Source of the DNA: an uncultured Desulfovibrionaceae bacterium
Lineage (GTDB): Bacteria > Desulfobacterota > Desulfovibrionia > Desulfovibrionales > Desulfovibrionaceae
Reading direction: 5' to 3'
Assembly (NCBI GenBank): GCA_964369995.1
Contig: CAYJHH010000001.1
Location: forward strand, 3,048 to 67,047
Length of the DNA stretch: 64,000 bases
Each line of letters opens with the position of its first letter. Positions within the stretch are counted from its first letter, which is position 1. Shown here piece by piece: positions 1-64,000 of this stretch. The notes under the pieces were generated by a model, which ran no database searches, had not been told where the DNA came from, and worked only from the letters and a program-made list of their open reading frames with translations. Position numbers and translations under genes: made by a program.

Positions 1-1
1 T

Positions 2-268
2 AAAACATTTAGCCGCTGCGTTGAAGCTCTGGGCTTGAACGCACATATAAGTGATAGGCGTCAACGTGTTGTTTTTCACACGCTGCGTCATACCTTTGCC
101 TCTTGGCTCGCTATTAAAGGAATCCCCTTGTACGTCATCAGCCAATTGCTTGGGCATAAAAGCCTTGAGATGACACAGCGCTATGCCCATCTGTGCCCAG
201 ATGCAAAAAGAGAGGCCATAACGCTGTTGAATAACGTGCTTAATCATGAGTCTTCTTCCGCCACTTAG
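2..268 (+). CDS. int: Tyrosine integrase, C-terminal fragment (5' part outside window)
   Basis: Frame is open from the window start to the stop at 266-268. Contains the tyrosine recombinase catalytic box: VVFHTLRHTFASWL ... LLGHKSLEMTQRYAHL (conserved H-x-x-R and catalytic Y). Confidence 0.85.
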   Translation, partial: KTFSRCVEALGLNAHISDRRQRVVFHTLRHTFASWLAIKGIPLYVISQLLGHKSLEMTQRYAHLCPDAKREAITLLNNVLNHESSSAT

Positions 269-542
269 CGAGATAATTTTGGATGGCCGCATGCTCATAA
301 AAGACAGGGGAGCCTTTCACCTCTTGCAAATATTCAGGCCCACGCCCCTGAGCACGCATATTCCGTAATGTTCCTGAATTAAGCCCATACAGCTTTTCCA
401 CTTCTTCAGCATTAAGCATTTGCTTACGCTTAAGACGCTCCAGCTCCGATGCTTCAACAGGAAGCGCCGGCGCAGCCGCAGGCATGATTTCTTTTAAAAT
501 CTGAGCCAAGTCTTCACGTGTGGTTACTATAACGGTACTCAT
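240..542 (-). CDS. Excisionase-family (HTH_17-like) DNA-binding protein
   Basis: 100 aa, next to the integrase. HTH segment LNAEEVEKLYGLNSGTLRNMRAQGRGPEY...VFYEHAAIQNYL resembles excisionase/AlpA-type HTH. Its 3' end overlaps the integrase 3' end convergently by 29 nt. Confidence 0.55.
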   Translation of the reverse strand: MSTVIVTTREDLAQILKEIMPAAAPALPVEASELERLKRKQMLNAEEVEKLYGLNSGTLRNMRAQGRGPEYLQEVKGSPVFYEHAAIQNYLAKWRKKTHD

Positions 543-565
543 AATAAAACCTCCAGCCTTTAAAA

Positions 566-901
566 TCAGCGTGAATTCTCAGTATTACTAACTTTTTTCC
601 AGTTTTCCTGGTGCGCTTCTAAAGCACCAATCGCCTTAAAATGCTCCATATATTCAAAAAATTGTATTATCTGTTTAGCTTGTTCACGCATATGCTCACC
701 GTAATTCTTTCCATTTTTACAGATACGATCTTTGACAACACCAAATGGCGGTAAAACAGTACCCTTTGCATCAAAGCAAAAGAATACATTTTCAGTATGC
801 AACCGCTCTGCAAGCTCTTCTACATTTATATAGGAAAAACGCTTGCCAAGCATGCTATCTTTAAGAGATTTACTTTGCACGTGTGCTGTTTTCTTACTCA
901 T
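566..901 (-). CDS. Hypothetical phage protein (111 aa)
   Basis: ORF in the early-left operon. The ATG at 901 overlaps the TGA stop of the upstream gene (ATGA), suggesting translational coupling. No recognisable motif. Confidence 0.5.
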   Translation of the reverse strand: MSKKTAHVQSKSLKDSMLGKRFSYINVEELAERLHTENVFFCFDAKGTVLPPFGVVKDRICKNGKNYGEHMREQAKQIIQFFEYMEHFKAIGALEAHQENWKKVSNTENSR

Positions 902-1233
902 AACTTCCACCCATATCCCCAGCTATACGGCCTGTGCCAATAAGCCCCGCCACCAAGGCGCACAGCAATCCACATGGGCAAAGCAAACACCTTACCTAGA
1001 AGGCTATGCTTCCACAGGCATAAGAAAAACTGATTATCCACCCAAAGCCTTTCCTTAAAAGTATCCCAAGGTGTTGCATAAAGCCCGCTGCCATAATGAT
1101 ACTCAATATCATGCTCATAGCAGCATACCTCAAAAGGCGGCGCTTGCTTAAAAATACGCTTCCAGCAATACGAAAAGCCACCGGAGCATCCGTCAGATTC
1201 AAAATTCTTGAAAGGCAAATAATATTTCTTCAT
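898..1233 (-). CDS. Phospholipase A2-like small protein
   Basis: 111 aa with DGCSGG ... CCYEHDIEYHYG. This matches the C-C-x-x-H-D-x-x-Y catalytic signature of secreted PLA2s and the upstream (N/D)GC(G/S) element of group XII-like PLA2. Confidence 0.5.
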   Translation of the reverse strand: MKKYYLPFKNFESDGCSGGFSYCWKRIFKQAPPFEVCCYEHDIEYHYGSGLYATPWDTFKERLWVDNQFFLCLWKHSLLGKVFALPMWIAVRLGGGAYWHRPYSWGYGWKL

Positions 1234-1242
1234 ACCGCTCCC

Positions 1243-1776
1243 CTACGCCAACTCATAAATGACATTGCCATCTGCATCTTTTGGCCTGTACTCACTGCCA
1301 TTGATTTGAATTTTGCAATACATCTCAAAGCCCATGGTTTCAATTTCAGGATTAATCTTTGCAAACTGACGCACAAGGGTTGCACTGGTTTGATCTAAGT
1401 AACGCCAACACGCATGCCCCATGGTAATAGCCTTTCCATAACGGCGTGAATCCAGAATAAGTAGATTACCCATGGAAAGAACGGCTGCCCAAATCTCCAT
1501 ACGCTTTTCTTCATCGCCGTGGGCATCATCAATGTGCTTTCCTACAAATTGGAAAGCAGCCTCCATGGCACGCTCAGCGCCCCTGCTCACCCTTCTGTTT
1601 TTAAGATACACAGAGCACTCTTCTGTCCAGCGTTCAATCTTCTGCGCCAAGGGGGCAGTTTTCTTTTCATCTTTCAAAGGAGGCCCCAAAACCTCCATGG
1701 CCGCACGAATAAAAGTCACACCTTGAATGCACATGGTATGCTGAATCCCTGCAGGTAAAACGAGATCTTTTAGCAT
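1243..1776 (-). CDS. Hypothetical phage protein (177 aa)
   Basis: Long ORF, co-directional and overlapping the upstream gene by 7 nt. No recognisable motif. Confidence 0.5.
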   Translation of the reverse strand: MLKDLVLPAGIQHTMCIQGVTFIRAAMEVLGPPLKDEKKTAPLAQKIERWTEECSVYLKNRRVSRGAERAMEAAFQFVGKHIDDAHGDEEKRMEIWAAVLSMGNLLILDSRRYGKAITMGHACWRYLDQTSATLVRQFAKINPEIETMGFEMYCKIQINGSEYRPKDADGNVIYELA

Positions 1777-2258
1777 GCGCCACCGCCTTCATAGGAAAAA
1801 TCATTAAGCTGCATATGTGCAAGCACACGTCTATGAACCATGAATATGAGATCTTCAATGTTCTTGGCCCATTCTTTTACAGCACCATGAAGCATGAGCC
1901 CCGGGCTTTCCAGTGGCCCCGCAAGGCCTATAACCTCTACCCCGCTACCAAAAGCCATGCCCACTTCTACGCCGGCATCTTGACCGCTATGGCCAAGATA
2001 AATCACAAGGTCAGCGGAGCCGCACGCATCACGACAAAAGGAATACACATTGCCACCATGGTCGGTATCCATCCACTGCCGACGCTGATCAGCATTTAGA
2101 CCCTCCGGCGGCGTGGCCTTTTCCGTCCAGTCTAAAATGGCTATGTCAACTAACGTAGCTGTAAACAGCCTCGTCAGCATTTGCACGGCATGCTTATGAC
2201 GAAAGGAGGAAGCTATATATATGGTATATGGTCTATTGCTGTGCATGGCTTTGCTCAC
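1770..2258 (-). CDS. Nucleoside 2-deoxyribosyltransferase-fold protein (paralog 1)
   Basis: N-terminal YTIYIASSFRH strand motif and ADLVIYLGHSGQDAGVEVGMAFGSGVEVIGL. This is the pattern of NDT-like/Rcl-like Rossmannoid proteins (strand - aDlvv - G.s.E.G.A). Confidence 0.45.
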   Translation of the reverse strand: MSKAMHSNRPYTIYIASSFRHKHAVQMLTRLFTATLVDIAILDWTEKATPPEGLNADQRRQWMDTDHGGNVYSFCRDACGSADLVIYLGHSGQDAGVEVGMAFGSGVEVIGLAGPLESPGLMLHGAVKEWAKNIEDLIFMVHRRVLAHMQLNDFSYEGGGAC

Positions 2259-2727
2259 TTAAACTTCTACTTGAAAAAGTATGTCTGGCATGTGCCTTAG
2301 CCAAAAACAGCTTCAGCAGAGGTTCCTGACGGAAAAACTTTGGAATTAAATCCTGTGACAATGTTCCAAGAGAAGCACGCATTTGATACACATTGGCATT
2401 CCAATAAAAGGCACAAGTAGCCTCAGTGGATAAGAAATCTTTGGGGTTGTCACTAAAGATAAGAACAGGTTTACCTAAAACATTGGCTGCGCCAAGCTCG
2501 GCATGGGTTCCACGCCCACCGGGGAGAAGCACAACTACCACGTCGGCATTGTACACACCGTCTAGCTCGTTTTGAGCAACCTCACGCAAGCGTTCATCCC
2601 CTTGACCTTGCGCAGAACCGTGCACCGACCAGTCATAAGAAATTTCATGGCCATCAGCGAGTAGCGCATCACGTAAGGCTTGCACCTGCTTAAAGTTTTC
2701 TAAACCTGAAGCGATATAAATTTTCAT
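2233..2727 (-). CDS. Nucleoside 2-deoxyribosyltransferase-fold protein (paralog 2)
   Basis: MKIYIASGL... plus ADVVVVLLPGGRGTHAELGAANVLGKPVLIF, the typical NDT-like motif (G.GtH.ElG.A...gKPV). An SD-like GGGAGA precedes the ATG. Confidence 0.55.
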   Translation of the reverse strand: MKIYIASGLENFKQVQALRDALLADGHEISYDWSVHGSAQGQGDERLREVAQNELDGVYNADVVVVLLPGGRGTHAELGAANVLGKPVLIFSDNPKDFLSTEATCAFYWNANVYQMRASLGTLSQDLIPKFFRQEPLLKLFLAKAHARHTFSSRSLSEQSHAQQ

Positions 2728-2736
2728 AACGTCTCC

Positions 2737-2862
2737 CTAACTTTGCGTATCACGCATTTTTACTTGCATAGCCATGCGCTGTAAGCGCTTATGATTTTGA
2801 AATAGATCAAAAATTGCTTTTATAAAAAGCGCAGCAGTACCAATGGAAAGAGTATAAATCAT
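2737..2862 (-). CDS. Possible small membrane protein (41 aa)
   Basis: Hand-translated ORF below the track cut-off: MIYTLSIGTAALFIKAIFDLFQNHKRLQRMAMQVKMRDTQS, with a hydrophobic N-terminus. Its stop lies just upstream of the SD of the 2727 gene, and its ATG overlaps the stop of the preceding small ORF (ATGA). Confidence 0.3.
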   Translation of the reverse strand: MIYTLSIGTAALFIKAIFDLFQNHKRLQRMAMQVKMRDTQS

Positions 2863-3032
2863 GCTACCCTTCCCTTACGTTGACTATTCACAGCCTGGCG
2901 CACTATGGGCATAACTAAACTCAAAGAACCAGAAATAAGCACACGCCCACCCCCCATGCGCACTCGGCACATAAAACGAGGACTTTTCTTGACAAGAACA
3001 TGCTGTTGTGGATACGTATTCGTTGACTGCAT
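2859..3032 (-). CDS. Possible small protein (57 aa)
   Basis: Hand-translated ORF with a good SD (AGGAG 7 nt upstream of the ATG at 3032). Its stop overlaps the next ATG. No motif. Confidence 0.3.
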   Translation of the reverse strand: MQSTNTYPQQHVLVKKSPRFMCRVRMGGGRVLISGSLSLVMPIVRQAVNSQRKGRVA

Positions 3033-3056
3033 GAGATACTCCTCTTGCGGTTTATG

Positions 3057-3090
3057 CCCTTATTCGGTGGCCGCCGAGTAAGGGTTTTTT
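3057..3090 (+). terminator. Intrinsic-terminator-like hairpin with T-run on the + strand (antisense to the early-left operon)
   Basis: CCCTTATTCGG-TGGCCG-CCGAGTAAGGG followed by TTTTTT on the + strand. The minus-strand reading has no U-run. Confidence 0.4.
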
Positions 3091-3259
3091 AGTTATTAAT
3101 TAAAAACTTCATGCATCGCAGCATTTGCGAGAGGGACAAAGGTTGCATTCCCTTTGCCCCAGAGCTCCTTGACTCAGTATCCTCAGTGGACGTCCATACA
3201 GGCAAAGCATGGCCTGCCCCAGATATTGCCTCTAAGCTTCAGCTCGCCAATACTACGAT

Positions 3260-3457
3260 TTACCTTGAATGAGGCTTCTTCCATAAACCTTTAAAATCTT
3301 CTTCCACAAAGCCCTCTACTCTATAACCAGTGACATTAGGTATTCTCAGGGTAAAATACCCGTCATCGTACCCAGTATCATCTTGAATAATTTCACCTAC
3401 CAAATAGCCACGATAGGCTTTTTTTAAGCGTACTTTATCCCCTACTTTATAAGCCAT
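3260..3457 (-). CDS. Hypothetical small protein (65 aa)
   Basis: The ATG at 3457 is preceded by GGAGG with a 5-nt spacer. This start is preferred over the track start at 3481. The sequence MAYKVGDKVRLKKAYRGYLVGEI is SH3/KOW-like. Confidence 0.5.
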   Translation of the reverse strand: MAYKVGDKVRLKKAYRGYLVGEIIQDDTGYDDGYFTLRIPNVTGYRVEGFVEEDFKGLWKKPHSR

Positions 3458-3458
3458 T

Positions 3459-3986
3459 CTAACCTCCGTACTGCGTTTCATGCGTCACTCTTGCAAGTTT
3501 CACCATGGCCAAAATGGCCTCAATAGCTTCATGCCCTTCTTTGGTAATGCGATCGAGCTGATCACGAGGAATATTACCATCAGAAATGCTCATGGCCGTT
3601 TCACTGGCGAACTCTCCAAATTCCTTTATGGAATTAGAAAGGTTTTTCACCAGTTCCCCGCTGCACCCCGTAGCCTCAGGCAACTTTAAAACAACGCAGC
3701 CACGCTCTCGAGCTAGAAAAGTTAAAGGAGCATCACTCTCACACGCATCCATAAATGCAAGCAGCATATCAGCGCCAAGCTTATGCCCTGGCTGCCGTGA
3801 TATTTCGCTCATCATGGTTTGGTAATTGGTATAGCCAACCACCTCCCAAATGCTTTTGGCAGTTAAACCAGATGGAGCATTCTTCACCATTTGATGCACA
3901 ATGGCAGTAAGCGAGGGGTATTCTTTTACAGTGTAGTTTTTAGTCATGCTAAAAATCTCCAAAAATTGCGTGGTCATAATCGTCAA
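3459..3986 (-). CDS. Phage regulatory protein, 186-CII/CP76-like (tentative)
   Basis: 175 aa in the early-left operon next to the Cro-like gene. The layout ...YQTMMSEISRQPGHKLGADMLLAFMDACESDAPLTFLARERGC... followed by an acidic helical C-terminus resembles phage 186 CII-type regulators as I recall them. Confidence 0.4.
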   Translation of the reverse strand: MTIMTTQFLEIFSMTKNYTVKEYPSLTAIVHQMVKNAPSGLTAKSIWEVVGYTNYQTMMSEISRQPGHKLGADMLLAFMDACESDAPLTFLARERGCVVLKLPEATGCSGELVKNLSNSIKEFGEFASETAMSISDGNIPRDQLDRITKEGHEAIEAILAMVKLARVTHETQYGG

Positions 3987-4016
3987 AAAATCTTACGTCA
4001 TAATAAAAAGTTTATC

Positions 4017-4286
4017 TTAAGTCTCAGCTTGCTCAACCAGCCCGGGGAACATGGGAGTGCGAGGCTTACGCCGCCAAGTAACAGGTTCTGGCAAAAGTTC
4101 CATGGGAAAACCAAGCCGTAGACACTTCGCATGTAATTCTGTCGGCATGGTATCTCTTCGCAAAATCACGGATACTCGTTGATTTGAAACACCAAGTTCC
4201 TTGGCCAAAGCTACATTAGTAATGTCTCTTTCTACCATCCAAGCTTTGAGTTTCCGCTCTCGAGGGATTTCATTGGGGCTTGTCAT
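4017..4286 (-). CDS. Cro/Ner-like HTH regulator
   Basis: 89 aa with HTH ITNVALAKELGVSNQRVSVILRR. Divergent from the CI-like repressor gene. Confidence 0.6.
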   Translation of the reverse strand: MTSPNEIPRERKLKAWMVERDITNVALAKELGVSNQRVSVILRRDTMPTELHAKCLRLGFPMELLPEPVTWRRKPRTPMFPGLVEQAET

Positions 4287-4390
4287 AGGTAAAGTCCTTT
4301 GTTAAATATAAAAGCCTGTAGGCGTTTACTGTTGGAGTTTTCGCTTTTTCCGTTGAACTATACATAACCATTTTTCAGACACTATTCAAG

Positions 4391-4425
4391 ACAAAAAAAG
4401 ACAATTGTAACAAAAAAAGACAATT
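4391..4425. promoter_or_regulatory. Two identical 16-bp direct repeats (candidate operators) in the divergent switch region
   Basis: ACAAAAAAAGACAATT occurs at 4391-4406 and 4410-4425 (19-bp period). The repeats sit immediately upstream of the CI-like gene start (4440), between the divergent HTH genes. Confidence 0.4.
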
Positions 4426-4439
4426 AAAGGCTCCGTGCA

Positions 4440-5153
4440 ATGTATATAACTAATGAAAACGAGCTATTAGAAAGAATAAAAAAAATCATTAACACCTTAG
4501 CTAGAGGCAAAAAAGCTATTTTCGCCAGAGCTATTGGGGTTAATGAAAGATATGTTGCTAGATATATACAGCAAAATCGTGGAGACTGGTTCATGGGTCA
4601 CTTAAAAGCCATATGCAAAGCCTACCCAACTATCAGTGAAAAATGGCTATACAGTGGAACAGGAGAAATGCTCGTGCCAGAGCGGCCAAACCCCATTCGT
4701 AGCGTCACAAATGCTAAAGATTTACTTATAGGAGACCTTCTCTGGGAATTTTTTAGCCTTAAAGATGCATCGCTTGCTGAAGTAAAAAAACAATGTAACT
4801 TTGATGATACATTCAATCAGGTGATGGAAAGTAGCCGCTACCCAACATTTACAGAGCTCGAAACCTTACACAAAGTATATGATTTAAATGTAACCTATCT
4901 CTTTACCAACAGAAAAGAAGATATGGAAGGTAAAACCATTTCAAAAGAGCTTGAAAAACTTACTGATGAGCTAGTTCAAACTCAAATAGACAATAAGCAA
5001 TTAAATGCAAAATTAATTAATGCCTTAGAAGAAAACAGCGAGCTCAATAAAGAGCTACACAAGGCGAAAGAAAGTGCAAAAACTACGGAAAAAGGTACGA
5101 AAACTGCTTCTGGCAAGACATTTGCGAAAAGTATGTCACCTGCGAAAAATTAA
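4440..5153 (+). CDS. CI-type phage repressor-like protein (tandem HTH-like modules plus coiled-coil tail)
   Basis: FARAIGVNERYVARYIQ ... ISEKWLYSGTGEM matches the Phage_CI_repr-type motif (..WLl.G.G.m). A second similar module follows (VYDLNVTYLFTN), and the C-terminus is a Lys/Glu-rich coiled coil. Confidence 0.6.
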   Translation: MYITNENELLERIKKIINTLARGKKAIFARAIGVNERYVARYIQQNRGDWFMGHLKAICKAYPTISEKWLYSGTGEMLVPERPNPIRSVTNAKDLLIGDLLWEFFSLKDASLAEVKKQCNFDDTFNQVMESSRYPTFTELETLHKVYDLNVTYLFTNRKEDMEGKTISKELEKLTDELVQTQIDNKQLNAKLINALEENSELNKELHKAKESAKTTEKGTKTASGKTFAKSMSPAKN

Positions 5154-5209
5154 ATACGAAGCATTAATCAAAGAAATTTGAGTAAAACATTGCATGAGGC
5201 TAAATCATA

Positions 5210-5569
5210 ATGCTAAAAACAATAACTTTTGTCACACTTTGTTTGCTACTCACTCCCCTTTCGATAAAGGCGCAGTCAGAGGAACAGGCAGACTGGAAAG
5301 AGGGATATAGCGATCCATGCTTTGCCTACTCTGACATGGCAAAACACCTTATGAATGGAAGACAAAGCGGCGCTTCCATAAAAATGATTCTGGAACGACT
5401 GGATAAAAAAGCAATACTGCTCAAACTCAGCCCTTCTGAGAAAGAAAAATTTGCTTATATTATAAGAGAAGCCTTCACCGTGCCATACTATAAAGATGAA
5501 AGCGCTAAGGAAACAGCCGCTACAGAATTTGAGGCGAAAATATACCTTTGGTGTTTGAACGAGAATTAG
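5210..5569 (+). CDS. Secreted/periplasmic small protein (119 aa)
   Basis: N-terminal signal peptide MLKTITFVTLCLLLTPLSIKA/QS. AT-rich. Co-directional with the repressor, with no intervening terminator seen. Confidence 0.55.
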   Translation: MLKTITFVTLCLLLTPLSIKAQSEEQADWKEGYSDPCFAYSDMAKHLMNGRQSGASIKMILERLDKKAILLKLSPSEKEKFAYIIREAFTVPYYKDESAKETAATEFEAKIYLWCLNEN

Positions 5570-5647
5570 GAGCAAGGGCGTTGCTATGCTAGATAGCTAC
5601 ACCAAACTCTCTATTATTATAGAACTTTAAATATAAATGTGAATGTT

Positions 5648-6181
5648 ATGCAACATACTTGGCAAAAAATCATTAAAACCACAATAACAATAACGTTTTT
5701 TTTATATATGCTACACACCTCATACGTCTTTACACCGGCAGATATTATTTCGATTATAGGACTTTTTTTTGCAATATTAAGCTATATCGAAGCTAAGAAC
5801 GCTGCAAGGAATGCTAAAAGCGCTGAAGAAAGAGCGCAAGAAGCAGTTGAAATTACTCGAGACAAAGCGAATAAATATTCTGACCACCTTTTACTACATA
5901 GCTGTCAAAGACTAGTCGGATTAATACAAAAGGCGTTAAACACAGAAAACAAGCAAGACAGCAAAGAGCTATGTGACTTTATTCGCTTAGAAATTGTAGA
6001 TTTTCGTGATGGAGTAACAGAAATTTCAAGGAAGCAAAAAAGAATTATTCAAGATTTAATTTCGTGCTTATCCAGATATGACGGAACTGTGGATAAAAAA
6101 GAAGAATTAACAAACAGTACTTCAAATTTTCGAGATTTGATTTCAGAATTAGCCCATAATAAAGGAAAATCTAATGATTAG
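5648..6181 (+). CDS. 2-TM membrane protein with helical cytoplasmic domain
   Basis: Two hydrophobic helices (TITITFFLYMLHTSYVF and IISIIGLFFAILSYI) are followed by a charged helical domain. The ATG at 5648 is preferred to the GTG at 5639. The gene overlaps the next gene by 8 nt. Confidence 0.55.
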   Translation: MQHTWQKIIKTTITITFFLYMLHTSYVFTPADIISIIGLFFAILSYIEAKNAARNAKSAEERAQEAVEITRDKANKYSDHLLLHSCQRLVGLIQKALNTENKQDSKELCDFIRLEIVDFRDGVTEISRKQKRIIQDLISCLSRYDGTVDKKEELTNSTSNFRDLISELAHNKGKSND

Positions 6182-6533
6182 TAAAAAAACCCTAGCGTTT
6201 ATAGAAAGTATCATTCAAAAAACAGAACTTGGACAAATAAATTGGATAGTTGCTAGAAGAGATGAGTTTAAATTTTCAACACCAACGGCTTCTGTATATG
6301 TATCACAGGCTTTGGATATTGACCATGAAATAAGAGTAACATCTTTTGCAGTTCATGACGAAAATGGAACAATAGTTGATCACTTTGATTACAACGTTGA
6401 CTATAGAACTCCAGAGACTTCTCCTATTGAGGCTTTATATAATTATGCACGAAGAAATGCTTATAAAGCTGATGATATTATGGATTCTATCATACGTGAC
6501 TTGGAGTTAAATTTTGAAGTTGGCAATATTTAA
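6174..6533 (+). CDS. Hypothetical soluble protein (119 aa), translationally coupled to the 2-TM protein
   Basis: The start ATG lies inside the last codons of the upstream gene (8-nt overlap). No recognisable motif. Confidence 0.55.
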   Translation: MISKKTLAFIESIIQKTELGQINWIVARRDEFKFSTPTASVYVSQALDIDHEIRVTSFAVHDENGTIVDHFDYNVDYRTPETSPIEALYNYARRNAYKADDIMDSIIRDLELNFEVGNI

Positions 6534-6567
6534 TCTTACTTAAATTAACTTTTTACGAGGAGGCATT

Positions 6568-6852
6568 ATGGATCCAACAGATTACGAATACGATGAAGAA
6601 ATGAGATGTGCTGCTGAATTTCTTTTAGATGAAGGTATATTAGAAGGAGCCACAGAAGGAATAGCTAAACAAATTACAAGCAAAGGTTGGGCAAAGCTTA
6701 CCTCTAGGCAGCAAGAAGTTTTTATAGAATATGCGCTTCCTAAGGCTCAAAGAGATTGCAAACGTTGCCATGGGGAGATTCCATTAACTGAACTTGGAGT
6801 TGGTGGTGACTATTGCAGCTGGTGCGACCACCAAATAGACAAAGGGAATTAA
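6568..6852 (+). CDS. Zinc-ribbon protein (94 aa)
   Basis: A strong SD (GAGGAGG) precedes the ATG. The N-terminus is acidic and the C-terminus carries CKRC-x17-CSWC (CxxC...CxxC). Confidence 0.55.
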   Translation: MDPTDYEYDEEMRCAAEFLLDEGILEGATEGIAKQITSKGWAKLTSRQQEVFIEYALPKAQRDCKRCHGEIPLTELGVGGDYCSWCDHQIDKGN

Positions 6853-6894
6853 ATATTTACAACACATAAACAAGCCTATTTGAGATTTTAACCT

Positions 6895-8256
6895 ATGACA
6901 AAATTTACACATCTAGAAAATGTAGACATATCATCGCTACTTCTTGATACAAGCAATCCTAGATTAGGATTGCTTTCAAGCCAGCAAGATTGTATTTATG
7001 AAATGTTTAGCGATGAAAATGATGCAAACAAGCTTATGGAGCTCATAAAAAGTATTGCTACGCATGGAATTATGGACCAACGAATCGTAGTTGTAAAAAG
7101 TGAAGATGAAAATTTTTACACAGTAAAAGATGGTAACAGACGCATTACTGCGCTCAAAGTTTTAAACAATCCTGCAGAAGCGCCTGAAAAATTACGTTTG
7201 AAGCTTAAAACTATTATTGAGCAAGCTCAAACACCAATTACAGAAACAGTAAATTGTGAGCTAGCAGCTGACCTTGAAACGGCGCACCTTGATATGGAGC
7301 TTAAGCACACCGGTGAGCAAAAGGGAGCCGGGCAAATAAGTTGGGGAGCACGCGAAAAAGATAATTTTGCTTTAATGACTGGAAAAACTCCCAAGTATGC
7401 TCTATCCAAACAAATTTGTGAGTTTTTAAAAGCTCAAGGAATTGTTGACACTGATAAAGCTGACATTACAACGCTAGAGCGTATTTTTACCAAAAGCACT
7501 TTAGAAAAATTGGGTATCTTAGTCACTGACTCGAAAATAAATTTCACCAACATAACGCCAAGCACGATAAACATCTTATCTTTAATAGTGGAAGATTTTT
7601 CAACCAAAAAGCGTAAAGTAGGGGATGTTTACAACAAGGAAGAAAGGGACAAATATATAGATGAAGTATTACAACGAGATTCCACAGGAGAGCAACCAAC
7701 CAAGGTAGCCATTCCCCCTCAAGCCGATGCACCACTTCAACAAAATGATACCCCAACAGGGGCACCGAGCATAGGACTGCAAGCTCCTCCTAAACAGTCA
7801 CCTCCGCAATATAGAGGCCCGACAACCGCTACTTGGGATAGAAAAAGACTTATACCACGCTACACATCACTACACATTCCCAAAAGAGAAGCAAAAGCAT
7901 ACAACGTTTTTGTAGAACTCAGTAGTAAAATTGATGTAAGAGAAGCTCCGATAGCAGCAAGCGTAATGTTTCGACTTTTAATTGAATTTTCAGTAAGTTA
8001 TTACATAAAGAAAAACAATATTCAAAGTCCTAAACATTTACACTCTCTTATTGACAATGCTGCAAAGCATATGGTTAGTCAAAACGTCTTAAAAAACGAC
8101 GATATAAAAAATCTGCTGTCAGGTTGCGCTGCGCCTATTATTAAAACCCAAGATTTAAATGCATTTGTTCATGATTCTAATTTTCAACCAACTCCACAAA
8201 ATATAAACACTGCTTTTGAAAATATGCAACATTTCCTAGCCTTGTGCTGGAAATAA
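6895..8256 (+). CDS. ParB/Srx-fold N-terminal domain protein with P/Q-rich linker and helical C-terminal domain
   Basis: ISSLLLDTSNPRL and VKDGNRRITALKVL match ParB N-terminal domain boxes. A low-complexity linker (PPQADAPLQQNDTPTGAPSIGLQAPPKQSPPQ) separates an uncharacterised C-terminal domain. Confidence 0.6.
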   Translation: MTKFTHLENVDISSLLLDTSNPRLGLLSSQQDCIYEMFSDENDANKLMELIKSIATHGIMDQRIVVVKSEDENFYTVKDGNRRITALKVLNNPAEAPEKLRLKLKTIIEQAQTPITETVNCELAADLETAHLDMELKHTGEQKGAGQISWGAREKDNFALMTGKTPKYALSKQICEFLKAQGIVDTDKADITTLERIFTKSTLEKLGILVTDSKINFTNITPSTINILSLIVEDFSTKKRKVGDVYNKEERDKYIDEVLQRDSTGEQPTKVAIPPQADAPLQQNDTPTGAPSIGLQAPPKQSPPQYRGPTTATWDRKRLIPRYTSLHIPKREAKAYNVFVELSSKIDVREAPIAASVMFRLLIEFSVSYYIKKNNIQSPKHLHSLIDNAAKHMVSQNVLKNDDIKNLLSGCAAPIIKTQDLNAFVHDSNFQPTPQNINTAFENMQHFLALCWK

Positions 8257-8310
8257 TTTTCTGGCCAAATTCTTTTTTTCTTGTTAAGCACAAGAAAAAG
8301 GCAGGAACAT

Positions 8311-9144
8311 ATGTTTTATTCACCGCTACGGTACCCTGGAGGAAAAGGGAAAATTTCCTCACTTGTAAAAAATATTTTGCGGCAAAACAACCTCATGGAC
8401 TGCACCTATGTAGAACCCTACTCTGGTGGTGCTGGAGTTGCGTTGGCTTTACTTCTTGAAGGTTTTGCAAGGTATATAGTAATAAATGACCTTGACCCAG
8501 AAATTTATGCTTTTTGGGAAATAGCAGTCAATAATACTGATTACTTATGCGACCGTATAGAACATGTAAAAGTTTCTATGGATGAATGGTATAGGCAAAA
8601 AGAAATCAATGCTAATCATGAAGCATATGATATAAAAGACGTTGCATTTTCAACATTTTTTCTGAACAGAACCAATAGGTCTGGTATTATTAAAGGCGGA
8701 GTTATAGGGGGCACTAAGCAGGACGGAAAGTATAAAATTGATGCACGATTTAACAAAGCAAATCTTATTGAAAGAATCAAACTCATTGGAAAGTACCGCA
8801 AGCGAATTTCCGTCCACAATAAAGATGCTTTAGAGCTCGTGGATTTTATGGCTGCAACTAACAATCAGAAAATTTTCTTCTATTTTGACCCCCCTTATTT
8901 TAATAAAGGGCAAACTCTTTATAAAAATAGCTACACAGAAAATGACCACGCAGCAGTGGCCCAAAAAATCCAAGCATTAAATCTGCCATGGATTGTGACA
9001 TATGATGATGTGCCCAACATTAGAGATTTATATTCACCCTCTTCCGCACAAGACCTTCAAATCAATTACTCAGCATGTAAACGTGGAAAAGGGCAAGAAG
9101 TTCTGTTTTATAACAACATAGAGCTCCCACATATCACGGCTTAA
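8311..9144 (+). CDS. Dam-family (D12 class) N6-adenine DNA methyltransferase
   Basis: N-terminal SPLRYPGGK and catalytic FYFDPPY motifs. The ATG at 8311 is preferred to the TTG at 8281. Confidence 0.85.
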   Translation: MFYSPLRYPGGKGKISSLVKNILRQNNLMDCTYVEPYSGGAGVALALLLEGFARYIVINDLDPEIYAFWEIAVNNTDYLCDRIEHVKVSMDEWYRQKEINANHEAYDIKDVAFSTFFLNRTNRSGIIKGGVIGGTKQDGKYKIDARFNKANLIERIKLIGKYRKRISVHNKDALELVDFMAATNNQKIFFYFDPPYFNKGQTLYKNSYTENDHAAVAQKIQALNLPWIVTYDDVPNIRDLYSPSSAQDLQINYSACKRGKGQEVLFYNNIELPHITA

Positions 9145-9497
9145 CTTTCCCTACACACTTTCTTCCCTAACTCACGAGCTAGCCCCTTATATTAGCGGCG
9201 GCTCGTGCGTTTAGCCTTGCTTGAGGGACAAGAGTTTTTTATGCGCCACCTTTGCCGCAAATGTTCATACGGCTAGACTGCGCCCTATAAGTCGCACAAC
9301 CCCCTGCATCAGGCGAATGCCATACACCAAAATCATAACCGGTGATTCCATACGACTTCATAATTTTCCTTCTTTTTTTCTCTCCCCCTTGACAAAACCG
9401 TATCACACGACCACAATGAAATCGTGTAAGAGCAAATACCGTGCAGGGGAGTAATAACTATTTATATTTTATAATTTTATATTTTAGGAGATTTATT

Positions 9498-9854
9498 ATG
9501 ACAATTGAAGAATTATATGACTCCATTCCTGGCATTAAATCTGCACCTTTCGTGTGGAAAAACGGCAACACAACCACTGGCACTCGCATTGAAATGATTA
9601 CAATGGATGCCCGCTACCTACAGAACACCTCCAATATGATAGATAATCATGTTAAGGAGTACGAAGCTATGAATTCCCCAGCGCAAGACATTCCTGAAGC
9701 TTCTCGAAAAATTGAGGAGCTGGAATTTGCATTAGATTTTTTAGAAAACAAGCTCAAAAGTGACGGTAAATCCCTGGATACTCACCCGAGCATGACTCTA
9801 AAAGCCCTTAATGTAACGACCCAAAACTTAATACATAATTACGACAAAGAATAA
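9498..9854 (+). CDS. Hypothetical protein (118 aa)
   Basis: AGGAG SD lies 7 nt upstream of the ATG at 9498. The 3' end overlaps the convergent ORF 9839-10075. No motif. Confidence 0.45.
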   Translation: MTIEELYDSIPGIKSAPFVWKNGNTTTGTRIEMITMDARYLQNTSNMIDNHVKEYEAMNSPAQDIPEASRKIEELEFALDFLENKLKSDGKSLDTHPSMTLKALNVTTQNLIHNYDKE

Positions 9855-10075
9855 CAAACCAACACCCCAGCATCCACAAGCCCCTGCACATGCTCTTCCA
9901 CGCTGGCGGTGGACACTTCTGCTCCGCACCAGTCCTTGGCACGTTTGGCAGAGCCGAGCATCCACTCCTCAAGAGTGGGCTCAGGGATAAATTTCATTTG
10001 CCAAAGCTGTTCCGCAATGCCTTGGAGGCTCTCCGCCTCCAAGGTTTCATCACTTAAAGTTTTAAATTTATACAT
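9839..10075 (-). CDS. Hypothetical small acidic protein (78 aa) downstream of the amidoligase
   Basis: The internal ATG at 10075 is preceded by GGGAGGGGG, 13 nt after the amidoligase stop. This start is preferred over the track start at 10156. Confidence 0.45.
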   Translation of the reverse strand: MYKFKTLSDETLEAESLQGIAEQLWQMKFIPEPTLEEWMLGSAKRAKDWCGAEVSTASVEEHVQGLVDAGVLVCYSLS

Positions 10076-10088
10076 ACCCCCTCCCTTT

Positions 10089-11048
10089 TTACGCTGCACT
10101 AAGCACTGCTGCACGGTTACGATAAAAGATTTGTAAGAACTCAGCAACACCATCAAAGAGGCTGCCGGAGGTCACAGGCTGAGCCACAGCTGCGCTGCGC
10201 ACTTGGTAGCCGATGGCACGATCATACACGATGTGCATACCGGCTTGACGCAAACGAGTAACGGCTGCCCTGGCAGAATGCACTTGCCAATCAAAGCGTT
10301 GGCACATGGCCTCCAAGGTTACAACACCCTCAGCGCTTTCAAAAAACATGGCGGCAAGCTGACCAGACACACCTTGCAAGCTTGGCACAGCTACCTGCAC
10401 AGCTGGAGCATCCACACGACTTTTGCACTCAGTAATAAAAGCGTCAAGCAAACGCACCCAGTTCACGGCCTTGGGAGCATTCAAGGTGCCGGAGTGCTGA
10501 CGAAACTCCACAGTTCCATGAACATGGTGAGACTTCAAATTTACTTTAAAGTAACGTCCGCTTTGTGCCTCCACAAGTTCCCTCAAAGTTGTAGCATTAC
10601 GAAAAGACGCAGATTGTGCAAGCTCAATTACGCTTCTGCAATAGGAGTTAGTATTACCACGGCGTGAAGGAGGCATGAAAGCATCAATTTCTGCCTCATG
10701 GGCTGCATAGCGTGTTACAATGGTGCGAATATGGTCAACGCTAAGGTCTGCTGCATCAAAATGAACATGGAAGCCACAAGTGCGATTTACAGAGCCGCCC
10801 ATATCATCAAGTGCAGTGGTCACAGCACGAAGCTGCTCAAGCCCTTCTTCACCTTGCAGTACCGGACTTACAACTTCAAAACCGCCACGCACAGAACTGT
10901 CTGGTACGATTTTCCAATGGCAGCGTATGGTGTGATTATAGCCTTCAGCCTGCACACTGACACCAACCAAACGTAAAGCTTGTACCGCTTGCTCACGGCT
11001 AATGCCCACCATTTCCAATTCTACACCAAACTTACGATTCATATTCAA
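10089..11048 (-). CDS. Amidoligase_2 (glutamine-synthetase-like carboxylate-amine ligase) fused to a DUF3489-like wHTH
   Basis: KFGVELEMVG, HWKIVPDSSV..GFEVVSPVL, CGFHVHFDA and HGTVEFRQHSGT match the putative amidoligase family. The C-terminal FDWQVHSARAAVTRLRQAG matches the W-Q-x-H-S-x-R hallmark I associate with DUF3489. Confidence 0.65.
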   Translation of the reverse strand: MNMNRKFGVELEMVGISREQAVQALRLVGVSVQAEGYNHTIRCHWKIVPDSSVRGGFEVVSPVLQGEEGLEQLRAVTTALDDMGGSVNRTCGFHVHFDAADLSVDHIRTIVTRYAAHEAEIDAFMPPSRRGNTNSYCRSVIELAQSASFRNATTLRELVEAQSGRYFKVNLKSHHVHGTVEFRQHSGTLNAPKAVNWVRLLDAFITECKSRVDAPAVQVAVPSLQGVSGQLAAMFFESAEGVVTLEAMCQRFDWQVHSARAAVTRLRQAGMHIVYDRAIGYQVRSAAVAQPVTSGSLFDGVAEFLQIFYRNRAAVLSAA

Positions 11049-11163
11049 CTCCTTATTTTTTTTAGGGATTGTTCCCCTTGCGTTGAATACACTTAAACTT
11101 GGCTTGAAAAATGTTGCAAGTCATTTCTTCATATTTTTTACATAAAATTTTATGCATTTTCAT

Positions 11164-11192
11164 TTGACAAAATACATAATTTTTTACATACT
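11164..11192 (+). promoter_or_regulatory. Candidate hicAB promoter
   Basis: TTGACA at 11164-11169 with an A/T-rich -10-like TACATA/CATACT 15-17 nt downstream. A repeated ATTTTTTACATA box occurs here and about 35 nt upstream. Confidence 0.3.
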
Positions 11193-11212
11193 CTTTCTTA
11201 CAGGAGGACGCA

Positions 11213-11392
11213 ATGAAGCGTAAAGAAATCCTGAAAAAGCTATCAAAGTTAGGTTTCAAATTAGAAGAAGGTGGAAACCACACCAAGATTTACAAGGATG
11301 GTGTTTATATGAGCTGCCTATCAAGGCAAGCCGAGATAAACGAAATCATCGTCTTGAAAATCGAAAAACAACTTGGAATCAAACTACGATAG
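11213..11392 (+). CDS. hicA: HicA-family mRNA interferase toxin (59 aa)
   Basis: Hand-translated ORF below the track cut-off: MKRKEILKKLSKLGFKLEEGGNHTKIYKDGVYMSCLSRQAEINEIIVLKIEKQLGIKLR. It has the typical HicA layout (L.k.Gf......g.H.k) and an AGGAGG SD. hicB lies immediately downstream. Confidence 0.8.
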   Translation: MKRKEILKKLSKLGFKLEEGGNHTKIYKDGVYMSCLSRQAEINEIIVLKIEKQLGIKLR

Positions 11393-11438
11393 CACCCCAG
11401 GGGGAGGGAAACCTCCCCCACTTTAAAAAGGAGTACCT

Positions 11439-11867
11439 ATGTCACGATATTATTATGTAAGCATAATCCCTGTTAAAGAGGGTGGGTATACTGCTTCTAT
11501 TTTTGACTTCCCAGAAGCCATGACCCAAGGGGACACCATTGAAGAAGCCATTGAAATGGCAGAAGACACTCTGGCCATAAGCGCAGAGGAATATACCAGA
11601 GAAAGAAGAACCATCCCTACCCCCTCAAGCTTTGAGGTCATAAAGCAAAAAACTTTGCAAGAGATGGAAGAGTATAAAGATCATATAGACACAAGCCGTG
11701 ATGTATTTTACCAGCTTTTAAAAATGCCCAACGTGGATACAAAACCTGTAAAAGTTACCGTGAGCTTTCCCAAAAATGTACTTGAGCAGATAGACAAAAA
11801 AGCTGAAGCCTACGGCATGACTCGCTCTGGCCTACTGGCACAATCCGCCCTGGCCTATGAAGGATAA
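11439..11867 (+). CDS. hicB: HicB antitoxin with C-terminal ribbon-helix-helix
   Basis: The N-terminus YYYVSIIPVKEGGYTASIFDFPEAMTQGDTIEEAIEMAEDTL is a HicB-like fold. The C-terminus VTVSFPKNVLEQIDKKAEAYGMTRSGLLAQ is RHH/CopG-like. Confidence 0.85.
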   Translation: MSRYYYVSIIPVKEGGYTASIFDFPEAMTQGDTIEEAIEMAEDTLAISAEEYTRERRTIPTPSSFEVIKQKTLQEMEEYKDHIDTSRDVFYQLLKMPNVDTKPVKVTVSFPKNVLEQIDKKAEAYGMTRSGLLAQSALAYEG

Positions 11868-11872
11868 TACAG

Positions 11873-11903
11873 AAAAAGCCCTGCAAAAAATGCAGGGCTT
11901 TTT
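11873..11903. terminator. Bidirectional intrinsic terminator
   Basis: AAAAA-GCCCTGCA-AAAAA-TGCAGGGC-TTTTT, immediately after hicB. Confidence 0.65.
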
Positions 11904-12031
11904 GTATGAGCCAATAAATAGTTAAAAGATGATTTACACTAACCTTAAACAGTATCTCAACTATTTATGTCAGCCTCCCTGTAGAGCATTATATATATTA
12001 ATTAAAACATTATGCACAAATTTAATTTTAT

Positions 12032-13249
12032 TTAATAGTCAATTCTGTCTTTAAGCTTATAAGGTTTATATGACGAAAGATAAATTGATCCATAAAAATT
12101 AATAACATCCTTATTTTCTTGTATAGATATTGCCTTAAATATTTCATGAATATATTTTCCAATATTTCTTGTCTCTTCATACAAGCACATTATTTCATCA
12201 CTATCTAATAGCTTATTAAATTTTTCAACCAAGCTTAAAAATCTATCACATGATTTAGGATGAGTATTATTCGAACAATATTGTGATTTTGATACTGATA
12301 CGCAAAACTGAGAATAAATATCTAAAAAAATGAAAAAAATAAGTGCAGCTTTTAAAATTTCTTTTCTATTTTCTATAGACACTACATTTAAAATTGCATT
12401 ACAATCAGCGTCATATTCGAAACAATGACTATAATTAGCAACTTTAATATCTCCTTCAATTGCAAATGATTGACAAGCTATCCAGTTAGTAGATTCATAA
12501 TCTAAATGTCCTAACAGAATATGTGCATATTCATGTCCAAAAATAAACTGCATCTGCAATTCAACAGAATTCATTATTTTAGATTCAATCTTCTTATCTA
12601 ATACACATCTTGGGTCTAAGTCAAAATCAAGGGATTCATTTCCTAACATGATTCTCATTGCTATAACCTTAGCTACATCGCAGTCAAGATCGTTGAAACC
12701 ATAAGACGTTCCAAAGAATCCAATTGTCATAAAATAGCAAAAATGAATCATATTTTCTGACGCAACAACAAGATCACCAACAAGAGATTTCATACAAAGT
12801 GCATTCGTATCATTTATCAACATTAATCCTGATGGGATCTGCTTAATTTTCTTCATATTTTTCTTAGAGATTTTTTTTGCGTATCCCTTATGATAATTGT
12901 CAAGCACATGGTAATAGTGCGATAGATGCCAAATATGTCCACGTTCTTCATATATTTTTCTTCTAGCTCTCATGACTCGTGTAGACCTTGGAGCATCAAC
13001 AATAGCATCAACTCTTAATTTTAGTAGATAATCGTACGAATTTTTAATACCCCTTAGTCGTATAATTTCTTTTTTAGAACAAAAGGCTAAGTAAAAAAGC
13101 TCATCTTGCTCTAATCCTTCCGTTTCATGTGCGAAAAAAACATCTTGTACGTGAAAAGAACCATCGGCTCCATCAATAATAAAACCTTGCTTTGCTTTTC
13201 TAATACTGCAGGTGTCAGCAAATATTTTTTGTAAACTATCAATATCCAT
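12032..13249 (-). CDS. Standalone HExxH zinc metallopeptidase, ImmA/IrrE (M78) / Lit (U49)-like
   Basis: 405 aa in a very AT-rich island. FGHEYAHILLGH is followed about 35 aa later by FEYDADCNAI (HExxH ... E-x-x-A-D/N third-ligand motif). The large N-terminal region is of unknown function and no HTH partner is adjacent. Confidence 0.6.
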   Translation of the reverse strand: MDIDSLQKIFADTCSIRKAKQGFIIDGADGSFHVQDVFFAHETEGLEQDELFYLAFCSKKEIIRLRGIKNSYDYLLKLRVDAIVDAPRSTRVMRARRKIYEERGHIWHLSHYYHVLDNYHKGYAKKISKKNMKKIKQIPSGLMLINDTNALCMKSLVGDLVVASENMIHFCYFMTIGFFGTSYGFNDLDCDVAKVIAMRIMLGNESLDFDLDPRCVLDKKIESKIMNSVELQMQFIFGHEYAHILLGHLDYESTNWIACQSFAIEGDIKVANYSHCFEYDADCNAILNVVSIENRKEILKAALIFFIFLDIYSQFCVSVSKSQYCSNNTHPKSCDRFLSLVEKFNKLLDSDEIMCLYEETRNIGKYIHEIFKAISIQENKDVINFYGSIYLSSYKPYKLKDRIDY

Positions 13250-13452
13250 TTCTACCTCATTAAACTTTACAAATTTAATATATACTAATTACAATCATTG
13301 CTTTACCATTTTTACCTCATGAAAAAATCTATCACCAGAATAGTATACTGTCTATGAAGCGCACACATAAACTCATGTAATTTTTTCGTACTATTAACTC
13401 CCTACGCACAAGGCGCCTATCACAGCATCACAGCCCAGCTCACTTTCCCACA

Positions 13453-13692
13453 CTATTTTCCCTTCACATCATCATGCTTTACCCTATCCTTTTCTTCCGC
13501 TCGCTTAGCATTGCAAAACCTATCCAATGTACCCACCAAATACCCCGTAATACGCCGTATCCTCTGAAAAGGTACATGCTTGCCTACCCTTTGAACTTTC
13601 TTTGCGTCTTTATCTTTTACATTATCTTCCACAGCAAAGCCCCCCACAATATATTCCCCGCAATAAAGCACACCCAGTTCACCGCCCACCAT
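13453..13692 (-). CDS. NrdD C-terminal-like glycyl-radical mini-protein (79 aa)
   Basis: QRIRRITGYLVGTLDRFCNAKRAEEKDRVKH parallels the anaerobic RNR glycyl-radical segment as I recall it (E. coli ..RRVCGYLG...FNAGKQEEVKRRVKH). No upstream NrdD body or zinc ribbon is present. Confidence 0.5.
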   Translation of the reverse strand: MVGGELGVLYCGEYIVGGFAVEDNVKDKDAKKVQRVGKHVPFQRIRRITGYLVGTLDRFCNAKRAEEKDRVKHDDVKGK

Positions 13693-13817
13693 TTATTTTT
13701 ACGTGCGTATCTAAATAACACCCCAAATCTGTAAAATTTCATATATACCCCAGCAAATAGTTTGGAATGTAAATATTAGTGCAAGCCTCTGCCAAAAAAC
13801 TTTCTTCATAAACACAA

Positions 13818-16034
13818 CTATGCCCTCACTACTATATGTTCCCAGTTCTGCATACTTTCATAACCGCCACGCACTGCCCAAAGTTCTATTTTTACAGAAT
13901 TATTATATCTATACTCTGGCACATCAGGGTCTACAGGTTCAGTAACAGGAATCATACAATCCTCTTTTTCTGTTGCCCACACGTAAGAATTTTCAGTAAT
14001 GCCCTCTACGGTTTTTTTTAGTAGTCCGTCTTCACCGTAAAGCTTTACTGTATAAGTCGTTCCTTCTTCCGGTCCGATGTCTGGTTCATCTTGCGCAATA
14101 ACTACATCTAATTGTTCCAAGCGGTCACGGTGATACCAATCAAGGCGCAATTCGCCTTCAATACTTTCTGGTAAATACTCGCCATTTACTTGCAAATATG
14201 CAGGAGGGAATGGCCTATACGCTCTGGCCACCATAAGCGTATCCACAACATCGGCTTGCGTAGGCGTGGATGTACCAAGGCTGTTCACTGTAGATAAAGC
14301 AATCTGTGCCGTAGCACCCTCAGTGAATCGTTCAGAGCAAAAGCCGCCTTTATCAGCTTCCCCAAGCCATATGCGTGTGGCTTGAGCATGCTCTTGCGGA
14401 AGCGTATCTAGTACGCCACGCCATACCGTGATACTTTCTTCTGTGGTGGACTCCACAGCCATAATTTCATCGCCCACAAAAAGCAGGTCGTCCACTTCAA
14501 GGGCAAATCCAGACAAATTATATGTTTGCAGTACCGTGTCTTTTTTGCCCACAGGTTCTTTAAGTATGGCGTAATCTCCAAAAACACCTTGCCCTGCCTC
14601 AGTGAATTTTTCACCGTTCCACACATTATGCACATAGTAATGGTCAAGAGCCCCATTCTTTTTGGCAAAACTTCCTACAAAGCCTGCATGGGGATACTGC
14701 GCAAAATCTGTTAAAGAGAAATCTGCCAGACTCACGGCTAAGGCCAAAGGTAACTCTTGAGATGTAAAAGCGTAGGGTGTTTCCGGTGCATCATAAGGGT
14801 CTTCCCATTGCGAGCTTCCGCTTCCTGTGTTCACACTAGACAAAGGCGCTCCATAAATATCTTCTGTGCAAGAAAAGGTAGCCATATGGTCATCCAATGT
14901 GCCGAAATCAGCATCTAGCACACGGCTCACTATGCGTGTATACCCTTCCTCGGAGAACTCAAGAACAAATAAATCACCTTGGTCAAGCTCCAAAAGCTTT
15001 GGTGAATACCCTTTGAGCGTATAGGCTTTAAGAGGGTAGCTTCTTGCTCGTAAATCCCGTGCCAATATGCGCCCCGCAAGGTCGGGAATGGCATTGGTGA
15101 CGTGATTATACTGCTCTGTGGCAGAAGATATAACACCGCCCTGCAAATCTATATTAGCGGTATTTTGCGCTGTTATAGTTGCGGTCTCCTCTCCTACATC
15201 TGTAAGGCGTGCATATTGGACAGTAAGCTGATTAACCGTGCTATCCAGTGATATACTACCAAGGCTAGACAGCTCAGAAAAATCATCTGCCGTTATGACA
15301 GGCAAAGTGTCCACATTATACCCACCACGATACAGCTTAATTTGAAAAAGCCCAGTGGTACGGTTGCGCACAAGTGCTCCATCAATGGTCTTTAAAATGC
15401 TGCTTATAAACTCTTGCGCCTTAGTGCTAGATTCCCATTTGGGCGATAGTCCAAAGTTTTCATTATATAAGGTATCTGCCGCCGCTTTAAAGCTGGCATC
15501 GTCAATATCTGCCGCCGTGTACTGGCCTGACAAATTAGCATCTGTAAGCGTTTGGTAAATGACGTGAATCGGGTTTACCTGCGTCCCTGCAATAAGTCCC
15601 TTTGCAGAATACCAGTCAAATCCCAAGTTTTGCATGCCAAGATATAACTGCCTAAACTGAGCAGAAAAAGAAGCTACATACGTGCTCGCCATGCTAAGTG
15701 TAGTTACCCCTCTAAATGCAGGCGTATGAGCTCCTAAATATTGATACATTACAGGATTAGGCACTTGGTGTGCATTTCCGTCATTTATGTAGAATTGACC
15801 TCTAAGCCCCCCACTGCCACCTACCGCAGAGCCGCCATAAAGCCCGGGATTATTCACGTATACACCGGATCCATTAGTGGACACATTTCCACTCCAAGCC
15901 ACCCGCTCGCCATAAATAATTTTAATGAGATTTGTAGCCTTTACGCATACGCCAAAAATACCTGCCATGAAGTACTCATAGCCAACGGTTTGGGGCTGTG
16001 AACTTCCACCACCACCCTTTCCGCCACCTCCCAT
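13818..16034 (-). CDS. Host-specificity / tip attachment protein (gpJ / GTA g15-like)
   Basis: 738 aa and the last large gene of the tail module. It has the Gly-rich N-terminus MGGGGKGGGGSSQPQ typical of this family, and sits after the DUF2163/BR0599 protein. Confidence 0.65.
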   Translation of the reverse strand: MGGGGKGGGGSSQPQTVGYEYFMAGIFGVCVKATNLIKIIYGERVAWSGNVSTNGSGVYVNNPGLYGGSAVGGSGGLRGQFYINDGNAHQVPNPVMYQYLGAHTPAFRGVTTLSMASTYVASFSAQFRQLYLGMQNLGFDWYSAKGLIAGTQVNPIHVIYQTLTDANLSGQYTAADIDDASFKAAADTLYNENFGLSPKWESSTKAQEFISSILKTIDGALVRNRTTGLFQIKLYRGGYNVDTLPVITADDFSELSSLGSISLDSTVNQLTVQYARLTDVGEETATITAQNTANIDLQGGVISSATEQYNHVTNAIPDLAGRILARDLRARSYPLKAYTLKGYSPKLLELDQGDLFVLEFSEEGYTRIVSRVLDADFGTLDDHMATFSCTEDIYGAPLSSVNTGSGSSQWEDPYDAPETPYAFTSQELPLALAVSLADFSLTDFAQYPHAGFVGSFAKKNGALDHYYVHNVWNGEKFTEAGQGVFGDYAILKEPVGKKDTVLQTYNLSGFALEVDDLLFVGDEIMAVESTTEESITVWRGVLDTLPQEHAQATRIWLGEADKGGFCSERFTEGATAQIALSTVNSLGTSTPTQADVVDTLMVARAYRPFPPAYLQVNGEYLPESIEGELRLDWYHRDRLEQLDVVIAQDEPDIGPEEGTTYTVKLYGEDGLLKKTVEGITENSYVWATEKEDCMIPVTEPVDPDVPEYRYNNSVKIELWAVRGGYESMQNWEHIVVRA

Positions 16035-16246
16035 TACGAACCTTCCTTTACACGCTCTCGTGCGTTTTTAGCCGCCACTTTGCCCATGAGTTGACCAGTG
16101 GCTTCTAATTCTTCTGCCGTTACTTCGCCCCTTTTAAGCCGCTCCATACAAATGCCAGTTCTGGCACAAAAACGTTCAATGCCAGATACACAATGCACAT
16201 GCTTTTTGTGCCTTACATCGCACATTTTTACATATACTTCGCTCAT
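16034..16246 (-). CDS. Small Cys/His-rich tail-module protein (70 aa)
   Basis: ORF abutting the host-specificity gene (stop and start adjacent). Its Cys/His residues are MCDVRHKKHVHC...FCARTGIC. No family recognised. Confidence 0.45.
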   Translation of the reverse strand: MSEVYVKMCDVRHKKHVHCVSGIERFCARTGICMERLKRGEVTAEELEATGQLMGKVAAKNARERVKEGS

Positions 16247-16256
16247 GACGCACCTC

Positions 16257-16493
16257 CTACATCCTTATGGGATTATTGCCTGTGGGCGTCCACCAAACAC
16301 AATTCACAGGCAGTATGCGTGTCCCCCAAAAGTAGATTATTTCGCCGCCTTCTTCGGCTGTAGACACATCGAGTTCGCCAGCCTCTGGAGTGGCAGATTT
16401 TGATTGCGAAATAGCTGGTGTTATCAAATACGCTACCACAGAAAATACTAAAGAGATTGCCAATGATATAAGAAAAGACCATAAAAAAGCCAT
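16257..16493 (-). CDS. Small membrane-anchored tail-module protein (78 aa)
   Basis: N-terminal TM helix FLWSFLISLAISLVFSVVAYLI. Tightly packed between tail genes. Confidence 0.45.
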   Translation of the reverse strand: MAFLWSFLISLAISLVFSVVAYLITPAISQSKSATPEAGELDVSTAEEGGEIIYFWGTRILPVNCVWWTPTGNNPIRM

Positions 16494-16495
16494 AA

Positions 16496-17305
16496 TTACC
16501 CCACAGTAGATGTAAAAGGGTCATTGGAAGGAAGCCAAGGAAAGCCCCCATAGTTCAAGTGATTACCAAAAATTCCGATACATGTTTCAAAAGACTTGTT
16601 ACAACCTTTTATAATGGTCACCACATCACCACTGGTTACAGCAAAAGAGCGTTCAAGGGTTATGGTGTTACCTTCCGCAGAAGTAATAAATCTTCGTGAG
16701 CCATCTGCCTTAACCATCTGCCCACCAATAAAATGAGACGCGTCTGCAGGCATGGAAGGCACTTCTATGGTGTATCCGTTTATATTATTCCCAAGTAACA
16801 CACTAAAGCTGTTTGCCGCCTGAGACGCGCCGCACAAGGGCGAAAAAAGCTTATGTGGGCATGTCACTTGATAGCGCCTTGTGAGCCCTGCACGCTCCAT
16901 GAGGACGACAGGGGTTTCGCAAGACAGTTCACAAGAATAATCCGTGCCAGAATAGTTATAAGACGCCCCGCGCACCAAGCCTTGCCACACAGGTGTATAA
17001 TTACGTGTGCGGAAAGAACCACGGTACACAGTGAGAGTAGTCGGAAATTCTGGCCTGCCATCCTTCCATTTATCTGTGAAAGGCGTGGCGGCAAACATGG
17101 TTACAGACAGCACATCTTTCACAAAGTCTTCTGAGTATTTGAGGTTTGTGCGTGAAATGTACATAGGCTCATACACAAGACCTTCATGCTGATAATTTTC
17201 ACTCACATCGGCGGCGGCGTAGCAAAAAATCTCTTCGCCGCAGGTGAATTTGTACAGCTCAATAACTGCATCACCGAAAAAATACTCCCACACGCTTCTA
17301 ATCAT
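16496..17305 (-). CDS. Distal tail protein, DUF2163 + Phage_BR0599 (GTA g13-like)
   Basis: The C-terminal KGCNKSFETCIGIFGNHLNYGGFPWLP matches the BR0599 motif (C.k....C...F.N..NfgGFP.iP). The ATG at 17305 overlaps the upstream TGA (ATGA), so the track start at 17365 is rejected. Confidence 0.7.
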   Translation of the reverse strand: MIRSVWEYFFGDAVIELYKFTCGEEIFCYAAADVSENYQHEGLVYEPMYISRTNLKYSEDFVKDVLSVTMFAATPFTDKWKDGRPEFPTTLTVYRGSFRTRNYTPVWQGLVRGASYNYSGTDYSCELSCETPVVLMERAGLTRRYQVTCPHKLFSPLCGASQAANSFSVLLGNNINGYTIEVPSMPADASHFIGGQMVKADGSRRFITSAEGNTITLERSFAVTSGDVVTIIKGCNKSFETCIGIFGNHLNYGGFPWLPSNDPFTSTVG

Positions 17306-19512
17306 ACATACAACTCCTGCACGGCAAAGCTTACTGTGGCTTTCCACGTCTTTGTCCACTTCCACTCCACATCATCGCTAGAAAGCCTGAACTGGCTAAA
17401 AAAGGACACTCGCTTAAAGTCTTCGGGGTTAGCGTTTACGCCTAGTGACGTGGTAAAGCGTATTTCTTGCTTGCCATCAAGAGCAGTGAACGTGCGTATT
17501 TTTCGGTAAACAGTAGTCCCATCATTAAGCTGCAACATAACCAAGGCACGAGGGCTTTTGTCAGGTGGTGTAAGCCCAGTATTACCACCCTCCACAATAA
17601 TACTATCTTGGCTTGAGGTCACAGGCTCAAGTATTTTTATATCATGGCGCTTAGAACTTGCCCAAAAAGGACGGATAACACCTTGACGGCGTAGTAGAAA
17701 CTCACGCCAGTATATAATATCATCCAAAGAATTGCATGGCATTGAAACTTGGTAGCTTTGCGTAGCCACAGGCCGCACATGAGCGTAAAAGGGCTTAGAA
17801 AGCCCATTGTCCATAATGACACTTGGCACTTCATAAGTGCGTTGCATGGTACCGCCTTTAGCCACTGGCAAACGCATGTCACACAGCTCCACGCCTTCAT
17901 ATTCTTGACTAGGGTCTGGTATATCCCAGTGCGGTGGCGCTTCGGCGTAAAAATCTACGCTGAACTTAGAATACATGCCTTGCCCATCGCTGCGTGTGGG
18001 GCTGCCTGTCATATTTACGGCATTGGCTGGCATCACAAGGCAAGAGGTCATATCCTGCGTAAATTCACTCTTAACGGTGAGAAAATCGGAGGTGACTTCG
18101 TACACCTCAAAAAATTCAAATTCTTGTGAGTTCTTCCAAGCAATGCCTGTCATGTCCGCTTGCCATCCTCCATAAGCGGTATCACAAAAAATAGTAGTGG
18201 AATCCACCCGAGCAGAGGCTTGCAATTCAAAGCGTGGTAGAATGGATTTAATGCTATACCCCTCGTACAGAATCCGCTCCATTTGTGTAGCGTCTGCACC
18301 TTGCTTAAGCGTGTAAGGTGCATTGAACGTCATACGTGGCACGGTGCGCAAAGCTAAACGGTCTTCATTGTAATTATAGTCTGTGAGCACTTCCGTCTTC
18401 CACTGCCACTTTTCTGTCAAGCCTTGGTCTGGTTTGAAGGATATAACAAGCCCACGCTGACCTGTTATGTAATGAATAAACGCACGGCCAATGGAGGGAA
18501 CATCTAACATTAACCTTGCATTAAGATTAAAAGAACCGCTCATGGACACGTCCACAAGCACGTCTATAGTTTTTCCTGCTTGAAGTGTTACGGTATCGCC
18601 CAAACTATCAAGAACGCCGCTGTAATTTTGACGTATCACATCAGCGGTTATGGTCTGCGCAAAACCGTTTTCTATGGTTAGCGTGTAGGTTGTAGGCGTT
18701 GTGAGTAGCCCTAAATTGACTTCTTGAGGGTCAAAAATAAGGTCTTGTTGCGGCGGCTTACCCACGATGAATTGAACACTTGCCGCTGCTCCGCCCCATT
18801 GCTGAAGCTTGTTGGCGTCTTCTTGCGTACGGCAGTAGACGGTTAAGAGATTGGGGGTACTGTAAAAACAAGTAGTAAACGGAGTGCTAGAGGTTAGTAA
18901 GTCTAAGTTAAACCCTGACAAATCAATAGAAGTTGTTTGGGTGTATATAAACGTCCTCTGAAGGCCAAAATTAGGAACAGGACTTGCTTGCCACCCCCCA
19001 ATCATAAAAGATGTTGCAGGCACTTGGCGAAACGTATTGTCAAAACGTGTAACACTAGACACGTCTATCTTTTCTAGTCCTATTATTGTCACTAAAGCAT
19101 TATTTTCACCTAAAAAATAAGATAAATTGGTCGGTTTTGCTTCTGAAAAAGGGGTTAAGTCTATGCTGCCTAGTGCTTTGACCCCTCTAAAGCATCCTGT
19201 AAAATCTGTACACAAGGACACATCCAAATTAGATATATCTAATTCTGTGCATACGTTGTACCCCCCATAAGAGGTATGATAAAATAAATTGACGCAGTCA
19301 CTGCCGCTCAGCCACCCGACTGGAGCTTCTACAAGGATAGATACGAGAGAGTTGAGTGTGCCGCCGTTAGGTTTTATCGCACTTAAAAAATTTGCTTTTT
19401 GCCCCAAAGAATACGTCAAGTCACTCACACCGCCACTGGTGTAAACCACTCGCATACGAAATTCTGTCACCTCACTCGCCGCTTGGGCATAGACAATAGT
19501 AGAGAAGTCCAT
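17302..19512 (-). CDS. Large distal tail protein with N-terminal BspA/DUF285-like leucine-rich repeats
   Basis: 736 aa between the post-TMP gene and the BR0599 protein. The N-terminal 240 aa show repeats such as DISNLDVSLCTDFTGCFRGVKALGSIDLTPF / IDVSSVTRFDNTFRQ / IDLSGFNLDLLTSSTPFTTCF. Confidence 0.55.
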   Translation of the reverse strand: MDFSTIVYAQAASEVTEFRMRVVYTSGGVSDLTYSLGQKANFLSAIKPNGGTLNSLVSILVEAPVGWLSGSDCVNLFYHTSYGGYNVCTELDISNLDVSLCTDFTGCFRGVKALGSIDLTPFSEAKPTNLSYFLGENNALVTIIGLEKIDVSSVTRFDNTFRQVPATSFMIGGWQASPVPNFGLQRTFIYTQTTSIDLSGFNLDLLTSSTPFTTCFYSTPNLLTVYCRTQEDANKLQQWGGAAASVQFIVGKPPQQDLIFDPQEVNLGLLTTPTTYTLTIENGFAQTITADVIRQNYSGVLDSLGDTVTLQAGKTIDVLVDVSMSGSFNLNARLMLDVPSIGRAFIHYITGQRGLVISFKPDQGLTEKWQWKTEVLTDYNYNEDRLALRTVPRMTFNAPYTLKQGADATQMERILYEGYSIKSILPRFELQASARVDSTTIFCDTAYGGWQADMTGIAWKNSQEFEFFEVYEVTSDFLTVKSEFTQDMTSCLVMPANAVNMTGSPTRSDGQGMYSKFSVDFYAEAPPHWDIPDPSQEYEGVELCDMRLPVAKGGTMQRTYEVPSVIMDNGLSKPFYAHVRPVATQSYQVSMPCNSLDDIIYWREFLLRRQGVIRPFWASSKRHDIKILEPVTSSQDSIIVEGGNTGLTPPDKSPRALVMLQLNDGTTVYRKIRTFTALDGKQEIRFTTSLGVNANPEDFKRVSFFSQFRLSSDDVEWKWTKTWKATVSFAVQELYV

Positions 19513-19515
19513 AGC

Positions 19516-20379
19516 CTAGCCCTCCACTACTCCGCAGAGCCAAGCCTTGCGCATGGTGTTGTATTCCCACAGCACATTATAGTAGGAACCAACTTTTACC
19601 GTAGGAACACGCCCACCGTAGAAAACAGCTGTACCCCAGTCTATAGCTGTTTCTTTTTCTATGTGCATACTTGCACGGATCTTGCTCTCGCCCTCAGCCA
19701 AGGGCATAGGCAAAACAAATTTGATATTGCCATCTACGTTAAGCTGTTCCGCCACATCATAAGCTAGTGACACTTCTTTTGTGGGGATGTGCTCCGGCTC
19801 AACGTAAGGCGGTGGCGTGTCGTCAATAACGCTTACGCCGTTCAATAAAGGCGTTAAGTCAATGGGTCTGCCTTGTTCTTTAGCCAAATCTATTTCTTGC
19901 AATATCTCATTTTGATACGCAAACATAATGTCTAAGAAAAATACAAAATCTGGCGCCCAATCCTGTACAACCTCGTCAAGTTTGGGGTCGTTTCTCTTGA
20001 CTTCCGTTGCAACAATGAAAAGCTTTTCAATATCAGGGCTTGCTTCCATCCACGCTTTTATGGTCGTCCACGTAATAGCCTGTGCTTGTCCTGTTGGGTC
20101 TCCTGAGGCATAGGCTGTGGTAAGAACCTCTACCATGTTCACAAAGGTTTCTTTGGGCATAGACAAAGGCAATGCTTTTTCATGTAAGGTTTCTTGCGGC
20201 GCATAGCCCCACAAATACCATCCATCCTTACCACTCTGTAAATGGTTCAGCTCCCAACCGTCTGCCACCAATTGCGCATGGTTAGCGGTAGAATTGTAAT
20301 TACTCACTGAGCCTAAAGTCTTAGGTGCGTAATCGGTCACTTTTTTGGTTACTGCGTCGTATTTCACATATTGTTGCAT
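19516..20379 (-). CDS. Tail-module protein of unknown function (287 aa)
   Basis: ORF immediately downstream of the tape measure gene. No motif recognised. Confidence 0.5.
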   Translation of the reverse strand: MQQYVKYDAVTKKVTDYAPKTLGSVSNYNSTANHAQLVADGWELNHLQSGKDGWYLWGYAPQETLHEKALPLSMPKETFVNMVEVLTTAYASGDPTGQAQAITWTTIKAWMEASPDIEKLFIVATEVKRNDPKLDEVVQDWAPDFVFFLDIMFAYQNEILQEIDLAKEQGRPIDLTPLLNGVSVIDDTPPPYVEPEHIPTKEVSLAYDVAEQLNVDGNIKFVLPMPLAEGESKIRASMHIEKETAIDWGTAVFYGGRVPTVKVGSYYNVLWEYNTMRKAWLCGVVEG

Positions 20380-20384
20380 AGCGT

Positions 20385-23300
20385 TTACCCTCTCCCGCCG
20401 TTAGATATATTCTGCACAGATTGCCTGTTGTTGTTCAGCATGGTCACAAATGTCTTGCCACCTTCGGGGCTCAGTAAGTAGTCCTTTACCTTGCGTTGGT
20501 CGTCCACGAGCACCACACTGGTGCTGCCACCGCTCTGACTTTGCGTGTTCTGCTGAGCGCTAAGCAAGCTAGCAATTTGGTCAAGCTTGGCGCCTAAATT
20601 ACCACTATCCACACGAGAAATAACATTCTCGCCTGTTTGCAATATGGCAGGGCGTTCATCGTAAGACATGGCTGAACTGCTCGACATGTAGCCACCGCTA
20701 TGCAGTCTGGGTGCATTATCAAATGTGGACATAGGCACTGTGCGAGTGGCTGCGCTTGCGCTACCCACTACGCCGCCATCATGGAAAATAAAGCTAGATA
20801 TGCCGCCCAAAGACCCCATGCTACCGCCAGCAATAGAGCTTATGCCGCTACTAAAAACGGAACTTACTCCACCGCCCATACCAAAGCTAAAAGCTCCACC
20901 TATCATGCTAAAAAGCGATTTAATAGCCTGTTGTGTCATCATTTGGATGCCAAGATTAAGCAAATCTTGTAAAAGGGAATTGGTAAAGGTCTTAAAATCT
21001 TGCGCACCGCCCTGCAAAAAGGTCGTGAAGCTACTAGATACCGAATTAATAGCAGAACCAAGGCCATCTTCCATGAGCGAAGCTGTATCTTGTACGTCTT
21101 TTTTTAATGCTAAAAAGCCACGCTCAAGGCCAGAGCTCCAGTCCGTAGCCGTTTGCAATTGTGTAAGATAGGTCATTTGGTTAATATACTCTTGCGGTAT
21201 ACCTGCCAATTTCCATGCCTCTGCTTGTGCAGCTATGGCCTGATTTTGCAAGCTTATTAACCCGGCGTATTCACCGCCTGCCGCTATGAGCTGCTCATAA
21301 AATTGCAATTGCACATCAAGGTTTTCTTTGGCTTTAGCGTCAGCTTCTTCACTATCCTCTTTTGCCCAAAGCTCACGCTGCGCCGCCGCAGTGGCAAGAA
21401 TCTTTTCTTCATAGGCAGGTAATATTTGCAGTTGCTCATTTATCCATTTAACAAGCTGAGACTCCTCAAAGGCTCGTTCCGTCATGGTGAGCTGGTCATA
21501 CTTTTCATTGAGAGCTTCAAGAGCACGAGCAGCTTCTTCGGCTTTACGCTTGGCTTCAGAGTCCCCACTGCCACCACCGACAAATGTTCTTGGCTTTGTC
21601 TCTTTAGTTTGTGGCGTTGCTGGCAAAGGCCCCATAAATTCACCTGCAGCCAATTCTTGTGCTCTTCTTAATCTCCAAACATCATTTATTGCTCGTGTTA
21701 TATTAGAGAAAAAACCTTCAGAAACCATACTTTTAAGACTTTCCCCAAAGCCCTTGGCTGCTTGGTCTCCGGCTAAAAGCTGCTCAATAAATAAAGCAAT
21801 TTTATTATCAAACTGCTCACTTTCAATGGCGCCATCTTGAAGCTGTGTTACAAGGTTATCAAATGTATCTACATAAATTTGAAGCTCGCTATTAGGATAA
21901 TATAATTCACCTATTCCTTTACCTACATATATACTACGAGACTGGCTTTTTACATATTCATCTACAGCATTGGTAGCTAACTCCCATTGAGCCACAGCAG
22001 ACTCCACAGCTTTACTTTCCGCCAACTCCAATTGCAATTTTGCAGCTGCCCCAAGCTCTCCAGAAAAATTATTTGCTGCTTTGGTGCTAGCATCCAGCGC
22101 AGTGGCCACGCCACGCTGCGCTTCATCAAGTAGCCTTGCCGCTCTTTCGGCTTCACTTTCCCGTGTGGCAAGGTAAGCCATCCCGGCGCCTAACGCTGTA
22201 ACAGCTACCCCAACAGGGCCGCCAAAAGCAGAAAGTAAGCTTGCCCCTGCGCCTTTAGCCAGCGTTGCCACTCTGCTCATGGTGGTGGAAGTTTGCATAA
22301 CCACGCCACCAAAGGTGCTATACTGCGCCCCAAGAGTACCAAGTTGCAAGCCTGCCAGCTTTTTGGTGGCAATAAGCGTGGTTAAAGCCGTACCAAAAAT
22401 AAGAGCATTATTAGATGCATCATGAAAGTTTTTGTTCAAATGGGTTAAGCTGGCATTTAAAATATCAAGCCCGCTAGACTCAATACCTCTAAAATTCTCC
22501 CCGGCACGTATGCTTAAATTAGCAAAATTACTGGCTAAGGTACTGTATTGTGCTTCACGAATTTCTGTATAGCCGCTAAAGGCATTATCAAGCGCATCAT
22601 TGGTATTTTTAATTTCTTCACCAAAAGCTTGAAGTACAGCAAAATTGTCCTTCATAAGCTTTAAAAAGCCCTGATAGGCTTCTTGTGAGCTAAAGGTTTG
22701 CGCTAAAGATTTTCCTGTTTTTTGTGCGCCTTCTTCTATTTTACGTAAAGCCCCTGCCCAGCCTTCTTCTTGTAAAAGGCTTTCAAAGGATACAATGCCC
22801 ATGGCATCATACGCTTCTTGCAAATCTTTGGCAGGCTTTGCCAGCTCACTCATAAGCGAGCGTAAACGTGTGGACGCCTCACTGGCAGAGCCGGAAGTTT
22901 GCGTGATAAGCGCCATGGATCCGGCAAGGTCGTAATATTCTACCCCAAGAGATTTTGCCATGCCGGCAAGGTCACCCATGAGCGGCGCAAGCTCACGCAC
23001 ATTGGTCATGCCCAGCTTTTCCGTAGTGAAGAACATATTAGACGCCGTGGCTGCATCTAACACATCATGGCCATAGGCATTCATCACCTTGCCAAGGGCA
23101 TTCACCGCCGTGGCTTGCTCTACCCCTGCAGCCTTCGCCGTTTGCGAGGCCACCACAAGCATTTCCATAGCTTTCACAGGGTCGGTAATGCCTGCAGAAA
23201 TAATTTGATAATACCCCGTGGTAAGTTCCGTGGCAGAACCAAGCTCCGCAGGTATTTCCATCATTTTCTTTTTAATTTCTGCCGTGGCCTGATCAGTAAC

Positions 23301-23585
23301 CTTGGTGGTTTCCCAAAGGGCTTTTTCAAAATTACCAAATTCCTGCAAAGATGCCGTGGCAGATATACCACCAAGCACGCCGCCGGCAGCGGCAAAAAGG
23401 TCACCGCCGCCCAGCGCTCCACCCAGAGCACCACTCAGAGCACCACCAATGCCGGTAAGGGCTTTATCTAGCGTTCCAATCTCTTGCCCTAAAGCCTTAG
23501 AGCTTTGCGCCACCTGCCTAAACGCAGAAGAAGCCCTATCAGTAGCGGATATGGTCATGGTATATTGACTGCTTTTACTACTCAT
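20385..23585 (-). CDS. Tail tape measure protein
   Basis: 1066 aa, Ala/Gly/Gln-rich and helical. It follows the G/GT chaperone pair. The N-terminal core (ELTTGYYQIISAG...) resembles the TP901-type tape measure region, and Gly-rich TM-like segments occur near the C-terminus. Confidence 0.85.
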   Translation of the reverse strand: MSSKSSQYTMTISATDRASSAFRQVAQSSKALGQEIGTLDKALTGIGGALSGALGGALGGGDLFAAAGGVLGGISATASLQEFGNFEKALWETTKVTDQATAEIKKKMMEIPAELGSATELTTGYYQIISAGITDPVKAMEMLVVASQTAKAAGVEQATAVNALGKVMNAYGHDVLDAATASNMFFTTEKLGMTNVRELAPLMGDLAGMAKSLGVEYYDLAGSMALITQTSGSASEASTRLRSLMSELAKPAKDLQEAYDAMGIVSFESLLQEEGWAGALRKIEEGAQKTGKSLAQTFSSQEAYQGFLKLMKDNFAVLQAFGEEIKNTNDALDNAFSGYTEIREAQYSTLASNFANLSIRAGENFRGIESSGLDILNASLTHLNKNFHDASNNALIFGTALTTLIATKKLAGLQLGTLGAQYSTFGGVVMQTSTTMSRVATLAKGAGASLLSAFGGPVGVAVTALGAGMAYLATRESEAERAARLLDEAQRGVATALDASTKAANNFSGELGAAAKLQLELAESKAVESAVAQWELATNAVDEYVKSQSRSIYVGKGIGELYYPNSELQIYVDTFDNLVTQLQDGAIESEQFDNKIALFIEQLLAGDQAAKGFGESLKSMVSEGFFSNITRAINDVWRLRRAQELAAGEFMGPLPATPQTKETKPRTFVGGGSGDSEAKRKAEEAARALEALNEKYDQLTMTERAFEESQLVKWINEQLQILPAYEEKILATAAAQRELWAKEDSEEADAKAKENLDVQLQFYEQLIAAGGEYAGLISLQNQAIAAQAEAWKLAGIPQEYINQMTYLTQLQTATDWSSGLERGFLALKKDVQDTASLMEDGLGSAINSVSSSFTTFLQGGAQDFKTFTNSLLQDLLNLGIQMMTQQAIKSLFSMIGGAFSFGMGGGVSSVFSSGISSIAGGSMGSLGGISSFIFHDGGVVGSASAATRTVPMSTFDNAPRLHSGGYMSSSSAMSYDERPAILQTGENVISRVDSGNLGAKLDQIASLLSAQQNTQSQSGGSTSVVLVDDQRKVKDYLLSPEGGKTFVTMLNNNRQSVQNISNGGRG

Positions 23586-23595
23586 AAGGGCTTCC

Positions 23596-23940
23596 TCATT
23601 TTATCTTATTTTTACTATGCTGCAAGACTAAGGTTTCACGCTCCAAAGCTTGTATTTTTACAAAAAGCTCTTGCGTAACTTCAATGTTATATATGTTTGC
23701 CACCGCAAGCACGGCAGGATAATCTAACCCCACAAGGCTCATGCCCACACGCCACTGCGTTTGCACAAGACACCAAAGTTTCCACGCACTAGAATTTTCA
23801 GCCAACAGCTGTGGCGGGTTATTTTCGCAAGCGGCGCATTCAAGTTTTTTTCTTTTACGCTGCGCATTCTTGCGGCACAGCTCACAATGTTCTATTTTTT
23901 CCTTATGGCCATAGTAACGACCATAAGCTAGGAGTTTCCC
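23596..23940 (-). CDS. gpT-like -1 frame extension of the tail assembly chaperone (made as a G-T fusion)
   Basis: The -1 frame is open from GGG at 23940 (right after a TGA) to the stop at 23596. Hand translation gives GKLLAYGRYYGHKEKIEHCELCRKNAQRKRKKLECAACENNPPQLLAENSS..., joining the track ORF 23596-23805. Confidence 0.7.
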   Translation of the reverse strand, partial: GKLLAYGRYYGHKEKIEHCELCRKNAQRKRKKLECAACENNPPQLLAENSSAWKLWCLVQTQWRVGMSLVGLDYPAVLAVANIYNIEVTQELFVKIQALERETLVLQHSKNKIK

Positions 23941-24236
23941 TCAGCTACCGGAGCCTTGCTTACATCATCAATATGTTTTTCAAGCTCCAAAACTTCAGAT
24001 AAAGAAAGCTCAAGCTTAAGTTCTGCCCAGCCCTGCACGCAATAATTCAAAGGCTTTTCACGTATGGTGCGTGTCTTTTCTAAAAAGAGCACCTCGTCTT
24101 TTTTTTCATGAGGGTCAGCAGAAATATCTTGCGACATTTTAAGGCGCTCAAGGTTAATATTCCAATATTCTTCCCAAGTAAGAGGGCGAATTTGCACCAC
24201 TTTGCCACTGTGTAATGTTTTTTCTGTATAATTCAT
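23928..24236 (-). CDS. Tail assembly chaperone (gpG-like)
   Basis: 102-aa acidic protein between the major tail and tape measure genes. It ends with the slippery site. Confidence 0.7.
   Translation of the reverse strand: MNYTEKTLHSGKVVQIRPLTWEEYWNINLERLKMSQDISADPHEKKDEVLFLEKTRTIREKPLNYCVQGWAELKLELSLSEVLELEKHIDDVSKAPVAEGNS
23934..23940 (-). promoter_or_regulatory. -1 programmed ribosomal frameshift slippery heptamer G GGA AAC
   Basis: A canonical X XXY YYZ site sits two codons before the gpG-like stop (gaG GGA AAC tcc tag). The location is the same as lambda G/GT (G GGA AAG). Confidence 0.7.
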
Positions 24237-24247
24237 TGTATTTTTCC

Positions 24248-25447
24248 TTATGCATAAGAAGCTACACGGTTAATAAGCGTATACGTCACCACGCTTTCAC
24301 TCTGATCCACAAAAGCCGTTACCGTAATTTCCTGAGTAAGGCCGGATTTACTTTCTATGGGTGCGCCGCCAGTGGTGAGCTCAGTTTCGGGGAAATTTAC
24401 ACGAAACTCCTCCCCTTGCGCACCGGAGCAAGAAAGAGAAAAAGGCACCGTGGTGGAATTTTGCGAAAGCGTGGTATATTCATCATGCTCTAAAAATGCC
24501 GTCAGCGTGCATGTGCACACAGGGTCGCCTTCTGGTTGACGGCTACGTTTGCCAAGGTCGCCCACAGCCATACCGGCTTCAATACCAAAGGCCATTTCCA
24601 CATTGCCGCTTTGAATATCGCCCACACGATTATTATTAATCCACAAGGCAAATTCCTTATCTTGAAAAGGTAAAGCAGGCAGCAAAGTAGGCTCTGTGGC
24701 ACTTACAGGTGTCGGCTTATATTCGCCGGAGCCTACGCTAAAATCCAATTCAAAACTCACTTCATTGCCTTCACCAAAGCCAAAATTTATGCCATTAAGC
24801 TTACAAAAAGAAAAAAGCTCATAAGGGTTAGCCGCAGCGCCCTCATCAAAGGCCAAGTATTTTTCTAAGGTCACCGTGGGCTGTTTTTTGGGCAATACAA
24901 ATTCATGCTTATAAAAAGCTTCAGTAGTGCGCCCACGCTTGGCTGTGGCGGCGGCTATATCCTCCGCCGTATAGGCAGATTTTATGACAATTTTTGTGGC
25001 ATCAGTGCCGTATTCCACCCGGTACGTGCCATCATAATTTGTGGTATCGGCAATGGTAACAACGGTATCTTGTACAAAGGTATTGGCCGTGCAGGGCAAG
25101 CCCACATAACCTGCGCCTTCGTCCACCACTGCGCCGGCAATATCCACCGCTATTTCTGTGGTGGTGGTAGGGGCGCCGCAAAGAGCACGCAAAATATGCC
25201 CAAGCAAAGGCGCATAGGAGGCTAGCACCACGCCGCCGCTATATTCCGGCGTGCCTTCATAGGGCTTGCCAGCGCCACGCTTACCAGAAATCACAGCAGA
25301 ATTTTCCTTCACCGGCGTCACGGACATGGTTTCACTCATCATGGATAAGATGACGCCACTGTCTGCTACATCAATGACGCCGGGCGCCGTTTCACGGTAC
25401 ATGGCCAGGCGACAATTGCCGCCGCTCACCTGATTAAAATTAGACAT
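24248..25447 (-). CDS. Major tail protein (by position)
   Basis: 399 aa, immediately upstream of the G/GT chaperones, which is the conserved position of the tail tube protein. Confidence 0.5.
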   Translation of the reverse strand: MSNFNQVSGGNCRLAMYRETAPGVIDVADSGVILSMMSETMSVTPVKENSAVISGKRGAGKPYEGTPEYSGGVVLASYAPLLGHILRALCGAPTTTTEIAVDIAGAVVDEGAGYVGLPCTANTFVQDTVVTIADTTNYDGTYRVEYGTDATKIVIKSAYTAEDIAAATAKRGRTTEAFYKHEFVLPKKQPTVTLEKYLAFDEGAAANPYELFSFCKLNGINFGFGEGNEVSFELDFSVGSGEYKPTPVSATEPTLLPALPFQDKEFALWINNNRVGDIQSGNVEMAFGIEAGMAVGDLGKRSRQPEGDPVCTCTLTAFLEHDEYTTLSQNSTTVPFSLSCSGAQGEEFRVNFPETELTTGGAPIESKSGLTQEITVTAFVDQSESVVTYTLINRVASYA

Positions 25448-25920
25448 TATTTTCTCCTTCCGCCTATGGCTAAGCGTTGCGTAAATGTAAGCCCCACATT
25501 ACAGTAAATAAGGGGAAATGCTTCATAGTCGTACTCGCACTCATATTGTGAAAAAGACACACCATGCATACCATCTAAAGCATTTTGAACTATGTGAATA
25601 AGCATGGGCATGGCCTGAGCGCTTAAAAAGGCAATACCCTGCATATGGCGTGTAGATTCTTCCCCCATTCTCTTATCCACCACACCCAAAAGTATTCCCG
25701 TGCCATAAGTAATATTTCCTTCGCCATCGTTTTCCATGGTTTGCGGCAAAAGAATGCAAAAAGGAGCGGCCTTTTTCCAATCTTGCCTTAGGCCATCAAA
25801 ACCTATTTCTACAGTCCAGTCTTTGCCGTAAGCACCTTGTGCCAAATCGGCAAAGGCTTTATTGCTTATGAGGGCATCAGCAATACCAGCGCAAATATCA
25901 AAAGAATTAGAAATTTCCAT
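25447..25920 (-). CDS. Tail terminator-like protein (gpU position)
   Basis: 157 aa. Start and stop overlap the neighbouring genes. Assignment is positional only. Confidence 0.35.
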   Translation of the reverse strand: MEISNSFDICAGIADALISNKAFADLAQGAYGKDWTVEIGFDGLRQDWKKAAPFCILLPQTMENDGEGNITYGTGILLGVVDKRMGEESTRHMQGIAFLSAQAMPMLIHIVQNALDGMHGVSFSQYECEYDYEAFPLIYCNVGLTFTQRLAIGGRRK

Positions 25921-26561
25921 TACATCTTCTCCATAAGGCGCTTTATTTCATGCTTAAGGCGATTGCTAAAAACAGAATCTGCCCGATCTTGCAAACGAGA
26001 TTGTGCATCTTTATTTAAAAGTGCTGTAATGGGCGATGGGCCAAAAAGCTTTTGTATGGGATTTGGCTTGTTTGTTGTGCGATAAAACAAAGCACGGTGA
26101 CCACTCTTCATGGTTGCCCAAAAAGGTTTTTCCCCATTGGGACCAAGCTTTACCTTACGTGTACCTTGACTTTTTATCTTGGTGCTTACCCCCGCCCTTG
26201 GATTACGTTTTTTAGGGTTTACCCCTTTATAATTGGGCTGAGTTTTAGGCCTTGGCTGAAATAAATGTAAAGAAACACCCCTATATCCATAAAAAGTTAT
26301 TTGCCCCGCAGCGTCATTTGCTTTGGCATTTTTAACCCTAATATTTTGGGTAAGCTCTCTTGTGGGGGCGGTATACGTTTCACGAGCAATACGAGCGCCA
26401 AGGGTACGCACAGAGCTCAAAGCTCTATTAATGGCTCTTACAGAAGCCTTTTGCACTTGCTCTGGCAAAAGATTGTAACGAGTAGATAGAGCCCTCACCT
26501 TATCCTCACCGGAAATCTGGACACTAAGACTATTTCTTGTTGAACCAATATACGTGCTCAT
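25920..26561 (-). CDS. Tail completion protein (gpZ position)
   Basis: 213-aa basic protein. Assigned by position and by a size comparable to lambda gpZ. Confidence 0.4.
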   Translation of the reverse strand: MSTYIGSTRNSLSVQISGEDKVRALSTRYNLLPEQVQKASVRAINRALSSVRTLGARIARETYTAPTRELTQNIRVKNAKANDAAGQITFYGYRGVSLHLFQPRPKTQPNYKGVNPKKRNPRAGVSTKIKSQGTRKVKLGPNGEKPFWATMKSGHRALFYRTTNKPNPIQKLFGPSPITALLNKDAQSRLQDRADSVFSNRLKHEIKRLMEKM

Positions 26562-26568
26562 ACCTTAC

Positions 26569-26904
26569 CTACCTATATAAAAGCTCAAGTCGTGTAACGC
26601 CGTCTTCATCACGGCATTTTTCAACGCCCCATTCTTCACCACGCCACACCACCACAGAACCCACAGTAACCGCCGCTTCTGTGAGGGAAAGCGTAGGCAA
26701 CCACAGCACTTCACGCCTTTGCCCAATTTCAGGCTCAAATTTTTTGGCATGGCTCGTTTCGGCTTCATCGGTAAGCACAGGTAAAATCATGGTAAATATC
26801 GTACCATCTTCTAGCTCAAAACCCATTTCTTCTTCTGCCGCAAATTCCTCTGCATTTAAAAAAATGGACGCCACGTCTTTTTGCAATTGTTCTTTAAAAG
26901 ACAC
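26569..26904 (-). CDS. Head-tail connector protein (gpFII position)
   Basis: 111 aa, the first gene after the lysis cassette in the late operon. Assignment is positional only. Confidence 0.35.
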   Translation of the reverse strand: MSFKEQLQKDVASIFLNAEEFAAEEEMGFELEDGTIFTMILPVLTDEAETSHAKKFEPEIGQRREVLWLPTLSLTEAAVTVGSVVVWRGEEWGVEKCRDEDGVTRLELLYR

Positions 26905-26908
26905 GCTG

Positions 26909-27151
26909 CTACTCCGTCATATTAAGAATTTCAGCTTTAATTTCTGCCGGCAAATCAGAATGTGCCACCAAAACACGCAGCATTCTAAATTGTATGTCAT
27001 TGCTTTTTTTTAGCTGATTAACCACTTTTTCATTGGCATCACGATGGATTTGGCAAGCAGCAGGGCTTACACTACGCATACGCACAGCTATTCCCACCAC
27101 CAAAGAGCAAAAACTTGCTAAAAGCACGGACTCAAGGCCACTAAAAGTCAT
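26909..27151 (-). CDS. Small membrane protein of the lysis cassette (80 aa)
   Basis: N-terminal TM LESVLLASFCSLVVGIAV. Overlaps the holin-like gene by 11 nt. Confidence 0.4.
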   Translation of the reverse strand: MTFSGLESVLLASFCSLVVGIAVRMRSVSPAACQIHRDANEKVVNQLKKSNDIQFRMLRVLVAHSDLPAEIKAEILNMTE

Positions 27152-27689
27152 GCTTTTTCTCCTGCTGTGTAGCTAGCAAAGTGTTTTTTTGAGCAGACCC
27201 TAGCGAAGAACCCAAATAATAATTCACCACAGAGGCAAAGGCTGAGCCTAAAATACCAATGAGCATAAGCCCGCTGGCGCCAAGCTTTTCTTCACCGTAA
27301 ATAAACAGCAAATACAGCATGCCAAAAAAACCCACAGTGACGATAAACGCTATGATAGACGTCCCCCACGAGGCAGCATGGCCAGACTTAGCGAGCTCTA
27401 TTTCTCGGGTTCTGGCAGACACCACATTGGCAAGCTCCGCTTGCAATTGCACCACTTGCCACTCATGCAATCTTGCCTTTTCTTTATCTTCAAGAGCTTT
27501 AAGCTTTACATAAGCATCAGGGTCAGAAGCTATGGCTTGTGATATAGATATGGGGTCAGGCTCCACACCAAAGAGTGACCCCACCAAACCACCCACAGCC
27601 GTAAGAGCCATGCCCGGAGGGCCTCCCAAAATGGAGCCGATGACGGGTACTGTTGAAAGTAAGCTTTTGCCAAGTGTTCCCCAATCCAT
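27141..27689 (-). CDS. Holin-like protein (3-TM, GTA-holin-like)
   Basis: A Gly-rich N-terminal hydrophobic segment, a central amphipathic helix and two C-terminal TMs (IIAFIVTVGFFGMLYLLFIY and LMLIGILGSAFASVVNYYL). It lies directly downstream of the endolysin, with SD AAAGGAGAG. Confidence 0.5.
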   Translation of the reverse strand: MDWGTLGKSLLSTVPVIGSILGGPPGMALTAVGGLVGSLFGVEPDPISISQAIASDPDAYVKLKALEDKEKARLHEWQVVQLQAELANVVSARTREIELAKSGHAASWGTSIIAFIVTVGFFGMLYLLFIYGEEKLGASGLMLIGILGSAFASVVNYYLGSSLGSAQKNTLLATQQEKKHDF

Positions 27690-27752
27690 AATGCTCTCCT
27701 TTAAGATAACACTGCGTAGTTTTTGCTACTTCGCTTCTTAACATCTTCCTAC

Positions 27753-27814
27753 AGGCTGTTCAAAAAGTGTAAAGTACGAGTCTGACAACGTAGATTGCAC
27801 TTTTTCAACAGCCT
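27753..27814. repeat. 17-bp inverted repeat (large hairpin) between endolysin and holin-like genes
   Basis: AGGCTGTTCAAAAAGTG (27753-27769) versus CACTTTTTCAACAGCCT (27798-27814), with one mismatch and a 28-nt loop. The right arm abuts the endolysin stop. Confidence 0.5.
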
Positions 27815-27815
27815 C

Positions 27816-28463
27816 TTAAGTACGAGTAAGCCATCCACTTACAAACTTACGATGATGAAAATTCTTAGCACCAAGGCCAATATAATGCCCCACTTGCAAG
27901 CCATTCAAAGCATGCACAAAAACATCATCTGCCACCCTATTTTCAAGCAAGAGCGCAATGGCCTTTAACGATTTGGGGCCAAGAGCGCCGTCTTCCACAA
28001 GGTCATCAAAATAGCGATCTTCGCCGGCAGCAGTTCTGCGCCAATTAAAGGCATTGCACAGCCGCTGCACATAACGCCCAGAGCCATTGCGCCCAAGGTT
28101 AACAGCCTGCTCAAAAAGCTCATTGGCAACAGCTTGCGGAAACTGTGCAAGCCCCATTACGTCCCACCACTCTGTTTGGTACCAATCCGCCACCATATCA
28201 GCCAAACCTTCAACACTTGCCAAATGTGCACTAAACGTGCGTGCACCGGCAGCAAAGGAAGCATGCTTTTTGGCATTGTCCACAATGGCCCACCCCGTCC
28301 ACTGGGGGAAAAAGTTACGAGCAATGCCGGCATACGTTTCGCCGCCGGCATCGCCGTACACATCGCACCAACCGCCTTCCCACTGCTTCACAGGGGCATA
28401 AGCTTCTTCAAAATTTGCCATATTAGTACCTACATATTTCCAAAAAGGTTTTTCAAATATCAT
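27816..28463 (-). CDS. Endolysin, GH108 lysozyme domain + PG_binding_3-like C-terminus
   Basis: VKQWEGGWCDVYGDAGGETYAGIARNFFPQW matches the GH108 motif (EGG...D.GG.T..GI). The C-terminal DGALGPKSLKAI is peptidoglycan-binding-like. The start may instead be the ATG at 28421. Confidence 0.8.
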   Translation of the reverse strand: MIFEKPFWKYVGTNMANFEEAYAPVKQWEGGWCDVYGDAGGETYAGIARNFFPQWTGWAIVDNAKKHASFAAGARTFSAHLASVEGLADMVADWYQTEWWDVMGLAQFPQAVANELFEQAVNLGRNGSGRYVQRLCNAFNWRRTAAGEDRYFDDLVEDGALGPKSLKAIALLLENRVADDVFVHALNGLQVGHYIGLGAKNFHHRKFVSGWLTRT

Positions 28464-28493
28464 GGAGCTTACTCTTAAAGATGTACTTTAAGT

Positions 28494-29498
28494 TTAGGCG
28501 GCAGTTAGTTCATACAATGCTTCGGGGAAATTGCAGAGCATCAACGGGTTAGACTGCCCTTCCACTTTAAAGCCCTTATCACCTTCAAGGGGTATCATCT
28601 GCGCATAATACGGCAAGCCATAGCTATTTACTGCGCTCATCCAGTTGGCAGGGGCGGTATATTCCGTAAATATGCCAGACCCTACTGGGTAAAAATGTGC
28701 TTTATTAGCTTCCACCAAGGTATTACCGCCCACCACTTCACTAGCTTCATAAAAAGTCACGCCGCCGTAAGTGAATCCACGCTTGCGGTAATCATTATCG
28801 CCAAAAGAAGCTTGGTTAGCCGACCAAAGAGCATAGGCCTCCCGCACGTATTTATTGCCCACAAGGGCGTCATAAAAATTACTACCCACGAGAGCCTCAA
28901 TGCGCATAAAAGGCACGCCGCCCATACCGGCGTCAACGCTGCGTTTGGCAGTAAGAATGGCTTTTTGCACAGGGTTATCTTTAACGCTTTCCGTGGTGGG
29001 AATGGTAAGCGTACCTGTACTTTTCGTAGCCCCAAAAAGGTTAAATAAATTGAGCAATTCTGTAGAGCCATCGGCATCTAAAATCACACCTTTTACCGCG
29101 CCAAGGCGATGCCATTCCTTAGTCATATCAATGTTATTTTTTATGATAGCTAGCTTGTTATTTACGGCCACCACCACAGGCTCTGGCTCATTGGTGCCAA
29201 AAGAGCGCACATCTTGCACATCTTCTGGGCGAATATTATCTTCTTGCGGTAAATGCGTTGTTTGAATGGTTTTGCGAGAGCGAGCATCCCCTTTCCCGGC
29301 AAGGCTTTGAGCAGCAGCGGAGCGGTCTTGATTCGACACCAAGGTAATGCGCCCTTTTTTAATGTCTAAATCCACATGTGTGGTACGCACCGATTCTTGA
29401 CCAAAAAGCGCAGCAAGGCGCATGGGCATGGCAGGTAATTTATTAATAGCTTGGGTCATTTCTGCCTGAGTAAAGGCAGTCAAATTTTGCATAGGCAT
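28494..29498 (-). CDS. Major capsid protein (lambda gpE-like)
   Basis: 334 aa (lambda gpE is 341 aa), immediately after a gpD-like gene within the W-B-C-D-E gene order. Confidence 0.65.
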   Translation of the reverse strand: MPMQNLTAFTQAEMTQAINKLPAMPMRLAALFGQESVRTTHVDLDIKKGRITLVSNQDRSAAAQSLAGKGDARSRKTIQTTHLPQEDNIRPEDVQDVRSFGTNEPEPVVVAVNNKLAIIKNNIDMTKEWHRLGAVKGVILDADGSTELLNLFNLFGATKSTGTLTIPTTESVKDNPVQKAILTAKRSVDAGMGGVPFMRIEALVGSNFYDALVGNKYVREAYALWSANQASFGDNDYRKRGFTYGGVTFYEASEVVGGNTLVEANKAHFYPVGSGIFTEYTAPANWMSAVNSYGLPYYAQMIPLEGDKGFKVEGQSNPLMLCNFPEALYELTAA

Positions 29499-29501
29499 GG
29501 T

Positions 29502-29864
29502 TTAGCTCCTTACAATAACGGTTGCGGTTTTCAGGCTGGCAAGGCCAAGGGTTTTATTGGCTTCAGAGGTTGAGCCCCATTCAAGAGCCTCCCCATTGAG
29601 CACTGCGCCACGCACTAAAGCCACAGCATTTGTTGCCTTGGCCGGTACGGTTTTCACAAGCACAGCAGAAGCCGTTTGCCCTTCAGCACCGGTGAAAGGG
29701 GCATAGGCACCAGAGCTACCTTGCGCAAGCACAGTACCCATGGGCATAACCGCATCACTGGATGTCAGGGTAATGGCCTCACGGCTGTATTCAGTGTTAA
29801 TTTCAAAAATAAGCAAATCAGAAAGACTTGCACCTTTATCTACAGTTTCAGTGTATAAGCTCAT
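29502..29864 (-). CDS. Head decoration protein (lambda gpD-like)
   Basis: 120 aa (lambda gpD is 110 aa), located between the protease/scaffold and major capsid genes. Confidence 0.55.
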   Translation of the reverse strand: MSLYTETVDKGASLSDLLIFEINTEYSREAITLTSSDAVMPMGTVLAQGSSGAYAPFTGAEGQTASAVLVKTVPAKATNAVALVRGAVLNGEALEWGSTSEANKTLGLASLKTATVIVRS

Positions 29865-29874
29865 AACTTACTCC

Positions 29875-31104
29875 TTAGCCCTTATTTTGCACTTGGGCGG
29901 CGCGGTTTTCTGCATCAGACACCAAAGCAGATTTTCCACTTTGCGGCGTCTGTACATTTTTAGGGTTAGCACTAAGGGCTTCAGGCGAAGCATTTTGAAG
30001 ACCTGTCAAAATGGCGGACTTCGCTGTGGCTTCGCTATCTTCTTTCACAGAGGCGCTCTTTGCTGTTACCAAAGAAGGCGCAAGCACCATTATTTGCGCA
30101 GGCGTCAAACTTGCTTCCGAGCATTGCTTAAGCGCAGCATCAACACTTGCCATGGCCTCATCACCCACACAGGCTTTGACCACGGCAAGCAAAGCGTCTT
30201 GCTCATCTTTAGCCTTGGCTGTCATATCCTGCACAGCTTCCGCTTGAATTTCTGCCAACAAATCAGGGTGATTTGCGGCTAAGGTTACTTTATCCATAAC
30301 ATTCTCCTTTGCTTCTTTTGAGAGCATGGTTATTGCGTGGTTTTGGTCTTGCACAATGGCAGTCACAATCCCTAATGGCTCTGCTTCACTGGCCACAAAA
30401 AGCTGTGCTTCACCCCACAGGGCATCAGCTAAACTAAGCCCAAGGGCATTTTTTACATCTGTTTTAAAAATGGCATGTATATTTGCCACATGCTTTTGCA
30501 AATAGGTGGCGTCTTCTTCAGAAAGCGGCTTATAAGCAGAGCCTGTGGCCTTATAAATACCTGCAGTTATATGCGTAATTTTAATGCCTATACTTTCATA
30601 CAAAGAGCTGTAATCAATATGCGTTTGAATAACGCCAATACTTCCCACGCTTGCCGTTTGCGGCGCAAAAATACGGCCTGTGGCAGCGGCAAGCCAAAAG
30701 GCTGCCGATGCGCACAAACCATCTACATAGGAGGCTATAGGCTTAGGAGACTGAGCTATAAAGTCCGCCAGCTCTTTAGTGCCATGCACCACACCACCGG
30801 GGCTGTTAATAGATAGCAATATGCTTTTTACGGCGGTATCAGCATAGGCAGCCATAAGGCTTTTGCGAATGCTGTCCTGACCAATGGAAAGACGCCTACC
30901 AGACCAAGAGGAAACCGTATCCCCTCTGGTTATGGGCAAATCAATGGGTATAACAGCCACACCTTGTACAACGGCGTAGGCATCTTTTGATTCATTAGTG
31001 ACAGAGTACAAAGCCGCTTGCTGTTCTGTTTGCACATACAAAGAGCGCAATACTTCTTCTGCCATATCTGGGGGCAATGCCCATAGTTTATCAAGCATCG
31101 TCAT
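29875..31104 (-). CDS. Head maturation protease, S49/ClpP-like (lambda gpC-like) with C-terminal scaffold-like region
   Basis: LLSINSPGGVVHG and DGLCASAAFWLA are S49 motifs. The start MTMLDKLW at 31104 overlaps the portal stop, so the track start at 31221 is rejected. The C-terminal third is Ala/Glu-rich. Confidence 0.75.
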   Translation of the reverse strand: MTMLDKLWALPPDMAEEVLRSLYVQTEQQAALYSVTNESKDAYAVVQGVAVIPIDLPITRGDTVSSWSGRRLSIGQDSIRKSLMAAYADTAVKSILLSINSPGGVVHGTKELADFIAQSPKPIASYVDGLCASAAFWLAAATGRIFAPQTASVGSIGVIQTHIDYSSLYESIGIKITHITAGIYKATGSAYKPLSEEDATYLQKHVANIHAIFKTDVKNALGLSLADALWGEAQLFVASEAEPLGIVTAIVQDQNHAITMLSKEAKENVMDKVTLAANHPDLLAEIQAEAVQDMTAKAKDEQDALLAVVKACVGDEAMASVDAALKQCSEASLTPAQIMVLAPSLVTAKSASVKEDSEATAKSAILTGLQNASPEALSANPKNVQTPQSGKSALVSDAENRAAQVQNKG

Positions 31105-32725
31105 TCTCCGTATGGTTTTGCTGATGCTCACTATCTTGATCATCAGCTTCATGGGTGGCGTGGTCAGTAGTGGCAGTCTTATCTTCTTTACTGGGCAGGT
31201 CAGCCATGCGCTTGGCTTCATCCATCATAATTTCTAAGCCTTCATCAAAGTCACCGCCACGCTCTTTCCACGCTTCGCCATAGGTCATAAGCTTATTATC
31301 CACCGCCGTAACAATGGCTGTAATTTCTTTCACAGGGTCTATGGAACCACGAGCAGGCCCCACCCAAGAAGCGGAGCACCAAAGTTTACGTGCTTCATAA
31401 AATCCCTTTTGGGCTGCCCTCGGTAACACTAAAAGATTACGCAGATAAGCTTCTTCCATGACCATCTCAAAAATGGGTTGGCAATACATGCGTGCGTACC
31501 ATTGGCGATAAAAAAGATACATCTTCCACGCTTCATTGAGCGCAGCACGTGCAGAAGAATAATTGGTCTTAGAAAAGTCTTTACTTAAAGACTCATAAGG
31601 AATGCCAAGAGAGGCAGACATGGCACGCATAATGATTTCCACAAAGGAAGCGAAGTTCGCCGATGGGCGCTTGCTCTCTAAAATTTCAGGCTTCTCACCT
31701 TGCGCCCCATACAGCATAGACCCCGGTTCAATGGGTAAATAATCAGAGCGTTCTTGTCCCGTAGTATCCAAAGTTCCCGCAGAAGGGCCTGCACCAGACA
31801 TATCCGCAATGCCGGGATAAGCTGCCATACCAGTAGGTGGATGTTCTGTGGCAAAAAAGATAGGAAAGGCTGCGGCAATAACTTGGGCATACAACTCATA
31901 GTCCAGCGCATCGGCTAAATGCCTAAAAAGCCGTATGCCCGTGGCGAGAGGGGAAATACCACGCACTTGCTCATCGGTATCATGTCTAAAAATATGGAAT
32001 ACGCCGGGTCTATGGCCAATACGAGCCGGCAAGTAGGCACACTGCGTAGAAGAAGGAGCAGACACTGAGGAGTTTAAAACAGCGCCTACTCCACCATCTT
32101 GCGGAAGGGCAATATAATACCCTTGGGCCCCGCCCTGAGAGGACATATGCACACCGTCATAGACCAGTGGGTCAGACACATAGTCTGCAGGTGTCACCAG
32201 TCTTTGCGGTGCAAGATTTTGTATACAGAGAGAAAAAGTACGACCTTGGTTTACACGCTCAGCCTCAGAAAGCATCACAGGCACATGCAGCATTTCACCA
32301 GTTTTGAGCAAAGTACGTAAGCCTAAATATTGCAAATCTGCAAAATGCAACTGGCTTGCATAGTGGGCTTCGCTTGTCCACTGCTTCCACACTCGCTCCA
32401 TAGAACGGGCAAAAGCTCGGGACTCTTCTTTACTAATGCCCAAAAGCTCAGAAGCCGGCAAAGCTTGAGGCACAAGCCCCGTACCCACGGCATTATTGGC
32501 AATGGCATCTATGCCAGAGCGAGCCGCCCAGTCATTGGCAAAAAGGTCTTCCGTGCGCCGCTGCATAACATGGCGCTCATACTGCTCTGCATGGCGATTA
32601 TAAATTTGCGGCCCGTGATACCCGGCTAAAGAACCACGATGCGCTCCGGCATCACGGCTTGGCTGTGCCACACGGCCACTACCCACAGCAAGTGCTTGTG
32701 TTCTTTTGCGTGCCACACCTTTCAT
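31091..32725 (-). CDS. Portal protein (lambda gpB family)
   Basis: 544 aa (lambda gpB is 533 aa), between the gpW-like and S49 protease genes. The start overlaps the gpW-like stop. Confidence 0.75.
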   Translation of the reverse strand: MKGVARKRTQALAVGSGRVAQPSRDAGAHRGSLAGYHGPQIYNRHAEQYERHVMQRRTEDLFANDWAARSGIDAIANNAVGTGLVPQALPASELLGISKEESRAFARSMERVWKQWTSEAHYASQLHFADLQYLGLRTLLKTGEMLHVPVMLSEAERVNQGRTFSLCIQNLAPQRLVTPADYVSDPLVYDGVHMSSQGGAQGYYIALPQDGGVGAVLNSSVSAPSSTQCAYLPARIGHRPGVFHIFRHDTDEQVRGISPLATGIRLFRHLADALDYELYAQVIAAAFPIFFATEHPPTGMAAYPGIADMSGAGPSAGTLDTTGQERSDYLPIEPGSMLYGAQGEKPEILESKRPSANFASFVEIIMRAMSASLGIPYESLSKDFSKTNYSSARAALNEAWKMYLFYRQWYARMYCQPIFEMVMEEAYLRNLLVLPRAAQKGFYEARKLWCSASWVGPARGSIDPVKEITAIVTAVDNKLMTYGEAWKERGGDFDEGLEIMMDEAKRMADLPSKEDKTATTDHATHEADDQDSEHQQNHTENDDA

Positions 32726-32964
32726 CGTATCACCAAGGCTCTACGCATCTGCAAGGACGAACCATGCTCAAGAGCACGAAGCTCCCTGCCTAAATAATCT
32801 AACTGCTCACGAATTTGAGGGAGGTCTTGGCGTGTAAGACTACGCCCACCTATGGTGTATGATTTACCCATAGATGCAGCTTTATAGGCAGCCTTCCAAT
32901 CGGCTAAAGATGAGTGGAGTTCTTCCTTTGTCCATATGTTAGTCATAGAACTATCAATTAGCAC
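32722..32964 (-). CDS. Head-tail joining protein gpW-like
   Basis: About 74-80 aa directly upstream of the portal gene. The pattern EEL...L..W..A......GKSYTIGGRSLT...L..I...L..L resembles lambda gpW. The start is the GTG at 32964 or the ATG at 32946. Confidence 0.5.
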   Translation of the reverse strand: MLIDSSMTNIWTKEELHSSLADWKAAYKAASMGKSYTIGGRSLTRQDLPQIREQLDYLGRELRALEHGSSLQMRRALVIR

Positions 32965-32982
32965 AGAGGAAAAGCTTTGTCG

Positions 32983-33016
32983 TGGAACAGGTGGAATACA
33001 TGGAACAGGTAGAATA
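32983..33016 (+). promoter_or_regulatory. Tandem 16-bp direct repeats upstream of the DUF4238 gene (candidate operator)
   Basis: TGGAACAGGTGGAATA (32983-32998) and TGGAACAGGTAGAATA (33001-33016), with an 18-bp period, followed by a partial third copy TGGACA. They lie about 75 nt upstream of the ATG at 33093. Confidence 0.35.
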
Positions 33017-33092
33017 TGTGGACAAAAAATTTATTTTTTTATATTCATTACTTTGTCATCGTTATTTAAGTTAGATTTCAGGAGTTTTCATA

Positions 33093-34130
33093 ATGAAGAA
33101 AAAAAATATTTGCCGCAAACAGCACTATATCCCGCAAATGTTATTAAGAGGATTTTCAAAAGTTAATACAAAAATTTCTGTACATAAAAAAGATTCGACT
33201 TACGAGACAAACATCAAAGATACTGCTGCAATGCGAGATTTTTACTCTCCTGCAGATGACATGTCGCTAGACGATGTTCTTACTGATCATGAAGCATCAT
33301 CTCTCCAAAAACATATGTCTACTTTACGAAAACTTCCTAACGACAGTGAAGTTTTTAAAAATATAGCTAGTGAAGTAATTCATTTTTTTAATATAAGAAC
33401 AAAGTTTTTTAGAGATATTTTCAGCTCATTTGCAAAAGACACAGTAACATGTTTACAAGATAGCTTAACAAGAGAAGAATTTAAAAAACATACTAAATCC
33501 GGTGCAAGAGAAGCGGCTTTGCAAAATATTAGCGATTATTATGACAAAAACAAAGAAAAAATTCAAATAAATAAAAAACTTTTCTTAAAAATAGCAACAA
33601 ATTACTTTGATAAAAATCCTACTATCATTGAAAAATCTTTAGATCAGACTTATGATAATTTTAATTCAATAGTAGATCATACACTGTCTCAAATACCAAA
33701 TATCGTAAAAGATGGACACACAAAAGGGCTTGCACAAGTTTATGAATCACGTAATATTCCAGAATTTTATTCATCATTCACCTGGGTAATTAAAAAAGAT
33801 ACAAATTATAATTTTATACTACCTGATTGTATCGCAGTAGTAATAACAGAAGAAGGTTCTTCACCTGTTGGCTTTCAGAGCGAAGCTACGAGTTGTGTAA
33901 TTTTATTTCCAATAGCAAAAGATATATTACTGGTAGGAAAAAAAGGAGATTTTAAAGTTGATATATCAAAATTTAATCACTATGCCGCAGAAAATACCAG
34001 TGAGATATTTTTCTGTCACCCACAGTTCACCCCTCCAAATGATCTTCAAGAAATGATAGGAAATAAAATGTCTAAACTTACTTTCGATGAAGGCAAAAAA
34101 GCAGTTGAGAACTATCTCAAGAAAAAATAG
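33093..34130 (+). CDS. DUF4238-like protein (candidate single-gene anti-phage protein)
   Basis: 345 aa, AT-rich, and on the opposite strand to the late operon. The N-terminal KQHYIPQMLLRGF matches the DUF4238 signature as I recall it (HYvPqfyLr.F). SD AGGAG precedes the start. Confidence 0.55.
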   Translation: MKKKNICRKQHYIPQMLLRGFSKVNTKISVHKKDSTYETNIKDTAAMRDFYSPADDMSLDDVLTDHEASSLQKHMSTLRKLPNDSEVFKNIASEVIHFFNIRTKFFRDIFSSFAKDTVTCLQDSLTREEFKKHTKSGAREAALQNISDYYDKNKEKIQINKKLFLKIATNYFDKNPTIIEKSLDQTYDNFNSIVDHTLSQIPNIVKDGHTKGLAQVYESRNIPEFYSSFTWVIKKDTNYNFILPDCIAVVITEEGSSPVGFQSEATSCVILFPIAKDILLVGKKGDFKVDISKFNHYAAENTSEIFFCHPQFTPPNDLQEMIGNKMSKLTFDEGKKAVENYLKKK

Positions 34131-34249
34131 TGATAAATATTATAAAATTATCTTAGATCTATCTCTAAAAAGATTGGTACCTTTTGTTAAGTGAGCAAAT
34201 GTATGAGCACCTAAGGTATAGTTTATCTTAGGCACTCATACATTGACAT

Positions 34250-34441
34250 CTAGTAAACATTTTTTTTCAAATAATCCAAACATTCTGTACGACTATACCA
34301 ACGGCAACGCTTACCAACACCATAAGCTTTTAAGTTCCCACTTTCCACCAGCTTATACAACATGGACTTACTGCAACCAAGCACCTCACAAGCTTGCTGC
34401 CAATTCAATCTGTCATGCAAATCCATCATATTACCTCCCAA
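34250..34441 (-). CDS. Small HTH_17/AlpA-like DNA-binding protein
   Basis: 63 aa with LNWQQACEVLGCSKSMLYKLVESGNLKAYGVGKRCRWYSRTECLDYL. The start overlaps the end of the terminase gene. Confidence 0.5.
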   Translation of the reverse strand: MGGNMMDLHDRLNWQQACEVLGCSKSMLYKLVESGNLKAYGVGKRCRWYSRTECLDYLKKNVY

Positions 34442-36455
34442 ACCTATTTATGGAATTTCCTCGCAAAGCTTGCTGTTGCCTACGAGTATCTATTTTTTTC
34501 GTGTTTTGCTCTTGCCCCGTTGGCGTGGCAATCTTACGCACATCTAAAATATACGCCAAAGCAAGAGCCATCACCTCACAATCCCAGTAGTGATTAGGGC
34601 GCCGTTTTGGGTTAATCCAATTTTGCTTTGCGTCATCCCATACTTCTACGCACATTTCCCTGGCATATTGCTCAAGCTCCCCTGCTCCATTGCTATGTAA
34701 ATGAAAAGCCCCTGGATCATCAGGCATGATGCTAAGCTTATGCGACAAGTCAGACTTAAAGAACTTGGTATCGCAGCGCCATAGATTAAGCCCACCCGGT
34801 ATTTTCACCTTATTACCCCGCACATCAGGGTAATATTCTTGCGGTGACGGCGTGTAAGGCTGCGTCATGGAATGCACACCTTGCCAAGGGAAAGCCCTTC
34901 CACGATGTTTAATAGACCATGCATACACCGACTTGGTACGCCGTCCCATGGCGTCAATCATACAAGCACGCACTTTATGCTCACGCCCATCAGCGTCTCG
35001 GTACACATTTTTCCAAAGCACTTCATTAAGCGCAGCGAAAGATGGTACAATGCCAGATTGCACAAGCCAGCTTTCCTCCATATCCCCAAAGCCAAAAGCA
35101 CGAATCACATAACGAAAATGCCCTTTCTCTTCATTTTCTCCTTGCGTATCCACACCAGCAAGCAAACATGCCACTCGTGGCAAGCCCTCACGCATACTTG
35201 GTACAGCGCCACGTGGCCTATCGTCACAAAGATAAAGAATAGCGTCTTCTGAGCGCAGCGCATATTCTTCTTGCCATGGCTCCGCACAATACTGGTTAGA
35301 AAATTCCTTCAAATCCTCAATGCGCCCGCTTTTTTTATGCTTTAAAAAAGAACCTGCCACCTCAGATAATGACACGAAATACGAATACCAAGAGGGTAAA
35401 TGAAAGCCGAGCTTCACGGAAGCATATTGGTGTAAGTGAGCAAAGAGCTCAAGACCACTCACACGCTCCACCCAAAAACCTGCACGAACAGCTAAATCTC
35501 TATCTGCGTCAGACCAATGCGCTTTACAATGAGCGCATTCATACCAAGCTAGCCTATCCGAAGCTACTTTCTCAGGATCATTTGCTTCATCTGGCCAGCC
35601 TATATTTACAAAAATCATTTGCTGCGCAGTGCCGCACTTTTGGCAAATGGCATGAAAATCAAAACGAGCATGAGCTTCTTCGGTGAACGCTCGCCAAATG
35701 GGGCCATCTTCCGTGGTAGGCGTAGACAGCTTGAAAATAAAACGCCGTGACTTCCATGTGGTGGTACGCTTTTCTGCCAAAGATTCAGAAGACGCTTCTT
35801 TTTTAGGATTCTGATATTTATCAAGCTCATCCAAAATCAGAATACGAATGGGCTTGTTGCCAAGACGTGATACCGAGCCTGACCAACCAAGATAAATGGG
35901 CATATGCTTAAGGTTAATACGAATGCTTGAAGCATCATCTACAGAACCAGACATATAACCACGCAGCCTTGGAGAATCCTGTATCATGGGCAAAATTCTA
36001 TCCTTGGAGTTTTCCTTGGCTGTAAGTTCATCAGGAAAAACCACCATGGCAGGCCCTGGTGACATCTCAATCATTTGCCCAAGAATATTAAGGCCGGCTT
36101 CAGATCCACCAGTTTGCGGTGTTTTACAAAGTATCACCACCTGCACACCGGGAAACCTTGCCGCATCCATAATCCCCGTAAGATAAGGCGTAAATAAATT
36201 TTGCCATCTACCGGGTAAAGACGACATGCGCACCACACGCCTTTTCTCTGCCCACACTGAAGGCGTGAGGTACTTTTGCCTGCGCAGCACCACTCGTTCA
36301 GGCGCAGAAAAGCTAAAACTATACCCTAACCCTAAAGCTCGGCGCATAGTTTGTGGCAGCCAAGCGAGCACATCCTTTACCACAATGCGCTCGCTTTTTT
36401 CCCCCTTATTTTGTGTCAGAATCGACACTGTCGTCATGGTCTTCAAGACTTGCAT
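34431..36455 (-). CDS. Terminase large subunit (GpA family)
   Basis: 674 aa (lambda gpA is 641 aa). It has a Walker-A-like VILCKTPQTGGSEAG and a CxxC...CxxC element (CQKCG...CAHC). The position upstream of gpW/portal fits lambda order. Confidence 0.8.
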   Translation of the reverse strand: MQVLKTMTTVSILTQNKGEKSERIVVKDVLAWLPQTMRRALGLGYSFSFSAPERVVLRRQKYLTPSVWAEKRRVVRMSSLPGRWQNLFTPYLTGIMDAARFPGVQVVILCKTPQTGGSEAGLNILGQMIEMSPGPAMVVFPDELTAKENSKDRILPMIQDSPRLRGYMSGSVDDASSIRINLKHMPIYLGWSGSVSRLGNKPIRILILDELDKYQNPKKEASSESLAEKRTTTWKSRRFIFKLSTPTTEDGPIWRAFTEEAHARFDFHAICQKCGTAQQMIFVNIGWPDEANDPEKVASDRLAWYECAHCKAHWSDADRDLAVRAGFWVERVSGLELFAHLHQYASVKLGFHLPSWYSYFVSLSEVAGSFLKHKKSGRIEDLKEFSNQYCAEPWQEEYALRSEDAILYLCDDRPRGAVPSMREGLPRVACLLAGVDTQGENEEKGHFRYVIRAFGFGDMEESWLVQSGIVPSFAALNEVLWKNVYRDADGREHKVRACMIDAMGRRTKSVYAWSIKHRGRAFPWQGVHSMTQPYTPSPQEYYPDVRGNKVKIPGGLNLWRCDTKFFKSDLSHKLSIMPDDPGAFHLHSNGAGELEQYAREMCVEVWDDAKQNWINPKRRPNHYWDCEVMALALAYILDVRKIATPTGQEQNTKKIDTRRQQQALRGNSINRFGR

Positions 36456-37185
36456 CTAAAGTCACCTCAATTTCCATGGGCTGTGCATATCGGTTGCAAC
36501 AATCATCCACAACACTATCTGCAATACCCAAAAAATGATGCGCAAGCTTTGGCTCTCCGCCCACAGCCTGTATAAACTCCAGCGCTCTAGCTTCCATGGC
36601 AGTTTTTAATGCTGCGTTAAAAGCTACAGCTCGTGCCGCCAACTCCTGATCCACAATGTCACGAGCTATGAGCTTGCCCTCTGCCACCGCCACTGCCAAT
36701 TCTTTGCGCCGTGCGTCAGCTTCTTTGATACGAATATCCGCTTCATCTTTACGCCGCTGCGCATCCCATACTTCTCGGGTCACATGCTCAGGCGTTTCCA
36801 CCATAGGGAGCGTGGTGGCATATTTATCCACCTCACGCCTATTAAAACCGCCCGCCTTATCACGCCTGAGCAAACCTTTTTTTATATCTTGATACAGCTT
36901 TGCTTGCTTTACCTTGCGCCCAAGTTCGTTTTGAATATATAAAAGTACATCTTTAACACCTTTTAAATTGCTTTGTATAACCTCTGTAGTCATTTCTGCG
37001 TCCTCCAGCATCTTTGAGACACGCTGGAGCGCTGCAAGATTTGCGTTGGACGGCTCCTCAGAAACAGCTTTTTTTGCCATTTCCTTAGCCTTTATCAAAA
37101 CAGGAATATCCGTACCCTTGCTTTGTTTGAGCAAGGCATCAATCATTGCAGCACGTCCGGTGCCATTATTGTCTTGATTGTTCAC
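36406..37185 (-). CDS. Putative terminase small subunit (by position)
   Basis: 259-aa charged helical protein directly upstream of, and overlapping, the terminase large subunit gene. No motif recognised. Confidence 0.4.
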   Translation of the reverse strand: MNNQDNNGTGRAAMIDALLKQSKGTDIPVLIKAKEMAKKAVSEEPSNANLAALQRVSKMLEDAEMTTEVIQSNLKGVKDVLLYIQNELGRKVKQAKLYQDIKKGLLRRDKAGGFNRREVDKYATTLPMVETPEHVTREVWDAQRRKDEADIRIKEADARRKELAVAVAEGKLIARDIVDQELAARAVAFNAALKTAMEARALEFIQAVGGEPKLAHHFLGIADSVVDDCCNRYAQPMEIEVTLDASLEDHDDSVDSDTK

Positions 37186-37303
37186 GGTATCTCCTACTTC
37201 ACTTGAAATTTACTACACATAGGGCCTCTCTTGACTAAATATTGCAACAGAAGCTATTCTCCAACTTGGTTCTGGGGTTGAGGAACAGCTCAGCCACTAC
37301 CAA

Positions 37304-37327
37304 GGGGCGGTATGCCAGTACCGCCCC
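37304..37327. terminator. GC-rich hairpin between the early (replication/methylase) and late (terminase) gene blocks
   Basis: GGGGCGGTA-TGCCAG-TACCGCCCC, right after the stop of the 37332-37778 gene. A T-rich run is present only on the + strand side. Confidence 0.4.
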
Positions 37328-37331
37328 GCTT

Positions 37332-37778
37332 TTATTTCTTGCGCATTATCACATCATCACAGGGAACAAACACCACTCCTTTTTTTATGAGAAACACTGC
37401 TATATGCCACCGACCATCGCTTGCAAGAATGGGCGGGGAAGATGTCCACGTGCCTTCATAGCGTGGGAATCCATAGACATCATCCCCCACATACACGCTG
37501 ACTCGCATCTTATCTTGCAGCTCCGGCCTGGCAATGGCGGCAACGTCATCCTCAAGAGCCATATTTGCAATAAGACTTGCAAGGCCAATTTTATCAAACA
37601 ACTGAAAGTTACCCTCTGCATCCATAAGCCAGCGTCTTGCCATACGAACTCTATACAAACCCTCACCACCGCCAAACAAGCTTGCTTTTGCAATCTCAAA
37701 GCGCACTCTTTTAGCGCCCATTCTGACACTAAAAGAGCCGCAAAAAATGCGCTTATTTGTGTCACTTTTGGCACTCAT
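37332..37778 (-). CDS. Hypothetical phage protein (148 aa)
   Basis: The start overlaps the methylase stop (4 nt). No motif recognised. Confidence 0.5.
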   Translation of the reverse strand: MSAKSDTNKRIFCGSFSVRMGAKRVRFEIAKASLFGGGEGLYRVRMARRWLMDAEGNFQLFDKIGLASLIANMALEDDVAAIARPELQDKMRVSVYVGDDVYGFPRYEGTWTSSPPILASDGRWHIAVFLIKKGVVFVPCDDVIMRKK

Positions 37779-39112
37779 ACAAGTAAACTCTCAAGCGTTG
37801 CACCGTCATGCTCACGCTTTGCTTCCATGCCGGTAAAATCTTGCCAGCGGCGAATGATTACCTCAGCAAACTTGGGGTCAAGCTCCATGGTGCAGCATTT
37901 GCGCCCCATAATTTCACAAGCCATAAGCGTAGAACCGGAACCACCAAAAGGATCAAGTACAAGGCCACGTGCAGGGCTTGAGTTGGCAAGCATTTTTTGT
38001 ATGAGCTCCACCGGCTTGGTGGTGGGATGCAAGTCAGAACGTACAGGACGTGGCACGCTGATGACAGTGCCGGGCAATTCCTGCAACGTCACTTCACCTT
38101 CCAAACGGTACAGCTTACCATCCAAGAGCAGCTGCCATGCGCCGTCCTCCAGAGGAACAAATGCTTGAAGGCCGTAATCACGTATGGTCTTTTGCTTACG
38201 ATTGCCATACCATTTATGCGCAGCGCCGGTCTTCCAACCATAAAGAATAGGCTCATGCTGATGATGATAATCACCACGCCCAAGCACAGCCGACTGCTTA
38301 CGCCAAATAAGGCATGCCGCAAGCTTTAAACCAGCTCCCACAAAAGCCCGGCGAAATGCCATACCATCACCAGCTTCAGAGTGAGCCACATAAATGGCAC
38401 CGCCAGCTCGTAAAACCTCAACCATAACTTTATGGGCAGAGGTTAAAAAAAGGTCAAATTTCTCTTTAGTCATTTTGTCGTTTTTGATTTTTCCAGCTTT
38501 CCCTGCGTAGTCCACATTATACGGCGGGTCAGTCCATACCATATCAGCTTCATGGCCTTGCATAAGCCGGCGCATATCTGCAGCACTGGTGGAATCACCG
38601 CACAGCAGCCGATGATTTCCTAAAAGCCAAATCTCCCCATCACGCACAAGAGGGCTCACTGGAACGTCAGGAATAGCATCAGGGTCTTTGCCTTCTTGCA
38701 CTTCAAGCTGCAAAAGAAAATCGTCAATCTCACCTTGGTCAAAGCCCGTTAAGCTCAAATCAAAGTCAGCATTCAAAAGCAACTGCATTTCATGCATAAG
38801 TGCATCTTCATCCCATTCTGCCCATGTGGCAGAACGATTAATAAGAATACGCAAGGAGCGAACTTGTTCTGGAGTCAAATCATCAATGGGAATAACCGGT
38901 ATCGTTGCAATACCACTGGCCAGTGCAGCCTTAAGTCGTAAATGCCCATCAATGAGTGAGCCATCAGATTTGGCAAGTACAGGTGTAACAAAACCCACTT
39001 CGCTGAGTACATGCACCATCTTGCCCACAGCGTGGTCATTTTTACGTGGGTTATTTTCATAAGGCACAAGGCGTTCTATATCCCAATACTCAATACGTAA
39101 TTCTCTCATCAC
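37775..39112 (-). CDS. ParB-like nuclease domain fused to an N6/N4 DNA methyltransferase
   Basis: The N-terminus has LVPYENNPRKND and LIDGHLRLKAA (ParB N-terminal domain). The methylase motifs are MVWTDPPYNVDY and VLDPFGGSGSTLMACE. Confidence 0.85.
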   Translation of the reverse strand: MMRELRIEYWDIERLVPYENNPRKNDHAVGKMVHVLSEVGFVTPVLAKSDGSLIDGHLRLKAALASGIATIPVIPIDDLTPEQVRSLRILINRSATWAEWDEDALMHEMQLLLNADFDLSLTGFDQGEIDDFLLQLEVQEGKDPDAIPDVPVSPLVRDGEIWLLGNHRLLCGDSTSAADMRRLMQGHEADMVWTDPPYNVDYAGKAGKIKNDKMTKEKFDLFLTSAHKVMVEVLRAGGAIYVAHSEAGDGMAFRRAFVGAGLKLAACLIWRKQSAVLGRGDYHHQHEPILYGWKTGAAHKWYGNRKQKTIRDYGLQAFVPLEDGAWQLLLDGKLYRLEGEVTLQELPGTVISVPRPVRSDLHPTTKPVELIQKMLANSSPARGLVLDPFGGSGSTLMACEIMGRKCCTMELDPKFAEVIIRRWQDFTGMEAKREHDGATLESLLV

Positions 39113-40644
39113 TCATCCCTACCGAACACAAACAAAAAATTGTCTGCGGTTAAAAAAGTATCCACATGGCTAAAAACCCAGTCCCTTACATGTGCAGAAC
39201 GAGCTTGAAAGCGTAAAAATACTGACCATTTTTTTTGATTTTTACTTTTCCAAGCCTCATCTGCATTCCATTCAAAGCCAATAACACTCCCCCCAGCATC
39301 ATGAAAACATTGAAAATAAATAGGCTTTCCTTGCCATAACTTAGCTAAAATGCGCACATCTCTCGGTATATCTTCATAAGTAAAATACAAGGGCAGGCGA
39401 ATTTCTTTTCCCTTTACCCCAAAGCAGCACTTACCAAGTTTTTTAGCTCCCAAATCCCCACTTTTTTTACCTTCATAAATTGTTGCCTCAGGCATAGCTA
39501 AAAAAATCCACTGTGCTATATCCACCCCAAGCGAGTAAGCTTCGCCCGGATCCTTTCCTTTAGGCACTGGCCATAGTTTTGCCTGTGAATATTGCTCGCT
39601 CCACCACTTCCAATGCTTGGCAGTATGAAACTCACCTTGTGCGTTTTGCTCAAAATCAATGGCGAACAAAATACGTGCTGCCCTTGTAAGAAATTCATGC
39701 GCTCGCTTATCAGGCTTGCCCGATACAGTGAGAATGCTCACAACACCTACACGCCCACCACACGCATGATGCACAAGCATGGCGTCTAACTCTGCCTCCA
39801 CCACCACCCACGTGGCCAAATCTAAAGACACGCCGTGCGGGAATAAAATCATGGGCGCAGAGTACGGAGCGGTCTCTTGAGGGATAAGTTGAAACTTTGG
39901 ATCTTTAGGATTCGTGCGATCAATGTCTGCATCACGGCGGCGAATGCGAATACGCAAAGCTTTCCTTGGGTGGCTGTCCCCCCAACAAGGAATGGTAATT
40001 CCACGAGGGATGCGCAGGGCTCGAACTGTCTTACCGTCAGTTTTAGTACGAAGGCTCAGTCCAAAAGATGTACGCTGCCTGAAGATGCAAGTGCCGGTTT
40101 TATCTTCGCCCTCGATGTAGCCAAGGCCATAACGTACTACAGCTTCCATAGGCAGCCCACGTTTAGCAAGGTAGGTCATGATATTGCGCTCATCGAGCAA
40201 ACGAGTATGGGCTTCCTGTGCAAGTTTTGTGGCTTGTTGAACCCACACATCGGCAGGCGCTGCATAAGCCGCAGGTACCCACGCTGTAGCCCGCTGCTTG
40301 GGTAACTGGCGCATGGGACGATAAGCACGTCTTGCACCATTTTCTTGCTTTTCCAAAGCTATACCAAGCTCTGTACAAGCTTCAGTAAAGGATAATCCCA
40401 AATGCACCGTGCAAAAATCAAGAATATCTCCACCATTATCACAATGGCGTGGGCATGACCAAGTACCACGAAGGCCATTTTTACGTGCAAGAGCACCGCC
40501 GTCCTGCTCAGGGAAGATGATAAACCGATCAGTTCCGCCGCACTTGGGGCAAGGAGAATGCCACTCACCGCCCTTAATGGCGCTAGCTTTTTTAATACTA
40601 TCACCCGCCACGCAACGACGTAAAAGGTCAAGAATGCTAGCCAT
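39109..40644 (-). CDS. DNA primase-like protein (zinc ribbon + TOPRIM-like)
   Basis: HSPCPKCGGTDRF matches the primase-helicase zinc-binding motif, and an acidic VVVEAELDAM / FAIDFEQ region is TOPRIM-like. The ATG at 40644 has a GGGAGGA SD, so the track start at 40686 is rejected. Confidence 0.55.
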   Translation of the reverse strand: MASILDLLRRCVAGDSIKKASAIKGGEWHSPCPKCGGTDRFIIFPEQDGGALARKNGLRGTWSCPRHCDNGGDILDFCTVHLGLSFTEACTELGIALEKQENGARRAYRPMRQLPKQRATAWVPAAYAAPADVWVQQATKLAQEAHTRLLDERNIMTYLAKRGLPMEAVVRYGLGYIEGEDKTGTCIFRQRTSFGLSLRTKTDGKTVRALRIPRGITIPCWGDSHPRKALRIRIRRRDADIDRTNPKDPKFQLIPQETAPYSAPMILFPHGVSLDLATWVVVEAELDAMLVHHACGGRVGVVSILTVSGKPDKRAHEFLTRAARILFAIDFEQNAQGEFHTAKHWKWWSEQYSQAKLWPVPKGKDPGEAYSLGVDIAQWIFLAMPEATIYEGKKSGDLGAKKLGKCCFGVKGKEIRLPLYFTYEDIPRDVRILAKLWQGKPIYFQCFHDAGGSVIGFEWNADEAWKSKNQKKWSVFLRFQARSAHVRDWVFSHVDTFLTADNFLFVFGRDE

Positions 40645-40652
40645 GGGTAATC

Positions 40653-40882
40653 CTCCCAAGCTCCCATCCCCAAAGGGGCAAACCATAGAAGCTAAGTTCC
40701 CATTCTCCCATACTTTTTTCTATATATTGGGAGTATGGGAGGATAGTATGTATACATACGTATGCGCACAGGCATAGGCGCACGCAAAGAGTGTATAGGA
40801 TTTTTCCTCCCACACTCCCAAGGCATAATAGTGCCAAGGGGTTAGGGGAAAAAATGCTGTTTTTCCCGTGGGAGCTTGGGAG
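40653..40882. repeat. Four 14-bp CTCCCA-nn-CTCCCA dyads in alternating orientation around a 14-bp AT-rich palindrome (ori/iteron-like or SD/anti-SD RNA switch)
   Basis: Forward copies are CTCCCAAGCTCCCA (40653-40666) and CTCCCACACTCCCA (40807-40820). Reverse copies are TGGGAGTATGGGAG (40728-40741) and TGGGAGCTTGGGAG (40869-40882, an exact reverse complement of the first). An extra CTCCCA lies at 40705-40710, and the perfect palindrome GTATGTATACATAC at 40747-40760. Confidence 0.6.
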
Positions 40883-40899
40883 CTTTAAGAAAAAAGAGC

Positions 40900-42513
40900 T
40901 CATTTTGCGCCCCCTTTCTTGGTCTTTTCTTCCGCTAAGTCATCTTCATATTCGTCCAATATTTCTGGCTTCACAGAAACACCAAGGTAATACATCACGC
41001 TACTCTTTTTGCTGGGTATTCCTTTCTTCTCAAGAGCCGGTGTAAATTTCTTAGGCGTATAAGGGTAAGAATTTCCAAGAACCTTCTTGCACCACCAGTT
41101 GCAAATCTTCAGCAGCTCCGATGACGCCATGCGAGTTGTATAATCTCTCCCTCCTGTTGGCGGCTCTTCCACCTCGCAGCACTCTTTCAAGAAACGGCCA
41201 ATGTCATCTTGCAAGAAGAATTGATCCCGTGTGAAAGCTAGCACTCGCTCAGGAATGCGCAGGCCGTCCTGCAAAACTTCACGGCAGCCCCGCACCATAA
41301 GCGCCAAAATTCCTGAAGCCTCAGCTTCCAACTTTTTGGCCATCTCATAGTCAATCTGTCGCTCCCACGGTTTCGTAGGGTTAGGCACAAACTTCACAGG
41401 CCACTCAATACAAACGGTACGTGCGTTGAAGCCATCATCGTCCGTATCAAGTTTGGGTAAATAGTTTGTCAGTAGCAGCAACAAAGCCGATTGCTTCCAC
41501 TCGGTCACAAACTTATCTGTGATACCACGAGCAGAAATATAACCTCCGCCAGTTAAATCCTTAATTTTTGCTTGATCTAAAGCTTGTCTGGCATTGGCCT
41601 CTGAGGCGTAAGCAAGCTTGGCACCACGCAGTGCAAGCAAAGCCGGTTGTGGCTTTTCTGCGTCCTGCTGAAATTTTTGTTCCACAAGCAGCGAGGTGCC
41701 GATGCGCACGTGCAAGTTTTTCCCAAGAATATTCTTAATGGTATTCATGAGAGTATCCTTGCCATTACGTGAAAGAGGCCCATACATAATGGCCCAAATG
41801 TGCAAATGCTTTTCGCCAAGGAGCCCATATCCAAGCAGCCGAATAATAAACTCTTTCATTTCCTCATCGTCATTCATGCAGGACAGCAAATATTCTTGGA
41901 AATTCTTTGACGGAGTATCAAGACCAGTCCACGGCGTCGGGCAAGAGTTCAGCAAATACTGCTCTGGCTTACCCGGGCGACATTCTCCGGTGCGCAAATC
42001 AATGACCCCTGTGGGCGTGGCCATGAGGTAAGGCTGCCTATCCACATCTTCAATGGAAATGGTAAGAGGATTATCAATGCTGATGGCGCACTCCAAAACC
42101 TCTTTTCGGCCTGCAGCAGTACGCAAGCGCTCAAGCCGTCCCTTCAATAGCTTGTGTAAAGGAGATCCCTCCGGCTCATTACTTTCAGCATAAGCATTTT
42201 GATAGGCTGCGCACACACGCTCCACATCGGCAAGCGCCCTTTTGGAAAGCATATCTAAATCCCAGTGATGGCCTGCCCAGTACAGCCACTTACCCCACTC
42301 CTCCACAAAAATATATTTGCCACGAAAAAGCGTACAGAAAAGATCAGCATCACCAACTCTATTCCGGCGCAGCCGATCTAAGACAAATCCCTTATCCAAA
42401 GACTGCCCATCAGACTCTTGAGACTTTTCGCTTTGAGCACTCTCCGATGCGCAAGCAATCTCACAAGCACGAGCATTCACCGCATCTAGCATTTCTTGAT
42501 CAGCACTATTCAT
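40900..42513 (-). CDS. Phage/plasmid primase-helicase, P4/D5 family NTPase
   Basis: 537 aa. The layout is D5_N-like followed by a P-loop (IMYGPLSRNGKDTLMN, i.e. G.g.nGK[ST]) and a C-terminal wHTH-like region, as in P4 alpha C-terminal / D5 family proteins. Confidence 0.75.
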   Translation of the reverse strand: MNSADQEMLDAVNARACEIACASESAQSEKSQESDGQSLDKGFVLDRLRRNRVGDADLFCTLFRGKYIFVEEWGKWLYWAGHHWDLDMLSKRALADVERVCAAYQNAYAESNEPEGSPLHKLLKGRLERLRTAAGRKEVLECAISIDNPLTISIEDVDRQPYLMATPTGVIDLRTGECRPGKPEQYLLNSCPTPWTGLDTPSKNFQEYLLSCMNDDEEMKEFIIRLLGYGLLGEKHLHIWAIMYGPLSRNGKDTLMNTIKNILGKNLHVRIGTSLLVEQKFQQDAEKPQPALLALRGAKLAYASEANARQALDQAKIKDLTGGGYISARGITDKFVTEWKQSALLLLLTNYLPKLDTDDDGFNARTVCIEWPVKFVPNPTKPWERQIDYEMAKKLEAEASGILALMVRGCREVLQDGLRIPERVLAFTRDQFFLQDDIGRFLKECCEVEEPPTGGRDYTTRMASSELLKICNWWCKKVLGNSYPYTPKKFTPALEKKGIPSKKSSVMYYLGVSVKPEILDEYEDDLAEEKTKKGGAK

Positions 42514-42864
42514 CGGAGCACTCCTTGGCTAAAAAAGCTTTCTATTTTTCCACGGAAAATTTCTATAAATTGCGACCACTCCCCGGGGTCTACCTGCCCT
42601 TGCCTCAGAAAATACTGGAGAAGGACCCATGACCACAGGCGGTTGCTTGGGAGCTTTGGCTTGCCCTTTAGGGTAAAGGGGTGGGGGGAGGTGCAATGCG
42701 CAATGGGGGTATCAAAAGAGGAAGCGCCCACGTCCTCCCATGAGCGAAGCTTGGTGCAAGAGGCAACATGCAATCGCTGAATGAAGAACGTGGGCGCCCA
42801 TACGAATCTACGAACCAAGTGGATGCAGTGCAAAAAACACACAATTGGGTAGCTATAGGGTAGC

Positions 42865-42906
42865 AAAATAAAAAAGGAGCCATCTACTACTTGTAGATAA
42901 CTCCTT
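42865..42906 (-). terminator. Intrinsic terminator downstream of tRNA-Arg
   Basis: On the minus strand: AAGGAGTTATCTAC-AAGTA-GTAGATGGCTCCTT followed by TTTTTATTTT. Confidence 0.55.
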
Positions 42907-42914
42907 AAAATATA

Positions 42915-42991
42915 TGGCGCGCCCAGGAAGATTCGAACTCCCGACCAAGAGCTTAGAAGGCTCCTGCTCTGTCCAACTGAGCTATGGGCGC
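42915..42991 (-). tRNA. tRNA-Arg (anticodon UCU)
   Basis: The reverse complement reads GCGCCCATAGCTCAGTTGGACAGAGCAGGAGCCTTCTAAGCTCTTGGTCGGGAGTTCGAATCTTCCTGGGCGCGCCA. It folds by hand into a cloverleaf with a 7-bp acceptor stem, D arm GCTC/GAGC, anticodon loop CTTCTAA, a GTTCGAATC T-loop, and an encoded CCA. Confidence 0.9.
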
Positions 42992-43137
42992 GTGGTGGTA
43001 TTCCTATCCTTTCATAGCATTATGGTCAAGCATAAAATATCATCTTTTCATCTATAAAATATAATTTGCTAATATATTTAAAAAAATAGCATTATAAAAA
43101 AGCTGACAGCGTGGCTAAGTTCTGTCATAACAAGGCC

Positions 43138-44406
43138 ATGTTTACAAATTATGCAGACGTTTGTCATTATTTACATACCAAAGGGCTTTTTCATATGGAT
43201 TTAAGTCTTGCACGCATCAAGGATGCTTTGCGAGAATTACATCTCACACACCCTTCTTTTGTGGTGGTTCAAGTTGTAGGAACCAATGGTAAAGGTTCCA
43301 CGTCCACTTTTTTAGAGTCCTTAGCGCGCGCTCACGGGCTACGTACGGGGCTTTTTACCTCCCCACATTTTGTGACACCAAGCGAACGTATTCATGTGGA
43401 TGGTCATCCCTTGCCCCACGAACATTGGCCAGAGTTAGCACAGCAAGTATACCATGCGGCTCCTAATCTTACCTATTTTGAATTTCTCACCGTGCTTTCC
43501 TTCTTGGCTTTTAGCAAAGCAAAGATAGACATTGCCATCATGGAGGCTGGTCTTGGTGGGCATTATGATGCCACCACAGCCCTCACTCGCCATGCCCTTT
43601 GTATAACGCCCATCAGTCTTGACCATGAAAGCATCCTTGGTGCCACAGTTTTGGCCATTGCCACCGACAAAGCGCATGCTATGGGAGAAAATATGCCTGT
43701 GTTTTTGGGTGAGCAAGAGCCCTCGGTGAAAGATTTCTTGTACACTTTTGCCAAGAAGCGTAAGGCGCATATCTACCCCACGCAAAAAGAGCTCCTCCTC
43801 CCGCAGCAAAAACTTGGCTTGCAAGGCTCTCACCAAAAAGAAAATGCCCTTTTAGCCCTCACCGCTTGGAAGCATCTCGCAAAGCAATATGCTTGGCCCT
43901 GTGAAAGCAGCAATAGGCAAAAAGGATTGGCACAAGCCTTTATTGCCGGAAGATTGCAACATATTCACAGTGAAGAAAAAGAACTTCCACAGCACTTGCT
44001 TCTTGATGGAGCTCACAATGCTCACGGCCTTGAAAGGCTACTTAACTATGTGGAAAGCTTAGCTCAAAAACCAGTAGCAATCATCTTTTCTTGCCTTGCC
44101 GATAAAGATACTCAAGGCATGCTCCCTTTATTAAAAAAATTGCACCTTGCATGCCACCATTGCCCCTTATACTTAACGGACATACAGCATAACGATCGAG
44201 CTCTCAATCCTGAAGAAAAACTTTCTCTACTCCAAGAACTTGGTAATTCAAGTAAAAATGCCTCCAGCCTTGAGGCAACCCTTGCCCTGGCGCGTACAGA
44301 GCTTACTATAAATACATCACAAGGCCCTGTACTTTTATGCGGCTCTTTGTATTTATTGGGAGAATTTTTTGAAAAATATCCGCATTATTTATTAAAAAAC
44401 GCCTAG
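43138..44406 (+). CDS. folC: Dihydrofolate synthase / folylpolyglutamate synthase
   Basis: Mur-ligase P-loop VVQVVGTNGKGSTSTF and SPHFVTPSERI are typical of FolC. The start is the ATG at 43138 (the track's GTG at 43111 is possible). Confidence 0.85.
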   Translation: MFTNYADVCHYLHTKGLFHMDLSLARIKDALRELHLTHPSFVVVQVVGTNGKGSTSTFLESLARAHGLRTGLFTSPHFVTPSERIHVDGHPLPHEHWPELAQQVYHAAPNLTYFEFLTVLSFLAFSKAKIDIAIMEAGLGGHYDATTALTRHALCITPISLDHESILGATVLAIATDKAHAMGENMPVFLGEQEPSVKDFLYTFAKKRKAHIYPTQKELLLPQQKLGLQGSHQKENALLALTAWKHLAKQYAWPCESSNRQKGLAQAFIAGRLQHIHSEEKELPQHLLLDGAHNAHGLERLLNYVESLAQKPVAIIFSCLADKDTQGMLPLLKKLHLACHHCPLYLTDIQHNDRALNPEEKLSLLQELGNSSKNASSLEATLALARTELTINTSQGPVLLCGSLYLLGEFFEKYPHYLLKNA

Positions 44407-44420
44407 GAAATATACCCATT

Positions 44421-45824
44421 ATGCAAAATCTCTTTCGCGCTCTTCCTTCCATGGATGTTTGTTTGCAAGCTTTAACAAAAGAAGCCTCTCTACAAGATGT
44501 TCCTCGACCGCTCATACATGGAGCCGTAGAAAATTTTTTAAATAACCTACGTCTTGCCATCAAAGCAGGCGAAACATTTCAAGCCCAAGATCTCAGCCTT
44601 GAAGCTGTGTGGCCCCGCCTACTCACCCATGTAATGAAGCACACACGCCCACGCCTGCAACGCACACTCAATGGTACAGGCGTAGTCATACATACCAATA
44701 TGGGGCGCTCTGTGCTCCCCAAAGCCGCAGTGGATGCGATAAATAAAGTTATTGTGGGCTATAGTAATTTAGAGCTTGATTTGGAAACAGGCGGCCGCGG
44801 TAGTCGTCAAGCCTTGGTGGAAGATCTTTTATGCCGCATTAGCGGCGCTGAAGCGGCCATGGTTGTGAATAATAATGCCGCCGCCGTTCTCCTTATTTTA
44901 GACGCCTTGTGTAAAGGTGGTGAAGTGATTGTCTCCCGCGGACAATTGGTGGAAATTGGCGGCTCTTTCCGTATTCCCGAAGTCATGGAGCGCAGCGGTG
45001 CCACATTACGCGAAGTGGGCACCACCAACCGCACACATCTTAAAGATTATGAAAAAGCCATCAATGAACACACCGTGGCACTTATGCGCGTGCATACGTC
45101 CAATTATCGTATCATAGGTTTTCATAAAGATGTAGCCTTGCCTGAATTGGTGGCCCTTGGCAAAGAACGTAACTTACCTGTTATTGAAGACCTTGGCAGC
45201 GGCTCTTTACTAGACTTAAGCCCCTATGGCTTACCTGATGAGCCCACAGTACAGGCCATAGTACAAGGCGGCGCCCATGTGGTAAGCTTTTCTGGGGATA
45301 AAGTACTAGGAGGCCCTCAAGCCGGTATTATTGTGGGTAAAAAAGATTTATTAGAACGCATGCGTCAAAACCCCTTACATCGCGCTTTACGTTGCGACAA
45401 ATGCACCTTGGCTGCCCTTGAGGCCACCTTACGTATTTATACCGACCCGCAGCAGGCGCTCACGCACATCCCCACCTTACGTATGATTACCAGTAGCCCA
45501 CAAATACTAGCACAAAAAGCTCAAGCCCTACTTGAACTTTTACAGCAGCATTTTGCACAGGGCCTAGAGATGCACCTTAAGGAAGCTTTTTCCCGCGTGG
45601 GGGGGGGATCCTTTCCTGAAAGAGATTTACCCACCACTCTTGTGTGCATAAAACCCAAAGATTTTTCTGCAACCACATTAAAAAATACATTATTATGCAC
45701 GCACCCCCCTTTATTGGGGCGATTGGAAGAAGATGCTTTTTGCCTTGATGTACGCACTTTGGACCAAGAAGACTGGCCGGAAGTGCTTATGGTCATACAA
45801 GATGCACTTAACCGTATAAAGTAA
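44421..45824 (+). CDS. selA: L-seryl-tRNA(Sec) selenium transferase
   Basis: NGTGVVIHTNMGRS and FSGDKVLGGPQAGIIVG (PLP lysine motif) are SelA hallmarks. The size of 467 aa fits. Confidence 0.9.
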   Translation: MQNLFRALPSMDVCLQALTKEASLQDVPRPLIHGAVENFLNNLRLAIKAGETFQAQDLSLEAVWPRLLTHVMKHTRPRLQRTLNGTGVVIHTNMGRSVLPKAAVDAINKVIVGYSNLELDLETGGRGSRQALVEDLLCRISGAEAAMVVNNNAAAVLLILDALCKGGEVIVSRGQLVEIGGSFRIPEVMERSGATLREVGTTNRTHLKDYEKAINEHTVALMRVHTSNYRIIGFHKDVALPELVALGKERNLPVIEDLGSGSLLDLSPYGLPDEPTVQAIVQGGAHVVSFSGDKVLGGPQAGIIVGKKDLLERMRQNPLHRALRCDKCTLAALEATLRIYTDPQQALTHIPTLRMITSSPQILAQKAQALLELLQQHFAQGLEMHLKEAFSRVGGGSFPERDLPTTLVCIKPKDFSATTLKNTLLCTHPPLLGRLEEDAFCLDVRTLDQEDWPEVLMVIQDALNRIK

Positions 45825-45850
45825 AAAATAGAATTGATAAGGATACCTTC

Positions 45851-47251
45851 ATGAAAAAAGACCCAAAAAATAATTTACAATATACCCCGCAATCTTGCTG
45901 GGAAAGATATGCCAGCACTGCAGAAGATCAAAAAGCACTTATGAAGCTTGCCAAGCGTTACGTGAAATTTTTATCTCGCTGCAAAACAGAGCGCGAAACC
46001 ATTGACTATGTACTCGAAGTTTTAGCAGAAAATGGCTATAAAAAAGAAGGTATTCACGCGGATACTGCGCTGATACCCTTTCGTCATAAAACCCTTTTTG
46101 TAGCCAAAAAAGGCGCCTTACCTTTAAGTAAGGGTTTACATCTTATTAGTGCTCATACTGACACCCCCCGTTTGGATTTTAAGCAACGCCCTTTCATTGA
46201 ACAAGCCGGCGTAGCGCAAGCTAAAACCCACTATTACGGCGGCATTCGAAAATATCAATGGTTAGCACGGCCTTTGGCCTTGCATGGCATTGTGGTGCGC
46301 GCTGATGGCTCTTCGGTGCATGTGGTTTTGGGCGAAGAAGCTGACGAACCTGTATTCACCATTGCTGATTTATTACCTCATTTGGCACAAAATCACGTAA
46401 AACAAACCATTGCTGAGGGTTTTGACGCCGAAAAGCTTAATATAATCTTGGGACATAAACCCAAAGCCAGCGGCCAAGACGATGAAAAAAGCAAAGAAAA
46501 AGATCCCATCAAGTGCCACGTACTAGAAATTTTACATGACAAATACAATATTTGTGAAGAAGATTTCATCTCCGCTGAGCTTCAGGCTGTTCCGGCCGGC
46601 CCTGCGCGTTTTGTGGGCTTAGATAAATCCCTCATTGGCGGCTTTGGGCATGATGATAGAGTTTGCGTTTTTGCAGCTCTTGAGGCTTTCCTTGCTGTGC
46701 CTAACCCCAAGCATACCACAGCTCTTATCCTTTGGGATAAAGAGGAAATCGGCTCTGAAGGTGCCACCGGTGCCAATTCTCGCTTCTTGCAATACTGCAT
46801 AGAAGATTGCCGTGAAGCATGGGAAAAAGATGCCAAATTAGGGCATATTATGTTACAAACTAAGGCTCTTTCTGCCGATGTGGCGGCAGGTTTAGATCCT
46901 GATTGGCAAGAAGTGCACGAAAAACAAAATGCCGCTGTATTAGGCTATGGCCCTTGTTTTTCTAAATTCACCGGCGCTCGCGGTAAAAGTGGCGCCAGTG
47001 ACGCCGATGCTGAGTTGGTGGGCTATATGCGCGGGCTGCTTAATGCCAAAAACATTCCTTGGCAAATGGCAGAATGCGGTAAGGTAGACCTTGGCGGCGG
47101 CGGCACTGTGGCTTTATTCCTCGCCTCCTATGGTATGCAAGTCATTGACTGCGGCCCCGCGGTACTTGGTATGCACAGCCCCTTTGAGCTTATATCTTGC
47201 GCAGACCTTTGGGCCACGGTGGATGCTTATACTGCCTTTTTGAAGGATTAA
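45851..47251 (+). CDS. M18-family aminopeptidase
   Basis: SAHTDTPRLDFK, GHDDRVCVF and the C-terminal MHSPFE motifs are typical of M18 aspartyl/aminopeptidases. 466 aa. Confidence 0.8.
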   Translation: MKKDPKNNLQYTPQSCWERYASTAEDQKALMKLAKRYVKFLSRCKTERETIDYVLEVLAENGYKKEGIHADTALIPFRHKTLFVAKKGALPLSKGLHLISAHTDTPRLDFKQRPFIEQAGVAQAKTHYYGGIRKYQWLARPLALHGIVVRADGSSVHVVLGEEADEPVFTIADLLPHLAQNHVKQTIAEGFDAEKLNIILGHKPKASGQDDEKSKEKDPIKCHVLEILHDKYNICEEDFISAELQAVPAGPARFVGLDKSLIGGFGHDDRVCVFAALEAFLAVPNPKHTTALILWDKEEIGSEGATGANSRFLQYCIEDCREAWEKDAKLGHIMLQTKALSADVAAGLDPDWQEVHEKQNAAVLGYGPCFSKFTGARGKSGASDADAELVGYMRGLLNAKNIPWQMAECGKVDLGGGGTVALFLASYGMQVIDCGPAVLGMHSPFELISCADLWATVDAYTAFLKD

Positions 47252-47259
47252 GCGTATTG

Positions 47260-47563
47260 TAAGCATTAACTACTTTAGTCGACACTGAAAAACAACTTAA
47301 CTATCAGTAAAAATAGAACTTATAAATCAAATAACGTAATAAAGATTGCCGGAAATAAACGTATGGAATACGTTTTCTGGCAATCTTTAGACATAAGAAA
47401 TGCTTTTTTCAGATGTCGACTACTCAAGACATGCCCTTGGCATGGCTTGCCGCGCGTAAAATAAGCCGGAATTTACTTCCGGTGGCCCCGAAGGGGTATT
47501 TGGAGCAGGCGTGCCTTTCTTAAAAACGAGTGGAAACACGTTTTTAAGCATTAACTACTTTAG
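47260..47563. repeat. 19-bp direct repeats flanking a 266-bp highly structured insert (MITE-like element or ncRNA)
   Basis: TAAGCATTAACTACTTTAG occurs at 47260-47278 and 47545-47563. The interior has GTCGACACTGAAAAA / TTTTTCAGATGTCGAC inverted repeats and several hairpins: AAAGATTGCCGGAAATAAACGTAT..ATACGTTTTCTGGCAATCTTT, CATGCC..GGCATG, CCGGAA..TTCCGG, CCCC..GGGG. Confidence 0.5.
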
Positions 47564-47576
47564 ATAATATATTCAT

Positions 47577-47615
47577 AAAAAAAGCTATTAAATTTTAGAT
47601 TTAATAGCTTTTTTT
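47577..47615. terminator. Bidirectional intrinsic terminator
   Basis: AAAAAAA-GCTATTAAAT-TTTAG-ATTTAATAGC-TTTTTTT, between the convergent aminopeptidase and NlpC/P60 genes. Confidence 0.65.
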
Positions 47616-47657
47616 GTGAATTATCACCATATTATATGTTTGTTATTTATGGAAATA

Positions 47658-48224
47658 TTAAGAATCTTCTTGCTTTTGTGCAGATTCATGTTGCTCCAAA
47701 AGCTCTTCTGCAGCCTCAAGCTCTTCAGGCCCAAGTTCTGCCACACGGCGCGTGCCTATATAATACTTGCTAAAATACGACACGTCCATATCGCTTATGC
47801 GTATATCTTTATTACGCCGCGGACTGTGAATAAATTTCCCTTCCCCCAAATAAATACCTGTGTGGTATACTCTTCCGCGGCGAAAAGCTACAATATCACC
47901 CACTTGTAAGTCTTTCTTACTTTTAACAGCTTCACCTACTTTAGCTTGATCTTGTGCTCTGCGAGGCAATTTTACCCCGGCATGCTCATACACCCATTGT
48001 ACAAAACCTGAGCAATCAAAACCTTGTGGCGAAGTGCCACCGGCTCTATACATGGTGCCTAGCATACTCTCTGCTTTGGGAATAATAATGGCTTTTTCCA
48101 CGTCTTCTTTTTTCTCTGCTTGTAAAGCGGGGGCAATGACATCTGTTTTTTGCGCACAACCTGCGCCAAACATTATACAAGTACAAAGAAGTATTTTACT
48201 AAGGAGTTTGGTAGTATTTTTCAT
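47658..48224 (-). CDS. NlpC/P60 family lipoprotein (cell-wall peptidase)
   Basis: Lipobox IMFGAGC, and YRAGGTSPQGFDCSGFVQWVY containing the catalytic Cys motif of NlpC/P60. Confidence 0.85.
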   Translation of the reverse strand: MKNTTKLLSKILLCTCIMFGAGCAQKTDVIAPALQAEKKEDVEKAIIIPKAESMLGTMYRAGGTSPQGFDCSGFVQWVYEHAGVKLPRRAQDQAKVGEAVKSKKDLQVGDIVAFRRGRVYHTGIYLGEGKFIHSPRRNKDIRISDMDVSYFSKYYIGTRRVAELGPEELEAAEELLEQHESAQKQEDS

Positions 48225-48309
48225 AAGCGATGAAAATACGCTTGCCCTACACCTTTGTCAAGGAGAGGGCTACACAAAAGGTTGCTTATACCCTATTTCA
48301 TTAAAGAAA

Positions 48310-49527
48310 TTAAACATGTAAGCCTGCTAAATGCCCGCTAGCAAAGGCCCAGTGCAAGTTATACCCGCCCAATTGACCTGTTATATCAAGCAATTCTCCC
48401 ACCAAAAATAAGCGCTCTTGCAATAAACTTTCCATACTCCAGGCATTTACGTGTTCCACCAATACGCCACCTCGCGCTGCTTCTGCTTTTTGCATGCCCC
48501 CTCTTTTTTGTGGCACAACACTATAAGCATGCACACAAGCATGCAATTCTTTACGAACCTTACGTGAAAGCTCGGCAATTTTACGGCGCGCCCAAAGTTC
48601 AGGCAATAAAGCATCCACCAAACGCTGTGGCATATGCCGACAAAGCAAGGTACGTACAAAAAGCTTACCGCACTCTGGCGCATCAAGCAGCTCTTCTAAG
48701 GAAATATGTGGTAAAAAATCTATAAAAAGAGGTTGCCCTTCTTGCCAATGACAAGAAGCCTGTAGCACAGCCGGCCCACTTATGCCTGTGTGCGTAAAAA
48801 GCAAAGCCTCCTTATGCGTAAAGTCATGGGGCATATCCGCTCTTTGCACCCGTATGGTCACAGGAAGACTTATGCCGCTCAGGCCAGATAATGCGCTTTG
48901 CGGCGGTAAATGTAAGGAGGTAAGCACAGGTGTAAAAGAACGTGCTTGATGACCAAATTGCGCTGCCACTTGTAAGCCATGAGAAGTGGCGCCAATATGC
49001 GCCCAAGCAGGTGAGCCCAAAGCCACCACAAGACTTTGCCCTTGCACGGTAGACGCAAAAGCGTTGGCATCCGTGAGCGAAACCGTATAAAGGCCTTGGG
49101 AAAAAGAAATTTCACCCAAGGTATGCTCTAGTAAAAATGTACAAGCAAATTTTTCACATTGCTGCACCAATGAGCGCACAAATTCTTTGGCCGAAGTGGT
49201 ACCAAAAAGCTGACCATGCTCGCGCTCTTCCCAGCACAGCCCCTGTTGCATCATAAAATCCAATATATGCTTTGGCGTAAAAGCCTCCAAAGCTGGCTCA
49301 GTAAAAAGGGGCTCTTCTCCGAAGAAAAAATCTGGCGACATATGCACATTGGTAAAATTCGCCTTACCGCCGCCGCTAATGGCTATTTTCTTTCCGGCTT
49401 TGGCATTGTGATCCACCAAAAGTACTTTTCTTCCGCGTTTTGCTGCGGTCATGGCACACATGAGGCCACTAGCTCCGGCACCCAAAATAATTACATCATA
49501 GAAGGATTCTTTTTCTTGTTTCATCAT
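48310..49527 (-). CDS. HI0933/BaiN-like FAD flavoprotein
   Basis: YDVIILGAGASGLMCA (dinucleotide-binding motif) and ISGGGKANFTN (family motif sGgGrcNvTN). 405 aa. Confidence 0.8.
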   Translation of the reverse strand: MMKQEKESFYDVIILGAGASGLMCAMTAAKRGRKVLLVDHNAKAGKKIAISGGGKANFTNVHMSPDFFFGEEPLFTEPALEAFTPKHILDFMMQQGLCWEEREHGQLFGTTSAKEFVRSLVQQCEKFACTFLLEHTLGEISFSQGLYTVSLTDANAFASTVQGQSLVVALGSPAWAHIGATSHGLQVAAQFGHQARSFTPVLTSLHLPPQSALSGLSGISLPVTIRVQRADMPHDFTHKEALLFTHTGISGPAVLQASCHWQEGQPLFIDFLPHISLEELLDAPECGKLFVRTLLCRHMPQRLVDALLPELWARRKIAELSRKVRKELHACVHAYSVVPQKRGGMQKAEAARGGVLVEHVNAWSMESLLQERLFLVGELLDITGQLGGYNLHWAFASGHLAGLHV

Positions 49528-49649
49528 GGCCGAGCTATACCCGAGCTTTTGGCAAATGCCAAGACTAAAGCTGAGTACACACTTTTTACAAAAGGTCTCA
49601 AGTACTCTGGAAATTTTTTAAAAAATATCTAGAAAATGAGCCCCACGCC

Positions 49650-49679
49650 TTGACAGCTTCACCAACTAGGGAGTATTTA
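49650..49679 (+). promoter_or_regulatory. Candidate sigma-70 promoter for the DHH gene
   Basis: TTGACA (49650-49655), an 18-nt spacer, then TATTTA (49674-49679), about 75 nt upstream of the ATG at 49753. Confidence 0.35.
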
Positions 49680-49752
49680 GTGAGGACATACAAACATATT
49701 TTCACGTTGCTTTCTCTTTATAAATTTTTAACTGCTTCTCTCGGAGATTTAC

Positions 49753-50679
49753 ATGGCATCTCAATATCGTTTAGTAACTCGTAGTGACTTTGATGGTCTT
49801 GTTTGCGCTGTATTGCTCAAGCAAATCGGTCTAGTTGGCGATATTCTTTTTGTGCATCCCAAGGATGTGCAAGACGGGCGCATTGAACTGAGCAGTTCGG
49901 ATATTACCACTAACCTTCCTTACAGCCCTTATGTGCATGCCTGCTTTGATCACCACTTATCTGAAACATTGCGTTCCACCACTCCGGCAAGCAATCACAT
50001 TATCAACGCTAAAGCCCCTTCCGCAGCTCGTGTGGTTTACGAACACTTTGGCGGCAAAGAGCGCTTCACCAATATCTCCGATGATATGATGGAAGCTGTG
50101 GATAAATCAGACGCCGCCGACCTTACCATGGATGAGATTTTAAATCCTAAAAACTGGATTTTACTCAACTACATCATGGATCCACGCACCGGCCTTGGTC
50201 GTTTCCGCGATTTTCGCATCAGTAACTATGAATTAATGATGAAGCTCATCGGTCTTTGTACAGAGCTTCCCATTGAAGAAATCATGGAAGATCCAGACGT
50301 TCTTGAACGCGTACAATTGTACAATGATCACAAAGAGAAAGCCGAAGCTCAGCTTAAAAATTGCACCAATATTGTGGGTAACCTTATTGAACTTGACCTG
50401 CGCGAACAAGAAACCATTTGGACAACTAACCGCTTTACCTTGTACGCTCTTTTCCCAGAGTGCACCATCTCCACACATATTTTGTGGGGCTTGCAAAAGA
50501 AAAATGTTGTTTTTGCTGTGGGTAAATCCATTGTTAACCGCGCTTCCCAAATTAATATCGGGGAAATTATGCTTAGCTATGGCGGCGGCGGTCATAGAAA
50601 TGCCGGCACCTGTCAAATTCCTTTGGAAGATGCCCCTAAAGTACACGAAGAATTACGTGTAAAATTGCAAGATAAATAA
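49753..50679 (+). CDS. DHH/DHHA1-family phosphoesterase
   Basis: SDFDGLVCA (motif I), CFDHHLSE (the DHH motif) and GGGGHRNAGT (the DHHA1 GGGH motif). Confidence 0.75.
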   Translation: MASQYRLVTRSDFDGLVCAVLLKQIGLVGDILFVHPKDVQDGRIELSSSDITTNLPYSPYVHACFDHHLSETLRSTTPASNHIINAKAPSAARVVYEHFGGKERFTNISDDMMEAVDKSDAADLTMDEILNPKNWILLNYIMDPRTGLGRFRDFRISNYELMMKLIGLCTELPIEEIMEDPDVLERVQLYNDHKEKAEAQLKNCTNIVGNLIELDLREQETIWTTNRFTLYALFPECTISTHILWGLQKKNVVFAVGKSIVNRASQINIGEIMLSYGGGGHRNAGTCQIPLEDAPKVHEELRVKLQDK

Positions 50680-50702
50680 TACTAGCCTTACTTATAATAA
50701 TA

Positions 50703-50734
50703 AGCCCTGAAATTCATCTTTCAGGGCTTTTTTT
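50703..50734. terminator. Bidirectional intrinsic terminator
   Basis: AGCCCTGAAA-TTCATC-TTTCAGGGCT followed by TTTTTTT and preceded by an A-rich run. It lies between convergent genes. Confidence 0.7.
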
Positions 50735-50758
50735 ATATACAATACAAACAACTGAAAT

Positions 50759-52069
50759 TTACGAAAAGAACGAACCCTTTTTATACGCATGGTGCAAACG
50801 CTGTAAATCCATACCAAAACTTGCGGCAAGCAAAATACATTGATTGAAAAAAGTCACCTTCAAAGAACCATGTTCTTGCCAGCGCCTGCCCGAAGTCACC
50901 AAAGGAAGAGGCAAAGGTATGAGTTTTCCTTGCTTACGAACCGCCTTGGCCAAAAGCACATCTTCTAAAATAGGCACATCCGCATAGCCTTGTACCTTAA
51001 AAAAGTCCTGTTTACGCATAAAAAAGCCTTGATCACCATAAGGCTTATGCAAATATTGAGCACGCATATTGGTGCCCCATGTGAGAAGGCTTTTCCCAAA
51101 AAAATCTCCAGATACAGCAAATTGAAAATAGCCTAAAGAAGGTTCCTCTGTTGCCCCTTGTGAAGGGTGTAAGGCTTGGCGCACAGCCCTGTCCCATTCA
51201 GGAGGTAGCAAAGAATCTGCATGTAAAAAAAGTACAATATCCCCTTGAGCTTTGGCAGCAACAAAATTCATTTGACGCGCTCGCCCTCTTTGCTCTGGAG
51301 GACACAAATACACCGTGGCACCAAGATTTTGTGCCAGAGAAGCCGTGGCATCAAAACTACCGCCATCGGCCACAAGCACCTCCACTCCAAAGGCCTGTTG
51401 CGCACTATGAATGGCTCTGGCTATATGCTTTTCTTCATTATATGCAGGAATAATAACAGAAATTGTGGGCGGAATATCACAAGCATAATCCACATCCCCT
51501 AAGACGGGCAAAAGGGCATAGTGCGGCACTTTATGCAAGGATTCAGCTAACACGCTACTGCTTCCCCAAGATATATGGGTAAAAAGCTGAGGGTGCGGCT
51601 GAGTTAATCCCACAAGATAATAGCCACCATCACTGGCAGGTCCAAAAACACAAGGGGCATCATCAAGGGCTTGCACAGCTTTGTGTATATTAGCTTTTCT
51701 GTTATCCGGACAATCGGCTCCTATAACGATAACCTTTTGCGCCCCTTTGGCAAAGGCTAGCTCAAAAGCATATTGCAAGCGCTGCCCTAGGTCGCCTTGC
51801 CCTTGCTCTTCATACACAAGCCCTTCCCCTAGCCACTCTTGCATTGCCTGCAAGCAAGCGCCGGTATAGTGCACATGCACCTCATGAGGCGTAAAAGCCA
51901 TAGCCTCTTGAATTTGCCCTAGGGTGAATTCCGTCATTTTTTGTTGTAATTGCGCTGCAGCCTGCGCACCTATGCCGGGAATAAGCCTTGTTTTGGTACT
52001 TCCCGGTTCAGGATAACGCGTAAAAAGAATAAAAATAACTTTTTCTGCATACTTTTGCATATTACACAT
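50759..52069 (-). CDS. Fusion of DUF2064-type transferase and family-2 glycosyltransferase
   Basis: The N-terminal half has FTRYPEPGSTKTRL (DUF2064/CofC-like nucleotidyltransferase fold). The C-terminal half has ISVIIPAYNEEKHI ... FLHADS (GT2 motifs). Confidence 0.7.
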   Translation of the reverse strand: MCNMQKYAEKVIFILFTRYPEPGSTKTRLIPGIGAQAAAQLQQKMTEFTLGQIQEAMAFTPHEVHVHYTGACLQAMQEWLGEGLVYEEQGQGDLGQRLQYAFELAFAKGAQKVIVIGADCPDNRKANIHKAVQALDDAPCVFGPASDGGYYLVGLTQPHPQLFTHISWGSSSVLAESLHKVPHYALLPVLGDVDYACDIPPTISVIIPAYNEEKHIARAIHSAQQAFGVEVLVADGGSFDATASLAQNLGATVYLCPPEQRGRARQMNFVAAKAQGDIVLFLHADSLLPPEWDRAVRQALHPSQGATEEPSLGYFQFAVSGDFFGKSLLTWGTNMRAQYLHKPYGDQGFFMRKQDFFKVQGYADVPILEDVLLAKAVRKQGKLIPLPLPLVTSGRRWQEHGSLKVTFFNQCILLAASFGMDLQRLHHAYKKGSFFS

Positions 52070-53576
52070 TCCTCTGTAGCCACCAACGCAAAACTTTGGC
52101 CACCAAAGGCGTTAAGGTACTTTTTTTATACAAACCCGCCACACGTTTAATGGCGCTGGCCTGTGTGGGGTATGGGTGAATAACATTGGCTAAAGCGCCA
52201 AGCCCCATGCCGCCCACCATGGCTGTGGTAATTTCGCTGATCATTTCTCCGGCATGGCTAGAAACAATGGTGGCACCAAGAATCTTATCACTGCCTTTTT
52301 TCACCATGATTTTTACAAAACCCCGCGTTTCTTCATCAGCAATGGCGCGATCAATATCTTTCATGGGCATGGTATAAAAATCCACAGCCATATTTTGCTT
52401 TTGGGCATCTTTTTCATACATGCCCACATGCGCAATTTCAGGATCAGTATAGGTGCACCAAGGCATAATCAAAGAACTTAGGCGCTTTCTCCCTTTAAAA
52501 AGGGCATTTTGCACCACAATTTGTGCTGCTGCATCGGCGGCATGGGTAAACTTCCAAGCCATGCAACAATCCCCCGCAGCAAATATATCGGCATTGGAAG
52601 TTCTTAAGTAATCATCAACTTCCACACCTTGAGCACTGTATTGTACTTGTGCAGCCTCAAGCCCCAAGCCTTCCACATTGGCTTTGCGCCCTGCACCAAT
52701 AAGAATTATATCCCCTTCTACTGACAGTTCGCGCCCTTCTTGCTGCACCACCAAGACCTTAGAGCCTGTGGAACTCGTCTCTGCCCGTAAAACCTGTGTA
52801 TGCAAAAGAACATCAATGCCTTCCTCAGCAAAAACATCTGCCAGTAAAGCCGAAGCCTCAGGATCCTCATGCGATAAAAAAGTAGAACGTTGCACTATGG
52901 TTACTTTGGAACCGAGCCGCGCAAAGGCTTGTGCCAATTCACAGCCTATGGGACCGCCGCCAAGCACTATGAGCCTTGCAGGCAATTCCGTGAGGTTAAA
53001 GATATTTTCATTGGTTACAAAACCCACATCTTCAAGACCAGGCACTTCTGGATGTAAAGCTCGCGCGCCGGTACAAATGGCCGCTTTGTGAAAATGTAAG
53101 GTTTTTCCACCCACTTCCACCGTATGAGGGCTTGTAAAAACAGCGTCACCACGAAAAACATCCACGCCTAAGGAAGTATACCTTTCGGCAGAATCATGCA
53201 CGCTAATTTGCGCTCGAATACGCCGCAAACGCTGCATAATGGCAGGAAAATCAGCAGCACTTATGAATTGTGGGCTCAAGCCAAAGTGCGCCGCATGCCG
53301 CATTTCATGGGCTAAACGTGCAGGGCGTATAAGGCTTTTTGACGGCACACAGCCTGTGACCAAACAGTCTCCCCCCATATAACCACGCTCAATGAGGGCC
53401 ACCTTACCCCCCAAGGAAGCCACAATAATGCTTACAATAAGTCCCGCTGTCCCCCCTCCAATGGCCACCATGGCATATTTAGGTGCAGGGTGCGGATTTA
53501 CCCAATCCGCGGGGCTGGTGTGTTGCATAAGGGTTTGATTATGTATATCAAGCGGAAATAACTCTGGAATTGACAT
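52062..53576 (-). CDS. Pyridine nucleotide-disulfide oxidoreductase (mercuric reductase/dihydrolipoamide dehydrogenase-like)
   Basis: GGGTAGLIVS FAD motif, redox-active GGDCLVTGCVPSK, an NAD motif LIVLGGGPIGCE, and a C-terminal dimerisation HPYPT motif. Confidence 0.85.
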   Translation of the reverse strand: MSIPELFPLDIHNQTLMQHTSPADWVNPHPAPKYAMVAIGGGTAGLIVSIIVASLGGKVALIERGYMGGDCLVTGCVPSKSLIRPARLAHEMRHAAHFGLSPQFISAADFPAIMQRLRRIRAQISVHDSAERYTSLGVDVFRGDAVFTSPHTVEVGGKTLHFHKAAICTGARALHPEVPGLEDVGFVTNENIFNLTELPARLIVLGGGPIGCELAQAFARLGSKVTIVQRSTFLSHEDPEASALLADVFAEEGIDVLLHTQVLRAETSSTGSKVLVVQQEGRELSVEGDIILIGAGRKANVEGLGLEAAQVQYSAQGVEVDDYLRTSNADIFAAGDCCMAWKFTHAADAAAQIVVQNALFKGRKRLSSLIMPWCTYTDPEIAHVGMYEKDAQKQNMAVDFYTMPMKDIDRAIADEETRGFVKIMVKKGSDKILGATIVSSHAGEMISEITTAMVGGMGLGALANVIHPYPTQASAIKRVAGLYKKSTLTPLVAKVLRWWLQRNV

Positions 53577-53579
53577 AAC

Positions 53580-54233
53580 TTACTCCTTGATACGTTGTTT
53601 TGCCTTTTTGACAAGCACCGTTAAAATAGCCAAAACACTGAGTACCACCGCCACCAAAACCCAAGGAATCTCCCCTTGGCTTAAGGACGTGGTAATGGCA
53701 TCTGTACCCACCACAAACAAAACAGTTCCGGGAATAATGCAGGTAAAAGTCCACAGCACATAGGTGGAAAAAGGCACTTTAGTTAAGCCAAAGCCGTAAT
53801 TAAGCATATTAAAAGGAAAAAGCGGTACCAAGCGAGTAATGGCCACAATAATGGAGCCATTTTTCTCTGTAATGGCATCTAACTTTTGAAACTTTTCATT
53901 TTTCCCTAGCCAATTTTCCACGCTGGAACGCAGCACATAACGGGAAATCAAAAAACAGAGCGAAGCGCCTAAAGTCGCCCCCACAAGCACCACTGACACA
54001 CCTAACACAGAGCCAAAAAGCACTCCGGCCATAATACTTAAGGCAGAACCCGGTAAGGCCAAAACAGTAAAAACCGTATACACAACAATAAAAATAAGAG
54101 GTGCCCACGAACCTTGTGCCGCAACCCAAGACTTAAAAGTCACCAAGTGTTGCTCAAGCCCAAGATGACGCACAAAAAAGATACCAAGCACTATGGCTAG
54201 CAATAAACACACAGGTTTAAGCCATTGCATCAT
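53580..54233 (-). CDS. TVP38/TMEM64 (DedA-related) membrane protein
   Basis: 217 aa with multiple TM segments. VLALPGSALSIMAGVLFG and the LVPLFPFNMLNYGFG motifs are typical of the SNARE-associated/TVP38 family. Confidence 0.75.
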   Translation of the reverse strand: MMQWLKPVCLLLAIVLGIFFVRHLGLEQHLVTFKSWVAAQGSWAPLIFIVVYTVFTVLALPGSALSIMAGVLFGSVLGVSVVLVGATLGASLCFLISRYVLRSSVENWLGKNEKFQKLDAITEKNGSIIVAITRLVPLFPFNMLNYGFGLTKVPFSTYVLWTFTCIIPGTVLFVVGTDAITTSLSQGEIPWVLVAVVLSVLAILTVLVKKAKQRIKE

Positions 54234-54325
54234 ACAACCTCCTTAGGCAAAAAACGCCTAAAATTAAACGGTAAATCGCTGTACTAAGAAGATGCTCATT
54301 TTCCACTGAAAATGACAAAGAAGCT

Positions 54326-55264
54326 TTAGCGTGCTCCGCCGCAAGATGTACCAGAGACAAAGCAGCTATAACAACGATGATGGCGCAACATGATGCGGTA
54401 ATTCATGGCCTCAAGTAAGGACTCTCCAAGGTCATAAGCGGCATCATCATCCACCAAAGTGCAAGCATAAACAGCCATGCGCCCTTGTTTTTTTACTATC
54501 ATTTTGCTGTAATTACACATGAAGCCTTCTCGCTCCGCCTGTGTTTTATATTGCAACATGCAATGCTCGCTAATATGTGGCACATCAGGTTGAGCACAAG
54601 GGCGTAATAAATTAGGAAAAGACACAAAAGAAACATCTTGCGGTAAGTTATGAGTAGCAAACACTTCAGCATAGGCAGCAAGCGTGCTTTCAGGGTCCAT
54701 TACCATTTCTTGATGATGCGCCACCGTTACTTCAAAGCCTGCATTATATAGGGCAACCATAGCCTGTAAGGCTTTTTCAAAAGTTCCCTGCCCACGATTT
54801 TTATCATGCGCAGCAGCAGAAGGCGCATCTAAACTTATACGAAAAGCAAGAGAATGCTTACTATGACGAAGGGCGGTAAGCTTAGGCAAGGCCTTATGTA
54901 AGGGGGCTGTTCCATTGGTAAGCACCAAACAAGGCGCCACATCCAAAGAAGCATCTAAGATATCAATAATATTTGCATTTACAAAAGGTTCTCCTCCTGT
55001 AAACGCCAGTTTTTGCACCTGCAAGGTTTGCGCTTGCTCTAAGAAAGGATACACATCGCTTAAATTTGGCGCTTCAATACGAGTATCCCCGGGAGCAGAG
55101 CCCTCAAAGCAAAAGGGGCAATGTAAGTTACAATTGGACCCCGTATGAAACCAAAGTTCTGTAAGCTTTTGCGGTTGAATAAAGCCACGATTATCCCCCT
55201 TGGCTGTATAGAGCCAATCAGAACTTTGCAAATGATGCACGGTATTTTTACTAGATATAAGCAT
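54326..55264 (-). CDS. Radical SAM protein with Cys-rich C-terminal tail
   Basis: CNLHCPFCFE (CxxxCxxC) and GGEPF. The C-terminus is HHRCYSCFVSGTSCGGAR. The ATG at 55264 is preferred over the hydrophobic upstream extension to 55333. Confidence 0.8.
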   Translation of the reverse strand: MLISSKNTVHHLQSSDWLYTAKGDNRGFIQPQKLTELWFHTGSNCNLHCPFCFEGSAPGDTRIEAPNLSDVYPFLEQAQTLQVQKLAFTGGEPFVNANIIDILDASLDVAPCLVLTNGTAPLHKALPKLTALRHSKHSLAFRISLDAPSAAAHDKNRGQGTFEKALQAMVALYNAGFEVTVAHHQEMVMDPESTLAAYAEVFATHNLPQDVSFVSFPNLLRPCAQPDVPHISEHCMLQYKTQAEREGFMCNYSKMIVKKQGRMAVYACTLVDDDAAYDLGESLLEAMNYRIMLRHHRCYSCFVSGTSCGGAR

Positions 55265-55503
55265 GAAAGCACTTCCTGTAACTTGTTTATTTAAAAATAA
55301 AAAAACACATAACACAAAGGCACAGAGAGGCAAGAGAAAAGCAAAAAGAAGGTAAGGCGTAGGGAGGCAAAGTAAGGCAAGATAAAGTTAACTGAAAAGA
55401 AACAAAAAGTATAGTAAAAAGATAGGTATTCACCCCTTTTTATTGCTATTGGTTACTATACACAAAAGCATAAAAAAAGCAATGAAAAAACTGTCATTAC
55501 ACG

Positions 55504-55791
55504 TTATAATAATTGAGGATTAACAACATCTACAATGGCCATGGCCACAAGCCATACAGAAAAAAGACACATTAACCCACCCCACAAACATAATAAGCGC
55601 CACTTTTTCAAAAAAGAATACCAAGCCCCCCAAGAACTTACAGTACTTGCAATAATACTTACAATGAGCAAATTATCGGTTTGGCGTAAGGTAATAAGTA
55701 TTTGTACACTCCAAAAATACAGGCAGGAAATAAGTAAAATAGCACATAAGAGCCACACATGCTTAGAAGTAAAATTATTTTTTTTTGACAT
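55504..55791 (-). CDS. Small integral membrane protein (95 aa, about 3 TM)
   Basis: Hydrophobic segments VWLLCAILLISCLYFW, LLIVSIIASTVSSWGAWY and LMCLFSVWLVAMAIV. No family recognised. Confidence 0.4.
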   Translation of the reverse strand: MSKKNNFTSKHVWLLCAILLISCLYFWSVQILITLRQTDNLLIVSIIASTVSSWGAWYSFLKKWRLLCLWGGLMCLFSVWLVAMAIVDVVNPQLL

Positions 55792-55974
55792 ATGCCCCTC
55801 TGCTTTTTACCATAACATAAGTACCCTGCCCTTTTGATAGGGTACATTTTTCATACCTTTCGCAACTTAGCCCCGTCAAGCTCTAGGCAAAGACAATATA
55901 ACATGTTATGGTAATACGTAAGAATTATTTGGATTTTCATATGGTGTAAATGAGTAAGAAATGGGGGAGATTGT

Positions 55975-56319
55975 ATGGAAATACACATAGAAGAATTAGG
56001 CAACCTGCATATCATCCACCTTGCCGGGCGTTGGGACGCCTACTCCACGGCTCAATTTGAAACACAGTGCACTCAGTATATTGAACATGGCATGCGCCGC
56101 ATTATTTTACACTTGGCACAAGTGGATTATGTGAGCTCTCTTGGACTGCGCGGCTTGCTTAATATAGGAAAAAGTCTTGATCCTTTGGGCGGTGTATTAG
56201 TTATTTGTCACTTACAGCCTCATTTGGAAAAACTCTTTATAGGCAGTGGTTTTTCGCGACTTTTCGCCATTTATCCTGACCTTAAAAGTGCACAAAAGGC
56301 CCTACAAAAAACATTATGA
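55975..56319 (+). CDS. STAS-domain anti-sigma-factor antagonist (SpoIIAA/RsbV-like)
   Basis: 114 aa. LAGRWDAYSTAQFE ... VDYVSSLGLRGLL contains the conserved phosphorylatable Ser context (D.isSsGl..L). Confidence 0.8.
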   Translation: MEIHIEELGNLHIIHLAGRWDAYSTAQFETQCTQYIEHGMRRIILHLAQVDYVSSLGLRGLLNIGKSLDPLGGVLVICHLQPHLEKLFIGSGFSRLFAIYPDLKSAQKALQKTL

Positions 56320-58205
56320 TTGCGGCACGTATTCCTTGGCAATATCGCATTGCTGCCCGGCAAACCGTTCCTATTTTAACCGGTATTGTGGGATGTTTTG
56401 CGCTCTTGGTAACTTTGGGATATTTTTATGCGCGCGAAGAAATTCTCTCCATTACCAATGCTCAAGTAAAACAATTTGTCAGTAGCATCATGCGCCAAGA
56501 TGATTATACACGCCAATGGATTATGCGCGCCATGCCCACACTCACCCTTGCTGTGGAGCGACACCTCACCCAAGGGACTATACAGCAAGATTTGATGGAT
56601 TCTGAAATAACTTCTGCCATTTCTGATGCAAGGGGCAAACAATTTATTGAGATATTATACCTTAAAGATAATAAGCTTCACTCTCGTTATTATTGCCAAA
56701 AAGGTGTTCTCCCTGCGCAAGTGGTAGATAATATTTTTGCTGCGCCCCCAGCTGTGGAGCATATACCGCTTATTAAAGAAGCCTATTGGAGTGATGCTTA
56801 TGTAGATAGAGAGCGCACTTTACACATTAGCTATACACAGCCTTTAAAAGACAATAAAAATAATACTTTTGGAATTTTAACCACAAGTTTAGCCATACCA
56901 TGGTTTACTGAGCGCATCCGCTCTCTGGCCTTTTTTAAACAGTGCATTCCTTTTTATCTCACCCCGCAAGGAGATTGGACGCTCAGCCCCAAAACAGACA
57001 CCGATTTGGAGCCCTTAAAAAACATAATGCGCAGCAGTAAAACGGGCATCACCACCATTACCTGGCAAAACAAGCGCTATGTGGTACTTTTTATGCCAAG
57101 CGGAGAAAGTGAGCTCCTTATAGGTGTGCTCATACCACGTGAGGATCTTTTTGGCACCTTAGACACTACAGCACAAGTTCTTGTACTTATTGCTTTTGTT
57201 GTACTATTACTAGCCACATGCGCCTTACACAAAACCAATGAAAACTTTCGTATTCCATTGCATCAGCTTTTACGCATGGCTGATAAATTGGCCAAGGGAA
57301 AATTTGATGCCTCAGAGCAAACAAAGCTTCCATCATCATTTGTAACCACCAGCCAAGAAACCAAACAACTCTACACAGCCACGCAAAAATTGCGTCTTGC
57401 TTTGCGCCAACGCATGCATGACCTTACCATTATGACGCAAACAAAAGAACGCCTTGATGGCGAGCTCCGTTTTGCCCGCGGCATTCAAAACTCTTTGCGC
57501 CCACGCACTCTTCCCTCCTGTGAAGAAATAGAAATAGCTGCTTTTGTGCATGAAGCTAGAGAAGTGTGCGGCGATATGTATGATTGTTTTTCTCTCTCAG
57601 AGCACGAGGTTTGCTGTGTCATTGGTAATGTGGCTGAACATGGCGTTCCTGCGGCTCTTTTAACTAATCGAATCATGCCCTTACTACACGAACTTATACT
57701 TTTAGGATTTACCCCAAGCCAAGCCTTAGAGCATGTAAATAAGGTATTTGACTCCGATGAAAACACCAAAGCACTCTTGGTAAGTGCCTTTGTAGGCATA
57801 CTTCATGTGTCCACAGGGCTTTTGACATGGGCCAGTGCGGGGCAATTTCCCCCCTATATTTTACAAAATACTGCCTCTGAAAAAAAACATTGGCAATTAC
57901 CTTGGTCCGGTAATATGCCCCTTGGTGCCAAAGAAAATGAACATTATGGCGAACATCAAGTACAACTTGAAGCTGGGCAAAGTATTCTTTTTTTACCACA
58001 GCGCATACTTTTTTTGCCTGATCCCCAAAAAAAAGTCTATGGAGAAAAATGCTTGGATGTTTTTTTACAACAAGATCATGGTAATATACAAGACTTGTTG
58101 CACGCTTTTGTGGAAGATATCCGTGTGCATATGCAAAGGGTTTTACGTGATGATATGGTACTGTTTGCCATACAATGGAAAGGAAATACCTCTCATAAAC
58201 TTTGA
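56316..58205 (+). CDS. Membrane sensor PP2C (SpoIIE/RsbU-type) phosphatase
   Basis: N-terminal TM, a periplasmic sensor-like domain, a second TM and a HAMP-like helix. The PP2C motifs are CGDMYDCF and GNVAEHGVPAALL. The start overlaps the STAS stop (4 nt). Confidence 0.8.
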   Translation: MIAARIPWQYRIAARQTVPILTGIVGCFALLVTLGYFYAREEILSITNAQVKQFVSSIMRQDDYTRQWIMRAMPTLTLAVERHLTQGTIQQDLMDSEITSAISDARGKQFIEILYLKDNKLHSRYYCQKGVLPAQVVDNIFAAPPAVEHIPLIKEAYWSDAYVDRERTLHISYTQPLKDNKNNTFGILTTSLAIPWFTERIRSLAFFKQCIPFYLTPQGDWTLSPKTDTDLEPLKNIMRSSKTGITTITWQNKRYVVLFMPSGESELLIGVLIPREDLFGTLDTTAQVLVLIAFVVLLLATCALHKTNENFRIPLHQLLRMADKLAKGKFDASEQTKLPSSFVTTSQETKQLYTATQKLRLALRQRMHDLTIMTQTKERLDGELRFARGIQNSLRPRTLPSCEEIEIAAFVHEAREVCGDMYDCFSLSEHEVCCVIGNVAEHGVPAALLTNRIMPLLHELILLGFTPSQALEHVNKVFDSDENTKALLVSAFVGILHVSTGLLTWASAGQFPPYILQNTASEKKHWQLPWSGNMPLGAKENEHYGEHQVQLEAGQSILFLPQRILFLPDPQKKVYGEKCLDVFLQQDHGNIQDLLHAFVEDIRVHMQRVLRDDMVLFAIQWKGNTSHKL

Positions 58206-58229
58206 CAACAGGGAAAAATTTTATAAGGG

Positions 58230-59504
58230 TTATTTTTTTAGGCGCTCTAATTTTATACGTAAGCCTTCGCGGCTCATACCCAAAGCTTTGGCCGCGCGTG
58301 ATTTATTACCTTCAAAGTGATGCAGCACATGATGAATATATTGCGTTTCCACTTGCCGTAAGGACGGAATACCTTGTGCAAAAACAGGCTGTGTGTCCGC
58401 AAGCATGGGGCTTAATCTCACATCAGAAGAATGAGGCAATGCCACAAACTTACCCACATTGGGCGACAAATCGTCAGGTTCTATGCATGAACCAGTGGCA
58501 AGTAAACAGGCCCGCTCTAATTCATTTTCTAGCTCGCGCACATTACCCGCCCAGTGATGCTGCTGCAATAAAGCTATGGCCTTAGGAGAAATTTTAGTAA
58601 TCCCGTGGGCATGGCGCTGAGCAAAACGACTAAGCATATGTTTTACGAATAAGGGAATATCTTCGCGACGATCGCGCAAAGGAGGAATATGTATCTTCAT
58701 GACATTCAATCTGTAATACAGATCTTCTCTAAAGGTACGTTCCCTCACACATTGCTCAAGATCCTTCAATGTGGCCGCCATAATGCGCACATCCACTTGC
58801 AATGGCTTTCGCGCACCAATGCGCTCCACTTCGCCACTTTCCACCACATGCAACAGTTTTGCTTGGCTTTCCAAAGGCATATCACCAATTTCATCCAAGA
58901 AAATAGTTCCCCCAGAGGCTTGCTCAAAGCGTCCCATGCGAGCGCGCACGCCAGAAGCCACGCCCATTTCAATGCCAAAAAGCTCACTTTCCAGCAACGT
59001 TGCTGGAATAGCCGCGCAGTTAATACTCACAAAAGTTTTATGAGCTCGAGAGCTCAAAGCATGAATATGACGCGCAAAAAGGCTTTTTCCTGTACCGGTT
59101 TCGCCATTAAAAAGCAAAGTACAATCCACCTCAGCAGCGCGCTGTATTTGTTTCATAACCGCCTGCATGCAGGGGGATTCTGTCAATTGCATCAAGCCGC
59201 CCCCCTTGGAAGTGCTACGGCGCAGCTCCACGCGCAATTGACTATTTTCGGCCAAAAGTTGTTTTTGATGTTGCAACAGTTCCGCTCGTGCACCCTCAAG
59301 CTCCACCAACAAACGGCTCAGTTCAAACTCACGCGCTTCAGTGCGCACCAGCATCATGGCAAAGGCTTCCACCAAAACATTAATGGGATCATGCGCATCT
59401 TCACAAGGCAACAAATCAAAAATAGCCTTGGCCTCTTCATAATCGCCTTGCGCCATTTGAGCACATATTTGCGTCAGTTTATGATACAAGTTTTTGGCAT
59501 TCAT
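58230..59504 (-). CDS. Sigma-54-dependent transcriptional activator (EBP) lacking a receiver domain
   Basis: AAA+ motifs GETGTGKSLFARHIH, ESELFG and GTIFLDEIG, plus a C-terminal Fis-type HTH SRAAKALGMSREGLRIKLERL. The N-terminal roughly 100 aa are a coiled coil only. Confidence 0.85.
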   Translation of the reverse strand: MNAKNLYHKLTQICAQMAQGDYEEAKAIFDLLPCEDAHDPINVLVEAFAMMLVRTEAREFELSRLLVELEGARAELLQHQKQLLAENSQLRVELRRSTSKGGGLMQLTESPCMQAVMKQIQRAAEVDCTLLFNGETGTGKSLFARHIHALSSRAHKTFVSINCAAIPATLLESELFGIEMGVASGVRARMGRFEQASGGTIFLDEIGDMPLESQAKLLHVVESGEVERIGARKPLQVDVRIMAATLKDLEQCVRERTFREDLYYRLNVMKIHIPPLRDRREDIPLFVKHMLSRFAQRHAHGITKISPKAIALLQQHHWAGNVRELENELERACLLATGSCIEPDDLSPNVGKFVALPHSSDVRLSPMLADTQPVFAQGIPSLRQVETQYIHHVLHHFEGNKSRAAKALGMSREGLRIKLERLKK

Positions 59505-59635
59505 ATTGCCTCCCCAATGTTAGCCTTAGATTTTACCTATGCCAAAAAAATGGGCAGGTCAAGAAGAGCCACTTTTTTTATGCCATGCCAAGCGCCGCCC
59601 TTATATTTTACAAGCCATAAGCAAGAAGTACGCCC

Positions 59636-62125
59636 ATGTCGCAATCCATAACACATAATCCTAAGTTAGAACTGACTTTTTTGGCAGAACTTGACACGGT
59701 GGAAGGCATTCTCGCTCTTGTGCAAGAATGGGCGCATCATAGGGACGTTAGTTATGATGACAGGCTTTCTTTGCGTTTAGTCTTAGAAGAGCTTCTCAGT
59801 AATATCTGTTTGCATAGCTCACCCATTATGGGGCAAACCAAGGTCATTTTAAGCCTACATCCCATAAAAAAAACTAAAAATATACAAGTGCTTATTTGTG
59901 ACAACGGCACAGCTTTTAATCCTTTAGAGCAATACACACAGCCCGTACAAGATTTACAAAACGCGCCTTTAGGCCAGCAAGGGCTTTCTTTTGTGCGCCT
60001 TTTAACCCATGGCGCGCAGTATACGCGTAATGAAGGAAATGAATTAAGCTTTATTTTTTCTTTAGATGAAGAAAGTTCTTCGCAAATACCATCACACATT
60101 GCCCATGACACCATTCCCAAAACCGCTTGGGAAAAAAGCTCATGGATGAATCGCCTATCTACCCTATGGAATGAAAAATTAGCCTTTCGTCAAACTATCC
60201 TTTTTACTTTTTATTCCATAGTACTTATTTGGGGTGGCATTGCCATATTCTATTATGATACCCAGCGTACCATCAAAGAAAATGCCACACAATTGGCCAT
60301 GCAAACTTTGCATACCCAATCTGTCATTAGTTCCTCATTTCTCAAAAGACTTCAAGATAATGTGGATCGTATGGTACTTTCCTTACAAGAGGAGCCTGTG
60401 GAAAGCCTTTTTGCTCATGATTTAAAAAAGCTTACCCACCTTATTGAAAATGACCCCATTACTGCCAGCATCATCGCAGAAATTCCCGTCATAGGTTTAG
60501 TGGCAGGTTGTGAAAATACCACATGGTTTTATCCTATTATTCAAGGAACCATGAGTAAAAGAAGTTATATTCAAAATCTCAACTCTTATGTAAGTCATAA
60601 GGGTGAAGAGATTTTATGGAAAACGCTGCCCATGACCTTTGAAAAGGGCGATCCTCACGCTGCCATGATTTATGCTGTACCTTTATCCAATAAAGGAGCT
60701 CAGGCAGGTTTTGTGGGGGTTATCATCACCATGCCTTGGATAGCCAACACCTTAAATAAGCTTTCAGGTTTACAAAATATCAATACATTTTATTTAGATC
60801 ATACAGGACAATATGTTATCTTTCCTCATGGTCGAAAATTAAACAAAGGGGCACAAAACCTTCGCGATGAAGCTAAAATATACAATATACCTCAGCTTGC
60901 ACTCATAGAAAAAGATATTCTTGCCGGAAAAAAAGGTATGCATATTCTTGAGCACAAAATTTCATCCTCGAAAATTCCCTGGGAATTACCTTGGGAAACG
61001 CCCACTATTTTAGCCTATTTTCCCATGCAAACCACAGGATGGTTTTTAGGATTTTTGGCAGATAGCCATGAATTAGGCACACCTTCTTCAAGCTTTCCTT
61101 TAAGTTTTTTATTGGTAGCCATCTGGGGTCCCCTCTCCATTGCTTGCATAACGTGGACGGTAACATCACTTACCTTAAAACCCTTACGCTCTCTCTTAGC
61201 CGCCATGGAAAAATTGCGCCGTGGAGACACTGAAACCCCTTTTCCCACCGCGCCTTTTCCCGACGAACTCCATCTTATGCTCCAAACCTTTGAAAGTATA
61301 CGCGTCACACTACGCACATCTTTTCGTAATCTTGTGGAAAATACCGCAAAACAACAACGCCTTACCGATGAACTCATCATGGCAAGGAAAACACAGCAGT
61401 CCATGCTCCCCAAATCCTTACCCCAAGTTCCCGGTACGGAAGTGGCAGCATGTCTTGATATGGCACAAGAGGTGTGCGGCGATCTCTATACAAGTTTTCA
61501 AAATCCACATAATCCTACACAAATTTATTTTGTCATAGGCGATGTGTGCAATAAAGGCATTCCTGCGGCGCTGATTATGAGTAGAGCTGTTTCTTTGGCA
61601 CGTTCTTTCCTAATGTTGCCTCACTCCTCCCCAGCAAAAACCTTAGAAAGCCTTAACACTGCCTTACTCCACCATGATACATCGGCCATGTTTGTAAGTA
61701 TGTTAGTGGCCAGTTTAGATACACAAAGCGGTATTTTTCAATGGGCTAGCGCAGGGCATCCCCCACCTATAATAAGTGATATGCACGCACATGAAGGTAT
61801 CTCGCTGCCTTGGAGTAAGGAGCTTGTGCTTAATGTTTGCGCAGGACAAAAGTATACCACATTTACTGAACAGTTAAGCCCACAACAAAGTATTTTGCTA
61901 TACACCGATGGCGCAGACGAGGCCATAAGTCCACCCAACCGCGTACAAGGCCAACTGTATGGAGAAAAAAGATTACGCGAATCCTTTCATGACGCATGTC
62001 AGCAAATGCCCCACGCGCAAGATATTCTCAACAAAGTTCATGCGGATATTTTGCGACATACAGGTGATATGACACCGGGTGACGATATATCTCTTATGGT
62101 CATTCACTGGAAGGGAGCCACATAA
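59636..62125 (+). CDS. Fusion protein: RsbW/SpoIIAB-like HATPase kinase domain + TM/sensor domain + HAMP + PP2C phosphatase
   Basis: The N-terminus has LRLVLEELLSNICLHS (N-box) and ICDNGTAFNPLE (G1 box). Two TM segments flank a roughly 270-aa extracytoplasmic domain. The C-terminal PP2C motifs are CGDLYTSF and GDVCNKGIPAALIMS. Confidence 0.75.
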   Translation: MSQSITHNPKLELTFLAELDTVEGILALVQEWAHHRDVSYDDRLSLRLVLEELLSNICLHSSPIMGQTKVILSLHPIKKTKNIQVLICDNGTAFNPLEQYTQPVQDLQNAPLGQQGLSFVRLLTHGAQYTRNEGNELSFIFSLDEESSSQIPSHIAHDTIPKTAWEKSSWMNRLSTLWNEKLAFRQTILFTFYSIVLIWGGIAIFYYDTQRTIKENATQLAMQTLHTQSVISSSFLKRLQDNVDRMVLSLQEEPVESLFAHDLKKLTHLIENDPITASIIAEIPVIGLVAGCENTTWFYPIIQGTMSKRSYIQNLNSYVSHKGEEILWKTLPMTFEKGDPHAAMIYAVPLSNKGAQAGFVGVIITMPWIANTLNKLSGLQNINTFYLDHTGQYVIFPHGRKLNKGAQNLRDEAKIYNIPQLALIEKDILAGKKGMHILEHKISSSKIPWELPWETPTILAYFPMQTTGWFLGFLADSHELGTPSSSFPLSFLLVAIWGPLSIACITWTVTSLTLKPLRSLLAAMEKLRRGDTETPFPTAPFPDELHLMLQTFESIRVTLRTSFRNLVENTAKQQRLTDELIMARKTQQSMLPKSLPQVPGTEVAACLDMAQEVCGDLYTSFQNPHNPTQIYFVIGDVCNKGIPAALIMSRAVSLARSFLMLPHSSPAKTLESLNTALLHHDTSAMFVSMLVASLDTQSGIFQWASAGHPPPIISDMHAHEGISLPWSKELVLNVCAGQKYTTFTEQLSPQQSILLYTDGADEAISPPNRVQGQLYGEKRLRESFHDACQQMPHAQDILNKVHADILRHTGDMTPGDDISLMVIHWKGAT

Positions 62126-62395
62126 TAAAAACTGCTGTATGTAGTAACATAGGCTAATATAAGCTCGCTTCATATGAATATGGGCATATATGGGCTAAAG
62201 AAAACCTCTTTTCAAAATGTAGAACAAGAATTACAGAAAAATATTTCCCTATAATTTATTGAAATTTCAAATATTTTTCCCTTTTTTTATTTTTCCTTTT
62301 ACTTTTTTCGTGCCAAACGCGCTCAAAGTATTATATTACATAGAGTATCTTCTTCTATAAATGCAGCACATCATCCTTATACAAAGGAGTCGCAC

Positions 62396-64000
62396 ATGTC
62401 TCATGACGCAGATAAACTCAGTCGTCGCGCCTTTCTTAAAGGAGGCAGTCTTATTTTAGCCTCTTCTGTCTTTCCCATTTCCATAGAAATCATCAATCCG
62501 GGTGAAGCCAAAGCTTTAGAAAATCTCCCCAAAAATCTTGAAAAAGTTTTTTGGAATTCCTGTAATGTTAATTGCGGTAGTCGCTGTGCTTTGCGTGTAC
62601 ATGTCAAAGACGGAGTCATCACCCGCATTGAAACAGATAACACCGGAGATGACAGCTATGGCACGCAACAATTACGAGCCTGTCCACGTGGGCGTTCCAT
62701 GCGCCAGCGCATTTATGCTGAAGAGCGCATCCCCTACCCCTTAAAACGTGTGGGGGAGCGTGGCCAAGGCAAATTTGAGCGCATTAGCTGGGAAGAGGCT
62801 TTTAAAGAGTTGGCCAGCCGTCTTAAAAAGACTCTTGATACCTATGGCAATGAAGCCGTGTATTTAAACTATGGTACAGGTGCTTTAGGCAGTACCATGG
62901 GAAAAAGTTGGCCACCTGCTGCCACCCCTGTGGCAAGACTTATGAATATTTTGGGTGGCTATTTAAACCATTATTCAGATTATTCTACCTGTCAAATCAC
63001 CGTGGGCATGCCATATTTATATGGCGGAGGCTGGGTAGACGGCAGCAGTCTCTCTGACATTGAAAACAGTGAACTAGCCGTATTTTTTGGTAATAACCCT
63101 TCAGAAACTCGTATGTCCGGCTGTAAAGCCAAAACATTACAGCATGCCAGATTTAGCAAAAACACACGTATGATTATGGTAGATCCGCGCTATTCTGACA
63201 CCATGGTCTCTTCGGGTGATGAGTGGGTACCCATTCGCCCCGGTACCGATACAGCTTTATGCGCTGCGCTGGCTCATGTGATGATTACCGAAGATCTCAT
63301 AGATAAAGAATTTATTAAAACCTACACTCTCGGTTATGATGAAGACTCTTTACCACAAGGCGCTCCTAAAGGCTCTTCATATAAATCGTATATTTTGGGA
63401 CTTGGCCCCGATAACATAGCCAAAACACCAGCCTGGGCCGCTACCATTACGGGTTATCCTGCGCCCAAAATTCAACGCCTTGCCCGCCAAATTGCCAGTG
63501 CCAAACCTTGCTTTATTTGCCAAGGTTGGGGGCCACAGCGCAGCACCCATGGCGAAAATATTTCCCGTGCCATAGGTATGTTAGCAGTGCTTACCGGCAA
63601 TGTGGGTATTGCCGGCGGCAATACAGGAGCACGCGAAAGTGGGGGGTATGGCCTTGGTATGGCCACCTTCCCCACCTTACAAAACCCCATAAAAACAGCT
63701 ATTTCATGCTTCAACTGGTATGAGGCCATTGACAATTACACCACCATGACCGCCGAAACATCCGGTGTACGCGGACGTGATAAACTCATTGCCCCCATTA
63801 AATTTTTCTGGAATTACGCCGGTAATTGTATCACCAATCAACATGGCGGCATTAATCAAATGCATCCCATCTTACAAGATGAAAATAAATGCGAAACTAT
63901 CGTGGTGCTTGACACAACCCTTACCCCTTCGGCACGGTATGCAGACTTGCTCTTGCCTGTATGCTCTAACCTTGAAGAACATGACTTTGCCCCCGCAGGA
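62396..64000 (+). CDS. dmsA: DMSO-reductase-family molybdopterin oxidoreductase catalytic subunit, 5' part (continues beyond window)
   Basis: Hand-translated open frame from the ATG at 62396 to the window end (535 codons, no stop). It has a Tat signal SRRAFLKGG and the Fe-S motif CNVNCGSRCALRVHVKDG. Long colinear similarity to E. coli DmsA as I recall it (GNNPSETRMSG, DPRYSDT, PIRPGTDTAL, GWGPQR, LTGNVGIAGGN, NYAGNCITNQH). Confidence 0.9.
   Translation, partial: MSHDADKLSRRAFLKGGSLILASSVFPISIEIINPGEAKALENLPKNLEKVFWNSCNVNCGSRCALRVHVKDGVITRIETDNTGDDSYGTQQLRACPRGRSMRQRIYAEERIPYPLKRVGERGQGKFERISWEEAFKELASRLKKTLDTYGNEAVYLNYGTGALGSTMGKSWPPAATPVARLMNILGGYLNHYSDYSTCQITVGMPYLYGGGWVDGSSLSDIENSELAVFFGNNPSETRMSGCKAKTLQHARFSKNTRMIMVDPRYSDTMVSSGDEWVPIRPGTDTALCAALAHVMITEDLIDKEFIKTYTLGYDEDSLPQGAPKGSSYKSYILGLGPDNIAKTPAWAATITGYPAPKIQRLARQIASAKPCFICQGWGPQRSTHGENISRAIGMLAVLTGNVGIAGGNTGARESGGYGLGMATFPTLQNPIKTAISCFNWYEAIDNYTTMTAETSGVRGRDKLIAPIKFFWNYAGNCITNQHGGINQMHPILQDENKCETIVVLDTTLTPSARYADLLLPVCSNLEEHDFAPAG

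Follow-up and report, generated by a model that had tools for sequence, protein, structure and literature searches.

A replaceable, repressor-linked block of a Desulfovibrionaceae prophage with a predicted PD-λ-5 defence system and a conserved membrane/soluble gene pair

Six genes directly downstream of, and co-oriented with, a putative CI-type repressor raise the question whether they constitute one lysogen-expressed defence system of an undescribed kind, as a sequence-only reading of the window (the whole analysed stretch of 64,000 nucleotides) had proposed. The best explanation, which we consider highly likely, is an exchangeable immunity-plus-cargo module with a PD-λ-5 system at its distal end and a separate membrane/soluble gene pair, the other genes being unrelated cargo. 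Positions 4374-9859 would then belong to a temperate phage integrated beside tRNA-Arg, in which the repressor is followed on the same strand by accessory genes (morons) that were acquired independently of one another, with no terminators between them. The more general part of the proposal, cargo genes that lie in an immunity region and run in the direction of the repressor, is supported by the analysis.

Table 1. Features of the immunity region and of the downstream block (positions in the window)
Feature	Position	Strand	Characteristics
CII (CP76) gene	3459-3986		After the cro-like gene; Phage_CP76 E 3.5e-17
cro-like HTH gene	4017..4286	-	Divergent from repressor; Pfam HTH_3 E 5.6e-5, Phage_CI_repr E 3.5e-4
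Replaceable mosaic block	4374..9859		Operator-like repeats, repressor candidate, four small genes, PD-λ-5 A/B, one further small ORF
Two perfect 16-nt direct repeats	4391..4425		ACAAAAAAAGACAATT; 19 nt spacing (repeat search)
CI-type repressor candidate	4440..5153	+	237 aa; N-terminal HTH, C-terminal coiled coil
sp119, secreted protein	5210..5569	+	119 aa; signal peptide MLKTITFVTLCLLLTPLSIKA followed by QS (hydropathy)
tm177, membrane-anchored helical protein	5648..6181	+	177 aa; first gene of conserved two-gene module
sol119, soluble α/β protein	6174..6533	+	119 aa; second module gene; 8-nt overlap with tm177
zn94, acidic zinc-ribbon protein	6568..6852	+	94 aa; C-terminal CxxC...CxxC; CKRCH...17...CSWCDH
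PD-λ-5 protein A	6895..8256	+	PADLOC PD-Lambda-5_A E 1e-88, residues 7-452 (full length)
Promoter-like element for methylase gene	8262..8290	+	TGGCCA, 17 nt, TAAGCA
PD-λ-5 protein B	8311..9144	+	PADLOC PD-Lambda-5_B E 4e-118, full length
GC-rich hairpin	9173..9208	+	3' of methylase gene, end of AT-rich stretch
ORF 9498	9498..9854	+	118 aa; last gene in mosaic block (ORF list)

Layout, composition and exchange of the block

All six co-directional open reading frames described earlier are present on the plus strand (ORF list), and the public gene calls give the same starts as those used here for the block ORFs. Alternative starts are a GTG at 5639 for tm177 and a TTG at 8281 for B; homologues of B align from the ATG at 8311. 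The features previously noticed in these genes, namely a signal peptide, a CxxC..CxxC motif, a ParB/Srx fold and a Dam-family methylase, were likewise seen by hydropathy, in the sequence, with Pfam and by fold search.

The repressor candidate matched the profiles phrog_8 (transcriptional regulator, E 6e-7), phrog_4 (repressor, E 5e-4) and HTH_26 (E 0.014), and an S24 peptidase domain was absent in the profile search. Its N-terminal 71 amino acids are homologous to the protein that occupies this position in L017, a related phage (E 2e-9), and the motif YPxISxxWLYxGxGE is common to both. Position and homologue speak for the CI-type repressor proposed earlier, but the profile matches are weak and the peptidase domain is missing, and the gene is regarded here as a candidate. 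The direct repeats stop 15 nt before its ATG, in that part of the intergenic region which is not common to L017, and are probably operator-like.

As had been judged by eye, the block is more AT-rich than the structural genes: the G+C content of 4440-9144 is 0.364, compared to 0.460 in the late genes (13818-42866) and 0.478 in the divergent cro-like gene, and the AT-rich part takes in the repressor and the operator region. Within the block, the values differ between sp119 (0.41), the membrane/soluble pair (0.32-0.33), zn94 (0.41) and A/B (0.37), which fits separate acquisitions. Replication genes (D5_N helicase and primase zinc ribbon) are located at 39-42.5 kb, in agreement with the earlier reading, and a HicAB pair is also encoded by this prophage.

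Folds of the gaps 5154-5209, 5570-5647, 6534-6567 and 6853-6894 are no more stable than those of shuffled sequences (z -0.24, -0.36, +1.24 and +1.27), and the scan predicted no plus-strand terminator in any of them; for the first gap, the same had been noted before. The hairpin behind the methylase gene (RNA fold of 9135-9250: -31.9 kcal/mol, z -2.35) is a possible terminator, though without a clean T-run. Behind it, ORF 9498 is preceded by a promoter-like site at 9389-9417 (TTGACA-17-CACAAT, promoter scan); this ORF showed no significant family match in Pfam, PADLOC or NCBIfam, and only phrog_16326 was hit (E 0.0083). Judged by orientation and the missing terminators, the block may be co-transcribed with the repressor and expressed in the lysogen.

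The comparison with L017 shows how the block behaves as a whole. The nucleotide identity of the two phages, 90-95% in the flanks, is 90.5% over 3370-4373 and 93.6% over 9860-9968, and the unrelated sequence that L017 possesses between these flanks is just 2.2 kb long and encodes another repressor and an AT-rich ORF of 418 aa. All of 4374-9859, repressor included, is thus replaced between close relatives, and therefore the block is a variable cargo slot and not a six-gene unit.

PD-λ-5 and its gene neighbourhoods

The two distal genes belong to the PD-λ-5 family at full length and are predicted to constitute a complete, already described two-gene system, so that the designation as undescribed does not hold for them. 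PD-λ-5 of ECOR7 ('ParB/HEPN, methyltransferase') was validated experimentally as anti-phage defence in E. coli by Vassallo et al. 2022 (PMC9519451). It lowered plating or plaque size for 9 of 10 test phages, is functional as a two-gene clone, could be cloned only where the mrr region of the strain had been removed, and was regarded by its authors as an RM+Abi system in a compacted form carried by prophages; a 'P2 defence hotspot' is named in the same paper (PMC9519451).

Protein A consists of a ParB-like N-terminal domain with a GNRR motif, a disordered P/Q-rich linker and an all-helical C-terminal domain (AF2 model, pLDDT 85). ParB_N was matched with an E-value of 4.5e-4, under Pfam's cut-off, with the fold search in support: Foldseek yielded Noc, ParB and KorB (E 4e-4 to 1e-2) and, weakly, HEPN toxins (E 2-5). 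The C-terminal domain of PD-λ-5 A was assigned to HEPN by Vassallo et al. (PMC9519451). No canonical Rx4-6H motif can be seen in the A subfamily, in which an invariant H426 lies in LNxxVH and an invariant R360 on a different helix; every family-invariant residue is present in the window protein. Its closest homologue in a collection of 5.8 billion sequences shows 38% identity at most, and target range, even activity, may differ from those of the E. coli system. Protein B is a Dam-family (D12 class) N6-adenine DNA methyltransferase (Pfam MethyltransfD12 E 2.5e-20) with the motifs EPYSGGAG and DPPY, and is 50-55% identical to methylases adjoining A homologues elsewhere.

The census of A-B comprised 9 metagenomic or genomic and about 45 viral loci. 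A D12 methylase follows A in all nine of the former. The viral loci in which A is complete and the DNA behind it can be read all have the methylase next to A, in tandem or convergently; the adjacency is universal in these about 50 other loci. When the repressor candidate, sp119, tm177, sol119, zn94 and ORF 9498 were compared with the about 50 loci by tblastn, no matches were obtained, and the profile search detected the membrane/soluble pair beside A-B in a single locus, L075. Apart from the pair in L075, homologues of 5648-8256 thus did not co-occur, and the other block genes are independent of A-B. In several unrelated prophages, a gene of the HTH type (CI-, S24- or Cro/C1-type) lies upstream of and co-oriented with PD-λ-5, in most of them directly upstream (L006/7, L008, L020, L022, L026, L058, L064, L068); in other phages, relatives follow a P2-type replication gene A, Mu Mor or the gpA terminase. 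A near-identity DNA match was not found in 5,426 E. coli genomes (megablast).

These results largely refute the idea that all six genes form one new defence system driven by the repressor promoter, which we consider most improbable. The genes are co-oriented with short gaps or overlaps and no terminator between them, their G+C content is low throughout, and the pair and PD-λ-5 are neighbours in L075, too. However, A-B occurs in the census loci without the other four genes, once alone amid housekeeping genes outside phages (L004), in L012 the pair has no A-B with it, the sole relative of zn94 is found in an unrelated context, the sub-parts differ in G+C content, and two genes suffice in E. coli (PMC9519451). 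On the 5.9-kb JGI contig with the pair no D12 methylase is recorded; L015/16 stop at the pair, with the downstream DNA outside those contigs.

It is also very unlikely that A-B serves the phage and not the host, with a methylase directed against host restriction and a ParB-like protein in phage DNA handling or partition. Phages often possess orphan Dam-type methylases, a second methylase is encoded among the replication genes (37775-39112), and ParB-fold proteins, such as those matched by Foldseek, act in partition and transcription silencing. Against this stand the experimental selection and confirmation by cloning of the same two-gene family for defence (PMC9519451), the location of A-B on the lysogeny-side strand opposite the lytic genes, its occurrence in L004, and a C-terminal domain other than the one by which partition ParBs dimerise (AF2 model, Foldseek).

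With PD-λ-5 as a host-protecting system, B would be expressed from its own promoter-like element and would most likely methylate adenines of host and prophage DNA. A most likely engages incoming unmodified DNA via its ParB-type nucleotide-binding and DNA-binding domain, and might then attack nucleic acid, either directly or through the helical (HEPN-like) domain; together, both would combine restriction-modification with abortive infection in a compact device. The earlier idea of a prophage defence module with a self-marking methylase is supported in so far as A/B are PD-λ-5 and the methylase probably marks self DNA. As to the element preceding B, CTGGCC occurs 0-4 nt past the stop codon of A in 12 of 47 loci, and in a further two it falls within the final codons of A (0.007 per locus expected by chance). 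Thirteen of these loci, without the convergent L035, were compared in detail, and in them a TGGCC[AG] box is followed at exactly 17 nt by a TAnnnn hexamer, then by an RBS and the start of B. This arrangement points to a promoter for B.

The membrane/soluble pair and further cargo

The new part of the block is the pair tm177 and sol119, a real conserved bicistronic module. For sol119, 47 distant relatives were identified (exhaustive phmmer search), and wherever the context could be read, a partner gene lies upstream; the order is kept in seven independent loci with overlaps of 8, 4 or 1 nt or gaps of 1-18 nt. These partners are homologous to tm177 (versus L012, E 1e-7) and to one another (L010 versus L015, E 3e-15). 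The attention drawn earlier to the membrane/soluble pairing was thus justified. Of the two transmembrane segments assumed in tm177, one is clear (residues 27-45) and the other (about 9-26) marginal. The AF2 model of sol119 (pLDDT 93, pTM 0.84) has the topology α-β5-α2, and the structure and family searches gave no significant match. tm177 matched nothing in Pfam, PADLOC, PHROG or NCBIfam and had no word-index homologue. None of 5027 PADLOC models matched the window pair or 41 family members, and the pair was found in no defence or family library searched.

It is conceivable, and compatible with the cargo module favoured here, that the pair is an independent, undescribed prophage defence or superinfection-exclusion system, with sol119 as sensor or regulator and tm177 as effector, like RexAB or membrane/cytoplasmic pairs of mycobacteriophages. 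Both partners form families with a conserved order, and the loci lie on mobile elements (L015 with serine recombinase and Rep; L012 in the remnant of a prophage, next to a BglII-like endonuclease). In addition, the pair occupies a lysogeny-side cargo slot, has the most extreme AT content in the block (GC3 0.19-0.26), and adjoins PD-λ-5 in two unrelated phages, the window and L075, in different orientations; this is treated as co-localisation and leaves room for a functional link. However, only five contexts are long enough to judge, so that the association with defence islands is anecdotal. The missing PADLOC match, the missing significant structural analogue of sol119 and the missing RexA/RexB homology also speak against defence, and membrane-plus-soluble pairs may equally be toxin-antitoxin, regulatory or lysis-related.

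It is somewhat less likely still that the pair stabilises the mobile element as an addiction or regulatory module resembling toxin-antitoxin systems, without an anti-phage role. A small soluble protein whose translation is tightly coupled to that of a membrane protein, the occurrence on small mobile elements and the HicAB pair of the same prophage would fit, but toxin-antitoxin families in Pfam, NCBIfam and PADLOC were unmatched. Many such systems defend as well, and this reading is not cleanly separable from defence.

In the preferred explanation, tm177 and sol119 would be a module separate from PD-λ-5, and sp119 and zn94 further unrelated cargo. The four small proteins had been left without a family; sp119 indeed had no match in Pfam, NCBIfam or PADLOC and no relatives in phage, viral and metagenome scans, but it is a member of PHROG 2315 (phrog_2315 E 8e-16, nearly full length). 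For zn94, one relative alone was found (E 1e-6, 41% over 66 aa), gp66 of Paenibacillus phage Dragolir, which PD-λ-5 does not adjoin, and zn94 is missing from every PD-λ-5 locus examined.

Comparison with known systems

Like PD-λ-5 of ECOR7, the window system is a prophage-borne ParB/HEPN-type protein of ~450 aa followed by an adjacent D12-class adenine methylase of ~280 aa. The window version, a putatively active one, differs in its host, which is not E. coli, and in its place at the end of a row of genes linked to the repressor. In a purely computational study, Anantharaman et al. 2013 (PMC3710099) predicted fusions of ParB with HEPN as well as operons in which a HEPN gene accompanies a ParB nuclease and a DNA methylase (named examples Saro_3948 and MAE_28990), and interpreted them as RM-coupled suicide or defence. 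The domain logic of a ParB-fold domain, a HEPN-type helical domain and a linked DNA methylase is the same, whereas the A subfamily of the window lacks the visible Rx4-6H motif.

With λ cI-rexA-rexB, the window has in common accessory genes directly downstream of and co-oriented with the repressor (λ layout checked), and a membrane protein paired with a soluble one. The membrane gene comes first in the window, the soluble one in λ (rexA before rexB). RexB possesses four hydrophobic segments, compared to one or two in tm177, and neither RexA nor RexB showed sequence similarity to any window protein; the RexAB analogy drawn earlier applies to the position of the pair. The tin/old/fun region of P2 is a variable defence-cargo hotspot of a temperate phage. 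As in such hotspots, position and flanking phage genes are conserved and the content differs between close relatives, here the window and L017. In contrast to these, the exchange unit of the window includes repressor and operator, so that immunity specificity and cargo travel together.

Genes A and B as members of PD-λ-5

The genes A and B showed full-length matches to the validated defence system PD-λ-5 in the PADLOC comparison, and the claim of the sequence-only reading that the cassette is undescribed does not hold for these two genes. Protein A corresponds to PD-Lambda-5_A (PDLC03998, E 1e-88; residues 7-452 aligned to positions 4-464 of the 466 in the profile); altogether 27 PD-Lambda-5_A models matched, and PDLC03998 is among the 25 of these that were listed. 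Protein B corresponds to PD-Lambda-5_B (PDLC04018, E 4e-118) and is additionally matched by PF02086 (E 2.5e-20). It belongs to the D12 class, and its intact EPYSGGAG and DPPY motifs are those of an α-class m6A methylase; in the profile scan its score did not reach the cut-off for the true Dam equivalog. In the window, A and B are separated by 54 nt.

The closest homologues of A share 35-38% identical amino acids with it, and all residues invariant in 36 homologues are present (N21, R23, G58, G80-N81-R82-R83, H138, W150, R196, E341, R360 and H426); G80-N81-R82-R83 forms the arginine-rich GxRR box of the N-terminal domain. The AlphaFold model of A (pLDDT 85) consists of a ParB/Noc/KorB-like part (residues 1-265), a disordered proline/glutamine-rich linker and an all-helical domain (320-453), which was modelled confidently. 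The ParB/Srx fold proposed earlier for this protein was recovered by Foldseek, with matches to Noc, ParB-CDP and KorB (E 4e-4 to 1e-2) and also to sulfiredoxin; the match to Pfam ParB_N (E 4.5e-4) was under the cut-off. For the C-terminal domain, Foldseek matched HEPN toxins weakly (E 2-5), and a profile search of PDB sequences revealed nothing. The canonical Rx4-6H motif was not found in A; the invariant residues of this domain are E341, R360 and H426. The HEPN label of the C-terminal domain is therefore left as the assignment of Vassallo et al., which the present analysis neither confirms nor refutes.

PD-λ-5 was recovered from E. coli ECOR7 by functional selection and annotated as 'ParB/HEPN, methyltransferase' by Vassallo et al.; its cloning needed a host deleted for the mrr region, and phage protection was shown for the ECOR7 system only (PMC9519451). 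ParB-HEPN fusions were predicted earlier by Anantharaman et al. as modules linked to restriction-modification (RM), as were operons in which a HEPN gene is accompanied by genes for a DNA methylase and a ParB nuclease (PMC3710099).

Between A and B, a short element is conserved. The sequence CTGGCC is located 0-4 nt 3' of the stop codon of A in 12 of 47 loci and lies within the final codons of A in two others, at a chance expectation of 0.007 per locus. In all 13 loci compared (the window, L001, L004, L006, L008, L009, L019, L020, L022, L026, L028, L066 and L075), TGGCC[AG] is followed after exactly 17 nt by a hexamer beginning with TA (TAnnnn), then by a ribosome-binding site and the start of B; the 14th locus with CTGGCC, the convergent L035, is outside these 13. 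The box keeps its nucleotide sequence even between loci that read it in different frames (L006 vs L008) and is thus a DNA or RNA signal rather than the result of a coding constraint. From its layout, we infer that the element serves the methylase gene as a promoter of its own and that this promoter may be regulated. Interpretation of the TGGCC box as a sigma-54 site was rejected by eye because a GC is missing at the -12 spacing. The A-B gap of the window (8230-8315) can form two hairpins (-26.6 kcal/mol, z -4.1; z -5.0 for a slightly different excerpt), of which the second has a 10-bp A/U-rich stem over the putative -10 box and the ribosome-binding site of the methylase. Comparably strong structures occur in only some of the other loci.

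The repressor-linked block and its prophage

The seven open frames of the repressor string (Features of the prophage, see table) were found on the + strand where they had been proposed, and their starts are those of the public gene calls. With regard to composition, the string (4440-9144) has a G+C content of 0.364, compared to 0.460 in the late genes and 0.478 in the divergent cro-like gene. The low-G+C stretch starts in the intergenic region between the cro-like gene and the repressor and ends at the stop codon of the methylase, and its sub-parts differ in G+C and GC3. The scan of the + strand detected no terminator in the gap 5154-5209, as had been noted, nor in the other three gaps up to gene A, and all four gaps between the repressor and A folded no better than shuffled sequence. 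Thus, frames, G+C, gap folding and terminator scan confirm the descriptive claims of the sequence-only reading.

Features of the prophage
Feature	Position	Strand	Remarks
Gene next to 2233-2727	1770-2258		resembles 2233-2727 by eye; no Pfam match
Early-region gene	2233-2727	-	nucleoside 2-deoxyribosyltransferase match, E 1.3e-9
CII/CP76 gene	3459-3986	-	
cro-like HTH gene	4017-4286	-	divergent from repressor; HTH_3/Phage_CI_repr
Repressor candidate	4440-5153	+	237 aa
sp119, secreted	5210-5569	+	
tm177, membrane	5648-6181	+	
sol119, soluble	6174-6533	+	
zn94, zinc-ribbon	6568-6852	+	
A (PD-λ-5 protein A)	6895-8256	+	
TGGCC[AG] box and TA hexamer	8262-8267 and 8285-8290		ahead of B
B (PD-λ-5 methylase)	8311-9144	+	
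ORF at 9498	9498-9854		118 aa
Amidoligase_2 gene	10089-11048	-	E 1e-44; DUF3489-like C-terminus
HicA-like toxin gene	11213-11392	+	59 aa; by eye
HicB antitoxin gene	11439-11867	+	Pfam E 2.7e-19
Gene with HExxH motif (GHEYAH)	12032-13249	-	405 aa; G+C 0.30; weak matches to PADLOC Lit (E 4e-4) and Peptidase_M48
DUF4238 gene	33093-34130	+	G+C 0.30
Second DNA methylase gene	37775-39112	-	N6_N4_Mtase; PADLOC MTase_II E 1e-128
tRNA-Arg(TCT)	42915-42991		

The prophage extends from an integrase fragment at the left edge of the window to the tRNA-Arg(TCT), which was the sole match in the Rfam search. This tRNA abuts the replication end of the prophage; the integrase gene is at the other end and continues beyond the window. 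Beside the cro-like and the CII gene, the - strand on this side encodes early genes and an excisionase-like protein and, across the would-be attachment site of a circular form, a D5-type helicase, primase, methylase, gpA-type terminase and head and tail proteins. The integrase, the repressor string, HicAB and the DUF4238 gene are encoded on the + strand. With this strand layout, the string forms part of the lysogenic arm of a divergent switch.

The repressor candidate showed weak HTH profile matches (HTH_26, E 0.014; phrog_8, E 6e-7), and over its first 71 residues it is homologous (E 2e-9) to the protein at the same position in L017, a MAG contig from a close relative of the phage. The N-terminal HTH and the divergent arrangement with a cro-like gene are traits of the CI/LexA type; a CII gene is present as well. 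Profile scans revealed no Peptidase_S24 match in this protein, and its C-terminal half matched weakly to coiled-coil families only (YabA, PspA). As the S24 autopeptidase domain is absent, induction must work another way if 4440-5153 encodes the repressor. A pair of perfect direct repeats of 16 nt ends 15 nt 5' of the repressor ATG. In the promoter scan, 26 promoter-like sites were found where 18.4 were expected; an antisense ORF (5276-5575) and a promoter-like site on the - strand (5643-5616) were taken as chance occurrences in AT-rich DNA.

All seven proteins of the string are singleton clusters that stem from a single NCBI contig of 90.7 kb, and exact-protein look-ups of the window proteins as well as a near-identity DNA search with 4300-9500 in phage records and every complete E. 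coli genome gave no match. The only genome matches of the CII gene were in MAGs labelled Arcobacteraceae and Desulfovibrionaceae.

The census of other loci argues against the proposal that the six genes form one system, and the claim of an undescribed six-gene system is not supported. In nine loci reached via the closest homologues of A, a D12 methylase gene (50-55% identity to B) is always next after A, and the genes upstream of A differ in each; in one of them (L004), A and B occur alone amid housekeeping genes. A scan of viral contigs added 72 loci. Wherever a full-length A and readable downstream DNA were present in these, B was adjacent, mostly in tandem and in eleven cases convergent. 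In tblastn searches, neither the repressor, the four small proteins nor the ORF at 9498 had a match in the nine or the viral loci; the exception, detected by a profile search, is the pair of tm177 and sol119 near PD-λ-5 in L075.

The strongest evidence against a six-gene system is L017. Its flanks are 90.5% identical to window positions 3370-4373 and 93.6% identical to 9860-9968, and between them there are only 2.2 kb, which hold another repressor, an ORF of 74 aa and a convergent ORF of 418 aa. Since L017 carries other content between these flanks, 4374-9859 is a block that can be exchanged, and the specificity of immunity is swapped together with the cargo. The 418-aa ORF of L017 (591-1847) has a G+C content of 0.21-0.28, is convergent with the repressor and had no PADLOC match. 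In sum, the locus holds a new and divergent representative of a known defence system, set in a variable cargo block that is linked to the repressor. The four small genes are unrelated accessory genes beside PD-λ-5.

In other loci (L006/7, L008, L020, L022, L026, L058, L064 and L068), a co-oriented HTH-type gene (CI-, S24- or Cro/C1-type) is likewise located upstream of A, in most of them directly; L008 is Mu-like. Elsewhere, A and B come after genes for the P2-type replication protein gpA or the Mu Mor activator, or after a gpA terminase together with an HTH_17 gene. PD-λ-5 recurs at several positions, among them the slot downstream of the repressor. In the unrelated prophage L006, the gene at 5302-6135 between repressor and PD-λ-5 matched a further candidate defence family, PADLOC PDC-M48B (E 4e-22) and LmuA (E 2e-17); the DNA following that repressor is thus a small defence island.

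Further genes of the prophage were noted outside the block. The gene 12032-13249 may encode a Lit-like abortive-infection protease, as judged from its motif and profile matches, and would be another moron. The DUF4238 gene is inserted against the direction of the late genes and is another defence candidate based on its match to PADLOC 'DUF4238-Pers' (E 5e-7). The HicA-like and HicB genes lie between the cargo block and the tail genes. The amidoligase gene adjoins the cargo block and had no PADLOC match. The second methylase gene is located amid replication genes on the - strand, and the phage thus carries, together with B, two methylases on opposite strands.

The membrane/soluble pair and the other small genes

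In word-index homology searches, tm177 and sol119 returned the queries alone, and scans of each small protein against viral and metagenome contigs revealed no relatives. An exhaustive phmmer search with sol119 yielded 47 related representatives (25-40% identity), most of which (~40) are full-length proteins of 101-148 aa. The family has conserved positions at T17, W24, G65 and an ARR motif. In three long relatives (498, 755 and 1416 aa), the central β-region occurs as 4-5 repeats.

With the family alignment, AlphaFold modelled sol119 with high confidence (pLDDT 93, pTM 0.84) and an α-β5-α2 topology, for which no significant match was found in PDB or BFVD. T7 Gp1.2, Whirly/PUR-type and uncharacterised phage proteins were rejected as analogues because of low, non-significant TM scores, and Roadblock/LC7 (sequence profile E 0.05) was likewise rejected as not significant. 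No Pfam, PHROG or PADLOC match was obtained for the family, including 41 members scanned, and two members gave no tblastn match in phages and plasmids. An acidic tail ending in [ILVP]PF or, with its acidic residues, D[DE][LIV]PF, like the C-terminus of SSB, is present in 14 of the 48 family sequences (the 47 relatives P0056-P0102 and the query) and absent from the window copy.

All sol119 relatives with a readable neighbourhood have a co-oriented gene for a protein of 156-232 aa directly upstream. The two genes overlap by 8 nt in L010, as in the window, by 1 nt in L011 and by 4 nt in L075, and are separated by 1-18 nt in the remaining readable loci. The upstream partners combine a hydrophobic anchor at the N-terminus with a helical region after it and are mostly detectably homologous (window vs L012, E 1e-7; L010 vs L015, E 3e-15); the partner in L075 is alike in architecture only. 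Of the two transmembrane segments that had been proposed for tm177, one is clear, but the second is marginal. The pair occurs in mobile elements, for example beside a serine recombinase and a Rep protein in L015 and in a prophage remnant adjoining a BglII-like endonuclease gene in L012. In L075, it is located ~620 nt from the PD-λ-5 methylase gene and convergent with it, which is a second, independent co-localisation of the pair with PD-λ-5. The upstream partner in every readable context and the co-localisation in L075 indicate that the pair is a real module.

It is conceivable, though rather doubtful, that this translationally coupled pair represents an undescribed two-gene anti-phage or exclusion module, which tends to occur beside PD-λ-5 and perhaps senses or acts on the DNA replication or recombination machinery. 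The pair is the only part of the locus with real potential for novelty.

Of the four small proteins, which the sequence-only reading could not assign to a family, sp119 matched PHROG 2315 (E 8e-16), and beside this phrog_2315 match nothing was found for the four in Pfam, NCBIfam, PHROG and PADLOC. One distant relative of zn94 was identified, gp66 of Paenibacillus phage Dragolir, encoded between the RinA and HNH genes. No linkage of sp119 or zn94 to PD-λ-5 was observed in other loci. A role of sp119 in exclusion at the envelope is only a guess. A function of zn94 as controller of PD-λ-5, comparable to the HTH_17 gene that precedes A in L001-3 and L009, was rejected due to the lack of recurrence.

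Proposed mechanism and relation to known systems

According to the proposed mechanism, B would be made from its own promoter-like element, perhaps also via read-through from the repressor promoter, and would mark adenines in the resident DNA. A might then engage unmarked incoming DNA through its ParB-type nucleotide-dependent DNA-binding domain and damage nucleic acid via the ParB-type or the C-terminal helical domain, by which a broad range of phages would be blocked. This scheme is drawn from the demonstrated family membership, from what is published on the phenotype of the E. coli homologue and on its need for an mrr-deleted cloning host (PMC9519451), and from general knowledge of the ParB fold and HEPN. 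The promoter-like box suggests a route to methylase expression that is independent of the toxic partner.

As 2.2 of the 3.9 kb of coding length downstream of the repressor belong to an already validated system, the locus cannot be counted as a discovery. It provides a divergent PD-λ-5, with an A protein of at most 38% identity to any known A, in a prophage outside E. coli. To our knowledge, no structure or mechanism of PD-λ-5 has been published, and the broader family is therefore useful for mechanistic work. Furthermore, PD-λ-5 has repeatedly come to lie in the slot downstream of the repressor in unrelated prophages, and the conserved pair, absent from the libraries, is a directly testable new defence candidate.

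BLASTP of all window proteins and profile searches with both families of the pair against λ RexA and RexB gave nothing below E 0.26, and homology to RexA/RexB was rejected; the pair also had no match in PADLOC. The term 'rexAB-equivalent slot' is a fair name for the position of the cargo, but is no evidence for a new system. As with λ RexAB, the string is located directly downstream of the repressor, is co-oriented with it and has no predicted terminator in 5154-6894; in λ, RexAB is transcribed together with the repressor in the lysogen and causes abortive infection by depolarising the membrane. With regard to classical type II RM systems, B also matches PADLOC MTase_II (E 2.5e-98); its partner A is a ParB-fold protein whose nuclease activity is assumed.
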